Source of the DNA: a virus
DNA: 64,000 bases
Strand: one strand, 5' to 3'
IMG/VR virus record: IMGVR_UViG_3300028138_000003
Span: 429 to 64,428 of that record
The first letter of the stretch is position 1. The number at the start of each line of letters is the position of its first letter. Under the pieces are notes generated by a model. That model saw only the letters and a program-made list of their open reading frames with translations. It did not search any database and was not told where the DNA came from. A program made the position numbers and the translations under genes. Positions 1 through 64,000 of this stretch are shown here, piece after piece.

Positions 1-397
1 GGAGGCGTAAGCAGCGCTCGCCGACATCTCGACGTTGATCACGCGCTGGTCGCTGAACTCCTTCAGCAGCGTTCCGTCGTTGCCCCCGATCTCGACCACG
101 GTGCTTTCATTGTCGAGAGCCAATCGCGAGATCATGTCGCAGGCGTACTTCACCGCGTTTCTGACCGTGCCAGGAACACTGCCTGAGAAGAACGGATAGT
201 CCGAGCCGAACAGCTCATCGTGCGGCACGTCGTAGTCAAGCTGCAGCAGATTGCAGTGGCGGCACAGCACGAGCCGCAGCGGATACTCCCGACGACCTAT
301 GCTGATGGGGTTGTCCAGTAACGCGTTACTGGCTGGCTGCCTGCCTAGGTTCAGGACCTCGGTGAGCCCGCATGCATTGCAGGCCCGGCAGTGGATG
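1..397 (-). CDS. NDP-hexose C-methyltransferase (TylCIII-like), N-terminal portion; its 3' part runs off the window start
   Basis: GTG start at 397 overlaps the upstream stop (GTGA). The translation VKRIHCRACNACGLTEVLNLGRQPASNALLDNP...LCRHCNLL matches the putative zinc-binding domain of C-methyltransferases (Methyltransf_13-type; recalled pattern CxxC...LG.QP.SNA). It is followed by SAM motif I (VVEIGGNDGTLL). The frame remains open to base 1. Confidence 0.6.
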
Positions 398-401
398 CGT
401 T

Positions 402-701
402 TCACGTGGGCTCCCGGGGCTCTAGGCACATGGAAAGAGGCACGTCGAATCGCGCACGCGCCAGCTCTCTGTGAAGGATCGCGCGCGTCTCGCACTCGGC
501 GAACAGCATGCGTACGACCGCGGCTGCGGAGACCTCCGACACGTGCTTGACCACTTCCGCTTTGTTGTGCGTGAAGTCGACCTCGTCTATGTGCACGCGC
601 GTGAAGACCTGCCCCTTGGCGAAGGTCTCAAGCACGCGCAGCAGTTCCTTGTTGATGGCCTCAAGAGCGGAGATCTCGGATTTGCAGTATGGGCAGTTCA
701 T
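402..701 (-). CDS. hypothetical 99-aa protein (N-terminal CPYC motif)
   Basis: ATG at 701 overlaps the stop of the upstream methyltransferase (ATGA). The product begins MNCPYCKSEISALEAINKELL. Its stop at 402 is followed by the GTG start of the next gene. Confidence 0.45.
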   Translation of the reverse strand: MNCPYCKSEISALEAINKELLRVLETFAKGQVFTRVHIDEVDFTHNKAEVVKHVSEVSAAAVVRMLFAECETRAILHRELARARFDVPLSMCLEPREPT

Positions 702-1264
702 TTGAGCTTCTTGAATGCGAAGAAGAGGGAGTACTCGTCGTTCTGGTCGCAGACCTGATAGTCCACGAGATCCCAGTTCCACGCCGTCTTGGCCATAGCC
801 TCGACGACGCGATCGTAGTTGACGTTCCACAGCTGGCGCGGGTGCGCATCCGGCGCTGCGGGAATGCCGCGCTCGGGCTCGGCGCACTTGGGGTACTGCT
901 TCTCGTCGGGCAGGTAGAGCACGACGTGGGCGTTCGTCTTGATCACGCGCATCCAGTTGCGCAGCGCCTCGGGCACCTGCTTGTACGGGAAGTACTGCAG
1001 CAGGTAGGAGGAGTAGGCGTAGTCCCACTGACCGGCGGAGAACGCCGCTAGCTCCACGGCGTCGATCTGGACGTTCGGGGTGACTGGGAGGCCCATCTCG
1101 CCGTCCCGCCCATTATCTACGCCGCAGACGAACTCGGTTTCGAAGAGCCGCTGGGCTCCGCAGCCTATGTCTAGGCCTCGGCCGGCGGTATAGGGTACGG
1201 CACGCCAGCGCGTCTTGGCCGTCTCATTGACGTTTACGATCGGAAACGCTGGGTTGCGCGCCAT
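698..1264 (-). CDS. class I SAM-dependent methyltransferase (possible sugar O-/N-methyltransferase)
   Basis: Motif I is present (RGLDIGCGAQRLFETEF). The ATG at 1264 has an AGGAAG RBS 6 nt upstream. An alternative TTG start lies at 1291. Confidence 0.6.
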   Translation of the reverse strand: MARNPAFPIVNVNETAKTRWRAVPYTAGRGLDIGCGAQRLFETEFVCGVDNGRDGEMGLPVTPNVQIDAVELAAFSAGQWDYAYSSYLLQYFPYKQVPEALRNWMRVIKTNAHVVLYLPDEKQYPKCAEPERGIPAAPDAHPRQLWNVNYDRVVEAMAKTAWNWDLVDYQVCDQNDEYSLFFAFKKLK

Positions 1265-1300
1265 CAAAGCTTCCTGGTGCTCGAGGGGCAATCATCTTAG

Positions 1301-1331
1301 GGCAAAAGAAAAGGGGCCACAAGGGCCCCTT
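1301..1331 (-). terminator. rho-independent terminator downstream of the fibre-like gene (minus strand)
   Basis: Perfect 8-bp GC-rich stem AAGGGGCC / GGCCCCTT (1311-1318 and 1324-1331) with a 5-nt loop. On the minus strand it is followed by TTCTTTTGCC (1301-1310). Confidence 0.7.
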
Positions 1332-1362
1332 AAAAAGAAAGACAGTTTTTATTGGATTCGTG

Positions 1363-2028
1363 TTACCGGCTGAACGATCCGCCCGGGGTCCAAGTGTACT
1401 CGATTTCCACTGCGTACTGCGCCAGCGTATCGGTTCCACGCGAGACGACGAGAACGTCGTTCGGTCCTACGGTGAGACCACCGTTCGGGCCAGAGGGGAA
1501 CACGTAGTTGCCCTGCGTGTTGGTGCCGGCAGGAGCCGTCACGATCACGGTGCAGGTTCCGCCAACCAGCGGGATCACGGTGGGGTTGTAGGCCACCTGA
1601 GTTCCGAGGCCAACGAACTGCGTGCCGGTGGGTCCAACGTAGCTGCCGGTCAGGGTCCCGACGACGTTGGTGTAGATGCAGAACTGCACCTTGTTGATGC
1701 CGGTGCCGAGGTTCGTCCCGTTGCCGACGGTTACCGCAGTCGCGGTGGCAGTTCCGAAGACCTGCGCGTTGTACGACTGGAGGGTAAGACCGATGAAGTC
1801 AGCAGCCGTGGGGGCCACGAGCGGGATCACGGTGATCGAACGAACCTGCTTGCCCATGAGTCCGCCGCAGAGCGCGGCGTTCGGGCTTCCGCCGTTGTTC
1901 GTCGCGGAGCCGAGAGCTCCGAGAACGAATACGGCAACCTGCGGATCCGGATACTGCTCGTCGTATGCGAACGATCGTCCGCCGCCCGGGAGCAGAAGGG
2001 GTGAATTGACTGACGGTTGGTTAGCCAT
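1363..2028 (-). CDS. Gly/Thr-rich beta-structure (tail-fibre-like) protein, 221 aa
   Basis: The composition resembles fibre and adhesin proteins (GTATATAVTVGNGTNLGTG..., TVIPLVGGTCTVIVTAPAGTNTQGNY). It is a monocistronic unit with its own strong terminator and sits among the glycosylation genes. Confidence 0.5.
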   Translation of the reverse strand: MANQPSVNSPLLLPGGGRSFAYDEQYPDPQVAVFVLGALGSATNNGGSPNAALCGGLMGKQVRSITVIPLVAPTAADFIGLTLQSYNAQVFGTATATAVTVGNGTNLGTGINKVQFCIYTNVVGTLTGSYVGPTGTQFVGLGTQVAYNPTVIPLVGGTCTVIVTAPAGTNTQGNYVFPSGPNGGLTVGPNDVLVVSRGTDTLAQYAVEIEYTWTPGGSFSR

Positions 2029-2175
2029 TGAATGAGTCCTCTATGAGTTGTCGCCACCCGACATACGGAACCAATGCGGGTCCGCAGGGATGGCTGCAGA
2101 GGACTCGCCGACCCCCTGTATAGGCGTACAGGGGCGGCGGGGGAAGCTCGACCGGGTCAGGCTGTGATCAGGCTC

Positions 2176-2391
2176 TCACTTACCGGCGGGGCCGGGGACG
2201 CATCCCTCCGCCCCGTGGACGACCCCGTCATTCGTGGCCCAGTAGTTCGGCCACACGATCCAACCGTGGGGGCAAACGCTGTTCCGGCCGACCCGCTCCA
2301 TATAGCCGGGCTCGGGAGTGACGCAGTTGTTCGGTCGTATGCGCTGCGGGCCGAGATAAGAGGTCGGCTCAATCCTGATCTTCGCTTTCAT
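2176..2391 (-). CDS. hypothetical small Cys-containing protein, 71 aa
   Basis: GGAG RBS lies 8 nt before the ATG at 2391. An ATGA overlap joins it to the stop of the glycosyltransferase gene. Confidence 0.4.
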   Translation of the reverse strand: MKAKIRIEPTSYLGPQRIRPNNCVTPEPGYMERVGRNSVCPHGWIVWPNYWATNDGVVHGAEGCVPGPAGK

Positions 2392-3389
2392 CTGGTCAGC
2401 TCCTTGATTGCTTTGGCAGCCTCGATACACAGGGTCAGGGCGTCCTGCGCACGATAATTGAAGGCCTCCACGCCTCCCGGGAAGACCGAGAGGTTGTAGC
2501 CGCGCAGGCAGCAGTACATGGCGAACATGGACGTGGTCAGCAGCATCGTGTGGAGCCCGGGCGCCTCCACGGCGTCAGTGGCCTCTTCGATCATGGTGTT
2601 GAGCCACTCGATCTGGTTGAGGAAGTCCCGCTCCTTGCACTGGAGCGCTGCGGGGCTGAAGTGCTTGCGGCCGTATTCCGTCATGTTGGAACCAGGCACA
2701 GGCGCCCGCATCACGAGCAGTGGGCGCGGGTCGAACAGGATCGAGCCCTTGACCGCAGCGTGCGCCACGACCATGTGATCCCAGCCGGCGCACATGTGGC
2801 GCACTGGCACCTGCCGGCGGATCTCTTCGTTCCACAGGCCGAATAGCGGCGTGCAGTCGATGCCGCTGATGATCCACTGGGGCACGAAGGGCAGCGGCAT
2901 GTTGCCTGCGGATTGCAGGTAGTTGGCGTACTGCCCGACGAACTGGTCGTCCTCGTTAACCTGCGCCGTGTGCGTGTAGACGAGTGCCGGCTTGTTGCCG
3001 GCCTTGCGCTCGTTGTCCAAGCGGCTCACGAGGGTCGCAAGATGCTCGGAGTTGGGCCAGTAGTCGTGCCCGCCCAGCGTGATGCTGTAATCGACAGGCA
3101 GCGAGGAGATGTATTCCCAGCCAAACTTCATGGCGGGAATGCCAGCGAGGCCCTGCGGCATCGCAACGAACACCACCTTGCCGGGATTCGACTCCACGTA
3201 GTTGAGCGCGATCTGATCCGCTCCGTCGAGGCTGTGGTTATCGAAGATGTAGAGCGTGAAGTCTTTGTAGCTCTGGTTGAGCACGGACTCGATCGCCTTC
3301 GCAATGTGCTTGGCGTTGCCGTAGTTGTTGATCCAGACAGCTACCTCAGACACGAGTCTTCTCCCTTCCGCGACCGAAGTTACCGCCAA
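2388..3389 (-). CDS. family 2 glycosyltransferase (GT-A fold)
   Basis: The N-terminal GT2 signature is present (VWINNYGNAKHIAKAIESVLNQSYKDFTLYIFDNHSLDG, DxD-type). There is no C-terminal TM segment. An alternative GTG start at 3353 has a GGGAGA RBS. Confidence 0.75.
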   Translation of the reverse strand: MAVTSVAEGRRLVSEVAVWINNYGNAKHIAKAIESVLNQSYKDFTLYIFDNHSLDGADQIALNYVESNPGKVVFVAMPQGLAGIPAMKFGWEYISSLPVDYSITLGGHDYWPNSEHLATLVSRLDNERKAGNKPALVYTHTAQVNEDDQFVGQYANYLQSAGNMPLPFVPQWIISGIDCTPLFGLWNEEIRRQVPVRHMCAGWDHMVVAHAAVKGSILFDPRPLLVMRAPVPGSNMTEYGRKHFSPAALQCKERDFLNQIEWLNTMIEEATDAVEAPGLHTMLLTTSMFAMYCCLRGYNLSVFPGGVEAFNYRAQDALTLCIEAAKAIKELTR

Positions 3390-3615
3390 CCGACGGGTGC
3401 TGGGTGTAGATCCCTTGCTTCGATCTGTTCTCTTGCGTCCGCGCTCTGTTGACGAGCGTGCTCACCTTGGAGCGCCGTATGCGCTGAGCCAGATTGAGGC
3501 GCGGGCGCACCGGGTGCAGCAGTGGCAAGGAGCCGCCGCACTCCGTGCAGACTCGCTTCACGAACAGCGTGTCCTTGCCGCAGGGAGCGCAGGGCGCGTT
3601 AACCAGCTTGGCCAT
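3346..3615 (-). CDS. zinc-ribbon protein, 89 aa
   Basis: Two CxxC pairs are present (CAPCGKD...CTECGG). GAGGTG RBS lies 6 nt before the ATG at 3615. The 3' end overlaps the start of the GT2 gene. Confidence 0.4.
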   Translation of the reverse strand: MAKLVNAPCAPCGKDTLFVKRVCTECGGSLPLLHPVRPRLNLAQRIRRSKVSTLVNRARTQENRSKQGIYTQHPSVGGNFGRGREKTRV

Positions 3616-3681
3616 AGAACACCTCAAACAAACCGTCGGTGAAGTCGAACGTCTTCTCGACGTCCGGCAGGTCGTCCATGC

Positions 3682-4014
3682 TCAGGGGCACTTGGTTAGG
3701 TTCCCACCCGGAGCGATATAGATTGCTGTCGGGCAGCCGGCGTCGTTCGCCTTCAGGGTGCTTTGGTCCCATGAGCTACTTACCAGTAAGAGCGTCGCGC
3801 TCTGCGCGCTCGGCGTTGATGACGACGAGGTCGTGCTCGGCTGCGCTGATAAGCTGTTCGACAGCGCTTTCAACGCTTCCGGCAGCTGGAGCTGCTCCCG
3901 ATGCGGGGGCGGCGGGACCTGATAGCACGGGGCAGCTACCGTGAGTGGCTTGGTAGTTGCGCAACCTGCGAGTAAGGTCATCAGCGTTGGTAGCAGCAGC
4001 TTTGAGCTGTTCAT
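3682..4014 (-). CDS. o-spanin (Rz1-like lipoprotein), embedded in and extending past Rz
   Basis: The +1-frame ORF starts MNSSKLLLPTLMTLLAGC (signal peptide with LAGC lipobox). A proline-rich stretch follows (PPPPHREQLQLP). Confidence 0.55.
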   Translation of the reverse strand: MNSSKLLLPTLMTLLAGCATTKPLTVAAPCYQVPPPPHREQLQLPEALKALSNSLSAQPSTTSSSSTPSAQSATLLLVSSSWDQSTLKANDAGCPTAIYIAPGGNLTKCP

Positions 4015-4249
4015 CCTGTTTCTCCTGAATTGTGGCGAGAGCGATCCCGTACTCTTTGTCGAGCCGGTCGATTGTCTCTTGGGCCTCGGCCTTGGTTTTC
4101 TCGCTGGCAGCTTGCACGGCAGCCACTTCATGCGCTGCGCCGATGCGGCGCTCGTGCACGGTGTAACAGCCGAAGGCTGTCAGCAGCGCGACGATCGCGC
4201 CGACGTACAGCCAGTCTTTCAACGGGATCAAATTCAACAGTGCTAACAT
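3776..4249 (-). CDS. i-spanin (Rz-like)
   Basis: The N-terminal TM segment is LALLNLIPLKDWLYVGAIVALLTAF. It is followed by a charged coiled-coil periplasmic domain. An o-spanin ORF is embedded in another frame. Confidence 0.7.
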   Translation of the reverse strand: MLALLNLIPLKDWLYVGAIVALLTAFGCYTVHERRIGAAHEVAAVQAASEKTKAEAQETIDRLDKEYGIALATIQEKQDEQLKAAATNADDLTRRLRNYQATHGSCPVLSGPAAPASGAAPAAGSVESAVEQLISAAEHDLVVINAERAERDALTGK

Positions 4250-4383
4250 TTTGGGTCTCCTGCCGTGTCGTGTTCGGACAGTGGGACCGGGGCCGGCTCC
4301 TCCTGCGAAACCGGCTCCCGATGATGGTATTTATACCTGATATCCGCCCCGAAGAACAGCAGGCCGACTACGAGCCAGATCAT
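4246..4383 (-). CDS. small single-TM protein, 45 aa
   Basis: The product is MIWLVVGLLFFGADIRYKYHH.... GGAGG RBS lies 6 nt upstream. Its stop overlaps the Rz ATG (ATGTTAG). It falls below the 60-aa threshold of the ORF track. Confidence 0.4.
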
Positions 4384-4495
4384 CTGCGCCTCCAGTAGTT
4401 ACCGATCCAGACGCGGTACCGGGACCGGGCCCAGTTCCGGGGATCGGAGTATTCCTTCCACGCGCGCAGCAGCGCGATGCGCACCCTGATAGGGG

Positions 4496-5785
4496 TCACG
4501 GTCCAACCTGCTGCGTGGCGAAGCCCTGAATGCTGTTACCGCTCGCCGTATCGCCCGTGTCGGGCTCGGGCAGCTGCGCGGCAGCGTACGCGGAGAAGAG
4601 GATCCCCACGCTCGCCGTATCGCCCGCGCCGCCCGCCAGGCTATTGCCCGTGACGCTGACGTAGGGGCATCCCTCAAGGAGTATGCCGATTGCGCGCGTG
4701 GCGCCGTTCACGGTGTCCACGTAGGCTAGGTCGTTGTTGCTGATCGCGCCGTCGTGCACGTTATAGAGCGCGTAGATCCCGGCGTTCGCGCTCGCGAGGA
4801 TGCGATTGCCGTTGACGGTGAAGAACGCGGTGCCCAAGTCCAAGCCGATGGCCGGGGAGTTGGTGCTCGACATGGTGTTGCCGGCGAGAGTGAGATCGAC
4901 ACTGGTCGCAAACTCGCTCAGCCCCGCGCCGGTCGTGGTGTTGTTGGCGAACGTCGCGCCCTTTGAGTACTCGCTGTAAAGCGGATCGGCAGTGCCGTGC
5001 GTCGTGACACTGATGCGCTGCACGGTCGCATTCAGCGTGCTGAGAATCGCGACGCCCACTGCGCTGCCGGCGGCAGAGGGATCGACGACTATGCTCAAGT
5101 CCTGCACCGCAAGATCCTGCGTCACGAAGATCTTCTGAAAGCCCACGCCGCTCGTGATCGTGCCGCCGGTGCTTGGCGTATACGGGAATGGCGTGCTGAA
5201 GGCTTGCCGGAACGGCACGGTGACGTTGACTGTCGTGCCGCTGACGTTTGCAACCTGCACCCAGTCGACCGTGGTCGCGTACGAGGTGTGGAAGGTGCCG
5301 TCCTTAATGCCGGGGTCCCAGTTCGTTATCAGCAGCCAATCGCCGGCGCCAATTCCCGCCAGGTCGCTCGAGTTGGCGGCCTGGAACGAGGTGTCGCCCA
5401 CGTTGATGGCGCCAGCCACCTCAAGAGGGATAGTGGCCGAGAGCGCGCAGCGCGTCGTGATGACGCGATCATTCTGGCAGTGCTTGACAGTGCCCGGGGC
5501 GGGCGGCTCGTAGAACAGTACCGTGCTCGCACCGTGGCCCTGCAGCGTCGTGCCGCTATGGGACATCATCAGCGTGCGCGAGATGTGGTACGTGCGCGCG
5601 TCCAGCTGCACGACTCCGCCGGCATCCAGCAGCGCTTGCACGGCTGCGGTGTCGTCGACCACCGGAGGTGGCGGCGGCGCCTTGATATCGGGCGGCGGCA
5701 CGGTAACGTGCGGCGCCGGTGGCGTGACTCCCCCACCGCAAGCGGCGAGGGCGAGTGTTACTGCAATCGGGATTAACTTGTTCAT
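4496..5785 (-). CDS. exported lipoprotein with right-handed beta-helix (pectate-lyase-like) domain
   Basis: The signal is MNKLIPIAVTLALAACGG (lipobox). A Pro-rich linker follows. Repetitive beta-helix segments are present (NVHDGAISNNDLAYVDTVNGA..., GNSLAGGAGDT). ATGA coupling joins it to the upstream small gene. Confidence 0.6.
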   Translation of the reverse strand: MNKLIPIAVTLALAACGGGVTPPAPHVTVPPPDIKAPPPPPVVDDTAAVQALLDAGGVVQLDARTYHISRTLMMSHSGTTLQGHGASTVLFYEPPAPGTVKHCQNDRVITTRCALSATIPLEVAGAINVGDTSFQAANSSDLAGIGAGDWLLITNWDPGIKDGTFHTSYATTVDWVQVANVSGTTVNVTVPFRQAFSTPFPYTPSTGGTITSGVGFQKIFVTQDLAVQDLSIVVDPSAAGSAVGVAILSTLNATVQRISVTTHGTADPLYSEYSKGATFANNTTTGAGLSEFATSVDLTLAGNTMSSTNSPAIGLDLGTAFFTVNGNRILASANAGIYALYNVHDGAISNNDLAYVDTVNGATRAIGILLEGCPYVSVTGNSLAGGAGDTASVGILFSAYAAAQLPEPDTGDTASGNSIQGFATQQVGP

Positions 5786-5910
5786 TTCCACAACCTCATG
5801 ATGACGTTCGCGGCGACATCGACTGCCTTGTTGAGAGCGTAGATGAGAATGCCCGCCAATACGACAGCGATCCCCAGCGCGATGCTGACGATGATCAGTG
5901 CGGTTTTCAT
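5785..5910 (-). CDS. small single-TM protein, 41 aa (holin/antiholin-like)
   Basis: The product is MKTALIIVSIALGIAVVLAGILIYALNKAV.... GGAGAA RBS is present. ATGA overlaps occur at both ends. Confidence 0.4.
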
Positions 5911-6077
5911 TCAGTTCTCCATGGCGTGCTCGTGAGCATTCGCCAGATACGTTTCTGCAGCGCCGCCTCGGCGCGGTATCGGCGTGCGTTGGCCGCGCGC
6001 CGTGCTCTGTTGGCCATCTGCCATGCCCGCTTGCCGGCTTTGTAGGCCTCGTGCTGTTCGGGAGTTAGCTTTCTCAT
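5907..6077 (-). CDS. small basic protein, 56 aa
   Basis: The product is MRKLTPEQHEAYKAGKRAWQMANRARRAANARRYR.... It is ATGA-coupled on both sides. Confidence 0.35.
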   Translation of the reverse strand: MRKLTPEQHEAYKAGKRAWQMANRARRAANARRYRAEAALQKRIWRMLTSTPWRTE

Positions 6078-6235
6078 GGCTCCATTTCCACCAATGCGGT
6101 GATTGCCATGAACACCCAACTGATCGTGGCCAGCAGCGCCCAGCCTGTGGGCAGCACGCTCCACATCAAGCCAAGCGCGCCGAAGAACACGAAGGCTATG
6201 GCGCCGGAGAGCAGTATCCTGATGAGCGTGCTCAT
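6074..6235 (-). CDS. two-TM small membrane protein, 53 aa (class II holin-like)
   Basis: The product is MSTLIRILLSGAIAFVFFGALGLMWSVLPTGWALLATISWVFMAITALVEMEP. It has two hydrophobic helices and is ATGA-coupled. Confidence 0.45.
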   Translation of the reverse strand: MSTLIRILLSGAIAFVFFGALGLMWSVLPTGWALLATISWVFMAITALVEMEP

Positions 6236-6406
6236 CGTGGCATCCCTCGCAGGCAGATGGCGTGCTCCATGCCTACGAGGCCTTGGCCCATCCGCTCGTT
6301 GACCCAGCGGGCCTGCGCCGTGCACTCCGCTTGCGTAGCCTGCGGGATTGCCTGCGATGTGTTCCAGTCCATGCCGAAAATGATCAGATACCAGATCGTG
6401 TTCATG
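6232..6406 (-). CDS. hypothetical 57-aa protein
   Basis: The product is [34 protein letters not shown].... Its start overlaps the DNA methyltransferase stop (ATGA), and its stop overlaps the next ATG. Confidence 0.35.
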
Positions 6407-7370
6407 CTGCGATCTCCATTACGCTTTCGATGAAGGCTTGCGCGACCTGAGGAACGATTGCATTGCCGTAGCCCCGCAGGAGTCCCACTCGACCGGGTAC
6501 CCCATGAGCCAGCGGGAATGTGCCGGGTTCAATTGGCCGCCACTTCCCATCTCGGCAGCCAACCAAGCAGTGCGTCCAAGTAGCGCGTTGATCGGCGCGG
6601 AGCCGTCGCTGGCTCCATCCTTGTGGTCGCGCGTCGTCGGGGTTGGCCAACTCGCCAGCTGGGCTTGCAACGATAGACTCGTAAGACTCACTCCGCAGGC
6701 GCCGTTCAAGTTCCGCTTGCGATTCAGGAACTGCTCCGGCGTGCCGCCCGCTTCCTGTGCGGCTGGGGTGGCCCACGTGGCCAGCTTCGCTGCCCCGCCC
6801 AGCTTCAGACACGGACGGTTGTGATCCCCGTTGCCGTAGCTGTAGTCGCTCCCCTTGCTGTCGTTCACCACCGGCGAGGGCCACCCAATAGAGCCGCTGG
6901 CGGATGTGCGGGGCGCCGACGCTCGCAGCGCACAGATCCGCAGCCCCAACGGCGTAACCCTGTGCTTCCATGTCAGTTGATACAGAGTCGAGCCAGTTGA
7001 GGCCAAGCGGGCTCGCAACTTGCTCTCCAAAGACGACTGGAGGCTTGCACTCGCGAATGAGCGCCTCCCATACGTGCCAAAGGTCTCGGGCATCATTCTC
7101 CCGCCGGCGGCTGTTGGCAACGCTGAAGGGCTGGCACGGACAAGATCCGGTCCAGACTGGTCTGTCGTCGGGCCACCCCGCCATCCGGAGAGCAAGAGGC
7201 CACCCTCCGATGCCAGCGAAGAAATGCGCTTGAGTGTATCCGCTGAGCTCTCCTGGTTTGACCTCTTCGATCGATCGCTCATCGACGTCTCCTGCCGGCA
7301 GATGGCCGGCCAATATCAGTTCGCGCAGCCACGCTGCGGCCTTGGGGTCGAATTCGTTGTAGTAGATCAT
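6402..7370 (-). CDS. DNA (cytosine-5)-methyltransferase, orphan (no cognate restriction gene seen)
   Basis: C5-methyltransferase motifs are present: [47 protein letters not shown] low-complexity target-recognition region lies between them. Confidence 0.8.
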
Positions 7371-7379
7371 CGCGGCTCT

Positions 7380-7808
7380 TTACTCATTGGGAAACCCTTT
7401 CCACTTGTTCCAGCAGGAATGGTCCGCACCCCAAGAGGTGTGGCCTCCTGCTGCCCAGTAGTTCCGCCGGGCGCGTTTGTAGGTGTCGATCCGGTACTTG
7501 AGGGTCTGGATGGTCGCACCCCGGCCTTTCTTCCACGAGTTCCGGCGCCAGTAGCGCTCGCTGATCGCCTTGCAGCGCGGACAGGCGTCGCGCTTTTGCT
7601 GGTCGTCGAACCACTCACTGCTCGGACGCGCAGAGTTCGCATGCTCCGCAGGGCAGCGCTCGTATTCGGAATAGAAAGGCTCGACGTTGCCATCGTGCGG
7701 GTACTGGATCATGTCCATGCGCAGCTTGAGGATCTGCGCGTTGAGTTCGTCCTTGGCCTCGGCGAGGATCCGCGCGAATGACTCGCGTGCTTGTGCTCTG
7801 CTGTTCAT
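7380..7808 (-). CDS. hypothetical basic protein, 142 aa
   Basis: This is an ORF-track call; a CPRC motif is present. Its start overlaps the stop of the upstream gene (ATGA) within the coupled operon. Confidence 0.45.
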   Translation of the reverse strand: MNSRAQARESFARILAEAKDELNAQILKLRMDMIQYPHDGNVEPFYSEYERCPAEHANSARPSSEWFDDQQKRDACPRCKAISERYWRRNSWKKGRGATIQTLKYRIDTYKRARRNYWAAGGHTSWGADHSCWNKWKGFPNE

Positions 7809-8005
7809 TTGCGTAGCAACTCCTCAGTCTCGGCGACAGCCGCCGCCAGTTCAGTGATCGAGTCAGCCCGCCATGCGGCCTCCTCGGCCTCGCTCTGCTC
7901 CGGAAAGTCGTCCAGCACGTCGTGGCACCGGCGCAGCAACTCGCGCGTCTGCGTCTTGAGCTTGCGCAGGTAGCTCGGATCGTTGCGACCCTGTGGGTTA
8001 CTCAT
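7805..8005 (-). CDS. hypothetical acidic protein, 66 aa
   Basis: ATGA overlaps occur at both ends. Confidence 0.4.
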   Translation of the reverse strand: MSNPQGRNDPSYLRKLKTQTRELLRRCHDVLDDFPEQSEAEEAAWRADSITELAAAVAETEELLRK

Positions 8006-8211
8006 TTGATTAACTCCCGTGCTTTGGATGTTGCTTTCTGTAGCTCATCGAGGGCCTTAGTGCGGGCGAAGGTGTCGTCGGCCGACTCTGCTATGAATGT
8101 CTCAGCCGCCAGCACGAGGTTGCGCAGCGCCACTCGCGTCATATCCGCCTTGAGTATTGCGGCCTGCTTGGCATTCTTGGGTACGAAATGCTGCTGTTGT
8201 GACTTAGGCAT
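8002..8211 (-). CDS. hypothetical protein, 69 aa
   Basis: ATGA overlap downstream. The ATG at 8211 lies 8 nt inside the upstream stop (ATGCCTAA). Confidence 0.4.
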   Translation of the reverse strand: MPKSQQQHFVPKNAKQAAILKADMTRVALRNLVLAAETFIAESADDTFARTKALDELQKATSKARELIK

Positions 8212-8665
8212 GGGCCTTCTCCTGCTGCGCCGCCCAGATGCGCGCGATGTCCGCAGCCTTGTAGCACGTGCGTTTGTCGGTGCCCTCGATGGTCACGATG
8301 ACGTTGTACTTGGCACGCAGCCGCGCCCCCGTGACCACCATGCGGCGCTGCCCGTAGTCGGTGATGAGTAGCGTGCCCACCGGCGGCAGCTTGATCCCGG
8401 GCGAATACCATGAGTCTCCCGGCTTGCCGGTGGGTATAGCCTCGACGACGCGCAGGTGCTCGTAGTCGCTGGCCTCGCGGCTCGTGCCGCCCGCGAGCGT
8501 GCCCTCCACCTTGAAGGTGAACGAACCGTCGGGGCGGTACTTGCAGTTGCCAAGCTTGATGCTCAGCCCGTCGAACTCTTCGATCCGGTCAGAGATTCCG
8601 GACAGTAGCGCGTCAATCTCAGTCCTGAGTGTCTTCAGCTGTGCGAGTATCAGTTTGGTTTCCAT
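8204..8665 (-). CDS. hypothetical protein, 153 aa (N-terminal coiled coil)
   Basis: The internal ATG at 8665 has an AGGAGG RBS 6 nt upstream. The product begins METKLILAQLKTLRTEIDALL. Confidence 0.5.
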   Translation of the reverse strand: METKLILAQLKTLRTEIDALLSGISDRIEEFDGLSIKLGNCKYRPDGSFTFKVEGTLAGGTSREASDYEHLRVVEAIPTGKPGDSWYSPGIKLPPVGTLLITDYGQRRMVVTGARLRAKYNVIVTIEGTDKRTCYKAADIARIWAAQQEKAHA

Positions 8666-8813
8666 GGCGCCCTCCTGAGGCGTTACGGATTGGTGAAAGT
8701 GTAGCAGTTCCGCGTGCCCATGCACGCTCCTGGTTTTCGCGGTATCGGCGTAGGTCGTCGAGCCGCGCCCACTCACGGTCGAGCAGGGTGAATTCCCATT
8801 CAGTGAAGCTCAT
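8619..8813 (-). CDS. hypothetical protein, 64 aa
   Basis: GGAGAA RBS is present. Its 3' end overlaps the next gene by 46 nt. Confidence 0.3.
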   Translation of the reverse strand: MSFTEWEFTLLDREWARLDDLRRYRENQERAWARGTATLSPIRNASGGRHGNQTDTRTAEDTQD

Positions 8814-8986
8814 AGGCCGTTCTCCAGTTCGCGCATGGCCATCCCCTTCCAGTACGGGTTGCATATCGACTCTGCCGTCGACGCAGCCTCGTCCGCCGCC
8901 AAGCGGGCATGCTGGATCAGCCTGCGCACCTCCTCGTAGAGATGCTTATCGTCGGGCGAGCTAAGCTGGCGCTTAGTGGATCCCAT
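8810..8986 (-). CDS. hypothetical protein, 58 aa
   Basis: ATGA coupling joins it to the downstream ORF. The product begins MGSTKRQLSSPDDKHLYEEV. Confidence 0.3.
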   Translation of the reverse strand: MGSTKRQLSSPDDKHLYEEVRRLIQHARLAADEAASTAESICNPYWKGMAMRELENGL

Positions 8987-9185
8987 AAGTGGGTGCTCCT
9001 CTGGGCCCGCCACAGCACGCAGGATCGCCGCAGGGCATCTGGGGATGCTGGCTTGCAGGATCGGACAGTCGCGGCTTGCGCGCCGCTCGGAGCACGCGGT
9101 GGAAGTCCTCGGTGCACTCCTTGCACCACCCCGACGGGGTGCGCTCCCGTATGAGGTCACAGATCGCGCAGCGCACGGTTACCAT
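8973..9185 (-). CDS. Cys-rich (zinc-ribbon-like) protein, 70 aa
   Basis: CAICD...CKEC motifs are present. Its start overlaps the RHH gene stop (ATGGTAA). Confidence 0.35.
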   Translation of the reverse strand: MVTVRCAICDLIRERTPSGWCKECTEDFHRVLRAARKPRLSDPASQHPQMPCGDPACCGGPRGAPTYGIH

Positions 9186-9493
9186 GTGTCCATGTCCTTG
9201 CGGTCGAGTGACTGTTCCACGGTCGTCTGGTCGCGCCGCTCGGCGGCCGCCTGGATTGCGGCGAGCGCGTCCCGCTCCTGAGCGATGCAGCGCTCAATGC
9301 ACGCGCCGATACCCGCCGACAGGTTCTCCGTGTAACCGGCCTTGGCAGCCTGCGCCAACGCGTAGTCAGAGTGGCGCGGGGAGAGCGTGATCGACGTTGC
9401 GTACTTGCGTTCGGACAGTGCCTTGCGCCTGCGGCCACGCTTGCGACCGGAGTAGTTGAGGATGCGGGACACGTCTTCGTCGGTGAAAGTCAT
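9179..9493 (-). CDS. ribbon-helix-helix (CopG/Arc-type) DNA-binding protein, first gene of the leftward operon
   Basis: AGGAGA RBS lies 7 nt upstream. The segment ITLSPRHSDYALAQAAKAG matches the RHH beta-strand plus helix. It sits directly downstream of the operator-like inverted repeats. Confidence 0.55.
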   Translation of the reverse strand: MTFTDEDVSRILNYSGRKRGRRRKALSERKYATSITLSPRHSDYALAQAAKAGYTENLSAGIGACIERCIAQERDALAAIQAAAERRDQTTVEQSLDRKDMDTW

Positions 9494-9547
9494 TTTAATC
9501 TCCTATGTGCGATAGTACAGCAAATGAGTCCGGACAGTAGCCCAATC

Positions 9548-9663
9548 TTGACAAAATTGACAGACATTTTGAATTTCAGGTTCTTTTCTTAGGAATACAT
9601 TATAGAACTATTTCCTCACACTAGTACAAAAAGGGAAAATCAACAAAATGTGTCAATTTGTCA
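9548..9663. promoter_or_regulatory. operator-like inverted repeats flanking a candidate leftward promoter
   Basis: TTGACAAAATTGACA (9548-9562) and its near reverse complement TGTCAATTTGTCA (9651-9663) lie in a 270-bp AT-rich intergenic region. A perfect TATAAT (minus strand, plus coordinates 9599-9604) sits between them. Confidence 0.45.
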
Positions 9664-9771
9664 TTGACTTGAATCTCTCGCATAATCAATAGCCTGCAAG
9701 CGGGTACATCTATTTTACCGCCGAAAAATTGAGGGCGGTGCGCACTGAGTGCGCGGCGGGAACGGACAGTG

Positions 9772-9903
9772 TCACAAGCGATCGTCCGGCTTGCCACGCG
9801 AGAGGCGCCATACGATCCAGCTGGCGCCGCCTATGACCACGGTGAGGCTAAACAGGCACCAGAGGGCGAACCATTTAAATAATAGGACAATTAGAGTGAA
9901 CAT
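9772..9903 (-). CDS. small hydrophobic peptide, 43 aa
   Basis: The product is MFTLIVLLFKWFALWCLFSLTVVIGGASWIVWRLSRGKPDDRL. GGAG lies 9 nt upstream. It falls below the ORF-track threshold. Confidence 0.3.
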   Translation of the reverse strand: MFTLIVLLFKWFALWCLFSLTVVIGGASWIVWRLSRGKPDDRL

Positions 9904-9909
9904 GGCGGG

Positions 9910-10005
9910 CTACTCCAGTTTGGTGATGATCCAATTCATGACGGGAAAGCCTACGGCTATCGATAGGGCGGCGAGGCCCAAGGCTTGGAACAGTGCGACT
10001 AGCAT
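9910..10005 (-). CDS. small hydrophobic peptide, 31 aa
   Basis: The product is MLVALFQALGLAALSIAVGFPVMNWIITKLE. Its ATG overlaps the stop of the upstream gene. Confidence 0.25.
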   Translation of the reverse strand: MLVALFQALGLAALSIAVGFPVMNWIITKLE

Positions 10006-10826
10006 GCTGGCCTCGCAAAGTAGGGGCGCACGCCCCGTGAGTTTATGTGCGTCATGACAGCGAACCCGCCATGACCGTTGATGACTATTGAGCCGCGCCG
10101 CCCATCGGCGCCACCGCACGCCATGCACGTGGCGCAGGTAAGCTTCTTTCCCGCCTCTGCGGACGCTGGGCAAGTTATCTCTTTATCTTGCTTGCCGGGA
10201 TCGCAGGGCATGGCTACGCGGAATGTACGCCAGCCCGCCGCTTGTGCCTCACGCGCGTCGATCAGGCTATCGGCTGAAGCCATGCACAGGGTGCGCAGCT
10301 GCGGCGCGTGGCGCCATTGGTGCGTATAGCCAGTGTGCCCGCTGGCATAGAGGGTAAGTTCCCGCCATACAAAGTCAGGTACTGCCGCCGGATCCCCGTA
10401 AGTTCCCAAGCGCACAAGCTTGCCGCGCCCAAGGTGGCTTATGGCTTGCCAGCCTTGCCCGCGCTCCGCGTAGCGTCCCCGTTTCCACGCGCGCCAGACT
10501 CCCAGCGGGCCTTGGCCGACGTTGACGTAGCACGTGCGCGCCTTGTGGGGACCGTCCGCATACGAGCTCGCCTGGCCAGGCTCGAGTGGTGTCTGGACAG
10601 TGCCACGGTGCGGACATTGCCCGCATATGCTGACGTCGGCGCCAGTGCGCAAGGCTGCGATGGGATCAACGTCGGCGCGCAGGATATAGGTTTGCACCAT
10701 GGCGCCCGTTTTGCGGTTGCTACTGCTAGCCGCTAAGCCGGTCGCTATTACCACGATAGGCGCGCCATCGAGTAGCGATGCGCCTTGCCATAGAACTGCG
10801 CCGTTACTTTTTGCCATTGGCGTCAT
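9999..10826 (-). CDS. hypothetical protein, 275 aa (early region)
   Basis: This is a long ORF on the coding strand of the early operon. CGQCPHRG and CATCMACGG Cys clusters are present. Confidence 0.5.
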   Translation of the reverse strand: MTPMAKSNGAVLWQGASLLDGAPIVVIATGLAASSSNRKTGAMVQTYILRADVDPIAALRTGADVSICGQCPHRGTVQTPLEPGQASSYADGPHKARTCYVNVGQGPLGVWRAWKRGRYAERGQGWQAISHLGRGKLVRLGTYGDPAAVPDFVWRELTLYASGHTGYTHQWRHAPQLRTLCMASADSLIDAREAQAAGWRTFRVAMPCDPGKQDKEITCPASAEAGKKLTCATCMACGGADGRRGSIVINGHGGFAVMTHINSRGVRPYFARPAC

Positions 10827-11160
10827 CCCGGTATAGCTGCGGAAACTCCCAGCGGGCTGCCTTCTCTTCTGCGATTAGTCGGGCGTCGGCTTGCATGTGC
10901 CGCTTGCCACGTCGGACAAGGCGCACAAAGTTTGCGGCGTTGACGGTATAGCCGCATGCGCCATAGCGAACCTGCACATGGTCGGCGAACACCAGCAACG
11001 GGAGCACAGACGCGGTGCGCGTGTCACGCCCGCATGCGGGCGCGAATTCCACAACGTCGCCGGCGTATAGGCCAGCGAATCCGGGTCCGTTAGGCGCCGT
11101 CCAATTGCAACCGCGTTCGCGCGCTGCCTTGTCAACGTCTAGATCGTATTTGCTAAGCAT
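10804..11160 (-). CDS. hypothetical protein, 118 aa
   Basis: ORF-track call, in operon context. Confidence 0.4.
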   Translation of the reverse strand: MLSKYDLDVDKAARERGCNWTAPNGPGFAGLYAGDVVEFAPACGRDTRTASVLPLLVFADHVQVRYGACGYTVNAANFVRLVRRGKRHMQADARLIAEEKAARWEFPQLYRDDANGKK

Positions 11161-11531
11161 TAGACTGCCCTCCGAAACATATCAACTTGAACGCTGCAGT
11201 GCGGCGGGATCGCGGGCCATGCTGGCGTCGCGGCATGCTGTTTAGTGTAGAACGCGCGGACAGGTACCAAAGCCTTCCGCAAGTCTGCGGCATGGATAGG
11301 AGTTAGCTTGCCGTAGTCGGGCCCGCCGACGTTGCCAGTGTTCTTGTGTATCAATTCGATTAGGCGCCCAGCCGCACGGCAAGGCTTAGGCCAATAGGCC
11401 CAGCCGTCCGAGTGGTTGTTAGCGTCTTCCATGATGCCCGCGAGTATCAGTACCGCAGACTCTAGGTTATCGCCACGTCCGCGAGTGCGGGCGCGCCAGT
11501 TTGCTATGTCCATTTCGTTAGCGAAAAGCAT
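11160..11531 (-). CDS. hypothetical protein, 123 aa
   Basis: ORF-track call. Its stop abuts the next start. Confidence 0.4.
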   Translation of the reverse strand: MLFANEMDIANWRARTRGRGDNLESAVLILAGIMEDANNHSDGWAYWPKPCRAAGRLIELIHKNTGNVGGPDYGKLTPIHAADLRKALVPVRAFYTKQHAATPAWPAIPPHCSVQVDMFRRAV

Positions 11532-11543
11532 TAGTAGTCACTC

Positions 11544-12242
11544 CTATGCAGTGTATTGGAATCCGGCAGACTCGATAGCCGCGCGGAATTCGCGCAGCAA
11601 TCCTGGTAACCTGGCTTCAAGCCGCTCGCGTAAGTCTGGCGCGGTTAGTTCCGCGTCGGTGGCTTCGGGCCATACGGCAACGCTACGCGCCGCGTCTAAC
11701 TCGCGGGCTTTGCCCTCGCCCGTGCGCAACCATGGCACGTACTGCAGCGTGGCGGTTCCGGGCGGTTGCGTGTCGCTGTCCACGTACTTGGGCAAGCTGT
11801 GCTCTGACAGCTGCCAGCATAGTTGTTTGGTTTTACCGTTGCGGATCTGGCGCGTTTCACCGGCACGCAATCCCCAGCAATCGCGATCGCCGGCAAGGTA
11901 AACAGCATTGGCCACGCAATGCATTGGTCCGTCGCTGCTGACAAGGTGCCATTTTAAGAGCGGCGCCAGTTCCGGAAATACCTTGGCGATATGGTCATGC
12001 GCCGCACCGCCGCCGACGTCGCGCCCGTTTTCGTAAATGGTGCACGTTGCCGAAAATGTGTTGTGGCCATTGCCGCAGTTATCATCGTAGCGCAGTTCTA
12101 CAACGGTGCGCGTCACGCCGTCGGTGCGGCTAGCCTTCCATGTCTGAGTGCCGAATGTACCCTTAGCCGCATCGCGCACGTGACTTGCGAACATGCGGCC
12201 AAGCACGCCGTTAATGGCGTGCGCGCGTTCTAGGTTGCTCAT
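11544..12242 (-). CDS. hypothetical protein, 232 aa
   Basis: ORF-track call. Confidence 0.45.
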   Translation of the reverse strand: MSNLERAHAINGVLGRMFASHVRDAAKGTFGTQTWKASRTDGVTRTVVELRYDDNCGNGHNTFSATCTIYENGRDVGGGAAHDHIAKVFPELAPLLKWHLVSSDGPMHCVANAVYLAGDRDCWGLRAGETRQIRNGKTKQLCWQLSEHSLPKYVDSDTQPPGTATLQYVPWLRTGEGKARELDAARSVAVWPEATDAELTAPDLRERLEARLPGLLREFRAAIESAGFQYTA

Positions 12243-12631
12243 AGGATAACTCCCGCCGCACGTGCGGCTCCTTCAGTAATGAAAAGATGCGCGGTCGCAG
12301 GGCGCCCGCAGAAAACGCCACTCTCTACAACACAGTACGTGTCGCTAAGCGTGACCGTCTCAGAATCGCCACCGGGCCCGAATGGCGGCGCCACCTGGCC
12401 AGGAAACTGGCGCGCTGGCCGCCAGCCTTGGCCGCCAGCATAGCCGCCGAATTCCTTAGACAAGCCGGTATACGTGGCGCGACTGCCGCCGGACCAATAG
12501 CGACCGGACAGTGTGACGCTATCGGTAACCGCCAGCAGAATCGAATGCTTGGCGTACGCGGGCAGTGCAGCGCGCACTATCCGGAGGGCGGCAGCGTATT
12601 CGGCAGTGTGCTGTTTCTTTTTAAGGATCAT
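12239..12631 (-). CDS. hypothetical protein, 130 aa
   Basis: The internal ATG at 12631 has a GGGAG RBS. The product begins MILKKKQHTAEY. ATGA coupling is present. Confidence 0.4.
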   Translation of the reverse strand: MILKKKQHTAEYAAALRIVRAALPAYAKHSILLAVTDSVTLSGRYWSGGSRATYTGLSKEFGGYAGGQGWRPARQFPGQVAPPFGPGGDSETVTLSDTYCVVESGVFCGRPATAHLFITEGAARAAGVIL

Positions 12632-12819
12632 GGGCGATACTCCCTCAGTGCGCGCACAAGGCGCCAATTGGCACGGCGTGCAGCGGTTGCGTACTTACTG
12701 GCGCAATCAATCCACGCGGCACGCACCCCGCCGGCGCTATACGCCGCATAAAACTGTGCGTTGCGAGCACGGCGCAGAAATTCATTGCGCTCCCGAAAGG
12801 ATGCGTATGCGTTGGTCAC
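12628..12819 (-). CDS. hypothetical protein, 63 aa
   Basis: The GTG start at 12819 has an AGGAG RBS 8 nt upstream. It overlaps the upstream stop (GTGA). Confidence 0.35.
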   Translation of the reverse strand: MTNAYASFRERNEFLRRARNAQFYAAYSAGGVRAAWIDCASKYATAARRANWRLVRALREYRP

Positions 12820-13100
12820 GGCAGCGGCTCCTGTAATGTGGCCACGTGGCCAGCCCGCGCGGCATCGTGCAAGCCGGACCATTCGAACCAGTGCGCATCG
12901 CACAGCTGCAGCCATGCGACGTCGGTATGCGCGCAGCCGCAATCAAGCACGGCGCAACCCTCAGAAGAGCGCACGCGCGCCGTAGTGTTGCCATTCAATA
13001 GCCGTACGCTCATGAGCGCACCGCCAGCGCGCAAGCAACCACGACGCCCCAAGCGAACAGTAAGAGTGCAGTCATTGTCAGTCTCCAGTGTGAACAGCAA
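12816..13100 (-). CDS. hypothetical Cys-containing protein, up to 94 aa
   Basis: ORF-track call. The start is uncertain. Confidence 0.35.
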   Translation of the reverse strand: MLFTLETDNDCTLTVRLGRRGCLRAGGALMSVRLLNGNTTARVRSSEGCAVLDCGCAHTDVAWLQLCDAHWFEWSGLHDAARAGHVATLQEPLP

Positions 13101-13134
13101 CCAAAGCGCACCATGGGCGTGCGCTTTCGCGTTG

Positions 13135-13338
13135 CTACTCGCCCTGTATCCAAGCTGAGTGTTTATCGATGCTGGCGGCTAAGCGGCGCGCGACCGTCTC
13201 TCCGCCGATTGCGCCAATGGTTGCGGCAAGCGTGCCGTCGTTGTTGTACAGCTTGACGTTCCAGACAACGGAATTGTCGGATAGCGTTTCGCTGACGGCG
13301 CGGGCGTAGGTGGCGTCTGTTTCTCTTGTGCGTGGCAT
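13135..13338 (-). CDS. hypothetical protein, 67 aa
   Basis: The ATG at 13338 has a GAGGA RBS. The product begins MPRTRETDATYARAV. Confidence 0.4.
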   Translation of the reverse strand: MPRTRETDATYARAVSETLSDNSVVWNVKLYNNDGTLAATIGAIGGETVARRLAASIDKHSAWIQGE

Positions 13339-13401
13339 TGTCCTATCCTCTTGTGAGTGGCAACCAAAGCGCACCGTGGGCGTGCGCTTTCGCGTTGCGG
13401 C

Positions 13402-13632
13402 TCAGCCGCCCATCATGGCGGTGACTATCTGGCGCAATTCCACGTCGGTGAGCGGCGCGCCAAGTTCCGCAGTCGCAGCCGCATCGCTGAAGCAACCACT
13501 ACGGTCATTCCACTCAGCGAACGCGATCAGCAGCGCACGCGATGCGGTATCGATGGGAAAGCTTGCCGTGGCCGCATCGCATGTGCACGTCGGACAGTGC
13601 CGGTCTAAATCCTCATAGTCTGGCGTAGTCAT
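13402..13632 (-). CDS. hypothetical acidic protein, 76 aa
   Basis: ORF-track call. A CPTCTC motif is present. Confidence 0.4.
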   Translation of the reverse strand: MTTPDYEDLDRHCPTCTCDAATASFPIDTASRALLIAFAEWNDRSGCFSDAAATAELGAPLTDVELRQIVTAMMGG

Positions 13633-13646
13633 TAGATGCGCTCCTT

Positions 13647-13967
13647 TCAGTAGTCCACGCCAGCAGCGCGCGCTTGTGCGGGCGTCATGCGCATCATTTC
13701 GGCGACTGTCGGAGCGTGCTTGTCGTTTTCGTATATGCCCTTACGCGGGCCTTGTGACTCGCTCAGAAGCTTGGCGCAAGCCTTAACGATGCGCGCAACG
13801 GTATCGTCGGCGCCGTCGCGGTCTACTGCGACGTCCGAATAGCCAAGCACGGCAAGAGCGGCACGCGCCAAGGCTAGATCGCCGGTCACAGCCTTGTCGG
13901 CTGTCTGGAGTAACAGACGCGCCACGTTAGTGGCGGCGGTCACGGTATGTAGGGACTTGGTCAACAT
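13647..13967 (-). CDS. hypothetical protein, 106 aa; first gene of the early leftward operon
   Basis: AGGAG lies 8 nt upstream of the ATG at 13967. It sits immediately downstream of a strong sigma70-like promoter. Confidence 0.5.
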   Translation of the reverse strand: MLTKSLHTVTAATNVARLLLQTADKAVTGDLALARAALAVLGYSDVAVDRDGADDTVARIVKACAKLLSESQGPRKGIYENDKHAPTVAEMMRMTPAQARAAGVDY

Positions 13968-13982
13968 GGTCTGTGCTCCTAT

Positions 13983-14037
13983 CAATTGATGTACTACAAC
14001 AATTGCATTTTTATCGTATATCAATTGCGTCTGTCAA
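13983..14037 (-). promoter_or_regulatory. early promoter (minus strand) with three CAATTG palindromes
   Basis: On the minus strand: a perfect -35 TTGACA (plus 14032-14037), an 18-nt spacer, and -10 TAAAAAT (plus 14007-14013). CAATTG occurs at 13983-13988, 14000-14005 and 14022-14027, between the RBS and the -35. Confidence 0.55.
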
Positions 14038-14099
14038 CGTCAGCCGACGAACGGTCGTCGTTTTCCGGCAAGTGTGTCGGAAATGGGCAAGTTGAGAAA

Positions 14100-14460
14100 A
14101 TAAGCCAGCCCGCCAGACCCTCTAATGCGCGCGCCTGCAAGCCTTCAGCCGCCCTCCAGCCGCCCTTACTCCCCCGATCCGAGGGTGACTGGCTTGCAGG
14201 GGGAGAGCCTATCGGTAGCATGCTTTCCGGCTGATGGGTCCTTCCTGGAGCTCGAGGCCTGCCTCGAGTCAGCCCCTTTAGGCCGCGCCCCTCCGCGCCT
14301 GGCTTCGTCTGAGACGAACGTAATTTCCGCGCGCGTCAGGGGCCTGCAAGCCATAAGCCCTTAAAATTTATAAAATTATTCCCACGCGCGCCTCAGGTCT
14401 GTCGTTTTCAGGCATGCCGGTCGTTTTTAGATATCGCGCCTCGCGTGCGCGTCAGGTATC
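14100..14460. repeat. repeat-rich non-coding region (origin / regulatory candidate)
   Basis: CCTGCAAGCC occurs at 14134-14143 and 14343-14352, and its reverse complement at 14191-14200. There is a tandem CAGCCGCCCT x2 (14146-14166). A 7-bp perfect inverted repeat TTCGTCT-g-AGACGAA lies at 14304-14318. A GCGCG..TCAGG motif recurs at ~14331, ~14388 and ~14446 (about 57-bp spacing). An AT-rich island TTAAAATTTATAAAATTATT lies at 14361-14380. Confidence 0.5.
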
Positions 14461-14643
14461 CTGCCGCCAAGACTGGAGGCCGGCATAACCGCCGAGCGCT
14501 CGAGAATGCAAGGCGGCGCGGGCTAGGATCCTCCGCGTTAGCCCGGGCTCGAGCTGGAAGCGGCCGCCGTCGAGGGCACATAGCAGTGAGGGCTGATAGC
14601 GCAGCCCGAAGGTTCTATGACCCGAAGCCTCCCAGTCTTTTAA

Positions 14644-14718
14644 GCGCCCGTCGTTGCGGGTCAACGCGCCGGTCTTCCAAACCGTGCAGATGGGGTTCGA
14701 TTCCCCACGGTCGCTCCA
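14644..14718 (+). tRNA. tRNA-like gene, probably tRNA-Gly(TCC), non-canonical
   Basis: Length is 75 nt with encoded CCA. The acceptor stem GCGCCCG/CGGTCGC is 6 of 7 paired. T-arm is TGGGG-TTCGATT-CCCCA. The anticodon loop is CTTCCAA. The D-arm is short and there is one mismatch in the anticodon stem. Confidence 0.4.
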
Positions 14719-14771
14719 TACTCAGCGGCGTAGTCTATAGCCGTCAGCGTTACCCCGGCGCGGGAATACCG

Positions 14772-14846
14772 GGGCGTCTTCTGGCAAGTAGCTCAGCGGT
14801 AGAGCAGCCGGCTGTTAACCGGCCGGTCGCTGGTTCGATTCCAGCC
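14772..14846 (+). tRNA. tRNA-Asn(GTT)
   Basis: Clean cloverleaf. Acceptor stem TGGCAAG/CTTGCCA. D-arm GCTC-AGCGGTA-GAGC. Anticodon arm GCCGG-CTGTTAA-CCGGC. T-arm GCTGG-TTCGATT-CCAGC. Discriminator G and encoded CCA. Confidence 0.8.
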
Positions 14847-14947
14847 TTGCCAGCCAACCTCATCACACTCCCCCCGCCGAGAGCTTGCGGCTTGCCGGCC
14901 ATCTGTGTATCCATACAGTGCGGCGCGAATTCCCATAGTGGGACTCC

Positions 14948-14992
14948 TGGTTCGCGGTTCCGTAGGCCGGCGGGGGCGGCTTTCCGTGCAAT
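14948..14992 (+). other. GC-rich stem-loop between the tRNAs and the first late gene
   Basis: GCCGGCGGGGGCGG...CCCCTCCGCCGGC has an 8-bp perfect outer stem plus more. It is preceded by the palindrome TGTATCCATACA (14910-14921). No U-tract follows. Confidence 0.35.
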
Positions 14993-15035
14993 GCGGTCCC
15001 CTCCGCCGGCCGACTTTCAGGAGAAGGAGGCATCG

Positions 15036-15152
15036 TGAGCGCAGTGGTTAAGGCATTCGTAGCGAAGCAGCTGGCATGGGCCAAGGCTAACAAGGTCGCC
15101 CTCTCCGTCGGAGCGGTGCTCGGCCTCTTGCTGGCCAAGGTGCTCTGATGAC
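15036..15152 (+). CDS. small membrane protein, 38 aa
   Basis: GTG start after AGGAGAAGGAGG. The product is VSAVVKAFVAKQLAWAKANKVALSVGAVLGLLLAKVL. Its stop overlaps the next ATG (TGATG). Confidence 0.4.
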
Positions 15153-15336
15153 GGCCCCCTACGGCACCAACGTCCCGACGGCTCGCCCGCGCAAGCGGAC
15201 GATCGACCTGCGCTCGCTCTCCTTCGGGGTGAGCGGGCCCGAGGTGCCCTACCCCGTGTATCAGTTCAGCGGTTATCGGATCCGGTGGGAGTACCCCCAG
15301 CACAATCCGTTCCTGCACGTTCCGCCGTACTTCTAG
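15148..15336 (+). CDS. hypothetical protein, 62 aa
   Basis: ORF-track call. Coupled by TGATG. Confidence 0.4.
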   Translation: MTAPYGTNVPTARPRKRTIDLRSLSFGVSGPEVPYPVYQFSGYRIRWEYPQHNPFLHVPPYF

Positions 15337-15351
15337 CCCTCAGGAGGGGCC

Positions 15352-16362
15352 GTGGGTAATATTCTCGGCACCAGTTTCGCCCAGACGGGGTTCAGCTGGG
15401 ACCCGAACATCTCGCCGAACAACGAGTCGTTTGCCGCGGCGGTGCGTGCCGTTACTACCCGGCTGGGCCTCGGCACTGGCGGCGGGGGTGGCGGCGGGAC
15501 GCTGTCCAACCCGACGAACAAAGTCTCGACGATCGCCACCAACGGAACCTCGACTGCGGGGATGCGCTCGGACGGCGCGCCGGCCATCGATCAGGCCATG
15601 GCCCCGGTCTGGACGGGGGTGCACAGCTTCGGAACGGACATCCAGTTCACGGACATCACGACGCCCTCGGCTCCGTCGAACGGGACGCTGAAGCTGGCGA
15701 GCGTCGCCTCGCCGGCGGCGAATATCAGCCAGCTCACGGTATTCGATGCCTTCGGCGCGAGCATCATGATCGGCTACGAGAACCACATGCTGGTGTACAA
15801 CGCCGGCACGGCGACGTTCACCCGGGGCAATCTGGCCTATATCAACGGGGGCCACGGCAACCAGCCGACCATCGGGTACGCTCAGGCGAACGATCCCTCG
15901 ACCATGCCGGCCGTCGGCTATGCGCAGTACAACATCGACCCGGGCAGCTTCGGGGTCATCCACGTCTACGGGCTGGTGTCGGGCAACACGAACGCATTCA
16001 GCGTCGGTGATCGGCTCTTCGTCTCGGAGACGACGCCCGGGGCGCTCACGAACACGGTGCCGGCGAGCGGCAAGATCTCGCAGGAAGTCGGCTTCGTGAC
16101 TGTCTCCGCCGGCGGCTTCGGGGGCAAGCTGATCGTTGGCGTGCAGACCGAGGAGCACGCCGTCCTGCAGCCCGAGGCCACGCTCTCCACGGGGGACCTC
16201 TTCTACGCCAGCGGCACGCACTCGGTGAACCGGCTCGCCATTGGCACCAGCACGACGCAAGTCCTGACCGTCAGCGCAGGTATCCCTGCGTGGGGCTCTG
16301 TGCCAGGATATGCTGCGTTCGCTTTCGATAGCGTCTTCTACTCACAAGCAGGGGGCATCTAA
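15352..16362 (+). CDS. tail fibre protein (set 1, proximal)
   Basis: GTG start after AGGAGG. Gly/Thr-rich. Contains MRSDGAPAIDQAMAPVWTGVHSF, a motif repeated twice in the 32136-34064 fibre. Confidence 0.6.
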   Translation: MGNILGTSFAQTGFSWDPNISPNNESFAAAVRAVTTRLGLGTGGGGGGGTLSNPTNKVSTIATNGTSTAGMRSDGAPAIDQAMAPVWTGVHSFGTDIQFTDITTPSAPSNGTLKLASVASPAANISQLTVFDAFGASIMIGYENHMLVYNAGTATFTRGNLAYINGGHGNQPTIGYAQANDPSTMPAVGYAQYNIDPGSFGVIHVYGLVSGNTNAFSVGDRLFVSETTPGALTNTVPASGKISQEVGFVTVSAGGFGGKLIVGVQTEEHAVLQPEATLSTGDLFYASGTHSVNRLAIGTSTTQVLTVSAGIPAWGSVPGYAAFAFDSVFYSQAGGI

Positions 16363-16838
16363 TGCCTGTCACAAGCACACCGATATTCCCGCAGTCGATC
16401 ATCAACACCGGCTGCGCGATCCGCAACGGAACCGGGCTCGTCCAGTTCGGCGGGGCCGGCACGGCCACGGGCACGATGGTGCCCTTCTTCACTCCGGGGG
16501 CGAACGGCTCGATCCTCACCGCCATCACGGTGCAGTGCACCGACACGGCGACCTGCACCATGGCGGTCATCCTGTCCACCGGCGGAGCGGGCGGGACCTT
16601 CGTACAGGTGCTCGGTTACGCCGCGGTCAGCGGCGCCGGCACGGCGACCACGTACAGCGTGCCGCCAGTTAACCTGCTGCAGGGTACGCAGGGCTTCGGC
16701 ACCGCGCTGCCGTTCGATAGCTGCGGCAACAGAATCCTCTATGTCGCCGCGGGGTCGACCCTGAACGTCGGCCTGCTGAGTACGATCATCTGGGGCACCG
16801 GGTATCTCTTCGTCGCGGCGCAGGGTGGGAACCTCTAA
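16362..16838 (+). CDS. tail-fibre-associated protein, 158 aa
   Basis: TAATG overlap. Gly/Thr-rich beta-type composition. Confidence 0.5.
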   Translation: MPVTSTPIFPQSIINTGCAIRNGTGLVQFGGAGTATGTMVPFFTPGANGSILTAITVQCTDTATCTMAVILSTGGAGGTFVQVLGYAAVSGAGTATTYSVPPVNLLQGTQGFGTALPFDSCGNRILYVAAGSTLNVGLLSTIIWGTGYLFVAAQGGNL

Positions 16839-18136
16839 TGTCCGGCATCACGGGCGAAATAGGCTACAAGGTCCACGCTGCCGGCGCGGCCACACCGCGC
16901 GTCAACACACTCAACGTCATCGGGACGCTGAGCATGATGGGCACGATGACCGTAGACGGCTTCGTGGTAATCGCGCCGACGGGCACCACCGGCACCGACA
17001 CCGCGGCGCTCCGGGTTGTAGCTAACCGGCGGGCGCCCGCGATCCTTTGCACCAGCTTCGGCAACGCGGCCATCGGTGCCGCCTACGCGCTGCAGGTTCA
17101 GGGCACGGGGGTAACCGGGTTCTCGTACGGCCTTGAGATATTCGCCGGGAGCAACAGCTCGGATCAGGCCATCGATGTCGGCCCGGCTTCGCAGAGCTCG
17201 CTACGGTTCTTCCAGATATTCGGTGACGGCTCCGGCAAAGCCGGCCCCCAGACCGCCAGCAACAAGGGCATCTCTTGGGGCACCGGCGGTGCGGTCAAGA
17301 TCGACGCCACCAATAGCGTGTCTAACGGCGTGGCGCTGACAGTCAACGCTGCGACGGGCACGGATATCTTCAACGCCAACATCAACAACATCCGCTCGTT
17401 CGCCATAACCGCGCAGGACGGCGCCGTGGTCTTGGGCACGGGCACCGCGTATGCCTGGGGCACGGGCACGCACTACCCGGTAATCCAGCTGGCTGGCGTT
17501 GGAGCGCTATACGGCACAGGCACCGCTGGTGTCGTGCTGCTGGGCGGCGGGCTTTACTACAACGGCACCAGCTACATCTACGGGCAGGCCGGCACAGGGA
17601 TCATAGTGTCCGCGGTGAACGGCAGCCTGTCGGTGCAGTGCGTCGCCACTGCAGGTACGGCCAACGGCACGGCGGCGACGACGGCGGTGTTTGTTATCGC
17701 CGGCACGGTCACTTCCAACAGCATTCAGGGCTACGGCCCCAACGCCGCCGCGCTCACGGACATGACGCCGGACACCATAACTTTCGGAGTGACGCTGACC
17801 GGAGTGACACCATCGGTCACCGGCACGATGACGGCGAAGAAGATGGGCAACCTCGTCACCGTCTACTGCAACTCGCTGCTTGGCACCAGCAACGCTGCCA
17901 CTTGCACGATCACTGGCGTGCCGAATGCGCTGGTACCGACGCAGCGGCAGCTCATACCAATCAACATGCAGAACAACGGCGCCAACATACTGGCCTACGT
18001 GGACCTGGCCAGCACCACCTTCACGCTGGCGGTTAACTCGGTCTCCGGCACGTTCAACGGGTATAACTCCGCCGGCTTCACGGCCAGCGGGCAGAAGGGC
18101 CTTAGCCTGAGTTCCTTCACCTACGCACTCACATGA
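16838..18136 (+). CDS. tail fibre protein (set 1, distal)
   Basis: Gly/Thr-rich. Its C-terminal module (AALTDMTPDT...TFTLAVNSVSGTF) is similar to the C-terminus of the 32136-34064 fibre. Confidence 0.6.
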   Translation: MSGITGEIGYKVHAAGAATPRVNTLNVIGTLSMMGTMTVDGFVVIAPTGTTGTDTAALRVVANRRAPAILCTSFGNAAIGAAYALQVQGTGVTGFSYGLEIFAGSNSSDQAIDVGPASQSSLRFFQIFGDGSGKAGPQTASNKGISWGTGGAVKIDATNSVSNGVALTVNAATGTDIFNANINNIRSFAITAQDGAVVLGTGTAYAWGTGTHYPVIQLAGVGALYGTGTAGVVLLGGGLYYNGTSYIYGQAGTGIIVSAVNGSLSVQCVATAGTANGTAATTAVFVIAGTVTSNSIQGYGPNAAALTDMTPDTITFGVTLTGVTPSVTGTMTAKKMGNLVTVYCNSLLGTSNAATCTITGVPNALVPTQRQLIPINMQNNGANILAYVDLASTTFTLAVNSVSGTFNGYNSAGFTASGQKGLSLSSFTYALT

Positions 18137-18921
18137 CGAGCGTACCCACAATTCCTGCTCGGTTCCCCGACCCGCCCGATAGCCGGGCGCCGGCGAAGAT
18201 CGTCAGCCGCTGGGAGCTGTTCCTCGGCGAGATCGCCACCGGCGTGTCCGTGCCCGACGCGATGCTCAAGTGCCTCATCAAGCGGGCCGAGATTCAGGCC
18301 ATGACCAACCAGCCTTCCGAGCGGAAGCGCTACCGGGATGCCCAGCTTGCAGGCCTGCGGTGCGAGTACTCAGAGATGGACCTCGAGGATTTCTTCGATC
18401 GCGTGGCCACTGGGAAGAAAGTGGTCGAGTCGTTCGTCGAGGTATTCGGTCGCGAGCCTAGGGCGAGCTTCTATCGACTGCTGCGCGACGACCCCGACCT
18501 CGAGGAGCGCTATCAGAGTTCGCTCAAGACCAAGGCCATGCTGGAGATGGAGAAGTCGCTGGAGATCATCGACGACGACTCCAACGACACGCTGCCGGGA
18601 CCGAAGGGCGGGGAGATCCCGAACATGGCCGCGGTGCAGCGATCGCGCCTGCGCTTCGATGGCCGGCACAAGCTCGCCTCCACGTGGTTCCGCCGGGTCT
18701 TCGGCGAGGAGAAGAAGCAGGTCGACGTCAACGTGAACATCGACCTCGCTGCCCGAATTCAGGAAGGCCGCATCCGCGCCAAAGAGCGCAAGGTTGCTAT
18801 TACCGCGCAAGAGCGTAAAGATGCCATCGACGCCTCATTTGCTCCAGTGCCGTCCCCGGAGCCGGATACGAAGTGGATGGATGATCCGGAAGTCTCAACC
18901 GTTTGGAGGGAAGAATCATGA
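18133..18921 (+). CDS. putative terminase small subunit
   Basis: It lies immediately upstream of the terminase-large-subunit region. The N-terminus is HTH-like, followed by a charged coiled-coil middle. The assignment is by position and composition only. Confidence 0.4.
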   Translation: MTSVPTIPARFPDPPDSRAPAKIVSRWELFLGEIATGVSVPDAMLKCLIKRAEIQAMTNQPSERKRYRDAQLAGLRCEYSEMDLEDFFDRVATGKKVVESFVEVFGREPRASFYRLLRDDPDLEERYQSSLKTKAMLEMEKSLEIIDDDSNDTLPGPKGGEIPNMAAVQRSRLRFDGRHKLASTWFRRVFGEEKKQVDVNVNIDLAARIQEGRIRAKERKVAITAQERKDAIDASFAPVPSPEPDTKWMDDPEVSTVWREES

Positions 18922-19547
18922 AGACCGTGTGGGAGGTTTGCTGGGGAGTGGCGCTTGGTTTGGCTACGATTCTTGTGCTTAAGGCCTGTGTGGCGACAGT
19001 TGGCGCAGAGCCCGACGTCAGCACGCCGGATGCGATAGGCATCCTCATGGGGCAGGTCATCACTCCGGATGTGTCCAAGTTTCCCGCGTACGACACGCTC
19101 GAGGAAGCCGCGGTGCATGCGGCCGAGCGGCTATACAAGTGCTCGCAGGTCTACGAGTGCTCGAGCGTCATCGTGAAGCGAACCTCCGACGGCAAGTACA
19201 TCAACGGCCCGGCGCGCTCCGACTACTCCGGCGACAGCGTGCAGGTGAATACTTCGCATCCTGTTGGCAGCACAATGGTCGCATCGGTGCACTCGCATCC
19301 GTGCAATCCCGACGCCCACTATGTCTCGTTCTTCTCGCCAGAGGATCTGATCAGCGACATCTCGCGCAGGCAGATCGGAATCATGGTCGACTTCTGCACC
19401 GGCGACGTTCACGAGTTCGATCCGAGCAGAGACGTTGCCGCCGCTGAAGAACTGGAAAACGATCCGGGCACGTACTCCACGCATGGCCGCATCGTCGGGC
19501 ATATCGAAGTCAGCAAAGAGACCGTCGAGCCTCACGTAGGATTCTGA
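18918..19547 (+). CDS. secreted protein with HSHP motif, 209 aa
   Basis: GGAGGG RBS. N-terminal signal peptide MKTVWEVCWGVALGLATILVLKACVATVGA. Conserved-looking segment VASVHSHPCNPDAHYVSFFSPEDL. ATGA-coupled between the candidate TerS and TerL. Confidence 0.5.
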   Translation: MKTVWEVCWGVALGLATILVLKACVATVGAEPDVSTPDAIGILMGQVITPDVSKFPAYDTLEEAAVHAAERLYKCSQVYECSSVIVKRTSDGKYINGPARSDYSGDSVQVNTSHPVGSTMVASVHSHPCNPDAHYVSFFSPEDLISDISRRQIGIMVDFCTGDVHEFDPSRDVAAAEELENDPGTYSTHGRIVGHIEVSKETVEPHVGF

Positions 19548-21040
19548 TGGCAGCAGTAGCGAAGTCAGGCGACACCGCTCCTGCGCGTGCTGCGCAGGGC
19601 GGCTTCAATCCGTCGCAGTCCGAGGCCGAGCTGGCCGAGGACATGATCCGGTTCTACGACGACCCGGTCGGCTTCGTCTATTACGCGTTCAACTGGGGCC
19701 ACGGCGATCTCGCGGATCAGTCCGGGCCCGACGAGTGGCAGATCAAGTTTCTCGACGAGATTGCGGCGAAGCTGCGAGGTGATCCGGATGGGAACGTCAG
19801 AGAAGCAACCGCCAGCGGACACGGAATCGGTAAGACAGCTTGCACAGCGTGGCTTGTGCTGTGGGCTATGTCGACTCGCCCGCATCTATCGGGTGTTGTC
19901 ACAGCAAACACTATGTCCCAGCTGTCCACTAAAACGTGGAGAGAGCTGGCGCTCTGGTATAAGCGCCTCGTCAACCGTCACTGGTTCAAGTGGTCCGCCA
20001 CGAAATTCTGGCACGTTGACCACCCTGAGACGTGGTTCACCTCCGCCGAACCCAATACTGAGCACAACTCCGAAGCCTTCGCTGGACGGCACGCGTACTA
20101 CAAGCTCATCATATTCGATGAGGCTTCTGCGATACCGGACAAGATTTGGGAGGTCACTGAAGGAGCGATGACGGATCCGCGGTCCCTCTGGTGCGTCTTC
20201 GGGAACCCAACGAAGAACACGGGCCGGTTCAAGGACTGCTTCGAGCATGACAGTGCGCGGTGGGGCACGCGACACATCGACAGCCGCACCTGCAAGATGA
20301 CCAACAAGGCGGAACTGGATGAGTGGATCAAAGCATACGGCATCGACTCGGACTTTGTTAGAGTACGAATTCTTGGCTTATTCCCGCGATTCGGAGCCAT
20401 GCAGTTCATTTCGACTGAGTCAGTGGATCTCGCCATGCTCGGTGAAGTACCCTTTGAAGCCTACTGCCTGGTGCCTGTCGTGCTTGGTGTGGACGTCGCA
20501 CGTTATGGGGACGACAAATCCTGCATTGCCGTTCGCCAAGGCCGGAAGCTACATGAAATCCGGAAGTTCCGAGAACTGAACACGATGCAGCTGGCGGCGC
20601 AGATCGTCGCCTGCGGCAAGGACTACGGCGGCGCGGCGGCTGTATTCGTCGACGGCATCGGCGTCGGGGCCGGGGTGGTCGACCGGCTCCAGATGCTGGG
20701 CCACCCGGTCATCGAGGTCAACGGCGGCGCCGTGGCCTTCATGGAAACCCAGTTCTACAACAAGACCGCCGAGATGTGGTACCGGATGCGGGAGTGGATC
20801 AAGGGGTCCGATCTGCCCGCCAAAGACAGTGAGTTACGTCTCGCTTTGATCGGTCGAGAGTACTACTTCGACGACCGGGAGCGTATACGCTTGGAGAGAA
20901 AGCGCGATATGAAGAAGCGGGGACTGGCGTCCCCTGACGAAGCTGACGCCCTGGCCCATACTTTCGCGGAAGAGCTTGGTGACCTAGTGCGCAACAGCGT
21001 CGAGCCGGAAGATGAAAATTCCGTCGAACCAACGCATTAG
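19547..21040 (+). CDS. terminase large subunit
   Basis: Walker A ASGHGIGKT. Walker B LIIFDEAS. C-terminal nuclease motifs VLGVDVARYGDDKS and ASPDEADALA. Confidence 0.85.
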   Translation: MAAVAKSGDTAPARAAQGGFNPSQSEAELAEDMIRFYDDPVGFVYYAFNWGHGDLADQSGPDEWQIKFLDEIAAKLRGDPDGNVREATASGHGIGKTACTAWLVLWAMSTRPHLSGVVTANTMSQLSTKTWRELALWYKRLVNRHWFKWSATKFWHVDHPETWFTSAEPNTEHNSEAFAGRHAYYKLIIFDEASAIPDKIWEVTEGAMTDPRSLWCVFGNPTKNTGRFKDCFEHDSARWGTRHIDSRTCKMTNKAELDEWIKAYGIDSDFVRVRILGLFPRFGAMQFISTESVDLAMLGEVPFEAYCLVPVVLGVDVARYGDDKSCIAVRQGRKLHEIRKFRELNTMQLAAQIVACGKDYGGAAAVFVDGIGVGAGVVDRLQMLGHPVIEVNGGAVAFMETQFYNKTAEMWYRMREWIKGSDLPAKDSELRLALIGREYYFDDRERIRLERKRDMKKRGLASPDEADALAHTFAEELGDLVRNSVEPEDENSVEPTH

Positions 21041-21051
21041 GTGAGGAGAAT

Positions 21052-21252
21052 ATGGTGAAGTCATTGCAGAAAACGGACACGCACATTGTGGCCCACTCGG
21101 GCCGGCAGGGCGGCGTTCCGACCTACGGAGAGAACGTCTACGCGGTGTACAACAAGCGCACCGGAGAAGAGGTTGAGCGATTCAACAGCTTCCAAGAGGC
21201 GCTGGCCGGGCAGGCCAAGTACGACGCGTACGCCAAGACCCACGGGCTGTAG
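21052..21252 (+). CDS. hypothetical protein, 66 aa
   Basis: AGGTGAGGAG RBS. Confidence 0.45.
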   Translation: MVKSLQKTDTHIVAHSGRQGGVPTYGENVYAVYNKRTGEEVERFNSFQEALAGQAKYDAYAKTHGL

Positions 21253-21255
21253 TCC

Positions 21256-21444
21256 GTGCGCGGCGTTCTCCCCATGGGGGAGTGGACGGCGGAGTTTCAG
21301 ACTACGCTGACGCAGTCGGTCGCGGCCTACGACCTGAAAAGTGCGGCGGCTATCGCCGCCGCCATGGCCAAGAGCAGAGGCTGGAAGCTGATGACGGTGC
21401 AGTCCACCGAGGACTACCAGAAAGCGAAACAGGAGCGCAAGTAG
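21256..21444 (+). CDS. hypothetical protein, about 60 aa
   Basis: ORF-track call. The start is ambiguous (GTG at 21256 or ATG at 21274). Confidence 0.35.
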   Translation: MRGVLPMGEWTAEFQTTLTQSVAAYDLKSAAAIAAAMAKSRGWKLMTVQSTEDYQKAKQERK

Positions 21445-21890
21445 TGGAAAAGCATCGGTTCTATGCCGGCCAAAAAGGCAAGCCGGCAAACCACATTCAG
21501 GATTTCAATGCGCCGGTCATCGGGGACAGCTACGACGCCGACACCATGCGCGTCGAGTTCTGGATCGCGAAGCAGATCGGCACGGACCTCGTGAAGACCT
21601 ACCCCAACCGGCAGTGGCACGTCGACGTGGACTGCCGCAATCAGGTGATCGTCATATCCTGCCCCTCGCTCTCCAAGCGGGAGGGCTATCGCCTGCACAT
21701 GAAGAAAGACCCGATTGCCTCCCTGATCCCGCGCTGCCGCCACGCCGCGGCCGAGATCCTCGAGCGCTTCAACGTATCGCGCGGGCGGATCATCGACCCG
21801 ATGACGATGGAGACTTTCGCGCGAGACATGCGCGACGACGTGATCAGCAGCGATCGCGCCCACACTGTAGAGAAGTTCAACCGTGCCTGA
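21444..21890 (+). CDS. hypothetical protein, 148 aa
   Basis: GTG start overlaps the upstream TAG. AGGAG lies 7 nt upstream. Confidence 0.45.
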   Translation: MEKHRFYAGQKGKPANHIQDFNAPVIGDSYDADTMRVEFWIAKQIGTDLVKTYPNRQWHVDVDCRNQVIVISCPSLSKREGYRLHMKKDPIASLIPRCRHAAAEILERFNVSRGRIIDPMTMETFARDMRDDVISSDRAHTVEKFNRA

Positions 21891-24246
21891 GCCAAGCTAC
21901 GATCGCGAGGACATAGGGCAGACCCGCACCGCGGGCGCCGCTGCCGTTGGTGATTCGAGCTACGGATACTCGCGCACCCCCGCCGACCTGCCGCCGGGCG
22001 ACATGCCTGCCTCGAGCGGCAGCGCGCGGCCTCCGACCAACGGCACGAGCGAGATGACAGTCTCCGACGCCGCGGCTGGCGGCGGCGCCACCGGCGACTC
22101 CATGGGCGGGCCAGCAGGACATAGCGATGCGTGGCTGATTCAGAAGGCTACGCAGTTCTACACGATCGGCCGCAGCTACATGGATTCCAACATCACCCTC
22201 GGGTGGGAACGGAACCTCTATCACTTCCGAGGCGAGCATGGTCCGACTTCACCGTACGTACGTCGTGATTGGAAACGAGCACGGACGTTTCGACCCAAGA
22301 CCCGTGCGAACGTCAAAGCGCAAGAGGCCGCCCTCGCTGCTGCGGCGTTCGCGACGCAGGACTACCTCGACGTAAAGGCGACCGACGCCACCAACGAGAA
22401 GGAAGTTATCTCGGCGTCGATCAACAAGGCTCTGCTGCAGAAGCGGCTGGAACTCGTGCCGTGGAACTGGTTCATCACGTCTTTGGGGGCCTTCCAAGAC
22501 ACTAAGAATTACGGCGTTTGCATATCGCACCAGTACTGGAAGTACCAGGCTGTGAGCGAGGTCGTGCCGGCTTTCGATGACCAAGGCCAGCCGATCATGA
22601 GCGATGACGGCGCGACGCCGATGGGCACCGAGAACAAGACGGTCATCGCCGACATGCCGATGGTCGACCTTATCCCTCCGGAGTGCATGCTCTTCGAGCC
22701 GACCTGCGACTGGCGCAATCCTATGCAGTCGGCAAACTGGATTCAGTACCTCATGGGACTGACAGCCGGCGAAGTGCTGGCCATGATGGAGCAGACCGAT
22801 CCAAAGACGGGACGCTCTGCGTGGCGCAAGTACTCGCTGGCGCAGGTCCTCACGGCCTCCCGCGAGCAGATTGATAACCGCGTGCGGCGCGCTCGAGAAG
22901 GCCGCCACCGCGTAGACCCGGTGACGACTCCCGCGGGAGACGAGTTCACCATGGTCTGGGCGCATCTCAATGTCGCGCGCGAGAAGGGCGTGGATGTTTG
23001 CTGGTGGACCCTCGGCACCAACCTCGTGCTGACGGAGCCCCGGCCGCTGACCGAGGAATACCCGCACCTGCGAGCCGGCGAGCGCCCGTTCCGCATGGGC
23101 TTCTCCGTCATCGAGGCGCACCGCAACTATCCTGACGGCGACGTCGCGCAGATGGCAAACCTGCAGGAAGAAATCAACAGCGTCGCCAACCAGCGCCTCG
23201 ACAACGTGCGGTTGGTGCTGAACAAGCGTTACTTCATCCGCCGCGGCAGCCAGATGGACCTCGAGGCGCTGATGCGCAACGTCCCCGGCGGCGGCGTGAT
23301 GACCAACGATCCCGAGAAGGACGTCCAAGTTGTCAATACGCCAGATGTCACCAGCTCTGCGTATCAGGAACAGGATCGCTTGGCCCAAGACCTCGACGAC
23401 CTGGTGGGCGGCTTTGGTCAGGCCTCAATCAAGGCGGGCGGAAAGCAGATGGACCGTTCAGGCAGCATGGACGTCCTTCAAGGGGCTGCCGGCGCGGTAC
23501 AGGATTACGGCATCAAGATCTTCTTCGAGACATGGATGCAGCCGGTGCTTCGCGACCTCGTGCGGCTCGAGCAGATGTACGAGACCGACGAAGTCATCCT
23601 CGCGGTCGCCGCGAAGAAGTCCCAGTTGTGGGAAAAGTACGGCACGTCCGACGTTACCGACGAGCTGCTGCAGCAGAACCTGACCACCGACATCAACGTC
23701 GGTGTTGGCAACACCGACCCGGTGAAGCGCGTGCAGAAGCTGATCTTCGGTGTCACGCAGGTCGTGCAGTTGCCGGACATGGCCCGCCGTGTGAAGAGCA
23801 CGGAGCTGGCCGACGAGATTTTCGGAGCGCTTGGCTACAAGGATGCCAGCCGCTTCTTCATGAACGATCAGGAGCTGCAGGTGCACATGAAGACCACCCC
23901 GCCTCCGCCGCCTCCACCAGAGATCGCTCTCAAGCAGCAGGAGCTGCAGATCAAGGCGAAGGAGAACGACCAGCGGCACTCGCGCGAGACGCAGTCGATG
24001 AACCTCGACCATCAGTGGCGCATGAAGCAGGTCGAGACTTCGGACTTCCTCGGCCACATGAAGACGGCCACGCAGGAAGAGATCGCGAAGATGAAAGACA
24101 AGACCCAGCGCGACCTCGGCGCCGCGAAGGAAGGCAACCGGCTGGCCGAGGTGAACATGGACCGGGCAGATGCGGCCCACGAGCGCCTCGACAAGAAAAT
24201 GAACCCTCCCAAGCCGCCCCCGGGCAAGGGACCGCCGAAGAAGTGA
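21883..24246 (+). CDS. portal protein
   Basis: 787 aa, encoded just after TerL. Size and composition fit a podovirus portal. It has a polyproline stretch and a basic C-terminus. Confidence 0.7.
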   Translation: MPEPSYDREDIGQTRTAGAAAVGDSSYGYSRTPADLPPGDMPASSGSARPPTNGTSEMTVSDAAAGGGATGDSMGGPAGHSDAWLIQKATQFYTIGRSYMDSNITLGWERNLYHFRGEHGPTSPYVRRDWKRARTFRPKTRANVKAQEAALAAAAFATQDYLDVKATDATNEKEVISASINKALLQKRLELVPWNWFITSLGAFQDTKNYGVCISHQYWKYQAVSEVVPAFDDQGQPIMSDDGATPMGTENKTVIADMPMVDLIPPECMLFEPTCDWRNPMQSANWIQYLMGLTAGEVLAMMEQTDPKTGRSAWRKYSLAQVLTASREQIDNRVRRAREGRHRVDPVTTPAGDEFTMVWAHLNVAREKGVDVCWWTLGTNLVLTEPRPLTEEYPHLRAGERPFRMGFSVIEAHRNYPDGDVAQMANLQEEINSVANQRLDNVRLVLNKRYFIRRGSQMDLEALMRNVPGGGVMTNDPEKDVQVVNTPDVTSSAYQEQDRLAQDLDDLVGGFGQASIKAGGKQMDRSGSMDVLQGAAGAVQDYGIKIFFETWMQPVLRDLVRLEQMYETDEVILAVAAKKSQLWEKYGTSDVTDELLQQNLTTDINVGVGNTDPVKRVQKLIFGVTQVVQLPDMARRVKSTELADEIFGALGYKDASRFFMNDQELQVHMKTTPPPPPPPEIALKQQELQIKAKENDQRHSRETQSMNLDHQWRMKQVETSDFLGHMKTATQEEIAKMKDKTQRDLGAAKEGNRLAEVNMDRADAAHERLDKKMNPPKPPPGKGPPKK

Positions 24247-24310
24247 GTTTGATCACAGTCCAGTAGGTAACCACTGGCTGCCCATACAGCTACCGGAGTA
24301 AACAAGCACC

Positions 24311-24529
24311 ATGCCATACGATCCCACAAAAGCAGAGCCGCGCAACCCCACCACTGGTGGCGAGACCGCGCAGGAGACCGTCGACCGGATGGCGGGCAGC
24401 AAGCCCGGCAAGGACGGCGGCGCCAAGGGCCCGTTGGTCCCGGCCAAGCCCGCTCCGGTTAATACCCATCCCAGCTCGCCCGGTGGCCATAGCTACGGCG
24501 CACCGATCGAGCCGACGATTCTGCACTAA
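24311..24529 (+). CDS. hypothetical protein, 72 aa
   Basis: ORF-track call. Confidence 0.35.
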   Translation: MPYDPTKAEPRNPTTGGETAQETVDRMAGSKPGKDGGAKGPLVPAKPAPVNTHPSSPGGHSYGAPIEPTILH

Positions 24530-24692
24530 TGCCGTCCCCCTCACAGGTCGGGCCGGGGCTGCCAGGCGGGTTCCCGCTTCCCAACTCGGGAAACCCGGGC
24601 ACCGCGTATGGCGTGCAGAAAAGTCTGCATCCCGCCGCGACCGCGGCGCGCGGGCTTTCTAACGGCGGGCGCTCCCCGCGGGTAGGCAAGCG

Positions 24693-24863
24693 ATGAAAAA
24701 GCCCAGCATGAAGATGCCGACGATGCCGCACATTGCGAAGCCAATGGCCCCGAAGACTCGCATTCACCCGGCAGCGCAGATGCGCGTGCGGCTTCCGCTC
24801 GGCGAGGTCAACACCTCCGCCGGCGACCCGGGCGTTTCGGCTCCCGGCATAGGGAAGTTCTGA
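24693..24863 (+). CDS. hypothetical small protein, 56 aa
   Basis: The product begins MKKPSMKMPTMPHIAKPMAPKTRIHP.... Its stop overlaps the next ATG (TGATG). Below the ORF-track threshold. Confidence 0.3.
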   Translation: MKKPSMKMPTMPHIAKPMAPKTRIHPAAQMRVRLPLGEVNTSAGDPGVSAPGIGKF

Positions 24864-25120
24864 TGCCAAGCGTAAGCCGAGCACAGCAGAAGGCCATGCG
24901 CGCCGCAGCGGCTGGCAACTCGACCATCGGGATTCCGAAGTCCGTGGGCGAGGACTTCGCTGCCGCGGACCACGCGCGCGGCCCGACCAAGCTGCCGGCG
25001 CACAAAGGTTTCACCGATGCCATGAAGTCTCATGGCGTCGCCAAGGGGGCCAATAGACGGCACCCCTCGACCGGCCACTACAACATGGGGCCGCAGGGAA
25101 ATAAGTTTACAAAGCGTTGA
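24863..25120 (+). CDS. DUF3008-like phage protein, 85 aa
   Basis: The N-terminus MPSVSRAQQKAMRAAAAGNSTIGIPKSVGEDFA resembles a widespread small phage protein family. Confidence 0.45.
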   Translation: MPSVSRAQQKAMRAAAAGNSTIGIPKSVGEDFAAADHARGPTKLPAHKGFTDAMKSHGVAKGANRRHPSTGHYNMGPQGNKFTKR

Positions 25121-25150
25121 TTTTTCTCGAAAACCAGGAGGGCCTACCGG

Positions 25151-25483
25151 ATGGCGGCCGAACGAGAAGCAGGAATCGAATTCGTCGACGAGCGTGAGCG
25201 CGAGCTCTTCGGAGCCGCCGTTCTTGCGGAGGACGTTCGCACGTTCCTTCGATCCCACCCCGTGGGGCGGTACTTGCACCACCGCGCGAAGCTCGACATT
25301 CAGCAGGCCGAGGCCGACGCGCTTCAGGTCGATCCTGACGCTTGGCCGCTATTCCGGGGCCGCAACAAGTTACGACAGATCCGACAACGCGCCGCCGTCG
25401 CGCGGGCCTTCATAGGCTGGCTGTCCGAAGCCATCATCGACGGAGACAACGCTGCCGGGCAGCTTGAGGAGTACAGGAAATGA
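25151..25483 (+). CDS. hypothetical protein, 110 aa
   Basis: ORF-track call. ATGA overlap with the next gene. Confidence 0.4.
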   Translation: MAAEREAGIEFVDERERELFGAAVLAEDVRTFLRSHPVGRYLHHRAKLDIQQAEADALQVDPDAWPLFRGRNKLRQIRQRAAVARAFIGWLSEAIIDGDNAAGQLEEYRK

Positions 25484-26643
25484 GTGAAGACACATCACAG
25501 AATGCGACTGAAGCACTGGACGGGGCCGCCGCCAAGCCCAAAGCTCCCGTGCGTGATCCCAAGCTGACCGAGCGCGATGAGCTGATTGCTCGTATGGACG
25601 CCCGGGTCGAGGCCCAGCGGAAAGAGGACGACGAGAAGTTCCTCCGCTCGAGCGACGTCGACCCAGCAGCTTGGCTCCTGCACAAGAGGATGCAGGCCGA
25701 GGCCGCCACCCCCGGTGAAGAACCGGCGCCGGCGCCCGAGGAAGGCACCGAGTATGTAGAGCCAATCGAGCCGCAGGCAGCAGCGCCAGTAGCGCGCCCC
25801 GCGGAACGAGTGAGCACGAAGGGCGAGGATCCCCTTGGCCAGTATGTGGTCCGGGTGGATGGCAAGCCGATGTTCAAGACTCTGGTGGACGGGAAAGAGG
25901 AGTTGATACCCCTCGATCGCGCCCGCCAGCAGCTCCAGAAGCACCTGGCAGCGGATGTCCGCTTACAGCAGGCCGCGGAGCTGCGAAAACAGTTGGACGC
26001 CCGAGCGGCTGCACTTCAGGCAACTGAAGCGCAGTTGAGGAACAGGCAGCCCACCGCGCAAGCGCCGGCCGCTCTGGACTTCGATGCAGAGGCAGTTGAG
26101 ATCGTCCGCAGTCTCGTAACAGAGCCTGAGGACAAAGCAGCCGCTAGGCTGGCGCAGACGTTGAAAGCATTCCGGCAAGCTTCGGCCCCGGTAGACGTCG
26201 ACGCCGTAGCCAAGAGGGCTGCCGAAGTAGCGACACGAACGCTTGAAGAGCGTGAGCAGAATCGGGCGCTGAAGAGTGGGTTCGATACCTTCACTTCCAG
26301 CTACCGCGATATTGCCAGCGACCCCGAGCTGTTTGCGATCGCTGACCGCAAGACCGATGCGATAGCCGCGGAGCATCCAGAGTGGAGTCCGGGCGAGGTC
26401 ATGTTGGAAGCTGGAAAGCAGACTCGTGAGTGGCTGAAAAGCATTGGGGCTCCGGTAAAGGATACCGCTGCGCCGAACACTCAGGGTGGAGCGCCCAGCA
26501 ATCGTCAGCAACGCAAAGAGAGTTTAAGGCCCATGCCGACTCCGCGCACGGCGCGACCGGCAGCGACTGAAGAGAATGATCGTAGCCCCTCCGCGTCGGA
26601 CGTGGTGGCGGAAATGAGAAAGTCTCGAGGTCAGGCCTACTAG
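25480..26643 (+). CDS. scaffolding protein
   Basis: 387 aa, acidic and helical, Ala/Glu/Gln-rich. It lies between the portal and the capsid gene. Confidence 0.55.
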   Translation: MSEDTSQNATEALDGAAAKPKAPVRDPKLTERDELIARMDARVEAQRKEDDEKFLRSSDVDPAAWLLHKRMQAEAATPGEEPAPAPEEGTEYVEPIEPQAAAPVARPAERVSTKGEDPLGQYVVRVDGKPMFKTLVDGKEELIPLDRARQQLQKHLAADVRLQQAAELRKQLDARAAALQATEAQLRNRQPTAQAPAALDFDAEAVEIVRSLVTEPEDKAAARLAQTLKAFRQASAPVDVDAVAKRAAEVATRTLEEREQNRALKSGFDTFTSSYRDIASDPELFAIADRKTDAIAAEHPEWSPGEVMLEAGKQTREWLKSIGAPVKDTAAPNTQGGAPSNRQQRKESLRPMPTPRTARPAATEENDRSPSASDVVAEMRKSRGQAY

Positions 26644-26659
26644 CTCAGAGGAGTAGAAA

Positions 26660-27616
26660 ATGGCTGGTCAAGTATGGTCGACTAACTCGCTCGGCGGATT
26701 CATGTTCTCCGTGAATCTGTCACGCAAACTGCGTACGGCGCTGCAGCCCATGGTGCGGTTCCGTCAGTTCTGCGACGCGAAAGAGGCCTTCGGCCTCGGT
26801 ATTGGAGACACGTTCCACTGGAACATATATAGCGACGTGGCAACCGCGGGCGGCGCGCTGGTGGAAAACCAGCTGATGCCCGAAACCAACTTCACGATCA
26901 CCCAGGCTTCGGCCGTGATCACGGAGTACGGCAACAGCGTCCCGTTCACCAAGAAGCTCGACGATCTGTCAGAGCAGCCGGTGACCGAAATCATCCATCG
27001 CGTGCTGAAGAACGACGCGCGTAAGGTCCTCGACCTCGCCGCGTACAACCAGTTCGTACAGACCCCCATCCGGGTAACCGGCAACGGGTCGACCACGGCT
27101 GGCGGCACGGGCATCACTGTCGTGACGAACGGCACCGTGACTGCGACGGCGTCCAGCTTCCTGAGTTCGGCTCAGGTGAAGTTGATCGCTGACCGCATGG
27201 CCGAGGACAACGTCCCGGCGTTCGACGGTGTCAACTACATCGCGATCTTCCGCCCGAGCGCGATCCGCGGCCTCAAGAACAACCTTGAGGCGATCAATCA
27301 GTACACGCCTGAGGGCTGGCACGTCATCATGAACGGCGAGAAGGGCCGTTATGAGGGCATCCGGTTCGTCGAGCAGACCAACGTCCCTGTCGGCACCAAT
27401 GCCGGTGGATCGACGCTGGCCAATACTGACCGCGGGTTCTTCTTCGGTTCAGACACAGTGGCCGAGGTCTTCGCGATTCCTGAGGAAATCCGCGGTAAGA
27501 TCCCGACCGACTACGGCCGCAGCCGTGGTATCGCTTGGTACGCGGAACTGGCATTCGGTATCGCGCACACGGAAGTTCCGGGTGCACGTATCTACTGCTG
27601 GGACAGCGCGGCCTAA
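26660..27616 (+). CDS. major capsid protein
   Basis: 318 aa. Strong RBS. Its position follows the scaffold gene and a terminator lies downstream. Confidence 0.7.
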   Translation: MAGQVWSTNSLGGFMFSVNLSRKLRTALQPMVRFRQFCDAKEAFGLGIGDTFHWNIYSDVATAGGALVENQLMPETNFTITQASAVITEYGNSVPFTKKLDDLSEQPVTEIIHRVLKNDARKVLDLAAYNQFVQTPIRVTGNGSTTAGGTGITVVTNGTVTATASSFLSSAQVKLIADRMAEDNVPAFDGVNYIAIFRPSAIRGLKNNLEAINQYTPEGWHVIMNGEKGRYEGIRFVEQTNVPVGTNAGGSTLANTDRGFFFGSDTVAEVFAIPEEIRGKIPTDYGRSRGIAWYAELAFGIAHTEVPGARIYCWDSAA

Positions 27617-27631
27617 GAGGAGAGAGCAAAC

Positions 27632-27982
27632 ATGGCACGAGCAAAAGGTACTGAGATCCTCCACGCCTCTGGATCGGCGCGTAGCGACGAGATTGGCAAA
27701 GGGATCGTTGGCAAGCCCAGCGAGACCGAAGGCCTGCGCGACAAGCCGAGCCCGAGTGGGGAAGAGACCCTCAACTACGGCGGCGGACACTTCGAGACGG
27801 AGTCTGCTGGTCTTCTGGACGGCGTAAGCGTCCGTGAGACTTGCAATCCTGACGAAGTCGAGCCTGAGTACGACTACACTGTTGATCCGTTCACCGGCAA
27901 TGCGCCTGAGCGCAAGGTCGGACGCGTGAACAACAAGATGGTGTCGGGCAAGGGCAAGAAGTTCTCCCTCGGAGAGTTCTAA
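27632..27982 (+). CDS. capsid-associated / decoration protein candidate, 116 aa
   Basis: Strong RBS AGGAGAGAGC. It lies between the capsid gene and the terminator. Confidence 0.4.
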   Translation: MARAKGTEILHASGSARSDEIGKGIVGKPSETEGLRDKPSPSGEETLNYGGGHFETESAGLLDGVSVRETCNPDEVEPEYDYTVDPFTGNAPERKVGRVNNKMVSGKGKKFSLGEF

Positions 27983-27996
27983 GCAAGGAAGTAGTT

Positions 27997-28032
27997 CCGG
28001 GGGCGCCTGCGGCCCCCGGGACTCATTTCTTG
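27997..28032 (+). terminator. intrinsic terminator / attenuator after the capsid genes
   Basis: Stem CCGGGGGC (27997-28004) / GCCCCCGG (28012-28019) with a 7-nt loop. It is followed by ACTCATTTCTTG. Confidence 0.5.
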
Positions 28033-28045
28033 TAGGAGGCCTCAA

Positions 28046-28471
28046 ATGGCAATGCGAATCCCGATGACGGATTACGAGCAGCGCGACATGGACGCTGGCG
28101 TAACCGAGGACGAGTTCCACAGTCGCAAGAATCTGATGGAAGGCGTCAACGGCATCGACAAGATGAACACCCGTTACGAGAACACCGAGCGCACGCAGGT
28201 GCTGGCTCCCCGCGGCGATAAGCGCGGTCGGCCGATGCCCCGCGATGCGCGATTCAATCAGGCCGGGAACCACGGAGAGTGGGGTCCGGATACGTATCAG
28301 AAGCGTCTTGAGCGCGGCATGGACGGGCCCATGGAGACTCGCTGGTCGCACGGCATGGGACTGCCCAGCCGCGAGGACCTGAAGAGCAATGCGGACCCGC
28401 GACAGGGCGGCGCCGGAGAAGCTGTGCTGACCAACCCTGGCGATCAGGGAGTCGGCAAGAAAGAGATGTAA
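28046..28471 (+). CDS. hypothetical virion protein, 141 aa
   Basis: AGGAGG RBS. Confidence 0.45.
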   Translation: MAMRIPMTDYEQRDMDAGVTEDEFHSRKNLMEGVNGIDKMNTRYENTERTQVLAPRGDKRGRPMPRDARFNQAGNHGEWGPDTYQKRLERGMDGPMETRWSHGMGLPSREDLKSNADPRQGGAGEAVLTNPGDQGVGKKEM

Positions 28472-28483
28472 ACAGGAGGGCCG

Positions 28484-28834
28484 ATGGCCACGCTGAGCTT
28501 GAAGAAGCGTGCCGAGGCGGATGCAAAGCCGGTGTCTATGACGCCGGCTCCTGTATTCGATCGGTCCAAGTTTTACGTGACCGATATCGGCCCGCACCGG
28601 ACGGTCTACATTCAAGGCTCCCACGTGTTCCTGCACACGGGGACGTATCTCGAAGAGACGGACACGCCCGCGGTGCTGTCGCCAGAGCAGGAACGCAATT
28701 TCAATAACGCCAAGCTCCGGACGCAGCTGCAGCAGCTCGCGCGGCATCCCGCGGCGGGCGCGATTCCGCAGAAGGTCATCGAGGCTCAGCGCGAGAACGC
28801 GATGGCCCTCGCCGCCGAAGCGCACTCGGAGTAG
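28484..28834 (+). CDS. hypothetical virion protein, 116 aa
   Basis: AGGAGGG RBS. Confidence 0.45.
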   Translation: MATLSLKKRAEADAKPVSMTPAPVFDRSKFYVTDIGPHRTVYIQGSHVFLHTGTYLEETDTPAVLSPEQERNFNNAKLRTQLQQLARHPAAGAIPQKVIEAQRENAMALAAEAHSE

Positions 28835-28837
28835 CCC

Positions 28838-29656
28838 ATGGCATTGACCCCAGTAGCCTCCCGAACATTCATCCAGCTGGTGCAGGACCTCTTCCGTGAG
28901 GTCGGCGCCGCGGGCGTGGCGCCCGTGACGATCGCCGGCGCGACCGGCGAGGCCGCGCGCCTCGTCAACTACGTCCACGACGCGGAGCTGGAGATCCAGA
29001 ACCTCTGGGTCGACTGGAAGTGGCTGCGCAAGACGCTGACCTTCTACACCGGCACGCAGGACAGAACCGGCATCTTCACTACGCTGAATGGCGCGACCAC
29101 AGCGTACCCGACGGACGCCGCAGAGTGGGACTGGAAGAGCTTCCAGATCTACCCCGCGGGCAATACGACGACTCCGCAGCCGCTGCAGACAGACGAGTGG
29201 CAGGACGTGCGCGACGAGATCTTCGACGTCACGGACTTCAACCAGCCGTGGCGCGTGATCGTGATGCCGGACAATACGTTCCGGTTCGACAACATTCCGG
29301 ATCAGTCGTATCAGTGCTACGCCGAGTACCGCTCGGTGCCATACGACCTCAAGGCCGATACCGACGTGTCCAACATTCCCGCGCGCTTCGCCAACCGCAT
29401 CATCGTCGAGTGGGCGCGCATGAAGTACGGCCTGTTCGAAAGCGCCGCGGAGCAGACTGCTGCCGCGAAGCTGCACATTTACGGCACCTTGGACGACGCC
29501 GGCATCCCGACCAACAATGGGCTGCTCGCCGCGCTCGAGAACGACCAGCTGCCCAACCGCAAGAACAGCCGCCGGCAGCAGGGCAACAACATCGTCATCT
29601 CCACAGATTACGGCGATAGCTGGGACGGCCCGGGTGACTGGCACGGGGGCTGGTAA
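28838..29656 (+). CDS. tail tubular protein A-like (adaptor)
   Basis: Assigned by position in the T7-order structural module, immediately before the 827-aa nozzle-like gene. Confidence 0.45.
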   Translation: MALTPVASRTFIQLVQDLFREVGAAGVAPVTIAGATGEAARLVNYVHDAELEIQNLWVDWKWLRKTLTFYTGTQDRTGIFTTLNGATTAYPTDAAEWDWKSFQIYPAGNTTTPQPLQTDEWQDVRDEIFDVTDFNQPWRVIVMPDNTFRFDNIPDQSYQCYAEYRSVPYDLKADTDVSNIPARFANRIIVEWARMKYGLFESAAEQTAAAKLHIYGTLDDAGIPTNNGLLAALENDQLPNRKNSRRQQGNNIVISTDYGDSWDGPGDWHGGW

Positions 29657-32139
29657 TGGCTGGCGGGCCGCTCATCAAGGGCAACACGCAGTCTAAGTAC
29701 TACCCCTTCAACGGTGGACTTGATGTCGTAACGCCCGCGTTGTCTGTTGACCCCGGCTTCGCGCTGGCGATGGTCAACTACGAGCCGTTCTTCAACGGCG
29801 GCTACCGCCGTATCGACGGGTACGAACGCTTCGACGGGCATGCCAAGCCGAGCCTCGGCACGGCCTACGGCGTCACGATGAGTTCGCTGTCGGGCATCAC
29901 CGGCGTCGGAACCAGCACGACCACCAATCCGAATGCCTATCAAGCCGGCACCGGGATTACGTCGGCAGCCACCTGCATAGTTGTCGCCGCGATCGCAACC
30001 GTCACCGGGACGACCACGCAGTACTGGCTTGGCATCACCAACGTCGCAGGCACCTTTACCGCCGGCGAGAAGATCGTCGTCGGCACGACTACGTCCACCG
30101 GGACGATACTGGTCGCCCCCTCGGTGGGCTTCGGGCCCGCCGGCACCGGCACCGACGGATACTCGTACACCAATGAGTTCCTGGCGGGCGCGCAGAACTA
30201 CTACCGCCAGCAGATCAACGTGGTGCCCGGCACCGGCAACATTCTGGGCGCGTGGCAGCGCGGCACGAACATCTACGCGATCCGGGGCACGAGCACAACC
30301 TCGGCGCTGCTGTGGCGCTCGAGCGCGAGCGGCTGGTCGACCGCCGGCATCAGCTACGGGATATCGGTCTACTACCAAGGGCTGCTGAACAGCGTTCAGA
30401 CCGCGAACTTCACCGCGACGCTGGACACTGGCGGGATACTCAACGTCACCGCCATGACCAACGGCACGATCTACGTCGGGGCCACACTGGCGGACACCGC
30501 CGGGCTCACGCCGATCGGGGCCACGATCATCTCTACCATTGGCACGGCCACGGGGCAGACTGGGCAGTATCAGATCAGCGTCGCCCCCTCGATACCGGTG
30601 GCCTCCGAGGCCATGCTGACTCTCAACCCGGCAGCCCAGTTGCCGACGGCCGGGCAGGTGGTGGTTGGCGCCACGAGCTCTGCGACGGGCACAGTGGCCT
30701 ACGCCATCCCGCACGACACCACGGTTGGGTACATCATACTCAGCACCGCGACGTACCCGGGCGGCACGGCGACCTTCGTCAGCGGCGAGTTGCTGAAGAC
30801 GGTCATCGGCGGCACCGGCACTGTGTGGGGCACGGCGGCGTCCAACGGCACGGCATTCTCTCTGCCGCCGAATGGCTTCTACCGCTTCAAGAATTCCAAC
30901 TTCTACGCCACCTCGGCCACGTACAACACGTACGCGTGCAACGGGAAGGGGCCTGCGTTCCAGATTGACAACAACCAGCTCGTCGCGCCGATCCTCATGC
31001 CGCTCACGCAGCAGCCGGGACAGCCGGGCAACGGCGTATGGCCGTTCCTGCTTGAGGCGCACGTCGGCTTCCTGTTCTTGGCGTTCCCGGGCGGCATCTA
31101 CCAGCAGTCAGTGCAGGGCTCTCCCTTGCAGTTCGACGGCTTCCTTGGCGCGGCGGAGTTCAGCACCGGCGACGAGATCACCGGCATGATCAGCACCCTC
31201 GGGCCCAACCTCGTGCTGCCGACGGTGCACGCGACCTTCTCGCTGGCGGGCAATTCGGACGCCGACTTCGTACAGACGCTGATCGCCGAAAAAGCCGGAA
31301 TGGTCCTGTACTCGGGGCAGCTGCTCGACACGGTATACGCCCTCAACAACCTCGGTATCACCTCGTTGTCGCGCACGCAGTCCTACGGTAACTTCGTAGG
31401 CTCGACGGTGTCGCAGCTGGTGCAGCCGATCGTGACGGCGCTGCGCAATCACTTCACCGACGCGACCATCGTGCGCGCCACCAACCAAGCGCGCTTCTAC
31501 TTCGATGACGGCACTTGCCTCATCATGTACGTCCCGGGGCTTGGCCAGCAGAACAAGGCCTGGTCTGCGATCGAGAGCGGCGTGACGGCGCAGTTCGGCT
31601 ACGCAAGCTATCCGCACCCCATACTGTGCGCGTATAACTCGGAGGATCAAAATGACCTCGAAGTCGGCTACTTTGCCTTCAACAATGCAGACGGTTTTGT
31701 ATATCAAGATCGAAGTGGCACATCCTTTGATGGTGCCGCCGTCACCTCGTACGTTCGCTTGGCCTTCAACAATGTTGGTTCGCCGGCCTTGCGAAAATAC
31801 TTCCGTCGTCTGGACTTGGAGCTGAACTCGTCGGCGCAGGTCGCGCTGAAGTTCGCAGCGGACTTCTCATACAATGCCGAGGCAGCCTCTAGTGCGGTGA
31901 CTAACATCACCGCCAACGACATCCCGGCAATCACGGTCTTCGGCGGCGGCGGATACTGGAACAGCATCTTCTGGAACCAGTTCCTGTGGGACGGGCAGAC
32001 GATCTCCTCGGCACGCGCTGTGATTAACGGCACCGGGCAGAACGTCAGCTTCCTGATCTTCCATCAGGCCATCGTCGACAATCCCTTCGTGCTGCAAGGC
32101 GCGACCATCTACTACGACCCGCGGAGACTGCAGCGATGA
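29656..32139 (+). CDS. tail tubular protein B-like (nozzle)
   Basis: 827 aa. TAATG coupling. Gly/Thr-rich insertions. Assigned by position and size. Confidence 0.5.
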   Translation: MAGGPLIKGNTQSKYYPFNGGLDVVTPALSVDPGFALAMVNYEPFFNGGYRRIDGYERFDGHAKPSLGTAYGVTMSSLSGITGVGTSTTTNPNAYQAGTGITSAATCIVVAAIATVTGTTTQYWLGITNVAGTFTAGEKIVVGTTTSTGTILVAPSVGFGPAGTGTDGYSYTNEFLAGAQNYYRQQINVVPGTGNILGAWQRGTNIYAIRGTSTTSALLWRSSASGWSTAGISYGISVYYQGLLNSVQTANFTATLDTGGILNVTAMTNGTIYVGATLADTAGLTPIGATIISTIGTATGQTGQYQISVAPSIPVASEAMLTLNPAAQLPTAGQVVVGATSSATGTVAYAIPHDTTVGYIILSTATYPGGTATFVSGELLKTVIGGTGTVWGTAASNGTAFSLPPNGFYRFKNSNFYATSATYNTYACNGKGPAFQIDNNQLVAPILMPLTQQPGQPGNGVWPFLLEAHVGFLFLAFPGGIYQQSVQGSPLQFDGFLGAAEFSTGDEITGMISTLGPNLVLPTVHATFSLAGNSDADFVQTLIAEKAGMVLYSGQLLDTVYALNNLGITSLSRTQSYGNFVGSTVSQLVQPIVTALRNHFTDATIVRATNQARFYFDDGTCLIMYVPGLGQQNKAWSAIESGVTAQFGYASYPHPILCAYNSEDQNDLEVGYFAFNNADGFVYQDRSGTSFDGAAVTSYVRLAFNNVGSPALRKYFRRLDLELNSSAQVALKFAADFSYNAEAASSAVTNITANDIPAITVFGGGGYWNSIFWNQFLWDGQTISSARAVINGTGQNVSFLIFHQAIVDNPFVLQGATIYYDPRRLQR

Positions 32140-34064
32140 GCAATCCTTATTACACATACAGCGGTGCCTTTATCCCCGGCATCCTTGCCCGCGCGGAGGC
32201 CGAGTCGACCGAGTTCCAGTCAGTGCAGCAGGGCTTCGCGCTGCTGGCGACCAACGGCACCGACAGCGGTGCGGCGAATGCATATGTGGTCGTGACGCAG
32301 GGCGGCCAGAACGGCTCATATGCCGATGGCATGGTAGTGCAGTTCAAAGCGATGAACGCCAACACCGGGGCATCGACTATATCTGTCGATGGCGGCAGCA
32401 CGATATCGCTGACCGATTTCCAAGGGCAGTCCCTAGCCGGGGGTGCGATAAAAGCGAACAGTTGGGTGCGGCTTGTCTACAACTCGACATTCGTCGCTTG
32501 GACGCTGATTGCTCCGACGTCGCAGGTCATCACCAGCAACACGATCTCCGCCTCCGCGCCGACCAACAAGGTAGGCTTGGTGGCAGCGGGCGGCGTCTCG
32601 ACGGCGTGCGCGCCGATCGATGTGACGTTCGCGATCGACCAAGGCATCGCGCCGACGTGGACCGGGGCACATACCTTCAGCGCTGCAGTAACCTTCAGCT
32701 CCACCGTGACCTTCAGCGGCGGGCTCAGCCTGACCGGGGGCGCGAATCAGTACGCTGCCACTCTGACGGGCAGCAGCGCCTCAGGCCAGTCGCTCGGCCT
32801 ACGCGTCAACGCCGGCACGAACGCCAGCGACTTCGCCGTAAGAATCAGCAGCCAGTCAGCCGCAACGGACTACTTCAAGATCCTCGGCGAAGGCAGCATA
32901 GTGGCGGGAAGCGCCACCGGCGGCGGCCAAGGCGTCGGCACCATCAATGCGCAGGGGTTGTACGTCAATGGTGTAGCCGTGTCCAACGCGGTAGCGGCCA
33001 ACCCCGGCACTAACGTAGGTCTCTCCGTGGTCAACGGCACGGCGACGACGTACATGCGCAGCGACGGCGCTCCCGCGCTCTCGCAGGCCATCGCGCCGAC
33101 GTGGACAGGCAATCACACGTTCACGCCAACCTCTGGCGTGGCGCTCACGGTCAATGCCAAGCTCAACTCCGTGGGCGTAAGCATTGCAGGCGGCACGAAC
33201 ACTTCGAACACCTACATGATGCAGTTGGTGTCGGCGCAGGCATCTGGCTTCTCTAGTGGCCTTTCGCTGAAAGCCGGCACGACAAGCGCCGACTCAGCGA
33301 TCAACGTGCAGAACGCCGCGGGCACTGCAACGTACTTCAACGTCAACGGCGACGGCTCAGGATCGCTGGGCCCGACCTCGGCCTTGGGCGCCTCGTGGGC
33401 TACGACCACCGGCATATTCACCTTCACGCCCGCCGCTGGCAGCTCGTTCATCATCGGCTCCGGCGACAACACGGGCCTGACCACAAAGAACGCCGGAGGC
33501 ACTAGCGTCGGCGTATTCGGCACGAAGAAGTTCTGGGACGGCAGCGGGACCAACGTAACAGACCTAGCCATTGGCGCGGTCGGCAATATGTTCCTTGCCG
33601 CCAACAATCAGATCAACCCCTCAATGAAGCTTCTGGGCATCTCCGCACCGACTATTCAGGGGTGGGGACCGACTGCTTCGGGGCTCGTGGACATGACGCC
33701 CGATACCGGGTCGTTCACCCTGACCAGCACCGGTGGCCCCAACCTCGTATGCGTATGGGCGCGCGTGGGCAACCTCGTACTGCTGTTCATACCCACCGGC
33801 ACGGTCAGCACTGGGGTCACCTCTTGGACGGCCACGGGGCTGCCTTCGGCCATCCAGCCGACCCGCACGCAGCTCCTTCCCTTTGGCCCGTCGGTTATAG
33901 AGGACAACTCGGTTTCGCTCCCGGGAGCCATCCGGGTCAACGCCAGCTCCGGCACGGTGACGTTCCTGCAGAACAACGGTAGCACCTGGACGACTGCTTT
34001 CAGCAACGCGGGCGGGGTCAGAGGCATGCTGCAGGTCGCAACCGTGACATACCTGCTGAACTGA
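32136..34064 (+). CDS. tail fibre protein (set 2)
   Basis: Two copies of the (SDGAPAL)xQAIAPTWTGxHTF motif. The C-terminal module is shared with the 16838-18136 fibre (DMTPDT). Confidence 0.6.
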   Translation: MSNPYYTYSGAFIPGILARAEAESTEFQSVQQGFALLATNGTDSGAANAYVVVTQGGQNGSYADGMVVQFKAMNANTGASTISVDGGSTISLTDFQGQSLAGGAIKANSWVRLVYNSTFVAWTLIAPTSQVITSNTISASAPTNKVGLVAAGGVSTACAPIDVTFAIDQGIAPTWTGAHTFSAAVTFSSTVTFSGGLSLTGGANQYAATLTGSSASGQSLGLRVNAGTNASDFAVRISSQSAATDYFKILGEGSIVAGSATGGGQGVGTINAQGLYVNGVAVSNAVAANPGTNVGLSVVNGTATTYMRSDGAPALSQAIAPTWTGNHTFTPTSGVALTVNAKLNSVGVSIAGGTNTSNTYMMQLVSAQASGFSSGLSLKAGTTSADSAINVQNAAGTATYFNVNGDGSGSLGPTSALGASWATTTGIFTFTPAAGSSFIIGSGDNTGLTTKNAGGTSVGVFGTKKFWDGSGTNVTDLAIGAVGNMFLAANNQINPSMKLLGISAPTIQGWGPTASGLVDMTPDTGSFTLTSTGGPNLVCVWARVGNLVLLFIPTGTVSTGVTSWTATGLPSAIQPTRTQLLPFGPSVIEDNSVSLPGAIRVNASSGTVTFLQNNGSTWTTAFSNAGGVRGMLQVATVTYLLN

Positions 34065-34156
34065 TAGGGAGATCACGCTTTGAGGCCACAACTGTATAGG
34101 CATCCAGCCGTCCGGGGTAAGCTCGGGCGGCCTCTCATTCACGGGGGATCAGTCTA

Positions 34157-35113
34157 ATGGGTGTTCTTGCTTCCGGTGCGACCACGACTTCGCCTCCGCC
34201 TAATCAAAATCGGCAGACGACCCCGGCTGCGCCGGCCACCCCGTCGCTGGATAGCCTTACGCCCCCGACGCCCACAGCCGACACTTTCCAAGCCTCTACC
34301 GCTACAGCGTCCGACGTCGGTGCGGCTCCGGTAGCCAAAGCACAGGACACGGGCCCGGTTGCCGGCATCAGCAACGGGATGATGAACCCGAACGACTCGA
34401 CCAACGCGGCGAGCCAGCTCGACACGATCACCTCTTCGAACAGCCCGTACATGCAGCTCGCTAGGCAGCAGGGCATGCTCTCGGCGGCGAACCGCGGACT
34501 CGGCAACTCCAGTATCGCTGCAGGTGCGTCGGAGGCTGCAGCCACTGCCGCCGCGGCACCGCTCGCCGAGCAGAACGCCGGCGCGGCCACCAACGCTGCG
34601 CTTCAGAACTCGCAGCTCGAGACGCAGGCGAACGAGTTCAACGCGGGGGAGGAGAACCAGAATCAGCAGATGAACGCCCAGCTGAACACGCAGACCAGCC
34701 AGTTCAATGCCGGGCAGACGCAGCAGGCGAACGCGACCAATGCGGCGGCGCAGAATGCGATGATCCAGCAGATTACACAGATCAAAGGCGCCCTCTCGGG
34801 GCAGTTGCTCTCCAACGTCGGATCGCAGCAGCTGGCCGAGATTCAGGGCGCCGTGACACAGAACGTCGCCACCACGCAGTCGACGGCGGCCATGGTGCAG
34901 ACGATGCTGTCGGGGGTGGGCGCTATCCTGAACAACAAGGATATCGACGCGACTCGCTCCGGTGTCGCCGTTACCGCGGTCATCAACACGCTCAACGCGG
35001 CGCTCAAGGCGGTGAACGTGGTATTCGGAGGCCCGGCCGCAGGCACCGTCAGTACCAGCGGCACCACGCCCCCGGTACCGGGTGCGCCGACGCCCGTAAG
35101 ACCAAAGTTGTGA
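34157..35113 (+). CDS. internal virion protein (Gln/Ala/Asn-rich), 318 aa
   Basis: Low-complexity helical protein, positioned before the giant ejection protein. Confidence 0.45.
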   Translation: MGVLASGATTTSPPPNQNRQTTPAAPATPSLDSLTPPTPTADTFQASTATASDVGAAPVAKAQDTGPVAGISNGMMNPNDSTNAASQLDTITSSNSPYMQLARQQGMLSAANRGLGNSSIAAGASEAAATAAAAPLAEQNAGAATNAALQNSQLETQANEFNAGEENQNQQMNAQLNTQTSQFNAGQTQQANATNAAAQNAMIQQITQIKGALSGQLLSNVGSQQLAEIQGAVTQNVATTQSTAAMVQTMLSGVGAILNNKDIDATRSGVAVTAVINTLNAALKAVNVVFGGPAAGTVSTSGTTPPVPGAPTPVRPKL

Positions 35114-35123
35114 GGAGAGCATA

Positions 35124-36320
35124 GTGGGACTGTTCAGCAAAATTCTTCCGGCCCTTGAAGTAGTAGGCGGCATCGCGCTGATCGCGACCGGCGCCGGCGC
35201 ACTCGCGGGCGGCCTGCTCATCACGCAGGGCTTGGCGTCCAGCGGACTCATCGGCGGCAGCGTGGGTAAGTTCCTCAAGTCGGATGTGGGGCAGGGCCTC
35301 ATGATGGCTGCGAGCTTGGGCAGCACCGCGTACGCGATGTTTGGCCAGAGCGCACTGCAATCCGCGGGCACGGAACTGAGCAATACCGTAGCAGATCAGG
35401 CTAGCGAAGCGGCCGGCCAAGCGGGCGCATCCAGCGCCGGAAACATGGTGGAAGCCAATCAAGCCGCGGCGGACGCCAGCGGATCGCTTGCCAAGACCGG
35501 CGTGTCCTTCTCCAACAGCGTAGGCGTCAACACCGCCGCGTTTCCTGACGCTTCTACCGCCGCGTACAACGGGGCGCCAATGACTGAGATGACTGGCTCT
35601 ACAGCAGTGTCGGACAACATCAGCCCGCAGGCCAATCTGGCGCAGACTCAGGCGCTCAACGCCGACCGGGGCGCCGTGGCGCAGGCATCAGGGCAGAGCA
35701 TGCCCGGCATGGGTGAAGGGGGCTCCTCCTCCTACAACGGCTCGGCCCCGGCTGGTAACACCGGCCAGCCGACAGGCAACTTCGGAACTACCCCGCCTCA
35801 GGGTGCGGCACCTCCGGACTCGCTGGCCGCGCCGACTGGACCCAACGCGCCGACGATGCCGTCGAGCGGCCCGCCAAGCCCGGATCTCGAGGGAGCGTCG
35901 TACGCGCAGGCGCACGGCATGCCTTACGGCAATCCCGATGCGGCGGCGACCGATACTTCGGGCGGCGGATTCGGCAGCAATCTCCTCAAGTTCGCCAATA
36001 CCAAACTGGGCCAGTCGGCCATACAGGGCGCTGGCAGCGCGATCGGTGGTCTGGGTCAGGGCATGATGCAGGAAGCTGCGATGAACAAGCAGCTAAACTT
36101 CCTGCGCGAGCCCAACCAGTCGTTCGGCGGGCCAGCCGGGCAACAGGTGCTCGCGGCTTCGCAGTCGCCGATCACCGTGCCGAGTGGATACCTGCAGCGC
36201 GCACAGGCGCTCAAGCAGATGCTGGGTTCGAATGGTGCGGGCGCAGTGCCGAGCGCAAACTCGCCTGTTCCCGTGTGGGGCATGGGTTCAACGCCGCGCG
36301 GCGGCGTACCGGGAGGCTAA
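35124..36320 (+). CDS. internal virion protein (Gly/Ala/Ser-rich), 398 aa
   Basis: The N-terminal TM-like segment is LIATGAGALAGGLLIT. Low complexity. Confidence 0.45.
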   Translation: MGLFSKILPALEVVGGIALIATGAGALAGGLLITQGLASSGLIGGSVGKFLKSDVGQGLMMAASLGSTAYAMFGQSALQSAGTELSNTVADQASEAAGQAGASSAGNMVEANQAAADASGSLAKTGVSFSNSVGVNTAAFPDASTAAYNGAPMTEMTGSTAVSDNISPQANLAQTQALNADRGAVAQASGQSMPGMGEGGSSSYNGSAPAGNTGQPTGNFGTTPPQGAAPPDSLAAPTGPNAPTMPSSGPPSPDLEGASYAQAHGMPYGNPDAAATDTSGGGFGSNLLKFANTKLGQSAIQGAGSAIGGLGQGMMQEAAMNKQLNFLREPNQSFGGPAGQQVLAASQSPITVPSGYLQRAQALKQMLGSNGAGAVPSANSPVPVWGMGSTPRGGVPGG

Positions 36321-36321
36321 C

Positions 36322-37467
36322 GTGGCACTACTTGAAAAAGCCAAGAATGACGCCGGCAAGAAAGACAAACCCGCCGACGATAAAAAGCCCGTCGAAGACA
36401 AGGCAAAGCACAAGAAACCAGTCAAGCACGCTGCGCCTCCGAAGGCATCAGCTCAGCAGGCTGACAGCCAAGCCGACGCCGATGGCGGCGACGAGCAGGA
36501 CAGCGGCCCCGAGGCTAATGACCAGCAGGCCCCAAGTGAATCCCAAGACAGCGCCGCACCAGCGGGTGGGGATGATGGGGAACAGCAGGATGATGGCCAA
36601 GCTGGCGGCGGCGCCGCCCAGCCCGAAGAAGCCCAAGACGGCCAGCAGGGTGGTCAGAATGCTCAAGGTGGTTCTCCTGTTCCGGATCCCAACGCTCCTG
36701 GCGCCGGGATTTCTACGGGAGAGGATACCGCCGATGACGACAGCGACGCAAATGCTGGGCCTGCCGGGGCACAGAGCGCCATGGGCGGGCCGCAGTCGGC
36801 CAGCACGGCTAACGTGCCGCTGAGCCCGTCCCTGAAGGAAGCCTACCAGTCGCTCGACAAGGAACTCGTGGAGACGCTATACCAGAAGGGCGCGGCCGAG
36901 CACCTGCTGCCCGCGCTGTACGCGCAGGGCCCGGACAAGATCAAGTCGATCGTCACTGTGTCAGTGATGCTCGCCAAGGCGATCTTCACCAAGCAGAAGG
37001 CTCCCTTGCCGCTGGCGTTGCCGTTTGCCCGCGACACCGCGGCTCACGTCATGCAGATTGGCGAGCAGGTGAAACAGATTCAGTACTCCGATCAGGAGTG
37101 CACGGCCGTGTTCGGCGCGGTCTACGAGGGGATGCTGCGCGCGTTCGGCGTAACCAAGCAGCAGTTCACCCACGCACAGCACATGATGCCGAAGAGCCAG
37201 ATGAGCAAGCACGCGCAGGCCTACGTGTCGGCGCATCAGCATGCCATGGGCGCGATCGAGAAGAACAACACCACCCCGCACGCGGACCACGCTGGCCCCG
37301 CAGGCCCGCCAGCGCAGGCTGCCGGCCCGCAGGGACCGCAGGGTGCCCCGCAGGGCGGCATGCTAGCGCAGGGCGCGCAGCAGAGCGGCGGAGCCCCGGA
37401 AGGCTCGCCTCAGGAAGAAGCGGCGGAGTCGCCGCAGGAAGAGGCACAGGAGCAGGCTAATGGGTAG
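36322..37467 (+). CDS. internal virion protein with acidic low-complexity N-terminal region, 381 aa
   Basis: GTG at 36322 follows GGGAGG. It is in frame with ORF-track call 36184-37467. Confidence 0.45.
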   Translation: MALLEKAKNDAGKKDKPADDKKPVEDKAKHKKPVKHAAPPKASAQQADSQADADGGDEQDSGPEANDQQAPSESQDSAAPAGGDDGEQQDDGQAGGGAAQPEEAQDGQQGGQNAQGGSPVPDPNAPGAGISTGEDTADDDSDANAGPAGAQSAMGGPQSASTANVPLSPSLKEAYQSLDKELVETLYQKGAAEHLLPALYAQGPDKIKSIVTVSVMLAKAIFTKQKAPLPLALPFARDTAAHVMQIGEQVKQIQYSDQECTAVFGAVYEGMLRAFGVTKQQFTHAQHMMPKSQMSKHAQAYVSAHQHAMGAIEKNNTTPHADHAGPAGPPAQAAGPQGPQGAPQGGMLAQGAQQSGGAPEGSPQEEAAESPQEEAQEQANG

Positions 37468-38398
37468 TCTGGCATTCGCAGCTGGCGGCGCGCTCGAGGG
37501 CGGCGGCAAGGGCATTGCCGACGCTGCGTCGCAGAACCTCAAGGAGATGATGGAAGAGAAGCTCATGAACCTCAAGGAGGGGTATGAGAACCAGCGGCAG
37601 CAGGCCGAGTTCGGTCAGCAGACCGCGCTGGCGGGGCGCCGCGAGGAATTCGAGCGTGGCATGAAGGAGCGCGAGTTCGAAGTTGGCCGGCAGTCTGCCG
37701 AGGCCACGCGCGGCTTCGAGAAGTGGAAGGAAGAGCAGAACGTCGACGCGAAGAAGTACGCGTCCGATTCGTCCTACGCGGCGCGCGTCGACTCGGCGTA
37801 CCTGCGCGGCGCCATGTCTGAGCGCGCGGCTGCGAACAAGCCGGGTAGCGGCGACTGGGTTAAGGCCCCCGTCAATATCGCGGCGATGAAGATGAACCCG
37901 GAAACCCACCAGATGGAGCCGGACCTCACTGCGCCGCCCAGTCAGAAGCAGGGTATGGCCAACAAGCGCACGGGTCGCGTCTATGCTCCGCAGGGCGAAA
38001 AGTACGTGCCTTGGGATAACGAAAAGTATGGCCCGTCACCTAGCAAGGGGACCGCCAAGGCTCCGCCTACCTCCGCGGAGATCGCGGACTTGGTCAAGGA
38101 CCCCGACGGCGTGATTCCGCCGGATCCGAAGAATCCGAATAATCCCAACGTTGGCCTGCGCAAAGCGGACGTGTTCGAAGCTGTGCACGGGTTCTTGCCT
38201 GCGCCTTACTTCAACGCGGTCAACCGCGGGCAGGGTGGCGGCAGCGCTGCGAGCATGAGCAAGACCGAGTCCCTGCAGATGCCTTCCGGGCGTGTGTTCA
38301 AGGGGCATGTTCCCGCGGCGAACGTAGGCCCGGATCCGTACGGCGAGAACAGCGACACCCCGACAGCGCAGGACAGCGACAACACGCCCGCACAGTAG
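37460..38398 (+). CDS. internal virion protein, 312 aa
   Basis: ORF-track call. ATGG overlap. Charged coiled-coil N-terminus. Confidence 0.45.
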   Translation: MGSLAFAAGGALEGGGKGIADAASQNLKEMMEEKLMNLKEGYENQRQQAEFGQQTALAGRREEFERGMKEREFEVGRQSAEATRGFEKWKEEQNVDAKKYASDSSYAARVDSAYLRGAMSERAAANKPGSGDWVKAPVNIAAMKMNPETHQMEPDLTAPPSQKQGMANKRTGRVYAPQGEKYVPWDNEKYGPSPSKGTAKAPPTSAEIADLVKDPDGVIPPDPKNPNNPNVGLRKADVFEAVHGFLPAPYFNAVNRGQGGGSAASMSKTESLQMPSGRVFKGHVPAANVGPDPYGENSDTPTAQDSDNTPAQ

Positions 38399-38407
38399 GA
38401 GAACTCT

Positions 38408-41400
38408 ATGGCTGCTGCGGAAGACGCTCCGGCCGAACAACAACCTGCACGCCCAGCATACTGGGATGCCCCGATGGGCGAAGGCGCTCCCGCGCCGCAG
38501 CACGATGACGCCGCCTCCATGGGCCGGCAGTCTGTCGCGGGTCCCGACGCCGAGCAGGAAGCGCCCCGGCCCGCCTACTGGGACGCCCCGCTAGCCGCGG
38601 CGCCCGAGCCAGAAGCCAAGCCGACCGAGGCCCCCAAGCCCGCTGAGAGCACTTTCGGTACTGACGTTCTGACGGGCATCGGTGCGCGCGGCGCGCAGAT
38701 GTATCACGGCGCCAAGGAAGCCATGGCGAACCACCAATTCTCTTCAGCGCGCGAAGAATTCTACCGAACCATGGTCCTTGGCGACGCCGTCCGCGACGCG
38801 GGCAAGGCAGGCATCGCGCTTATCGACGACCCGGTGGTGCAGGAGATCTCCAAGCACGTAGGCATGCGCCCTGACCAGTTCGTCCGCGGATGGTACAACT
38901 ACGTCAACCTGTCCGAGGAAGAGAAGCAGAAGCGCCTCGGCGAGCTCCAGCAGCAGATGGTCGAAGCCACCGGCAACATCGCCGAGGCGTCGCACGGTCG
39001 CGCGCTGGCGGGGCAGGTGTCACGCGAGGCCATGCCGCGAGAACACCAGTTTGCCTACAAGGCCCTGACGATGGCCCCCGAGATACTGGGCGGGCTGGGC
39101 ATTTCCATGATCCCCGGTGGCCAAGCCCCGGCAGCTGCGATGTTCATGTCCGACTTCGGACTCACCAGCTACGCCCAAGCGCGCGACAGCGGCGCATCCG
39201 ACGACCAAGCCAAGGTCTACGGCGTGCTCTCGGGACTCGCGGCCACCGTGCCTCAGGTACCCGTCATGACGGCCCTGCAGAAGACCCCCGCGGCGCAGGC
39301 GCTTATGCAGACTGCGATCGGCAAGGTACTGGCCCAGAACGCCGCCGGCCGCGTAGCGGGCGCCGTAGCGAGCCAGGCGACCAACGAGTCGCTGGCGCTT
39401 GCCGTCCAGAACACCCTCCAGATCGCCATCGACAAGGGAGTGCTCGACCAGAACACCACCCTCGGCGAGGCGCTGCGCACGATCGGGGAAGGCGCGCTCA
39501 TGGGCGCGACCTTCGGCTCCTTCAGCGGCGCCGCACACAGCGGCGTCAACCGGCTGGTCAATGGTCCTGCCGCTACGCAGGGCCCGGGCGCCAGCGACGC
39601 AATGACCAACCGCATCCTCGAGGCGCAGCACACGGCCATGGACGCCGCGCAGACTGACGCCGAGCAGGCGGCCTTGGCGGCAGGCGGCGACGCCCTCGAC
39701 GGCAAGGTAGCCGCCATTCAGGCGAACGCCCATGTCAGTGCCGAGCACGACGCCGCGACAGTGCACCAGACCCGGGTCGAGGCAGCCCGCAAGTCGGCCG
39801 AGGACGAGATCGCCAACGCGCAGGCGGCCGAAGACGAGCTGAAGAAGGATCAGGACTTCGGCGCCGCCGAGCGGCAGGCCGGCAAGGTCGGCAATGCCCC
39901 GAGCGCCGATGAGGCGTTCGCCCAGCGTGAGCAGGAGGGAGCGCTCGCCGCCAAGCGCGCGGAGGCCCAGAAGGACCGGGACTTCGTTCCCGCCAAGAAC
40001 CAGGCGGCCGATCAGGATGTCGCGCAGGCAGAGGTCGCCGAGGAGAAGGGCGGGGCCTCACCGGCCAAGCCGACGCTGGCCGAGGCGCTGCCGACCGAGC
40101 AGGTGAACGCCCTGCAGGCACTTAGGGACCGGCTGGCGGCCCAAAGATCGGCCAACGAACCGGCCAAAGAGACTACCGCCGCGGAGCGCCTCAAGGCGCA
40201 GAACCCGGAGGACGACTTCCAGCAGCTGGGTCCTGAGGTGCCTAAAGCCACCAAGGGCGAGCCCAAGTTCATCCTCGACCCGCTCGACGAGCTAGCCCCG
40301 GGCAAGGCCAAAGCCCCGGAGAAGGCCCCAGAGCCGACCGAGGATGAGGAGGAGCCAACGGGCGGCCCGCCCCCCGTAACGGCGCAGACGCTGGCTGAGC
40401 GCCGGCAGCAGGCCTTGGACGCAGCTATGGCCGCCAAGGTCCGCGGTCCCGTGGCCAAGGAAGCTCCGATAGCCGCCCACCGGCGCGACCTCACCGCACT
40501 GGAGCGGGATCTGCCCGCGCCGGCGGAGGGCACCACGCGCCTGTGGCGCGGCGGCAAGAAAGGGGAAGGCCCGGGTGAGCAGACCCGCTTTACTGACGAT
40601 CCGGCCGGCATCGCGATGCCCTTCGAGAAGGGATACGGCGGTAGGCTGTTCCACGTAGACGTCCCCACCGACCAGTTGGAAGGGTACCGCAACGGGCCGA
40701 ACGACCCGGGTGCTTTCAACCTACCCAAAGAACTGGCTGCAAAGGCGCAGGACTCTCGCAATCTAGCCAAGGACAAAGTAGCGCCGAAGGGCGCGCTGGC
40801 CGAGCGCCGCGCCGCCGCCCGACCGCCGCTGCAGCAGGGGGTCGACCCGGCCGAGCGGCTCCTCGAGGAGCAGGTCAAGAAGGACGCCGACGCCGCCGCT
40901 GCCAACCCGAAGGGCAAGCGACCCCCGCTGGTGCAGGGCCGAGACCTTGCGGGGCCGCTGATTGAGGCGAAAGCTCGCAGAGACGCCGAAGCCGCGGCGG
41001 CGCCTACGACCACCGAAGAGGCCCCTGCCCCAGCTACCGCCGAGGCACCGATCGCCGCTCCTGAAGCCGCTGAAAAAGAGTCGGCTCGCATAGAAGCCGA
41101 ACGCACGCGCCCAACCGATGCCCTGTCGGCGGCCCCGGCCAAACCGAACCGGCTGGCCGCGATCCGCGCTGCGCAGGAAAAGCGCAACCAGCGCATCCGT
41201 ACCCCGGCCGAGCAGAGCATCATCGACGACCTGCGCGCGGGGCGGGCGAAGAAGGGCGAAGAGCCGCCACGCTTCGCCGACGTGCGGCAAGCCAATGTGT
41301 GGAAGCGCATGAACGACGAGCTTGCCGAGCACCGAGCGGCAATGGACAAGGCGCGCGACGCCGGAGACGTGCGCGGGTATAACGCCGCAGCAGACAAGTA

Positions 41401-44400
41401 CGACGCGCTGCACGAGCGCATCATGCGTGTCGCCAAGCAGCAGGCCGAGGCACCCCCGGAGCGTCCGGCGCCCGGCTCCAAGCCCACTGGCCGGTTCGCG
41501 GCAATCAAAGATCGCGCCGCCAACCTAAAGCGTTGGTTCGGCAAGAGCGTGGTCAAGAACGCCGACGGCTCGCCGAAGGTCGTATACCATGGCACCCCGG
41601 TGTGGGAGCGCAACGGCAAGAGTCTCGGAGACGTCACGAGCTTCGATCGCAATGCTGCCGGCAAGGCGCTGAACCGCACGCCAGGGATGGACGCCGTTGG
41701 CTCGTGGTTCACAGATAGTCCTGAGGGCGCGGGCGACTTCTCGGGTAGCGAAGGCGTAGTCTACCCAACGCACCTCAAGATCGAGAACCCGTGGCGCCCC
41801 ACGAGCTTCGACGAGTTCCTTGCCCGTGGCCGCAAGGCTGCCGGCCTGCCGCCCAAGGGCAATCCAATGGGCCGGTTCGATCCGCAGTACCTGCGCAACG
41901 AGCTGAAGAGGGCTGGGCACGACGGCATTATCTTCCCGAGCATGAAGATCGATGGCCGCGAGCAGCAGTACCACGTCGCCTTCGAGCCAGAGCAGGTGAA
42001 GTCAGCTGTCGGCAATAGTGGCGACTTCGATCCAGCCAATCCCGACATCCGCAGCAAGACGGCCGAAGAGAATATAGCCGAGGACATGGACCGCGCGACT
42101 AACCCGCGCATGACCAAGGACGAGGCGACCGAGCACCTCAAGCCGGTGCTCGCCAAGATCCACCCCGCGGTGGCCGCGCGCACGCACGTGCACGGCGACA
42201 AGAATGACGCACTGGCCCTGCCCGATAGCCAGCTGTCTGCGCGCACCAAGGAGCAGTTGCGCAACTACGAGGGCACGCCGGCGGGCCTGTACGACCCCGA
42301 CACGAACACTGTGCACGTCTTCGGCGACGGGCATCTGGCCAGCCCGACAGACGACGGACGTCCGGGCGGGCAGAGCGAAATCATCAAGACGCTGGCCCAC
42401 GAGTACACGCACATGGGTCTGCGTAACATATTGGGCGCCGACTATCGGAAGACCATGCTCGACCTCGCCAACAAAGTGAAGAATCGACAGCTCGCCAAGG
42501 ACCTCATCGAAGCGCGCGGATTCGACGTAGGCAGCGAGGAACACATGACCGCCCTTGGCGATGAGTACGCGGCGCACTTGGCCGAGGACGCCAACGCCGA
42601 TCCGGGCCTCTGGCGAACGGTCGTCGACGGCGTGCGGCGTGCGCTCCGCAAAGTCGGCTTGGTGCGCAACTGGACCGACGACGATATTCGCGATCTGGTA
42701 CGGCGCAACAACCCGATGCTAGGCGAGACCGATGCCGCGGCTCGAGCGGGCCTCGCGTACAAGGGCGACGTCCCGCGGTTCGCCGACAACAAGGCGACGG
42801 ACCACCAGATCGATCGCGATCTCGACCCGACGGATCCCAAGGCGATCCAGTACAAGCTGGCGCGCACTGTGGAAGAGCAGATGGACGCCAACCGGGGCTC
42901 GATCGACTCCCGCACAGCGTGGGACAACTTCGTGGCGCAGGCCCAGAAGACAGGACGCAACTTGGCCGAGTGGGGCCGGGGCACCAATGACAACAAGCGG
43001 CTGGGCTGGATCGGGCTTCGCAACATGATGGACTTCATGCGCAAGGACCTAATGCCGGACCTCCATGGCTTCATCGACGACCACGACGCGATGGATGGCA
43101 TGCGTGGGCGCCTCGTCAACGAGGGCGCGGACATCGCGCGCAAGTGGTCGAAGTGGCAGGCCAAGCAGGACGACCGAGGCTGGGGCTTGTCCGAACTCAT
43201 GCACTCCTCGACGCTGCTGGGGCACGACGCCTCGAAGCCGTACGAGTCGCAGTACACCAAGGAAGAGCTGGCCGAGTCGCCCGACAAGCGTCAGGACGAT
43301 CGGTATCAGCGCGCCCTGCATGCAGGGCTGAAGAAGACTTACGACTCCGACGCTCTCGGCTCCGAAGGCCGCGAACTCTACAACACGGTGCGCGACCACT
43401 ACGCGACTGCCCGGCAGCGCATCTTCGACGCGCTCACCCGGCGTATCGAGGAGACTGGCGCAGACGAGAACACGAAGAAGCAGCTCATGGCGGAACTCCG
43501 GCAGCGGTTCGAATCTGGCCGGGTCAAGGGCGTGTACTTCCCGCTGCAGCGCTTCGGCAACCGCTGGGCCCGCGCGATGGACGCCGAGGGCAACCACGTC
43601 GCCTTCTCTCGCTTCGAGAACAAGGACGACCAAGACCAGTGGCTCAAGCACATGCGCGATCAGGGGCTGGAGGTCGACAAGGGTCAGCAGATCGATTCGA
43701 AGTCTGAGATGGAGCGCATCGATCCCGACTTCGTGAAGAAGGTCATGTCGCTGGCGCACGACGCGGACGGCTCCGGCGAGCTGGAGAAAGAGATCTGGCA
43801 GACCTACCTCAAGGCCATGCCTGAGATGTCGATGCGCAAGCACTTCATCATGCGGCAGGGGCGGCTCGGCTTCTCGCAGGACGCGCTGCGCGCGTTCGCC
43901 TACAACTCATTCCATGGCGCTCACCAGCAAGCACGGCTGGAGTATGGCAATAGACTAGATACTCGACTAGCAAATGTGAAGAAGCAGGCCGAGGCGCTGG
44001 CGACCGTAAGTGCCCAGAATCCCGGCGATAAGCTTGCAGATAAGAACTCCGAGTGGGGCGCTGCGCTGGCCAAAGAACTAGAACAGCGACTAGATTGGAT
44101 CAAGAATCCGCGGTCCTCGCCGTGGGCGTCGAACCTCACTAAGTTTGGCTTCCTCTGGTACCTCGCCGCGGCACCGGCGACGGCGCTGCGCATCTCGCTG
44201 CAGAACACCATGCTGGCCCAGCCACAGATTGCCCGGCACTTCGGGCAGATCGGGGCGACCAAGGAACTGAGCAAGGCGGTGCTGCAGTGGGCCGGCGCCC
44301 GCGGCAAGCTCTCCGACAAGCTCCGCGGCGATGAGCGCGCGGCCTTCGAGCGCGCGGCCGACATGGGGATCTTCTCCAACACGAACACGACCATGCTGGC

Positions 44401-45625
44401 CTCGGGCGGCGAGGGCGCGCCGATGACTGGCGCGTATGATAAGTTCCAGCGCGTGGCCGGCTACCTGTTCAATGCGATGGAGCACAAGAACCGCATGACG
44501 ACCTTCCTCGCCACGTACCGGCTGGGGGTCAAGAAGGGCATGAGCACCGACGATGCGTTCAAGCTCGCCCGCAACGTGACGTGGGACAGCCACTTCGACT
44601 ACACCAACGCCAACCGCCCGGGCGTGCTGCAGAACGACTTCGCCAAGGTGGCGGGGCTCTTCCGCCAGTACGCTTGGGGCGTAACGTATCGGCTGGGGCG
44701 CGACCTGCGCGACTCCTTTAAGGCCGACTCCACGAAGGAAGAGCGCTTGTCCGCGGCGCACGCGTTCAGCAACACGATGGCGCGCATGATGCTGTACGCG
44801 GGCGTCACGGGAGTTGGTATCGGCTTCCCGGTCTACGGACTCATCTCCGGGCTGACCAACGCGATCATGAACCAGGTCGACCCCGACCGGCCGTTCGACA
44901 TGACTCAGGCGCTGCACGAGCACCTGCAGGATCACCTCGGCAAGACGGCAGCCGACTCGATCATGACCGGGCCTGCCAGCCAGATCACCGGCGCAGCACT
45001 CAGCCGCGGCGCGAGCTACAACGACATGTGGTACAAGCCACCCGATCGGGAGATGAAGGGCCGCGATCAGGTCATGGACGCCATGGGGCAGTTCCTGGGC
45101 CCGGTGGCTGCCATCCCGATCAACGCCGTCACCGGCGCGGACATGATGGCGCAGGGGCACTTCGAGCGCGGGCTCGAGCACTTCCTGCCGCCTGAGTCGG
45201 CGGCGCTCGCCAAGTCACTACGTTATAGCCAAGAAGGCGCTAAAAATCTAAAAGGCGATACAGTGGTCGACAAGAAAGAGCTGTCGAAGTGGGACATCGC
45301 GGTGCAGGGCGCGGGCTTCACGCCGCAGAAGATCGCCGCGCAGAACGAGATCAATACCCAGAAGCAGAACTACATCGACCGCGTGCAGACGCGCAAGCAG
45401 GCGCTCAGCACCAACCTGCGAGCCGCCATCGTGGCGAGCGACGACAAGGAAGAGAAGTCAGTGCTGAAGCAGGTCGACCACTTCAACACCGCGCACCCGG
45501 GCGATGCGATCGGCTGGCGCGAGGTGCAACAGATTCGCTCGGAGGCCCGCGCTGCGGCGCTCTCCGATCGCGGCGTCAGAGAGCCAAAGGGGCTTCGTGA
45601 GGAAGTCCAGAGGAAGTTCAAATGA
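38408..45625 (+). CDS. giant polyvalent virion / ejection protein (2405 aa) with an ADP-ribosyltransferase-like segment and a HExxH Zn-peptidase domain
   Basis: The ADP-ribosyltransferase-like segment lies at about nt 41570-42010 (VVYHGT...GxxF...HVAFEPE; H-Y-E-type signature with YHGT as in diphtheria toxin). The metallopeptidase motif TLAHEYTHMG lies at 42391-42420. The N-terminus is an Ala/Glu-rich coiled coil. The C-terminal roughly 1000 aa carry hydrophobic segments. Confidence 0.75.
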   Translation: MAAAEDAPAEQQPARPAYWDAPMGEGAPAPQHDDAASMGRQSVAGPDAEQEAPRPAYWDAPLAAAPEPEAKPTEAPKPAESTFGTDVLTGIGARGAQMYHGAKEAMANHQFSSAREEFYRTMVLGDAVRDAGKAGIALIDDPVVQEISKHVGMRPDQFVRGWYNYVNLSEEEKQKRLGELQQQMVEATGNIAEASHGRALAGQVSREAMPREHQFAYKALTMAPEILGGLGISMIPGGQAPAAAMFMSDFGLTSYAQARDSGASDDQAKVYGVLSGLAATVPQVPVMTALQKTPAAQALMQTAIGKVLAQNAAGRVAGAVASQATNESLALAVQNTLQIAIDKGVLDQNTTLGEALRTIGEGALMGATFGSFSGAAHSGVNRLVNGPAATQGPGASDAMTNRILEAQHTAMDAAQTDAEQAALAAGGDALDGKVAAIQANAHVSAEHDAATVHQTRVEAARKSAEDEIANAQAAEDELKKDQDFGAAERQAGKVGNAPSADEAFAQREQEGALAAKRAEAQKDRDFVPAKNQAADQDVAQAEVAEEKGGASPAKPTLAEALPTEQVNALQALRDRLAAQRSANEPAKETTAAERLKAQNPEDDFQQLGPEVPKATKGEPKFILDPLDELAPGKAKAPEKAPEPTEDEEEPTGGPPPVTAQTLAERRQQALDAAMAAKVRGPVAKEAPIAAHRRDLTALERDLPAPAEGTTRLWRGGKKGEGPGEQTRFTDDPAGIAMPFEKGYGGRLFHVDVPTDQLEGYRNGPNDPGAFNLPKELAAKAQDSRNLAKDKVAPKGALAERRAAARPPLQQGVDPAERLLEEQVKKDADAAAANPKGKRPPLVQGRDLAGPLIEAKARRDAEAAAAPTTTEEAPAPATAEAPIAAPEAAEKESARIEAERTRPTDALSAAPAKPNRLAAIRAAQEKRNQRIRTPAEQSIIDDLRAGRAKKGEEPPRFADVRQANVWKRMNDELAEHRAAMDKARDAGDVRGYNAAADKYDALHERIMRVAKQQAEAPPERPAPGSKPTGRFAAIKDRAANLKRWFGKSVVKNADGSPKVVYHGTPVWERNGKSLGDVTSFDRNAAGKALNRTPGMDAVGSWFTDSPEGAGDFSGSEGVVYPTHLKIENPWRPTSFDEFLARGRKAAGLPPKGNPMGRFDPQYLRNELKRAGHDGIIFPSMKIDGREQQYHVAFEPEQVKSAVGNSGDFDPANPDIRSKTAEENIAEDMDRATNPRMTKDEATEHLKPVLAKIHPAVAARTHVHGDKNDALALPDSQLSARTKEQLRNYEGTPAGLYDPDTNTVHVFGDGHLASPTDDGRPGGQSEIIKTLAHEYTHMGLRNILGADYRKTMLDLANKVKNRQLAKDLIEARGFDVGSEEHMTALGDEYAAHLAEDANADPGLWRTVVDGVRRALRKVGLVRNWTDDDIRDLVRRNNPMLGETDAAARAGLAYKGDVPRFADNKATDHQIDRDLDPTDPKAIQYKLARTVEEQMDANRGSIDSRTAWDNFVAQAQKTGRNLAEWGRGTNDNKRLGWIGLRNMMDFMRKDLMPDLHGFIDDHDAMDGMRGRLVNEGADIARKWSKWQAKQDDRGWGLSELMHSSTLLGHDASKPYESQYTKEELAESPDKRQDDRYQRALHAGLKKTYDSDALGSEGRELYNTVRDHYATARQRIFDALTRRIEETGADENTKKQLMAELRQRFESGRVKGVYFPLQRFGNRWARAMDAEGNHVAFSRFENKDDQDQWLKHMRDQGLEVDKGQQIDSKSEMERIDPDFVKKVMSLAHDADGSGELEKEIWQTYLKAMPEMSMRKHFIMRQGRLGFSQDALRAFAYNSFHGAHQQARLEYGNRLDTRLANVKKQAEALATVSAQNPGDKLADKNSEWGAALAKELEQRLDWIKNPRSSPWASNLTKFGFLWYLAAAPATALRISLQNTMLAQPQIARHFGQIGATKELSKAVLQWAGARGKLSDKLRGDERAAFERAADMGIFSNTNTTMLASGGEGAPMTGAYDKFQRVAGYLFNAMEHKNRMTTFLATYRLGVKKGMSTDDAFKLARNVTWDSHFDYTNANRPGVLQNDFAKVAGLFRQYAWGVTYRLGRDLRDSFKADSTKEERLSAAHAFSNTMARMMLYAGVTGVGIGFPVYGLISGLTNAIMNQVDPDRPFDMTQALHEHLQDHLGKTAADSIMTGPASQITGAALSRGASYNDMWYKPPDREMKGRDQVMDAMGQFLGPVAAIPINAVTGADMMAQGHFERGLEHFLPPESAALAKSLRYSQEGAKNLKGDTVVDKKELSKWDIAVQGAGFTPQKIAAQNEINTQKQNYIDRVQTRKQALSTNLRAAIVASDDKEEKSVLKQVDHFNTAHPGDAIGWREVQQIRSEARAAALSDRGVREPKGLREEVQRKFK

Positions 45626-46221
45626 TCGTGTATCTAATGAGACATGGGCGAACCGCGATGGACGTGCTCAAGCGTTCAGACGGCTGGCTGGACCTACCGC
45701 TCTCGGACAAGGGCCGCATGGGCCTCATCCCCGCGCAGCAGCACCTCAAGCTCGAGCCGCTGAGTGACATCTTCGCTCCGCCGTTGAAGCGCACGACCGA
45801 GACCGCGCACATCATTCAGTCGGGCGTGATCAAGGCGCCCAGCGTCGTGCCGTCGCCGGCAGCGATGACGTGGAACCTCGGCGTGATCTGCGGGCTCCCT
45901 AAGACCGAAGCCAGGCCCAAGGTCAAGGAGCTGCTCGGCCATCCGGATACCAAGCCGATCGGCGGCGAGTCGTACAACGAGTTCAAGAAGCGCGTCATGA
46001 CATGGTTCAGGGCGCGAGTGAAGGAAGCCAAGGCCAGTGGCAAGCCGATCCTGATCGTCTGCTCTGGATCCAACCTCCGACTGCTCGGCACGGTGCTGTT
46101 CAAGAACCGGGACGAGTTCAATCTGGATGAGGGCGGGCTCGTCAAGCTGACGCAGATCGATGGCAAGTGGCACGCGCAGACACTGATTGGCGACGGCGCT
46201 GATCCGGAGGAGATCTCGTGA
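45622..46221 (+). CDS. histidine phosphatase superfamily (phosphoglycerate mutase / SixA-like) protein
   Basis: N-terminal catalytic motif LMRHGRT and second Arg motif PLKRTTETA are present. The C-terminal conserved HG position reads IVCSGSN (His to Ser). ATGA-coupled to the giant protein. Confidence 0.55.
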   Translation: MIVYLMRHGRTAMDVLKRSDGWLDLPLSDKGRMGLIPAQQHLKLEPLSDIFAPPLKRTTETAHIIQSGVIKAPSVVPSPAAMTWNLGVICGLPKTEARPKVKELLGHPDTKPIGGESYNEFKKRVMTWFRARVKEAKASGKPILIVCSGSNLRLLGTVLFKNRDEFNLDEGGLVKLTQIDGKWHAQTLIGDGADPEEIS

Positions 46222-46694
46222 TGACGTCGAACGAGCTACGGGCGCTGATTCAGAAGACGCTCAAGCCGGTGCAACTTTGGTCGCCTGACGCCGAGGAGCT
46301 CCTCATGGCGACCGCGGCGCAGGAGAGCCACCTAGGGCAATACCGCCGGCAAACCGGTGGCGGGCCGGCACTGGGGATCTTCCAGATGGAGCCGGCGACG
46401 TTCAACGACATCTGGCTGAACTACCTCGCCTATCACAAGAACCTTGAGGCGGACCTGTGCGCGCTGGCGACCACGCAGCCGCCGCGCCCGGTCGAGATGG
46501 TCACTAACGACGCGTTCGCCATCCTCATGGCACGCGTGCATTACCTTCGGGCACCGGGGAGCTTGCCGGCTGCCAGTGACCTCGAGGGGCTCTGGGCCTA
46601 CTACAAGGCGCACTGGAACACCCCGCTGGGCGCCGCCACGCACGATCAGTTCACCAACAACTACAGAATGTTGGTCAACGGAGACGCAAGATGA
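46218..46694 (+). CDS. lytic transglycosylase (SLT-domain lysozyme), likely endolysin
   Basis: SLT catalytic region AAQESHLGQYRRQTGGGPALGIFQMEPATF (E-S...GLMQ-type) is present. A holin-like gene follows. Confidence 0.7.
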   Translation: MMTSNELRALIQKTLKPVQLWSPDAEELLMATAAQESHLGQYRRQTGGGPALGIFQMEPATFNDIWLNYLAYHKNLEADLCALATTQPPRPVEMVTNDAFAILMARVHYLRAPGSLPAASDLEGLWAYYKAHWNTPLGAATHDQFTNNYRMLVNGDAR

Positions 46695-46876
46695 AGAACG
46701 ATTGCCGAGACTGGTTCGTGATGCTGCTCGTGGCCGGGGCGTGGATCTTCGCCAGCGTCTACCTGTGGAAGCACGCCAGCACTGCCGATTTCAGTATCTG
46801 GGCCGGTGTCTGCGGAACCCTGACCGCGGTCTACCACTGGCTAAACATCAGGGACCAAAAGGAAAAGGATCAGTGA
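46691..46876 (+). CDS. holin-like two-TM protein, 61 aa
   Basis: Two TM helices and a charged C-terminus (NIRDQKEKDQ). ATGA-coupled to the lysozyme gene. Confidence 0.5.
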   Translation: MKNDCRDWFVMLLVAGAWIFASVYLWKHASTADFSIWAGVCGTLTAVYHWLNIRDQKEKDQ

Positions 46877-46877
46877 C

Positions 46878-47120
46878 ATGAGCGACGAAATAATGATGGA
46901 CATCCAACGCACTCTCGGCCGCATCGAGCAGAAGATCGACAGCCACGTGGAAGCGTTCGACAAGCATGTCACCATGGACATGGAGGCCTACAAGGCCATC
47001 GGTGCGCTCAGGACTGATACGGCGAAGCAGAAGGGTTACATGACGGCCATGGGGGCCATCGGTGGCGTTGTGGTTACTGCGCTAGGATACCTAGTCGATA
47101 GGATGTTCGGCCAGCACTAA
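46878..47120 (+). CDS. small protein with C-terminal TM anchor, 80 aa
   Basis: The TM anchor is GAIGGVVVTALGYLV. It could be an antiholin, or a partner of the SPFH protein. Confidence 0.4.
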   Translation: MSDEIMMDIQRTLGRIEQKIDSHVEAFDKHVTMDMEAYKAIGALRTDTAKQKGYMTAMGAIGGVVVTALGYLVDRMFGQH

Positions 47121-47143
47121 CCCCACGGATACTGAGGTGACTC

Positions 47144-47701
47144 GTGTTTGATAAAATCTTCGAGATCATCCAGGCGTGCTTCGAGGCGCTGATTCCGTGC
47201 GTCATCATCTACCCTTTTGAAAGGGGACTCCTGATCCGGCTCGGGAAGTTCAAGCGCGAGCTGGCCCCCGGCTTCCACTGGTGCTTCCCGCTCCACATCG
47301 ACGCTGTTCTGCATGAGCACATTACCGTGCGCACGGAACACCTCTCGGGACTCGCCACAACCACAGCGGACGGTAAGAGCGTAGGTTTTGACGCCATAGT
47401 CACGTACCGAATATCTAACCTCGAGAAGGCACTCCTCGAGGTGACTGATCTCAAGGACGCGGTCGCAGACACGTGCACCGGGCAGATCGGCACCACACTT
47501 GCCGAATCGGACTGGGGCGCCATTTGCCGCGGCGAGGTTCTCGACAATCTTGCTGCAGTATGCCGCAAGCGGGGATGGAAATACGGAGTAGAAATAATCT
47601 CTGTTCAGCTGGCGGGCGTAGCGCTTGTACGCAACTTCCGGATCAGTACTGGTCAGTCCCAACCACACGTCACGCATATCGTTCCTAGTCCCGGGATGTA
47701 A
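47144..47701 (+). CDS. SPFH / band-7 domain protein (HflK-like)
   Basis: ERGLLIRLGKFKRELAPGFHWCFPLHIDAV parallels the HflK stretch ERGVVLRFGKFSHLVEPGLNWKPTFIDEV. VTYRISNLEKALLEV parallels VQYRVTNPEKYLYSV. An N-terminal hydrophobic segment is present. Confidence 0.7.
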   Translation: MFDKIFEIIQACFEALIPCVIIYPFERGLLIRLGKFKRELAPGFHWCFPLHIDAVLHEHITVRTEHLSGLATTTADGKSVGFDAIVTYRISNLEKALLEVTDLKDAVADTCTGQIGTTLAESDWGAICRGEVLDNLAAVCRKRGWKYGVEIISVQLAGVALVRNFRISTGQSQPHVTHIVPSPGM

Positions 47702-47779
47702 TTTTCCAATTGTAGATCCGGGCCAGAGGATAGCTTTCAAGAGATCTGGGGTCATTGCGATTGCTCTTGCGTCGGGGGC

Positions 47780-49252
47780 CTACCACTCGATCGACGTCAG
47801 TTTCGGCTCTGAAGGGAAGGGGGAGCCCGGAGTCAATATACCTGTCGTCGTCGGGCTTGCGCATGCTAGTTCCCCTTTCAGTTTCTCGGCCACACGTATC
47901 TGCGCAGCCACCTGCTGCTCTCCTTTGAAGTCTAGTAGCGCTACGGCTTCTTCGTCAATCGTGCCCTCAGAGACGATATGATGAATGCAAACCGTTCTTC
48001 CAGTACGCCGATGTCCTCCGGCGATGCGACCGTTAAGCTGGTCATAGAACTCTCGGTTGTTTGTGAATCCGAACCATACCAGGTTTTCGGCCCCCGAGAG
48101 GTATAGGTCATTGAGACCGTGGCCTGCGCTTGCAGGATGCATGATTCCATAGTCGATTTCTCCTTTGCGCCATGCGTCGAGGGACGCGTTGGACCTAAGG
48201 ACAGCGAGCTTGCCAAGACGCCGGGGGAAAGATGCGAACACTCGTTCCACGTCGTGGACATATCCGTACCCTATGATGACCGGCTTCGGGAGGCTTTCGA
48301 GGAGTTCCCAGAGCGCCTCGAGCTTCTGGTCGTGGATCTTGTGCCACTTGTGCTCGGAGTCGTAGATCGCCCCGTTTGCCATCTGAAGTAGCTTTCCCCA
48401 TAGAACTCCAGCATTAACTGCACTGATCGGTTGATCTCCCACTCCTTCAAGAACGCTGGTCCGTACCATTTTGCGGTAAAGGGCCATTTCGGACTTCGTG
48501 AGCTGGACCTTGACGAAGTTGGTCGGCGCAGGAGGTTGGGCATCTCGCATGACGTGGAAGACGTCGGAGATGAGGGCGTCGATCTTGACTGGCGATCCGG
48601 GGAGGATCTCTCTGCTCGGGATGCCATCTCTTACCTCACACTTGAAGAAATTCTCGTGATAAGCCGTTTCAGTGCGGCCCAGGCGCTGGCCCTGATCAAT
48701 GAGATAGAGCTGCGCCCAGAGATCGGTATAGCCGTTGGGCATGAGCGATCCCGTGAGAAGCCAGCAACGAGAGAAGAGGCGACGCAACCGCCGCAGTGAC
48801 TTGAATCGCTTGGAGGACTGATGTTTGAAGCTCTGACATTCGTCGACGATAACGAGGTCCCACGGCCAGCGCCGGTACTGCTTCTTGTCTTTGATGAATT
48901 GTTCTCCCAACCAGACGACATTGTCTCGCGTGATTGTGTAAACGTCCGCATCCACATCCATCGCTCGTAGGCGCTGTTCTCGGCTTCCAACAATGCGCGA
49001 GACACGTAATCCTTGGAGGTGCTCCCACTCTTGGGCTTCTGTGTGCCAGACGCGCTCGGCCACCAGTCGGGGTCCAATAACGAGTACCCGTCGAATGTCG
49101 AATCTGTTAAGGAGGTGCTTGACTGCGGTGAGGGCGGAGACCGTTTTGCCTGTCCCCACGTCCGCCCATAGTCCTCCGGTCGGATGATCTTGCAGGAACC
49201 GGATTGCGTCATGCTGGTCCCCAGTAAGCTGCGAGAATCTTTTTAAAGCCAC
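47780..49252 (-). CDS. SNF2-family helicase
   Basis: Walker A DVGTGKT, DECQ box, and C-terminal helicase motifs are present. Confidence 0.75.
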   Translation of the reverse strand: MALKRFSQLTGDQHDAIRFLQDHPTGGLWADVGTGKTVSALTAVKHLLNRFDIRRVLVIGPRLVAERVWHTEAQEWEHLQGLRVSRIVGSREQRLRAMDVDADVYTITRDNVVWLGEQFIKDKKQYRRWPWDLVIVDECQSFKHQSSKRFKSLRRLRRLFSRCWLLTGSLMPNGYTDLWAQLYLIDQGQRLGRTETAYHENFFKCEVRDGIPSREILPGSPVKIDALISDVFHVMRDAQPPAPTNFVKVQLTKSEMALYRKMVRTSVLEGVGDQPISAVNAGVLWGKLLQMANGAIYDSEHKWHKIHDQKLEALWELLESLPKPVIIGYGYVHDVERVFASFPRRLGKLAVLRSNASLDAWRKGEIDYGIMHPASAGHGLNDLYLSGAENLVWFGFTNNREFYDQLNGRIAGGHRRTGRTVCIHHIVSEGTIDEEAVALLDFKGEQQVAAQIRVAEKLKGELACASPTTTGILTPGSPFPSEPKLTSIEW

Positions 49253-49526
49253 GACGGCTGCTCGTCCACGTTACTCGGAGACCGGCGGCGCGCATGGCTC
49301 TGATTTCGAGCCACTGCAGCTCGGTAGGGGTGTTGCCGGGGAGCTTGAACTCGATCCAGAGGGCTCGTCCGCCTTTGGCGAAGAGTCGGTCGGGGTGGCT
49401 GCGGCGTCCGGGGCCTTTGTACTTGCGGTGGAAGATTCCCGCAGTCGCTGCCACGCGGCAGCACGCTTGCTCCAACTCGCTTTCGAGTCGATAGATTCTT
49501 TCTTCACTTGCGATACCTCTTTCCAC
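49209..49526 (-). CDS. VRR-NUC domain nuclease
   Basis: AGIFHRKYKGPGRRSHPDRLFAKGGRALWIEFK is typical of VRR-NUC. Confidence 0.55.
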   Translation of the reverse strand: MERGIASEERIYRLESELEQACCRVAATAGIFHRKYKGPGRRSHPDRLFAKGGRALWIEFKLPGNTPTELQWLEIRAMRAAGLRVTWTSSRRGFKKILAAYWGPA

Positions 49527-51618
49527 GGTGCATCTCTATTGCTAGGGGGAAGCCCTCGGCCCAATCCGGTACTGCGCACATGACCTGCTCTACGCTCTGG
49601 TCGGAGAGAATGCCCTCATGGTACTCCAAGACCGGCTCATCGTGCACGTGCATCACGATCGGAGCCTTGAGCATGTCGAACCGCAGCATGGCGTCGGCGA
49701 GGAGGTCGCGGCAGCCCGCCTGCGTCTCGTTCTCGCAGGTCTTGCCCCCGTAGGTGGCCGTGTCGCCGTAGAGCCGGGTGTCCGTGTCGACGCCACGGTA
49801 GTGCAGCGCGTTGTCCCTGATGTACGGCTTGAAGTAGCGGACCTTGCGGCCCGATGGCAAGCGCATGATCAGGAACTGGCCCTCGACCTTGAACATGAGG
49901 CGCTTCTGCGCCACGTCGTAAATCTTCCCGGGGTTGGCCACGGCGTTGAGGCCGGCTTCCTTGAGCTGCCACCAGCCGCGGACGATCTTGGGGTGCGCCT
50001 CGCGCCACATCAGCTTGACGGCCTCGCAGGCGACCCACGTGTTCGCTGGCAGGTCACCAACGCGGCCCTGCTGCGCCATGAATTCGTAGTTGTGGAGGGC
50101 TTGGTCTTGGATGGACCGCGGCGCCTGTTCGAAGGCCGGGATCAGGTCCTCCAGATTGAGGCCATATGTCTTCGCCATCTTGACGAGGGCTCCGACGCCG
50201 CCTTCGTAGCCCATGGAGAGGTCGAGTACCTTTCCAATAAGGAGCTGAAGCTTGGTGATGGTAGTAGGGTCAACGCCGAAAGCGCGGCCATATACCACAG
50301 CGTACGGCTTTGGTCCCGTGCCGGCGTCGAACTGGCGATACGCATCGAGCTTCCACTCCTCCCCAAACATCCAAGCGTTCCAGCGGGACTCGATTCCCGA
50401 GAAGTCGGGGAACACGAGCTCGTGGCCTTCTTTTGCAATCAGGAGACCCCGCATGCAGGATGCAAACACTTTCATCGGATCGACGCCAGGATATAGCGCA
50501 CGAATCCAATCGAGATCGCGGGCGCGGCACGCCTCGATCGCCGCATCCGGGTCGGGGATCACAGACCGGAACATGTTGTGGAGCTGGACGATCACCGCTG
50601 ACCAGCGGCCGGTGCCTGCGGCTTGGTAGAGGAACATCCCGCGGATGCGGCCGTCCTTGCAGACGGCGTTGCGCATGGCCGTAACCTTGCTAACGGCTTT
50701 CATGCCGTATGTGCCATAAAGTGCGATTATGCTCTTTACTGCATGCGGCACGGCCGGGTCCGCCTGCATGCGGCGGACGGTATCTGCTTGCAGGTTCTCC
50801 AGCTGCGGGTAGCCGTTGGCGCGGATCCACGCCGCGAGCTGCGCGTGCTGGGTGGGCCCGATGCCAGTCAGCTCCTTGCACTTCGCCTTGAGCTGCTCCT
50901 TGTACGTGTCGATCAGATGCTCGAGGTCGGCTAGTGCGTCGAGATCGATTTGCACGCCTCGATCGTTGATAGCCTGGTCGAGTTCCCAGATTCGCTGCTC
51001 TTTTGGCGACATCTCGGGCAGGACTGCGTCCACGCAGCGCTCCGCACGAACGTCGTCAGCACAGTACGGGACAAGTGTAAGGAAGCGCTCTCGCTCCTCA
51101 ACAATGGTCGGACGCGTGCCGTCAGCTCGCGGCTTACACAGGTAACGCATGGCGTTGACGCCGGCGACCCGCTTCTTGATCGGGGTGTTGAGCTCATTAG
51201 CGGCATCCTCCAGCCCCCCGGGTAGCGAGCAATAGCGTGAGCGCGCCATGGAGCAGCGCATCTGTTTGATTTCGAGCTTGGGGAAACCGTACCTCTGGCC
51301 TGCGGGGCCATTGAGCACGGCGCGCTCGAAGGCGGCGTTCCAGCAGTGGACCTCTTTGCCTTCCTGTATCCACGCGGCCAGCTCGGTAGGGATGCCCGCG
51401 CTACCGCACAGGATCTGGCCATCGACATCGGCCACCTCGAAAGCGAAGCTGGCATCGGCGGACGGGATCCACGTGGATACGGGGCCGTCATCGATCGCCC
51501 AGCAGACGCACAGCAGGTCCGTGCTCTCGTCCTCGGCGTAGCGGTAGAGGCCCGCCGTCTTGAGGTTGACCCGGCTGAACGTCTCGATGTCGAGGGTGAG
51601 CTTCACCGTGTACTCCAC
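49504..51618 (-). CDS. family A DNA polymerase with 3'-5' exonuclease domain
   Basis: Exo I motif LTLDIETFS. Polymerase motifs A, B and C are present (...RGMFLYQAAGTGRWS..., KVLDLSMGYEGG, HVHDE). Confidence 0.85.
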   Translation of the reverse strand: MEYTVKLTLDIETFSRVNLKTAGLYRYAEDESTDLLCVCWAIDDGPVSTWIPSADASFAFEVADVDGQILCGSAGIPTELAAWIQEGKEVHCWNAAFERAVLNGPAGQRYGFPKLEIKQMRCSMARSRYCSLPGGLEDAANELNTPIKKRVAGVNAMRYLCKPRADGTRPTIVEERERFLTLVPYCADDVRAERCVDAVLPEMSPKEQRIWELDQAINDRGVQIDLDALADLEHLIDTYKEQLKAKCKELTGIGPTQHAQLAAWIRANGYPQLENLQADTVRRMQADPAVPHAVKSIIALYGTYGMKAVSKVTAMRNAVCKDGRIRGMFLYQAAGTGRWSAVIVQLHNMFRSVIPDPDAAIEACRARDLDWIRALYPGVDPMKVFASCMRGLLIAKEGHELVFPDFSGIESRWNAWMFGEEWKLDAYRQFDAGTGPKPYAVVYGRAFGVDPTTITKLQLLIGKVLDLSMGYEGGVGALVKMAKTYGLNLEDLIPAFEQAPRSIQDQALHNYEFMAQQGRVGDLPANTWVACEAVKLMWREAHPKIVRGWWQLKEAGLNAVANPGKIYDVAQKRLMFKVEGQFLIMRLPSGRKVRYFKPYIRDNALHYRGVDTDTRLYGDTATYGGKTCENETQAGCRDLLADAMLRFDMLKAPIVMHVHDEPVLEYHEGILSDQSVEQVMCAVPDWAEGFPLAIEMHRGKRYRK

Positions 51619-51797
51619 CAGTTGAATACTCTCCGCACGATAAAGCTGCGGATGAATGAGACCGCGGTGAGTACCACGGTCAGCCAGAAGCTTGTCTTGG
51701 GCGATAGGCCAACGGCCATGTTGGCGTACCAGCCGATGCCTGCGCCGAGGACCGTGCTGACGGTCACCTCAGTGAGGCTTTGTAGTCTGGTTTGCAT
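51603..51797 (-). CDS. small two-TM membrane protein, 64 aa
   Basis: ORF-track call. Hydrophobic helices are present. Confidence 0.35.
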   Translation of the reverse strand: MQTRLQSLTEVTVSTVLGAGIGWYANMAVGLSPKTSFWLTVVLTAVSFIRSFIVRRVFNWWSTR

Positions 51798-51885
51798 GAG
51801 GAAGATGGGGGCTGCAGCGGCGTATTTAAGAAACCCTGCTGGCCTTCAGGCACGCGGGTCTCGGCTTCCGCAGCCCCCAAACCTG

Positions 51886-52560
51886 TTAGTCGTCGAACGC
51901 GCTCGTCGCGGTGGTGGCCTGTGCCGGCTCGTCTTCGAGGGCTTGGAAGCCCGCGTCGTCCACCTCATCCGTGCGGAACGGCTCGTTGTCGGACACGAAC
52001 TGCACGCCGCGGAGGTTGGAGCCGATCAGCTTGCCAGTCTCCTGCGCGCTCTTGCCCATCAGCAGCCAGAGGTTGATGCAGCCCTTCACGTTCGCGCCGT
52101 CGTACGGGAACTGCGGCTCGCCCTTACGAACCTTGGCGCCCGTGCGATTGCGGATGTCGGGACGGAACCGGGAGTTGTTGGCAGCAACGATGAAGTTGCC
52201 TTTGTACCCGGCGTATTCCTTGGTGTCCCCATCGAGGAGGCAGAAGTTGCGAATGCCATCCGGCTCGTTCTTGGGATCGTTGAGGTCGAGCTTCGGAGTG
52301 CCGGGAACGAACTTCACGGCGAGCTTCTTGATCGTCAGGGCGACCTTTCCGTAGTGCTCCTTGGAGAGTGCCGCGGCGGCCTCGAGGATCTTCTTGATGT
52401 CGGCAGCCTGCTTGGCGTCCGTCGGGTCGAGCACGAACGCGCTCTCCCACCGGGGGTCCTGTCCGGGCTTGAAGGGTTTCGGCTCATCCAGTACCGGGTA
52501 TCGCAGCCGGGCCGAGAACATGATGTCCGGGCTCTGCGGGCTCTTGAGTTCTGATGCCAT
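51886..52560 (-). CDS. phage ssDNA-binding protein candidate (DUF2815-like)
   Basis: N-terminus RLRYPVLDEPKPF. Acidic C-terminal tail DDAGFQALEDEP...SAFDD, typical of SSBs. Confidence 0.45.
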   Translation of the reverse strand: MASELKSPQSPDIMFSARLRYPVLDEPKPFKPGQDPRWESAFVLDPTDAKQAADIKKILEAAAALSKEHYGKVALTIKKLAVKFVPGTPKLDLNDPKNEPDGIRNFCLLDGDTKEYAGYKGNFIVAANNSRFRPDIRNRTGAKVRKGEPQFPYDGANVKGCINLWLLMGKSAQETGKLIGSNLRGVQFVSDNEPFRTDEVDDAGFQALEDEPAQATTATSAFDD

Positions 52561-52562
52561 GT

Positions 52563-53714
52563 CTACTCCTCGTCGTCTAGGTTGGTAAAATCAACTTGGG
52601 ACAAATTGGTCATTGCTGGTCTTGGATCTTCGGGGCTTGCAAGTTTCGGTCGGCCGGGAGGCTTCACGACAAGATCTCCTAAAATCTTCTTGAAGCGCGG
52701 CTTGCCCATCAGTTTCTCAAGCTGGCTCGGCGAACGCAACTTCTTTTCGAAGGCATCGTCCGGGCTCACGCGCTTGACCACTGCGTCCTTGTCGGAGAAC
52801 GCGCGGTTGCTGCGCCCCTCGACGAGCTTCCACCCGCCGACGTCTTTGCCGGATACGAGATCGGCAATCACGCCTTTCTCGAAATCCGCCAGCCAGGATT
52901 TAATGACGCCCAGCTTGGGCAGGATCGCAGCCTTCTCGGCGGGATCGAGAATCTGGCTCTTGGGTTCGGGTGCGTCAAGGTTCCCGAAGGCCACCGTGAG
53001 CCCGACGTTCGCGCGCACAGCGCAGTCCCGCTTGAACTTGCAGAACTGGCACCACTCCCCGGCTTGGAATTCCGTTCCGGCTTTGATCTTCTCCAGCACC
53101 GGGACCAGCGTGGCCCGGGCCCAGCGGCGGACGTCGGCGGCGCTGATGCGCCATGCGTCCTTGTGGTCCAGCCGCGGCTGGTGAATACCCAGCTCGAATT
53201 CTTGGATGTCTTCCATCCAGTGCGTGCCGAGCACGCCGAGCGCCTGCATGAGCAGCTGCTCGTTGTCCTTCGCCCAGACTTGCACGCCCTTGCCGAACTT
53301 GAGATCGCGCAGCGTGCAGAGGCCGTCCTTGATCATGCCGCGGTCGACCCAGCCGAAGCCGCCGGGCACCCACTCCTCGTAGGAGACCTTGATTTCGGAG
53401 AACGACACGTCCGCCGGCACCTCGGCGCACCACTCAAGGTACTCATTTACGGCGCCAGCGAACTCCTCGGTCACCCCGAATTTGTGCTTGCCGACTACGA
53501 TGATGCGCCCGAGAAAGTCCATCGGGTGCATGTTGTGCTTGAAGCAGTGGTCGGCGAGCCAGTGGGCCGCGGATCCCTCCGCGGCAAACACCGACTCCTC
53601 GTCCGTCTTACCCTTACTGGCGTTGACGCTGCCCGGGCAGTTGATCCACCGCGGAGCCCCGGAGGGGCCCAGCGGGCTATGCTCGACCGGCTGCACTACG
53701 ATATCGTTGTTCAA
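52563..53714 (-). CDS. PD-(D/E)XK nuclease, DUF2800 / Cas4-like with Cys cluster
   Basis: N-terminus RWINCPGS and C-terminal CQFCKFKRDC are present. The arrangement DUF2800-SSB-polymerase is common in phage replication modules. Confidence 0.5.
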   Translation of the reverse strand: MNNDIVVQPVEHSPLGPSGAPRWINCPGSVNASKGKTDEESVFAAEGSAAHWLADHCFKHNMHPMDFLGRIIVVGKHKFGVTEEFAGAVNEYLEWCAEVPADVSFSEIKVSYEEWVPGGFGWVDRGMIKDGLCTLRDLKFGKGVQVWAKDNEQLLMQALGVLGTHWMEDIQEFELGIHQPRLDHKDAWRISAADVRRWARATLVPVLEKIKAGTEFQAGEWCQFCKFKRDCAVRANVGLTVAFGNLDAPEPKSQILDPAEKAAILPKLGVIKSWLADFEKGVIADLVSGKDVGGWKLVEGRSNRAFSDKDAVVKRVSPDDAFEKKLRSPSQLEKLMGKPRFKKILGDLVVKPPGRPKLASPEDPRPAMTNLSQVDFTNLDDEE

Positions 53715-54253
53715 GTCCAGTCCTTCCAGTTAACGAACTTGCCGGTTCCCTGCCGCCACGCGGTGCTGGTGTCGTCGAACGGATAGAAGCCCCACGAGCT
53801 TTGCTTCGGGCCCGTCAGCACGATCGTCCACCACGGCGCGTGCGCCCGACTGGCCCACCACCATTGCCGGCCCAGCACGAAGTGCTCGTAGTTCGCCGGC
53901 CGGTAGTGGAAGCGCCACGCAGTGACATTGCGCATGCACGGCCGGGCGGGCTTTCCCTTGTGATAGACGAGTTCAATGTACGAGGTCAGCGGGAATGTGA
54001 TGAACCACCACGGGTGCGTATGCGATGCGCGATCGTCATCGCCTCGCCAGAAGCGATGTAGGCGGAGAGTGTACCCAGCCACATACAGGATCCACCGATC
54101 CAGATACCGATCACCGTTGATGAGCACCGTGGATCGGTCGAAGCCAAATCGACGCCCCAGCACATCGAAGCCGACAAACCAGCCAACCGCCCCTCCTCTG
54201 CCGAAGGGGCTGTATATGTAGCTGGCATTGCGGATCAGCTTGCGGCGTTGCAT
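53711..54253 (-). CDS. hypothetical Trp-rich protein, 180 aa
   Basis: ATGA coupling. Unusual aromatic composition (QWWWASRAHAPWWT, HTHPWWF). Confidence 0.45.
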   Translation of the reverse strand: MQRRKLIRNASYIYSPFGRGGAVGWFVGFDVLGRRFGFDRSTVLINGDRYLDRWILYVAGYTLRLHRFWRGDDDRASHTHPWWFITFPLTSYIELVYHKGKPARPCMRNVTAWRFHYRPANYEHFVLGRQWWWASRAHAPWWTIVLTGPKQSSWGFYPFDDTSTAWRQGTGKFVNWKDWT

Positions 54254-54696
54254 TCGTTGATCACCTTGGCGCGATCCGCCTCGGCGAGACTGCCCAGCGT
54301 CCCGGTCTTGGCGTACTTCGCGAGGATCTTGCGGGCCTCGGTGGCGTCGCCGCCATCGCGGTTCTGTCGCGCCGTCAGCGCAGCGCGCACGTCATCCACG
54401 CTCGGCAACTTGGACTCCGGCGAGGTACCAGATGCGGGCGTACTTGCGGCCTCTTTTGCTGTTGATTCGCTTGCAGTTGACGTAGAGGACGTAGCTGCCG
54501 GTGGCTCCGATGCGGCTGGCGTCGAAGCTGACGACGCCTTTGCGGCCTTCGCCTTTACTGATGTCGCCGGTTTCGAAGCGGATTTCGATGAGTCCTCGAG
54601 GAAGGCGAGAACTTTCGCTGCGCCCTCGACCAGCTCGTCTGCCGTCTTGCTGACGCATATCGCCAGCTCGACTGCCTTGATTCTCAGATCGCTCAT
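54235..54696 (-). CDS. hypothetical protein with Ala/Ser/Thr-rich linker, 153 aa
   Basis: ORF-track call. A promoter-like TATAAT lies upstream (minus strand, plus coordinates 54713-54718). Confidence 0.4.
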   Translation of the reverse strand: MSDLRIKAVELAICVSKTADELVEGAAKVLAFLEDSSKSASKPATSVKAKAAKASSASTPAASEPPAATSSTSTASESTAKEAASTPASGTSPESKLPSVDDVRAALTARQNRDGGDATEARKILAKYAKTGTLGSLAEADRAKVINECNAAS

Positions 54697-54777
54697 TGGA
54701 ACTCCTTGGTGGATTATATCTAGGTGTCTTGGTTTCGGTAAAAGGTTTCTCGGGTGGCTTGTACGCCCACCGGCGTC

Positions 54778-55750
54778 TTACAGCCAGTGGGGGTTTTCTA
54801 GTGTCCATGTGACAGTCTTGAATAAGGCCTGCTGGAACGTCGCTGGCGGTCGCCAGCCCATGCGCGCAAGTTTGCTACCGTCGAGCGCGTAACGCAAGTC
54901 GTGCCCGGGCCGGTTGCCGTCCCCGGTCAGCTCGTACCGCAAGCCCTCGCTCATGATGAAAGCGATGCTCTTGGCCAGCTCGGCGTTGTCCACCTCGCGC
55001 TCGCCGACGATATTGTACTTGTCGCCGGGCACGCCATTCTGCAGCACGAACAGCACCGCGTCGGCCACAGCCTTGGCGTGAATGTAGAACCGCGAGCCGG
55101 CCTTCGTGCGCTCCGGGTTGGAGTGGATCTGCACCGTTTCGCCGTCGCGGATCTTGCGGATGGTGCTCGGGATGAACTTCTCGGGGTGCTGCCGCTCGCC
55201 CATGACATTCATGGTGTGCGTGATCAGCGCGGGCACGCCGTAGGTATTGTGGAACGCGATCGCGAGTTCCTCGCCTCCAGCCTTGCTAGCACTGTAGGGG
55301 TTAGTTGACTTGTATCGATCCCATTCTTTGTAAGCAACGCCCGGAGGAGCGCTGCCGAAGACCTCATCAGTAGAGAAGTAGAGAAGCCGCCCGCAGCCAA
55401 CTTGTCGAGCGTAGTTAAGTAGGTTGCAAGTGCCAACGACGTTCTCTTCGACAAACGAGAGCGGGTCCGCGATGCTGCGGTCGACGTGCGTCGCCGCCGC
55501 GAGGTGGATGATGTGGTCAAAGGGGCCTCCTAGCTGGCTGACGAGCTGCCCGTTGAGCGGTGCGCGCAGGTCGTGATAGAAGAAGCGGACGCGCGGGTTC
55601 TTTACCGCGCCAACCTCGGCCAGGCGATTCAGATTGCCGGAGATGTCGAGGCGGTCGATCAGCGTCAGGTCCCAGTCGGTGTAGTTGAGCAGCTCCTCGA
55701 CGAGGTGGTGCCCGATGAAGCCAGCGCCGCCGGTGATAAGGGCTTTCATG
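54778..55750 (-). CDS. NAD-dependent NDP-sugar 4,6-dehydratase (RmlB-like)
   Basis: The internal ATG at 55750 gives a 324-aa product. Motifs MKALITGGAGFIGHH, STDEVFG and YSASK are present (Rossmann GxxGxxG, catalytic YxxxK). Confidence 0.75.
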
Positions 55751-56147
55751 CTGTGTTCCTCTCCCGCTTCTCGATGAGCAGCTGCAGCTCCGCGCGCAGG
55801 CGCCAGATGGCCTTGGCCAAGTGGTAGGTTCCGTCGGTGTCCATGATCTGGCCCGTGCCGTGATCGAAGATATGCCGGAACGCTTTGTTCAGGTGGTCCG
55901 TGCTCTTCTCGCGGGCCCAGTGCATCTTCGTGCCGGGGTTGTGCTGCTTGTTGCCTTCCCATGCGACGCGCACCTCCTCGCGGAACGACAGCGGGAAGTA
56001 CCCGAACATGTAGTCCCACATGGGGAGCCGCTCTCGCTCCGTGGGCGGCTTGGCTGTCGCCGGCTGCAGCACTGGCGGCTCGGTGCGGATCACGTTGGGC
56101 ACCTCGTCGTAAGCGCAGTCCAAGCACTTGTGCTCGCTCACTGCTTG
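55746..56147 (-). CDS. hypothetical protein, 133 aa
   Basis: GTG start overlaps the upstream stop (GTGA). The product begins VSEHKCLDCAYDE. Confidence 0.35.
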   Translation of the reverse strand, partial: QAVSEHKCLDCAYDEVPNVIRTEPPVLQPATAKPPTERERLPMWDYMFGYFPLSFREEVRVAWEGNKQHNPGTKMHWAREKSTDHLNKAFRHIFDHGTGQIMDTDGTYHLAKAIWRLRAELQLLIEKRERNTA

Positions 56148-56416
56148 CGCTCCATGGTGTCCTCGCCATCGGAGTAGAAGATCTTTGGCGTCTTGGTCTC
56201 GCGCGTCAGAGCGGTCACCATGGCCTCCGCGAACACTCGAGCGATCGTCTCGGGGGTGTAGATCTTGCCGGTGCGCAGCAGCCCGCCGATGTACGCCCCC
56301 TCGGCCACGATGCAGGCGAACAGCAGTCGCGAGTCGTGGACGAGCGCTAGTGGGCCTAAGGCGGCGCCAACGGCATCGCTGCAAGCCAGCAGCGCGTCTT
56401 GCTCAATATTGCTCAC
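56138..56416 (-). CDS. hypothetical protein, 92 aa
   Basis: ORF-track call. ATGA overlap with the phosphoesterase gene stop. Confidence 0.35.
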   Translation of the reverse strand: MSNIEQDALLACSDAVGAALGPLALVHDSRLLFACIVAEGAYIGGLLRTGKIYTPETIARVFAEAMVTALTRETKTPKIFYSDGEDTMERKQ

Positions 56417-57981
56417 AGTCGGTACTCCCCATTGATGTAGTTGATCAGGGTTCGCTTGGAATTCGCGTAGGTCAGAATGTCGCTGTTCAGCCAGCTGCTG
56501 GGCCCGATATTGTAGCCGAGGCGCAGGAAGGTCGACGTGCCGGCACGGAACGCGCCCTCGTCGATCTCCGGCGAGTGGCTGTGCCCGGTGTTCGACTTGA
56601 CGCCAATCCGGCGCAGGTTGCGCACGGTGCCACGGCTGCCATTGGGCCCGTGGTGGCCGTGCATACCGTGCTCGATATTGCCGATCATGCAGCTCTCATC
56701 GTACTCCAGCACCTTCACGTTTTTGGTTTTCGCGAAGCGCTGCTTGGCCCAGTAGATGAAGGCATTGAGCCTCTCCGCTTGGAAACCGTTACCCCGTGCG
56801 GCCAATCGGGCCAGCGCGAGAGCAGTCTCAAGATAGAATTCACGGTCATTGCTTCCAACCATGCGCCAGTCATTAGACTCGATCCACCGCTGGAGGAAGT
56901 CGTTGTGGTTGGAGGGGACGATGACCGACGTGATGTCCGACGGCGTGCGGAGCGCGACGTGTTCGAACGAGTCCCAGACTTCTTGGCGGACACTTGATGC
57001 TCCTAAGGCCGATCGCTCGATCGGCGCAAACGGGTTCTTCACGAGGTGGTGGTTGAACGCGTAGCCGTCAGTCAGGTCGTGCCAGACGCGGTGCCGCGGG
57101 CGCAGCGCGTTCACAAGCTCGCCCTGCAGCCGGTCGACCACCGGGTCGATAGCGCGGACGTGCGTGTCGCCGTGCGTGATGCTCAGCGGGCGATCCGCGA
57201 TGTCGACGCCTTCCGGCGTGCACCGCATTTCGAGGTCGTAGAAAGAGCCCTCTTTATCGGCATTAATTTGTCGTAGATGGAAGATGTTTCCGCGAACTTC
57301 AACGACAGCAGCACCGAGGGTGTGGTGGAATTCTCCAAGCTTCCCCGCCTTGCTGTCAGTGTAATTCGGTACGGTGCATGCGCCCGTAGTGGTGAGGATT
57401 TTGGGAAGTCTTCCTTGCGGAGCAGCAATTGTGCGGAGCTGAAGCTTGGTGTGCCCCAGAATTCCAGATTCGCCGGCCGTGATAGCTTCAAAGCCAGAGA
57501 GAGGCTGACTTGCCGTGGGCTGCGTCTTGACGTCACCTATCACCTCCATATTCTTGCAGAGCTTGACACGCACGTTGCAGAGATCGGCATCGGGCACGTG
57601 CCACACGTCCTCATTCTCTTGGCTCTTCGTCCAGCGCGACGTCGGGTTCTTGTACCGCGTCGGGATAACCAGGAGCTCGGCGCTGCGGAAGTTGCAGTAC
57701 TGCCGGAGCGAGGCGTAGAAGCCCTTGTGTACCGGCGTAGCGTTCTGCGCGCAGGTCACCACGAACACCTCGGCCTTGCCGCGGGTGCGCTTGAAGATCG
57801 GCTGCTTGCCCTTGGTGCGGCCGGCGAAGTCGCGCACTTTCACGATGTTGCTGGTTTGCCGGGTGCTGTAGCACAGCTTACGATCGCCGCTACCCTCGCG
57901 GCAGCGCCATGCGGGCTTGCCGTCCGGGGACCAGCGCTGCATGGGCTTGCCGCACTTTGGACACTTCGGTCTAGTCTTCAC
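56413..57981 (-). CDS. calcineurin-like metallophosphoesterase with N-terminal zinc ribbon
   Basis: N-terminus CPKCGKP...CREG. Metallophosphoesterase motifs ITHGDTHV, SNHNDF, GMHGHHG and GHSHSPE are present. Confidence 0.55.
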   Translation of the reverse strand: MKTRPKCPKCGKPMQRWSPDGKPAWRCREGSGDRKLCYSTRQTSNIVKVRDFAGRTKGKQPIFKRTRGKAEVFVVTCAQNATPVHKGFYASLRQYCNFRSAELLVIPTRYKNPTSRWTKSQENEDVWHVPDADLCNVRVKLCKNMEVIGDVKTQPTASQPLSGFEAITAGESGILGHTKLQLRTIAAPQGRLPKILTTTGACTVPNYTDSKAGKLGEFHHTLGAAVVEVRGNIFHLRQINADKEGSFYDLEMRCTPEGVDIADRPLSITHGDTHVRAIDPVVDRLQGELVNALRPRHRVWHDLTDGYAFNHHLVKNPFAPIERSALGASSVRQEVWDSFEHVALRTPSDITSVIVPSNHNDFLQRWIESNDWRMVGSNDREFYLETALALARLAARGNGFQAERLNAFIYWAKQRFAKTKNVKVLEYDESCMIGNIEHGMHGHHGPNGSRGTVRNLRRIGVKSNTGHSHSPEIDEGAFRAGTSTFLRLGYNIGPSSWLNSDILTYANSKRTLINYINGEYRL

Positions 57982-58192
57982 TGTCGGGGTCCTCGTCCAG
58001 AACGGACTGGCTTACGTCCCCCGTGATCTTGTAGCCCCGGGGCGCCTGAGGCAGCTCGGTGCAGAGCACACGGGAGGGATTGAAGGGGCCCGAGATCTGC
58101 TCAACCAGCCGGATGGCTACGTTGCGATTCGGGGCCACGGCGTAGTACGAAATCGTGTCGTCTTTCGTACCGACTTTCCAGTATTTGATCAT
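57971..58192 (-). CDS. hypothetical acidic protein, 73 aa
   Basis: GAGGAG RBS lies 8 nt upstream. Confidence 0.4.
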   Translation of the reverse strand: MIKYWKVGTKDDTISYYAVAPNRNVAIRLVEQISGPFNPSRVLCTELPQAPRGYKITGDVSQSVLDEDPDSED

Positions 58193-58214
58193 TCGGAACT
58201 CCTCGGCATAGAAT
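58185..58214 (+). promoter_or_regulatory. sigma70-like promoter for the lone plus-strand gene
   Basis: TTGATC (58185-58190), an 18-nt spacer, then TAGAAT (58209-58214). The ATG lies about 37 nt downstream. Confidence 0.45.
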
Positions 58215-58250
58215 ACGGGCTCACTTCTTCACCGTCAACAGGAGACAAAC

Positions 58251-58523
58251 ATGAAGGGTCTTTTCTTTATCGCGATCATTCCGCAGGGCAACCGTGCCAA
58301 CATCCAGACCGGGATCGTCAAGGACAAGCTCGGCGAGACTCATCTGCTTCTCGAATTCGATGGCAACAAGTTCAAGTACAAGCGCACGGTCCCCGTGGCG
58401 CAGCTTGAGGCCTTCTCGTTCTTCGACACGCAGGCTGAGCAGCGTCTCGCTGTCGATGAGCTGCTGGCGCAGAACCAGGCCGTGGCCGACGGGGGCATCG
58501 AACTCACCGACCTTACTCAGTAA
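58251..58523 (+). CDS. hypothetical protein, 90 aa, encoded antisense to the replication operon
   Basis: AGGAGA RBS lies 6 nt upstream. It has its own promoter. Its 3' end converges on the primase gene stop, overlapping by about 10 nt. Confidence 0.5.
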   Translation: MKGLFFIAIIPQGNRANIQTGIVKDKLGETHLLLEFDGNKFKYKRTVPVAQLEAFSFFDTQAEQRLAVDELLAQNQAVADGGIELTDLTQ

Positions 58524-61002
58524 CGTCGCTGTCGCGGGCAAGGCGTATTCCGAGGAACCCTCGATACGTCTTGCCCTTCTCCGTCCACCTGCCTTCACCT
58601 GTCGTGGGCAGGGCCTCTCTGACATTCTTCATGAACTTCCCCCGGGCGAATGCCTTGTGCCCGTTCTCGTGCACCCAGCCCTTGTAGGCTTGGTAGATAG
58701 ACTCTGTGGAGTCACTGAACGGCAGCTTGCCGGCGGGATCCTTCACGATCCGCTCCCGCACGAACTGCGCCAGCACGTCCTGCTCGGCGCGCAGGCGCGC
58801 GGTGTCCTTCAGCACGCTCGGCGGCGCGTTCAGCTCGGCGCGGTACCACTCGCGGGCCCCCTCGACTAGCCAGCGCAGGATGCCCGGGGCCTCGGCCTTG
58901 AGGGTGTCCTCCAGCTTGGCATCGCGGAGCTTCTGGTACTCGCCGGTGGCCACCTGCGCCGCGGTGCCGTAGCGCACGCGGTACCGCAGCAGCAGCATGC
59001 GGCGCCACATGCCGCCGTCGTCCCCGATGATCGTGGGCTCGTGGTTGGTGAAGATCTGCAGCTTGTGGGTAGGGTTGAACTCAAAGAACTCCTTGTGCAG
59101 GAACCGGGCGGAGAGCTTGTCGCCCCCGGTGAGCTCCTTGAGCTGGGCTTGGTCGAACTCCTCGTTCTGCTTGGTCTCGTTCAGGGTGATCATACGCTTG
59201 CCCACGAGGGCCGCCACGTCGTTCCGGATCTCTCCCTTGCCCGTGAGCAGGGACCGGGGCCCCATGGCCGCATAGGAGCCCAGAACGTGCCCTAGAACCC
59301 TCATCAGCGTGGACTTGCCGTTGCCGCCCTTGCCGACGTGGAACACCAGCGCCTGCTCGCGGCTCTCGCCGGTGACGCAGTAGCCCAGCCAGCGGCGTAC
59401 GAAGGCCACCACGTCGGGCTTGTCTTCGAATATCTCCGAGACGAAGGCTTCGAACCGGTCGCACTTTGCGGCCGGATCATAGTCGGTAGGCGCGCACGCC
59501 GTAATCAGGTCTGCCGGGTCGTGCGGCTTGGTCTCGCTGGTCTCGAGGTTGATCGTGCCGTTGCGGGCGTTGAAGAGCCGGCGATCGGTGTTCAGCAGCT
59601 CGCCGTCGACGTTCAGCAGCTTGCGCAGCATCTCGCGGCAGGCATCGAGGGCGGGCTTGTTGGAGCACTTGGTGGCCCACTTCAGCAGCCCCTCGACCTC
59701 GCCCTGCTGCTCGTCGGTCATCGTCGGGCCGTACTTGTCCGCGAGCGACACGGCCTCGGCTTTGATCATCAGAGGCAGTTTGGTAATTGTACGCCAGACT
59801 TCCCCTTCGTGAGTATCCAGCTTCCAATGTGATTCGTGCCAGATATAGAAGTTCCCCGCCACTGAAATGATGCGCTTACCGAAGGCTCGCTGGATTCGGC
59901 GAGCATTTTCGAGATCGGTACACGGGCCAACTCCTCGATCAATTGTGCTCGGGAGGCATTCCGCTGTTTCTGGAGCACTTCCGTCAGCGACATCTTCGAT
60001 GGCTGTAAATCCAACATTGAAGATTCCGTCGAACTCGGGGAGTCCGCTGCAGAAGTCGTGCATGGCCCGCGTGCTGGGGCGATCGCCAATTGGAGTATCT
60101 GCATCAAATTCATCAAGACGGCCAAAGCGGTGGAGTCGAACGAGATCGTAAGCGTTGTGTTGCCCGCGTGCTGGATCTGTGTCGTGGTGGGAGTGGAGTT
60201 TGGTGTCGTCGTCGTAGATGACGGCGCCATCCGCCCGGGAACCACCGGTGTAGGTCCATCGATCTTCGGAGGAGCCAGGCCCATACGGGAGGTCAAATCG
60301 CGCAATAGCCTCGGTAATTCGGAACGTCCGACAGAAATCTCCCACAAACCCGGGTTTATCAAGCGGGGATCCGACATCGTCCGTATTGTAAAGCTCGTCG
60401 TGATCGGCACGTCGGGGCCATTGGGACTTGTCTTTCCAGTCACTGTACTCTCCTAGGACTTTGTCGACGTCGAGGTACGGGCTCGTCGTGTCTTGCCAGC
60501 TTTGGAACGGCGCGTTGGTGCTCGCTGTGGGCCGGTACATGAACTGGCACGGCGTGTGGGACTCTCTGGCGGCGAGTTCAATTCCAGCACGGGCCGCAAC
60601 TCGACGAGAAACTGCTTGAAATTCCTCCGATGTAGCAGGACGTGAAAGTGGTATCCAAAGCCGGAGGCGTGGGCTAGCAGGAGTGTGTGACCAAGTGGTA
60701 TACGCGAGAAAGGCGGTGCCTTTGACAGCTCCAATAATCCGGTCGTGATCATCTGGGGTGATTTGGTCATAGTCCAGACTCAGGAAGTGGCGGGCCACGA
60801 AGTTTTCGGAATGCCTGTAGGCAGGCTTGAAGTGAACGCCGCAGACCCATCCGGCGCTCGCTTTGTCTTCGACGATCGGGACCTTGGTGATGATGGCCTT
60901 CACGAATTCCGCGAAGGTCCCCTCCCACTCCTTTGTCACCTCGGCAGGGTGCAGCTTGCCGATGCTGGCGCGCAGCTTCACTCCTGCTCCCTCAGTGGGC
61001 AC
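58513..61002 (-). CDS. primase-polymerase / SF3 helicase (P4-alpha-like primase-helicase)
   Basis: GTG start. N-terminal prim-pol region. C-terminal D5_N/helicase region with Walker A GKGGNGKST. Confidence 0.7.
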   Translation of the reverse strand: MPTEGAGVKLRASIGKLHPAEVTKEWEGTFAEFVKAIITKVPIVEDKASAGWVCGVHFKPAYRHSENFVARHFLSLDYDQITPDDHDRIIGAVKGTAFLAYTTWSHTPASPRLRLWIPLSRPATSEEFQAVSRRVAARAGIELAARESHTPCQFMYRPTASTNAPFQSWQDTTSPYLDVDKVLGEYSDWKDKSQWPRRADHDELYNTDDVGSPLDKPGFVGDFCRTFRITEAIARFDLPYGPGSSEDRWTYTGGSRADGAVIYDDDTKLHSHHDTDPARGQHNAYDLVRLHRFGRLDEFDADTPIGDRPSTRAMHDFCSGLPEFDGIFNVGFTAIEDVADGSAPETAECLPSTIDRGVGPCTDLENARRIQRAFGKRIISVAGNFYIWHESHWKLDTHEGEVWRTITKLPLMIKAEAVSLADKYGPTMTDEQQGEVEGLLKWATKCSNKPALDACREMLRKLLNVDGELLNTDRRLFNARNGTINLETSETKPHDPADLITACAPTDYDPAAKCDRFEAFVSEIFEDKPDVVAFVRRWLGYCVTGESREQALVFHVGKGGNGKSTLMRVLGHVLGSYAAMGPRSLLTGKGEIRNDVAALVGKRMITLNETKQNEEFDQAQLKELTGGDKLSARFLHKEFFEFNPTHKLQIFTNHEPTIIGDDGGMWRRMLLLRYRVRYGTAAQVATGEYQKLRDAKLEDTLKAEAPGILRWLVEGAREWYRAELNAPPSVLKDTARLRAEQDVLAQFVRERIVKDPAGKLPFSDSTESIYQAYKGWVHENGHKAFARGKFMKNVREALPTTGEGRWTEKGKTYRGFLGIRLARDSDVTE

Positions 61003-61133
61003 TGCTCGACCGGCGCCTTAGCGGACTCGGCTATCATGTTGCTCACGATCATGAGGCAGAGCCCCATGGCGAGCATCTGCAACGCGGTGAGGCACGCCCG
61101 CGCGAACGGGCGCTCATTGCTCGGCTCATCCAC
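60978..61133 (-). CDS. possible small membrane protein, 32-51 aa
   Basis: The frame contains LTALQMLAMGLCLMIVSNMIA. A GTG start would overlap the upstream stop. The 3' end overlaps the primase gene start by 27 nt. Confidence 0.2.
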   Translation of the reverse strand: MDEPSNERPFARACLTALQMLAMGLCLMIVSNMIAESAKAPVEQCPLREQE

Positions 61134-61362
61134 TCTTAGGCTCCAGTGCTGTCTCAGGAAGGCCCTTGTACAGTTTCTTCGCTTCCTTGTAGGCGCGGCG
61201 GAAGCACGGCAGCATGACCATGGGCGGCAGAGTGCCGTTCTGATCGCAGCGCCGCGGGCCGTACATGGCCCGGACTGGCTTGGAGGGCCCGTATCTAGTC
61301 TTGGCGTCGAGTCCCACTCCGCGGGCGATCTTGCGCAGCTTCTTGGCTAGTTTCGCGTTCAT
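61126..61362 (-). CDS. hypothetical basic protein, 78 aa
   Basis: ATG at 61362 with AAGGAAAG upstream. The product begins MNAKLAKKLRKIARG. Confidence 0.4.
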   Translation of the reverse strand: MNAKLAKKLRKIARGVGLDAKTRYGPSKPVRAMYGPRRCDQNGTLPPMVMLPCFRRAYKEAKKLYKGLPETALEPKSG

Positions 61363-61483
61363 TACGTCTTTCCTTGCGGGCCATACGGCGGGCGTGAGCT
61401 TGCTCTTCCCGGTGTCTGCGGTCAACTGCTTCGTCTTCCACCCAGTCGTGGGTACGGAAGTCGTGTCTGTCTCTGGCCATGTC

Positions 61484-61852
61484 TCATTTCCCGCACGGAT
61501 TGATTGACGGCTCGAGGCGCACGCAGTCTGCCGGCGCGTCCGAGGACGAGGCTTCGAAGATCCTCCCGCCCTGCTCCGACAGGCACCTCACACGGTGCGC
61601 GGTGCGCGGGTACAGCACGAGCGTGGCGCCGGGGCCAAAGGTCTTGCGGCCCTTGGTGTGCTTGTCGTCGAGCATCTCCCACGTGATCTCAAACTCGCCC
61701 TCCACGACGCAGAAGGTCTCGTGCTTGTGCTCGTGGTAGTGCTTCGATGACGTGTGCGGGCCGGTGTAGACCAGCATCTTTGCGCAGTATTCGTCATCGT
61801 ACAGGATGATTTCGTAGCCCCACATCTTGGGGACTTTCTTCCACGGTCTCAT
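61484..61852 (-). CDS. cupin-fold sugar isomerase/epimerase candidate (FdtA / WxcM-like)
   Basis: Cupin motif SKHYHEHKHETFCVVEG. About 120 aa. AAGGAG RBS. ATGA-coupled. Confidence 0.55.
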   Translation of the reverse strand: MRPWKKVPKMWGYEIILYDDEYCAKMLVYTGPHTSSKHYHEHKHETFCVVEGEFEITWEMLDDKHTKGRKTFGPGATLVLYPRTAHRVRCLSEQGGRIFEASSSDAPADCVRLEPSINPCGK

Positions 61853-62055
61853 GTCCGCTCCTTACTTCGTTGAATGAGCTGCTGGGCCAGCTGCTTGGTT
61901 GTCTCTTGGATTGCCGGGTTCTGATCTGCAACGTGCGTCGACTTGAACTCCCGCCAAGCCTCGATGAGGCTCTCCGCCCCGTAGCCGTGCTTCGGGATCC
62001 ACACCCTAAGATAGCTCAGGAAGACGACGATGTCGTCGTTGCAGAACTGTCTCAT
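61849..62055 (-). CDS. hypothetical protein, 68 aa
   Basis: ATGA coupling at both ends. Confidence 0.4.
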   Translation of the reverse strand: MRQFCNDDIVVFLSYLRVWIPKHGYGAESLIEAWREFKSTHVADQNPAIQETTKQLAQQLIQRSKERT

Positions 62056-62193
62056 TTCGCCCGGATCGCGTCGATGGCGCACCATACACCTACTGCGGCG
62101 CAGACTGCAGCCATTACGTGGTTCTGGTGGTATATGATCACCCCTGTGGCGAAGTTCATCATGGCAAGCGCTTTATCAGTTACGCGAGTCATT
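62052..62193 (-). CDS. small membrane protein, 46 aa
   Basis: The product is MTRVTDKALAMMNFATGVIIYHQNHVMAAVCAAVGVWCAIDAIRAK. TAATG coupling. Confidence 0.35.
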
Positions 62194-62407
62194 AGTGCAT
62201 CCTCGGTAGCAATTGTCCAGTTCCAAGGCACCGCGGGCAGCCGCTGCCCTTGCGCACCGTGGTCTTCTCGGCGATGCCCTCCTCGTCGCGCGTGCGCCGT
62301 GTGAGCGGCGCGCCCTCTGAGTCGAGCATGGAGTCGCATGTGGCCGCAGTGTATCCGATGCCTTGGCACTCGGGACACTCGGTGTGGGAGGCTTTCGTGG
62401 TTCTCAT
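62192..62407 (-). CDS. Cys-rich protein, 71 aa
   Basis: CPECQG and CPRCLG motifs (zinc-ribbon-like). ATGA overlap with the GT9 gene stop. Confidence 0.4.
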   Translation of the reverse strand: MRTTKASHTECPECQGIGYTAATCDSMLDSEGAPLTRRTRDEEGIAEKTTVRKGSGCPRCLGTGQLLPRMH

Positions 62408-63504
62408 GCCGGCGGACTCCATACAGGGGCCTTCCCCGTGTTCATACATTCTTGCAGGGCCGACCACACCCACTCGGGCTTGGTCTCAGTGGTGCACTGC
62501 GCCACCTGCGTCTGCTTGTTCTGCAGGCAGCCCTCGAAACCAGGCAGCAGCTTGTGGCATGCTGGGACTTCGTTAGCGCCGCGCCCGGGGCAGTGCGTGT
62601 TCGGCGCCCAGATGCTCGTGGTGTTGACCCAGTCACGGGTCAGGTTCTCGATCGTGCTGTGGGTCAGCAGGCAGATCTTCGGCATGGGGTAGAACGCAGA
62701 GGCCGACATCACGCCGGTCTCGGGCCCTACGACCACGTCGGCCGACTCCATCATGAGCATCACCTGCCGCATGGTGTACTTGCCCGCAGTCAGCCACATG
62801 CGTGGCCGGCCATCGAACCCCTGTTCTAACGGCGTGCAGGTCGCGTCGCCCACAGTCAGGACGCCCCACGACGGGTAGTGCCGCAGCACGTGCTCCCACA
62901 CCTTGTTGGCGTGCGGGTAGACCTTGTGCCCTCGGCTGCTGCCGGCGAGGTTCCACAGGATGTACTTCTCGATGCCGGCTTTCTTCATCTTGGCCAGCTC
63001 GCGCTGCCGCCACTCCTGCTCCTCGTCTGTCGAGTAGAACTTGAAGCTCGGCACGTATGCGCATTCCGCCAAGCGGTGCTGGTGCTCGAGGTAGTTGACA
63101 TTCATGAGCGCGTGGCGCGCCTTAGCCGGCCACACGAAGCGGATGTTGCCCGGCATGGCCAGCAGGTTGGCCTCCACCGACTCGGTGAGGTTCACCCACT
63201 TGTCGAATTTCTTGCCGCCCGGGGCGCCGTAGTTCTCAAACCAAGGCCAGAAGAGGCCGAGGTGCGCCATGGGGACTTGGTTGATCGTCTGCACGACGAG
63301 CCGGTCGATCGACGGATCGTGGATCACGATCTCGTGGCTCGGGTGCTGCGACACGAGGGTCACGTGGTACCCGTCTTTCTTTAGCTGCGTGATGATGCTC
63401 ATCGCCTGCGCGACGTCGCCGAAGGCACCGTAGCGCACGACGCACGCTGTGGGCAGCCCCTGCGGGTTTTTCTTTTCTTTCCAGCTGAATCGTTGCGTAC
63501 TCAT
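62404..63504 (-). CDS. GT-B glycosyltransferase, family 9-like (heptosyltransferase-type)
   Basis: The C-terminal region MESADVVVGPETGVMSASAFYPMPKICLLTHST resembles the GT9 donor-binding motif (D-SG..HLA.A.G.P...LFG). TGATG-coupled to the C-methyltransferase gene. Confidence 0.6.
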   Translation of the reverse strand: MSTQRFSWKEKKNPQGLPTACVVRYGAFGDVAQAMSIITQLKKDGYHVTLVSQHPSHEIVIHDPSIDRLVVQTINQVPMAHLGLFWPWFENYGAPGGKKFDKWVNLTESVEANLLAMPGNIRFVWPAKARHALMNVNYLEHQHRLAECAYVPSFKFYSTDEEQEWRQRELAKMKKAGIEKYILWNLAGSSRGHKVYPHANKVWEHVLRHYPSWGVLTVGDATCTPLEQGFDGRPRMWLTAGKYTMRQVMLMMESADVVVGPETGVMSASAFYPMPKICLLTHSTIENLTRDWVNTTSIWAPNTHCPGRGANEVPACHKLLPGFEGCLQNKQTQVAQCTTETKPEWVWSALQECMNTGKAPVWSPPA

Positions 63505-64000
63505 CAGAACACCTTCAGCTCAGGGATTGCGGTTACGAACTGTCCGCCCCAGCCGCGGATGCAGTGGAGCTTGTCGACGATGTTGTCCTTCCAGTTCCAC
63601 GGCAGGATCACCACATATGCCGGCTGGCGCACGAGTAACTCCGCTTCCGAGATGATCGGAATGTTGCTGCCCGGGAGGAACTTGCCGATCTTGGCCGGCG
63701 TGCTATCGCCCACCGCGAGGATCTCCTCCGCGCTGACGTGCAGCCAGTTGAGGAACGTGTTGCCCTTGGCGGCGGCGCCGTAGGCGTACACGGGCGCGTG
63801 CTGCGAGAGGAACGCTTCGAAGTCCCCGCGGATGCTCCATGCGCGCTCGCGGAACTTCCAGTATGTCTCAAGCTTGTCGAGCCCGGCTTCGCGCTCGCGC
63901 GCGAGGAAGTCCGCGATGCGAATGCTCGGGATCATCGCCCCGGTGTGGGCCACCATGATCTGCAGCGAGCCGCCATGGATCGGCAGCTCCTCCACGCCGT
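63504..64000 (-). CDS. NDP-hexose C-methyltransferase, C-terminal portion (partial; its 5' part lies off the window end)
   Basis: HGGSLQI follows the end of the methyltransferase domain. The Methyltransf_14-type C-terminal domain is present (YAYGAAAKGNTFLNW...IPIISEAELLVRQPAYVVILPWNWKDNI). The frame is open to the window edge. Confidence 0.65.
   Translation of the reverse strand, partial: GVEELPIHGGSLQIMVAHTGAMIPSIRIADFLAREREAGLDKLETYWKFRERAWSIRGDFEAFLSQHAPVYAYGAAAKGNTFLNWLHVSAEEILAVGDSTPAKIGKFLPGSNIPIISEAELLVRQPAYVVILPWNWKDNIVDKLHCIRGWGGQFVTAIPELKVF

Follow-up and report, generated by a model that had tools for sequence, protein, structure and literature searches.

Enzymes of the GT9 family use ADP-heptose, and their known acceptors are the inner core of lipopolysaccharide (LPS) and autotransporters. 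Virion glycosylation is, to our knowledge, established in only a few actinobacterial phages; in mycobacteriophages, as Freeman and colleagues reportedly described in 2023, phage glycosyltransferases and methyltransferases whose genes are associated with the structural genes decorate capsid and tail proteins. Elsewhere, giant viruses encode nucleotide-sugar enzymes (4,6-dehydratases, methyltransferases) together with glycosyltransferases and glycosylate their capsid (PMC9614988), and the phage gene clusters that build glycans on 5hmC include heptose products (bioRxiv 10.1101/2023.12.21.572611). Searches of the literature found no description of phage heptosyltransferases near capsid genes, or of phage sugar C-methyltransferases.

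The locus analysed here shares with the mycobacteriophages the association of phage glycosyltransferase and methyltransferase genes with structural genes. It differs from them in a GT9-like transferase in place of GT-A types, a Gram-negative host, a predicted heptose and branched-chain sugar and phage-encoded donor synthesis, and on our side the comparison is one of genes; from the giant viruses it is set apart by their eukaryotic hosts, unrelated capsids and different enzymes. We read the cluster as phage machinery for glycan building, with two sugar-supply branches, two transferases and a virion head protein as the most likely acceptor, a reading that we hold with slightly less than even confidence.

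The window, meaning the whole 64,000-nt stretch that was analysed, comes from a source genome of ~64.3 kb, and its two ends lie 298 nt apart. The features relevant to the cluster are the following.

1..405, minus strand: N-terminal 135 residues of the C-methyltransferase (C-MT), with a CxxC...CxxC zinc domain (PF08421 on the 399-aa product; L002 8802-9206 equals window 405-1)
402..701, minus strand: p99, between MT188 and C-MT; called gene (L002 8506-8805), ATGA-coupled, no family match
698..1264, minus strand: MT188, a class-I SAM methyltransferase (Methyltransf_23/11)
1311..1331, minus strand: terminator-like hairpin by consensus match only (L002 7876-7896; 8-bp stem with 6 G-C pairs, T-run)
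1363..2028, minus strand: p221, a jelly-roll protein, acidic and rich in G/T/S; homologue of f5, which is capsid-adjacent in relatives; candidate glycan acceptor or head decoration
2176..2391, minus strand: p71a, small ORF between GT2 and p221; called gene, no family match
2388..3353, minus strand: GT2 (GT-A) glycosyltransferase, 321 aa (Glycos_transf_2, 45.8 bits; weak SpsA and TarP matches)
54778..55752, minus strand: RmlB-like NDP-glucose 4,6-dehydratase, 324 aa (Epimerase 169, GDP_Man_Dehyd 168, TIGR01181 255 bits)
61484..61852, minus strand: small metal-site cupin, 122 aa (Cupin_2 30 bits; phrog_7851 68 bits)
61849..62055, minus strand: p68, small ORF without assigned function; called gene in L002, ATGA-coupled on both sides, no Pfam or PHROG match
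62052..62192, minus strand: p46, small ORF without assigned function; called gene, no family match, junctions read
62192..62407, minus strand: p71b, two CxxCxGxG zinc-ribbon motifs (weak DnaJ_CXXCXGXG match); overlaps the GT9 stop codon through ATGA
62404..63504, minus strand: GT9-like GT-B glycosyltransferase, 366 aa, predicted heptosyltransferase (PF01075 20.8 bits; AF2 model; Foldseek)
63504..64000, minus strand: C-MT C-terminal domain, residues ~236-399 (164 residues; Methyltransf_14, 153 bits), cut by the window end

Translation of the window recovered the four sugar ORFs of the earlier note (cupin, GT9-like, C-MT and RmlB-like), all on the minus strand and thus, as the note had stated, on the strand of the replication genes (primase, 58513-61002; DNA polymerase, 49504-51618). 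The stop/start coupling that it had proposed for the operon was confirmed by the DNA, which reads TGATG at the C-MT/GT9 junction, ATGA at GT9/p71b, TAATG at p71b/p46, and ATGA at both p46/p68 and p68/cupin. The GC3 of the cluster ORFs (0.85-0.89) and the occurrence of identical proteins on 18 independent metagenome contigs mark them as real genes, and a phage origin of the DNA was supported. In this window the cluster lies between lysis and replication genes, outside the structural operon; lysis genes and a beta-helix lipoprotein gene adjoin it. Megablast with 54-64 kb as the query had no match among 50,697 phage records.

The C-MT gene bridges the two ends of the window, with ~99 codons (298 nt) absent from the window; in the source contigs the full product has 399 aa and the domains Methyltransf_13+23+14. 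The earlier note had described a TylCIII-type enzyme with its zinc domain inside 61484-64000. The family assignment held: over residues 5-397 the protein matched MtmC (180 bits), KijD1 (176 bits) and TcaB9 (164 bits) in the PDB. The placement of the zinc domain did not hold, since the window end cuts C-MT and the domain therefore falls outside 61484-64000; because the window ends are only 298 nt apart in the ~64.3-kb genome, it is found at 1-405, where the translation reads CRACNAC...CRHCN (4-Cys, Methyltransf_13). C-MT resembles the C-3 methyltransferases TylC3, TcaB9, KijD1 and MtmC over its full length (160-180 bits), in their three-domain layout (4-Cys zinc domain, SAM domain, Methyltransf_14) and in the YHEH active-site stretch, and differs in being encoded by a phage rather than in an antibiotic or O-antigen cluster and in its identity of ~30-35%. 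On these matches, C-MT is a sugar C-methyltransferase of the TylC3/TcaB9/MtmC type. Homologues occurred in only 8 of 50,697 phage records, and bacterial relatives, at most 42% identical, were scattered across many phyla. Genome contexts of 80 bacterial homologues pointed to neither a host nor a substrate, and an RmlB-like gene (>150 bits) was near only two of them.

The RmlB-like 4,6-dehydratase, placed by the earlier note at 54778-55750, was supported at 54778-55752 by its Epimerase and TIGR01181 matches and its motifs. Its TIGR01181 score (255 bits) is under the equivalog cut-off of 365, and this is still the best family by far; the best PDB match was DesIV (1r66, 202 bits), and the protein carries GGAGFIG (GxxGxxG), STDEVFG (the Asp-Glu dyad, TDEV) and YSASK (YxxxK), so that by sequence it is an RmlB-like extended SDR. 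We also considered a heptose 4,6-dehydratase and rejected it, as 7us5 scored only 65 bits against ~200 for DesIV.

The FdtA-like identity proposed for the cupin was not borne out. Pfam gave Cupin_2 only, and neither Pfam nor a PDB search with a 12-sequence profile (E<=10) matched FdtA, QdtA, RmlC or any 3,4-ketoisomerase at any threshold tried; we therefore rejected an FdtA/QdtA-like enzyme. The profile retrieved only metal cupins (PMI, lyxose and ribose isomerases, the CapF cupin), and H38, H40, E45 and H86 are invariant, forming a 3His-1Glu metal site with the full metal-binding motif. Orthologues sit among heptose genes, between those for an HldE-type heptose-7-phosphate kinase and a heptose-1-phosphate adenylyltransferase: such triads follow GT9 in L173 and L174, and the kinase gene adjoins the cupin gene in L009 and L011. 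Homologues (28-34% identity) are also found in the cyanomyophages S-SM2, S-CAM3 and P-SSM2 (T4-like gene clusters 304/306/307/308), which differ in being myoviruses of cyanobacteria without GT9, C-MT or p221. There they lie amid genes for a PfkB kinase, a HAD-like phosphatase, a CTP_transf-like adenylyltransferase and an SDR, and no SIS isomerase is present in those neighbourhoods. The cyanomyophage records name the cupin 'cysteine dioxygenase' or 'nucleotidyltransferase' and the HAD-like protein 'phosphoheptose isomerase'. The cupin is thus probably a sugar-phosphate isomerase of a heptose branch, and its weak matches to the CapF and WbuC cupins indicate that it could alternatively be an NDP-sugar epimerase.

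These data bear on a single linear NDP-6-deoxyhexose route, in which the dehydratase, the cupin (as 3,4-ketoisomerase) and C-MT would act in turn and both transferases would move one C-methyl sugar. In its favour, RmlB-like and C-MT are secure assignments, translational coupling links the cupin to the C-MT and GT9 genes, and the WbuC and CapF cupins, its weak matches, act on 4-keto sugars. The full metal-binding motif, the lack of FdtA, QdtA or RmlC similarity at the thresholds tried and the heptose kinase and adenylyltransferase flanking the cupin in relatives all speak against it, as does the ADP-heptose used by GT9 enzymes. Moreover, the cupin does not track the 4,6-dehydratase: among the eight members of the clade it was present in 8/8, C-MT in 7/8 and the RmlB-like gene in 3/8, and L011 retains the cupin without C-MT and RmlB. 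We give this linear route very little chance, and the complete deoxysugar pathway ending in two transferases that the earlier note had drawn is unsupported, because ADP-heptose is the expected GT9 donor and the cupin, C-MT and RmlB genes distribute separately. Taken as a whole, the observation in that note was partly confirmed and its interpretation partly supported.

The GT9-like protein scored 20.8 bits with PF01075, just below the cut-off of 22, and many of its homologues carry this domain. Its AF2 model (pLDDT 92.6) placed GT9 structures at the head of the Foldseek matches (3tov, WaaF and WaaC, as 3tov, 1psw and 2h1h; E 1e-10 to 1e-8), so that, by its modelled fold, the transferase is a GT-B, GT9-like enzyme, as the earlier note had it. 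We predict it to be a heptosyltransferase, and ADP-heptose is the expected donor; the genes for heptose kinase and adenylyltransferase that adjoin it in relatives lend this indirect support. With WaaC/WaaF and TibC/Aah it shares the GT-B fold, an N-terminal G-D motif, a central K, E-T-G in place of D-T-G and, in its relatives, adjacent genes for ADP-heptose synthesis; in addition, its gene neighbours that of a candidate acceptor (p221), akin to tibC-tibA and aah-aidA. It differs from WaaC, WaaF and TibC in its 12-14% identity, an extra invariant C-terminal 4-Cys cluster, a methyltransferase partner or fusion and phage capsid neighbours. A search found 1594 homologues. D30, K194, E262-T263-G264 and the cluster itself (C305, C316, C326, C337) are invariant; set against the iron-finger Cys motif of TibC, this 4-Cys cluster is present as seen in sequence alone.

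The family occurs on 255 IMG/VR contigs, and of 82 related viral loci, 74 have a homologue of MT188 fused to GT9 or directly upstream of it, fusion being the arrangement in most relatives. Accessory genes vary: GT2 is kept in 8/8 clade members and adjoins MT-GT9 in 10 further loci, TylF-like sugar O-methyltransferase genes adjoin GT9 in 18 loci, and four relatives have C-MT without a phage RmlB. By these sequence comparisons, the conserved unit pairs a class-I methyltransferase with the GT9-like enzyme, not the deoxysugar genes, and C-MT, the RmlB-like gene, GT2, the TylF-like O-methyltransferase and the heptose-activation genes are variable accessories. Neither GT9 (two divergent queries) nor p221 had a tblastn match in cultured phages, and hence no cultured model was found; PDB sequence searches with GT9, GT2, MT188 and p180 were uninformative.

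In relatives, the usual gene order is portal, scaffold, major capsid, f5, f9, f8, f6, [GT2], MT-GT9, f1 and P22 gp10-like, with MT-GT9 usually 1-4 kb downstream of the major capsid gene (GT9 at a distance of 0.9-4 kb in several lineages). A place within or beside the structural module is therefore true of the family, the cluster in the window having moved out with p221: this homologue of f5, a capsid-adjacent protein of the relatives, is relocated along with GT2, MT and GT9 in 8/8 clade members. Its fold is a jelly-roll with weak cement and turret matches; a BFVD fold search with p221 returned uncharacterised proteins only. The ~130-aa capsid-adjacent protein of lineages with the order capsid-small-GT9 was examined as a further f5/p221 relative and rejected (hhalign probability <1%). 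The capsids themselves also vary. Where GT9 lies downstream, 53 of 60 distinct capsids had a Thr/Ser/Gly-rich loop of 22-30 residues (seven GT9-positive capsids had a short loop), and the loop had 13-15 residues in 6 of 10 capsids without GT9 within 5 kb or more, a correlation drawn from few independent lineages. The other four (19-24 residues) appear to belong to phages of the window's clade, in which GT9 is elsewhere.

It is this guilt by association that points to a head-protein target. Several observations count against it: the cluster in this window is outside the structural operon, GT9 enzymes are known to act on LPS inner core and autotransporters, the modelled fold is closer to WaaC and WaaF than to the protein-modifying TibC (11th in the fold ranking, E 7e-6), the loop correlation is based on few lineages and includes the seven GT9-positive short loops, and no reductase, nucleotidyltransferase, kinase or adenylyltransferase is encoded by this phage.

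The same fold and motifs, closest to the LPS heptosyltransferases, would suit remodelling of the host envelope, with GT9 and GT2 placing methylated heptose and deoxysugar on the LPS core or O-antigen of the infected cell, so that superinfection would be blocked or progeny kept from sticking to debris. A Gram-negative host is indicated by nested spanin-like genes (3682-4249, as read from the sequence), and the adjoining lysis and lipoprotein genes also fit. However, most relatives carry these genes inside the late head/tail operon beside the capsid gene, too late for new LPS at the surface; no integrase-sized gene was seen, making classic seroconversion unlikely; GT2 has no membrane segment obvious by sequence reading alone; and the co-migration of p221 is left unexplained. 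We regard envelope remodelling as rather unlikely.

Modification of DNA, with heptose and/or the C-methyl sugar placed on a modified base (e.g., a 5-hydroxymethyl pyrimidine) for restriction evasion, strikes us as quite improbable. Phage clusters of sugar kinase, nucleotidyltransferase and GT-B genes do put mono- or di-heptose on 5hmC (bioRxiv 10.1101/2023.12.21.572611), and shared with them are phage glycosyltransferases linked to sugar-activation genes, with heptose among the products, and a nearby C5 cytosine methyltransferase, here 3 kb upstream. The cluster abuts the replication genes, the GT9-like protein is mildly basic (pI 8.6), and the uncharacterised basic p180, with the PHROG label dioxygenase, could conceivably be an oxidase. 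Yet no TET/JBP dioxygenase (5mYOX) or ThyS-like hydroxymethylase was found among the window's Pfam-scanned ORFs, and the C5-methyltransferase is present in only 1 of 6 related loci. That study's GT-B enzymes are similar to T4 beta-GT, BshA and MshA, whereas here GT9 leads and the top 50 fold matches include no T4 beta-GT; GT2 is acidic (pI 5.6) and matches TarP only at E 0.013; and the family's usual place is beside the capsid gene.

For glycosylation of the head, we infer the donor sugars, the order of the steps and the acceptor from family assignments, gene linkage and comparative distribution, as follows. In the heptose branch, the cupin would probably turn sedoheptulose-7-phosphate into heptose-7-phosphate; ADP-heptose would be completed by host enzymes here and by a phage HldE-like kinase and adenylyltransferase in relatives; the GT9-like enzyme would transfer the heptose, and MT188, its constant partner, would methylate the product. 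In the deoxysugar branch, NDP-4-keto-6-deoxyglucose from the RmlB-like dehydratase would be C-methylated, probably at C3, by the TylC3/MtmC-type enzyme. The 4-keto group would then be reduced by a host reductase or by C-MT itself, as MtmC also reduces this group, and GT2 would probably transfer the C-methyl deoxysugar. Candidate acceptors are the jelly-roll p221 and/or the Thr/Ser/Gly-rich loop of the major capsid protein, and the outcome would be a head coated with methylated glycan. A fuller version is possible but doubtful: that a large group of uncultivated soil and marine podophages of Gram-negatives heptosylate head proteins with GT9 and its fused methyltransferase, the glycan being extended by a 3-C-methyl-6-deoxyhexose in this clade, and that they meet part of their ADP-heptose need themselves, with the cupin replacing GmhA.

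If the head-glycan reading is true for these podophages, it would take virion glycosylation beyond actinophages for the first time and give viruses their first branched-chain sugar, heads would be a new acceptor class for GT9 enzymes, and sugar C-methyltransferases would reach viruses, beyond antibiotic and O-antigen pathways. Should GT9 and its methyltransferase glycosylate heads in hundreds of environmental lineages, phage surface chemistry would be more varied than assumed, with bearing on immune recognition, grazing, particle adsorption and phage therapy. The small cupin would become a candidate non-SIS sedoheptulose-7-phosphate isomerase, explaining a long-misannotated cyanophage gene. 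Were DNA the target instead, a new glycosyltransferase family and new sugars would be added to DNA hypermodification. As to transcription, scanning the cluster for sigma-70 promoters gave none, and the terminator-like hairpin lies 32 nt past the p221 stop codon.

The ORFs of the sugar gene cluster named in the earlier note are all present in the window on the minus strand:

61484-61852, minus strand: cupin, 122 aa
62404-63504, minus strand: GT9-like protein, 366 aa
63504-64000, minus strand: C-methyltransferase (C-MT), last 164 residues
54778-55752, minus strand: RmlB-like SDR, 324 aa

A BLAST comparison of the source contigs with the window placed window positions 64000 and 1 just 298 nt apart; the window holds almost the whole of a phage genome of ~64.3 kb that is circular or permuted. 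The junction of the window ends falls within the gene for the C-methyltransferase (399 aa; Methyltransf_13+23+14), with ~99 of its codons absent from the window. The zinc domain that the earlier note assigned to this protein is indeed there (the protein carries a CxxC...CxxC zinc motif and a YHEH stretch) but lies at window positions 405-1 on the minus strand rather than within 61484-64000. In the direction of transcription, the cluster reads GT2 (a GT-A glycosyltransferase), the small ORF p71a, p221 (a jelly-roll protein homologous to the capsid-adjacent protein f5 of relatives), a terminator-like hairpin, MT188 (a class-I SAM methyltransferase), p99, C-MT, GT9, p71b, p46, p68 and the cupin, and is followed by the primase and replication genes, with the RmlB-like gene ~6 kb beyond the cupin end. 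The genes from C-MT through the cupin overlap by 1 or 4 nt (TGATG, ATGA, TAATG, ATGA and ATGA at the DNA junctions), so that their description as a coupled operon was correct. GC content at the third codon position was 0.85-0.89 in MT188, GT2 and all three cluster ORFs of 61484-64000, figures that exclude the SDR, which fell outside the filter. Identical copies of the GT9-like protein are encoded on 18 metagenome contigs.

The best structure matches to an AlphaFold model of the GT9-like protein (pLDDT 92.6) were all GT9 enzymes (3tov, WaaF and WaaC, with TibC ranking 11th), in support of the GT-B/GT9 call, the Pfam score being slightly below the cut-off. The family retains G-D, K and E-T-G motifs, which are typical of heptosyltransferases such as WaaC, and carries an invariant four-cysteine cluster at the C-terminal end. 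Many of the 1594 metagenomic homologues consist of a Methyltransf_11 domain fused to GT9, and a relative is encoded on 255 IMG/VR contigs. An MT188 homologue was fused to GT9 or located directly upstream of it in 74/82 loci, and in most loci the MT-GT9 pair occurred within a P22-like structural operon with the order portal, scaffold, major capsid, f5, f9, f8, f6, [GT2], MT-GT9, f1, gp10-like protein and ejection proteins (f-numbers denote proteins of this operon); in other lineages, a stand-alone GT9 is found 0.9 kb 3' of the capsid gene. MT and GT9, usually adjoining the capsid gene, are the conserved core. The window capsid and portal are 54% and 38% identical, respectively, to those of these relatives. 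The nearest cultured capsids, of Vibrio crassostreae podophages (50% identity), come from phages lacking both GT9 and p221, and neither protein had a match in the cultured phages searched.

The window's clade counts eight members including the window. Here p221 and the enzymes have moved jointly out of the structural operon, a relocated layout common to seven relatives (L009, L010, L011, L172, L173, L174 and the window's own contigs). GT2, p221, MT188, GT9 and the cupin occur in 8/8 members, the C-methyltransferase in seven (L011 lacks it and, like outgroups, has its MT fused to GT9), a heptose-7-phosphate kinase (HldE-domain-I-like) with an adenylyltransferase (HldE-domain-II-like) in five, the RmlB-like gene in three, and a TylF-like sugar O-methyltransferase in two, as well as in 16 more distant loci. 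In this pattern, the glycosyltransferase core is conserved and the tailoring cassettes are exchangeable. The cluster is broken up by homing-endonuclease genes in four relatives, which suggests how cassettes are exchanged; these HNH or endonuclease VII genes adjoin variable cassettes (L010 9553-10011; L011 2610-3107; L009 4474-4890; L172 11279-11620).

Full-length matches to MtmC (180 bits), KijD1 and TcaB9 uphold the assignment of the C-methyltransferase to the TylC3 type. MtmC has been described as bifunctional, acting as both methyltransferase and 4-ketoreductase, and a similar double activity could be the reason why the cluster lacks a reductase gene. The SDR is best described as RmlB-like, as previously proposed, with 202 bits for DesIV versus 65 bits for the heptose 4,6-dehydratase 7us5, the motifs STDEVFG and YSASK, and a score under the NCBIfam equivalog cut-off. 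RmlB and the C-methyltransferase provide a plausible route to NDP-3-C-methyl-6-deoxyhexose, for which GT2 is the more likely transferase. Four relatives have the C-methyltransferase without a phage RmlB, and the host may therefore supply the 4-keto sugar there.

The cupin, earlier called FdtA-like, does not belong to that type: Cupin_2 was its sole family match, its metal site is of the classic type (invariant H38, H40, E45 and H86), and the PDB matches of its family profile included PMI, D-lyxose/mannose and L-ribose isomerases and the CapF cupin, with no 3,4-ketoisomerase or RmlC among them. This evidence contradicts the earlier proposal that the enzymes form a single linear deoxysugar pathway, which we now consider highly improbable. 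The cupin orthologues of L173 (63% identity) and L174 (46%) lie between the kinase (222-230 bits on TIGR02198) and the adenylyltransferase (73 bits on TIGR02199), in a gene trio that directly follows GT9, and the kinase is an immediate neighbour of the cupin in L009 and L011; these neighbours suggest that the cupin is part of a heptose branch. Cupin homologues (28-34% identity) also occur in 35 cyanomyophage records, amid genes for a PfkB kinase, a CTP_transf-like enzyme and an SDR; small proteins encoded there carry the label 'phosphoheptose isomerase' but are DxDxT HAD-like and gave no match to a SIS domain. Sedoheptulose-7-phosphate isomerisation is the sole ADP-heptose step without a candidate enzyme in both phage groups, and a PMI-like metal cupin would be a natural candidate for it. 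Alternatively, the cupin might act as an NDP-sugar epimerase, consistent with weak matches to CapF and WbuC. In S-CAM3 and S-SM2, the 'phosphoheptose isomerase' genes (L089 6682-7002; L090 4032-4343 and 5673-6002) encode proteins of ~105 aa with DxDxT and weak HAD phosphatase matches, and the neighbouring cupin is labelled 'cysteine dioxygenase' or 'nucleotidyltransferase'; the labels of both look wrong.

We tentatively favour a virion protein as the target of the glycan, with slightly less than even confidence; this reading accords with the genes' usual place among late structural genes, the joint relocation of p221, a donor supply encoded by the phage and the repeated occurrence of sugar O-/C-methyltransferases. 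Having moved together with the enzymes, p221 would be the leading candidate acceptor; the genes of TibC and Aah, which are dedicated protein glycosyltransferases, adjoin those of their acceptors. Modification of host LPS agrees with the known roles of the GT9 family but leaves the capsid-operon position and p221 unexplained, and we regard it as unlikely. DNA as the target has precedents in phage clusters that place heptose on 5hmC (bioRxiv 10.1101/2023.12.21.572611); however, no TET/JBP or ThyS-like enzyme was found among the window's Pfam-scanned ORFs, the C5-MTase is not conserved along with the cluster, and the GT is unlike T4 beta-GT, which leaves this reading quite improbable. A further hint of a virion acceptor comes from a loop of the capsid, whose gene occupies 26660-27616:

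27350-27420, plus strand: Thr/Ser/Gly-rich capsid-loop insertion, residues ~235-255

Between the conserved EQTN and FFG, this loop is Thr/Ser/Gly-rich and 22-30 residues long in 53/60 distinct capsids with a downstream GT9. Among ten capsids without a GT9 within 5 kb or more, it measures 13-15 residues in six and 19-24 in the other four, which appear to come from the window's clade, whose GT9 sits elsewhere (19 residues in the window capsid). Over these 70 distinct capsids, which represent few independent lineages, loop length tracks the presence of a downstream GT9.

All parts of the system come from known enzyme families, and the whole would be a variant of phage-encoded glycosylation. No description of the combined system was found in the literature searched; the undescribed combination joins an MT-GT9 core beside capsid genes with phage heptose activation, putatively via the cupin, and a viral sugar C-methyltransferase, a homologue of which occurs in only 8/50,697 phage records.

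A p221 homologue, P0138 (72% identity), is recorded as part of a Steroidobacteraceae metagenome-assembled genome; taken with the spanin genes and a phage GC content of 62%, this hints at a soil gammaproteobacterium as host. The nested Rz/Rz1-like spanin genes (3682-4249, minus) lie directly downstream of a gene (4496-5791, minus) whose 431-aa product bears a lipoprotein signal (LAAC), gave faint NosD/beta-helix matches and may be an exported polysaccharide-degrading enzyme of the lysis region. The C5 cytosine DNA methyltransferase (6402-7370, minus) is encoded in two reading frames that overlap, one with the catalytic motifs and the other with a C-terminal part bearing repeated WPTP-like motifs. 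Because L174 keeps this layout (63-75% amino-acid identity), an assembly error was ruled out, and the gene either encodes a split two-subunit enzyme or uses a programmed frameshift. Directly after the 2405-aa ORF that closes the structural module, a histidine-phosphatase-family protein (45622-46218, plus; His_Phos_1, 88 bits) could be a sugar-phosphate phosphatase; nothing ties it to the cluster. The very basic p180 (53711-54253, minus; pI 10.4, HTHPWW motif), labelled 'cysteine dioxygenase' in PHROGs (83 bits) and without relatives in Pfam or PDB, is kept in four relatives, adjoining replication genes. A 522-aa protein (56413-57981, minus), encoded in the interval that separates the primase from the RmlB-like gene, matches phrog_1745 'DNA transfer protein' (470 bits) and is possibly T5 A1-like.
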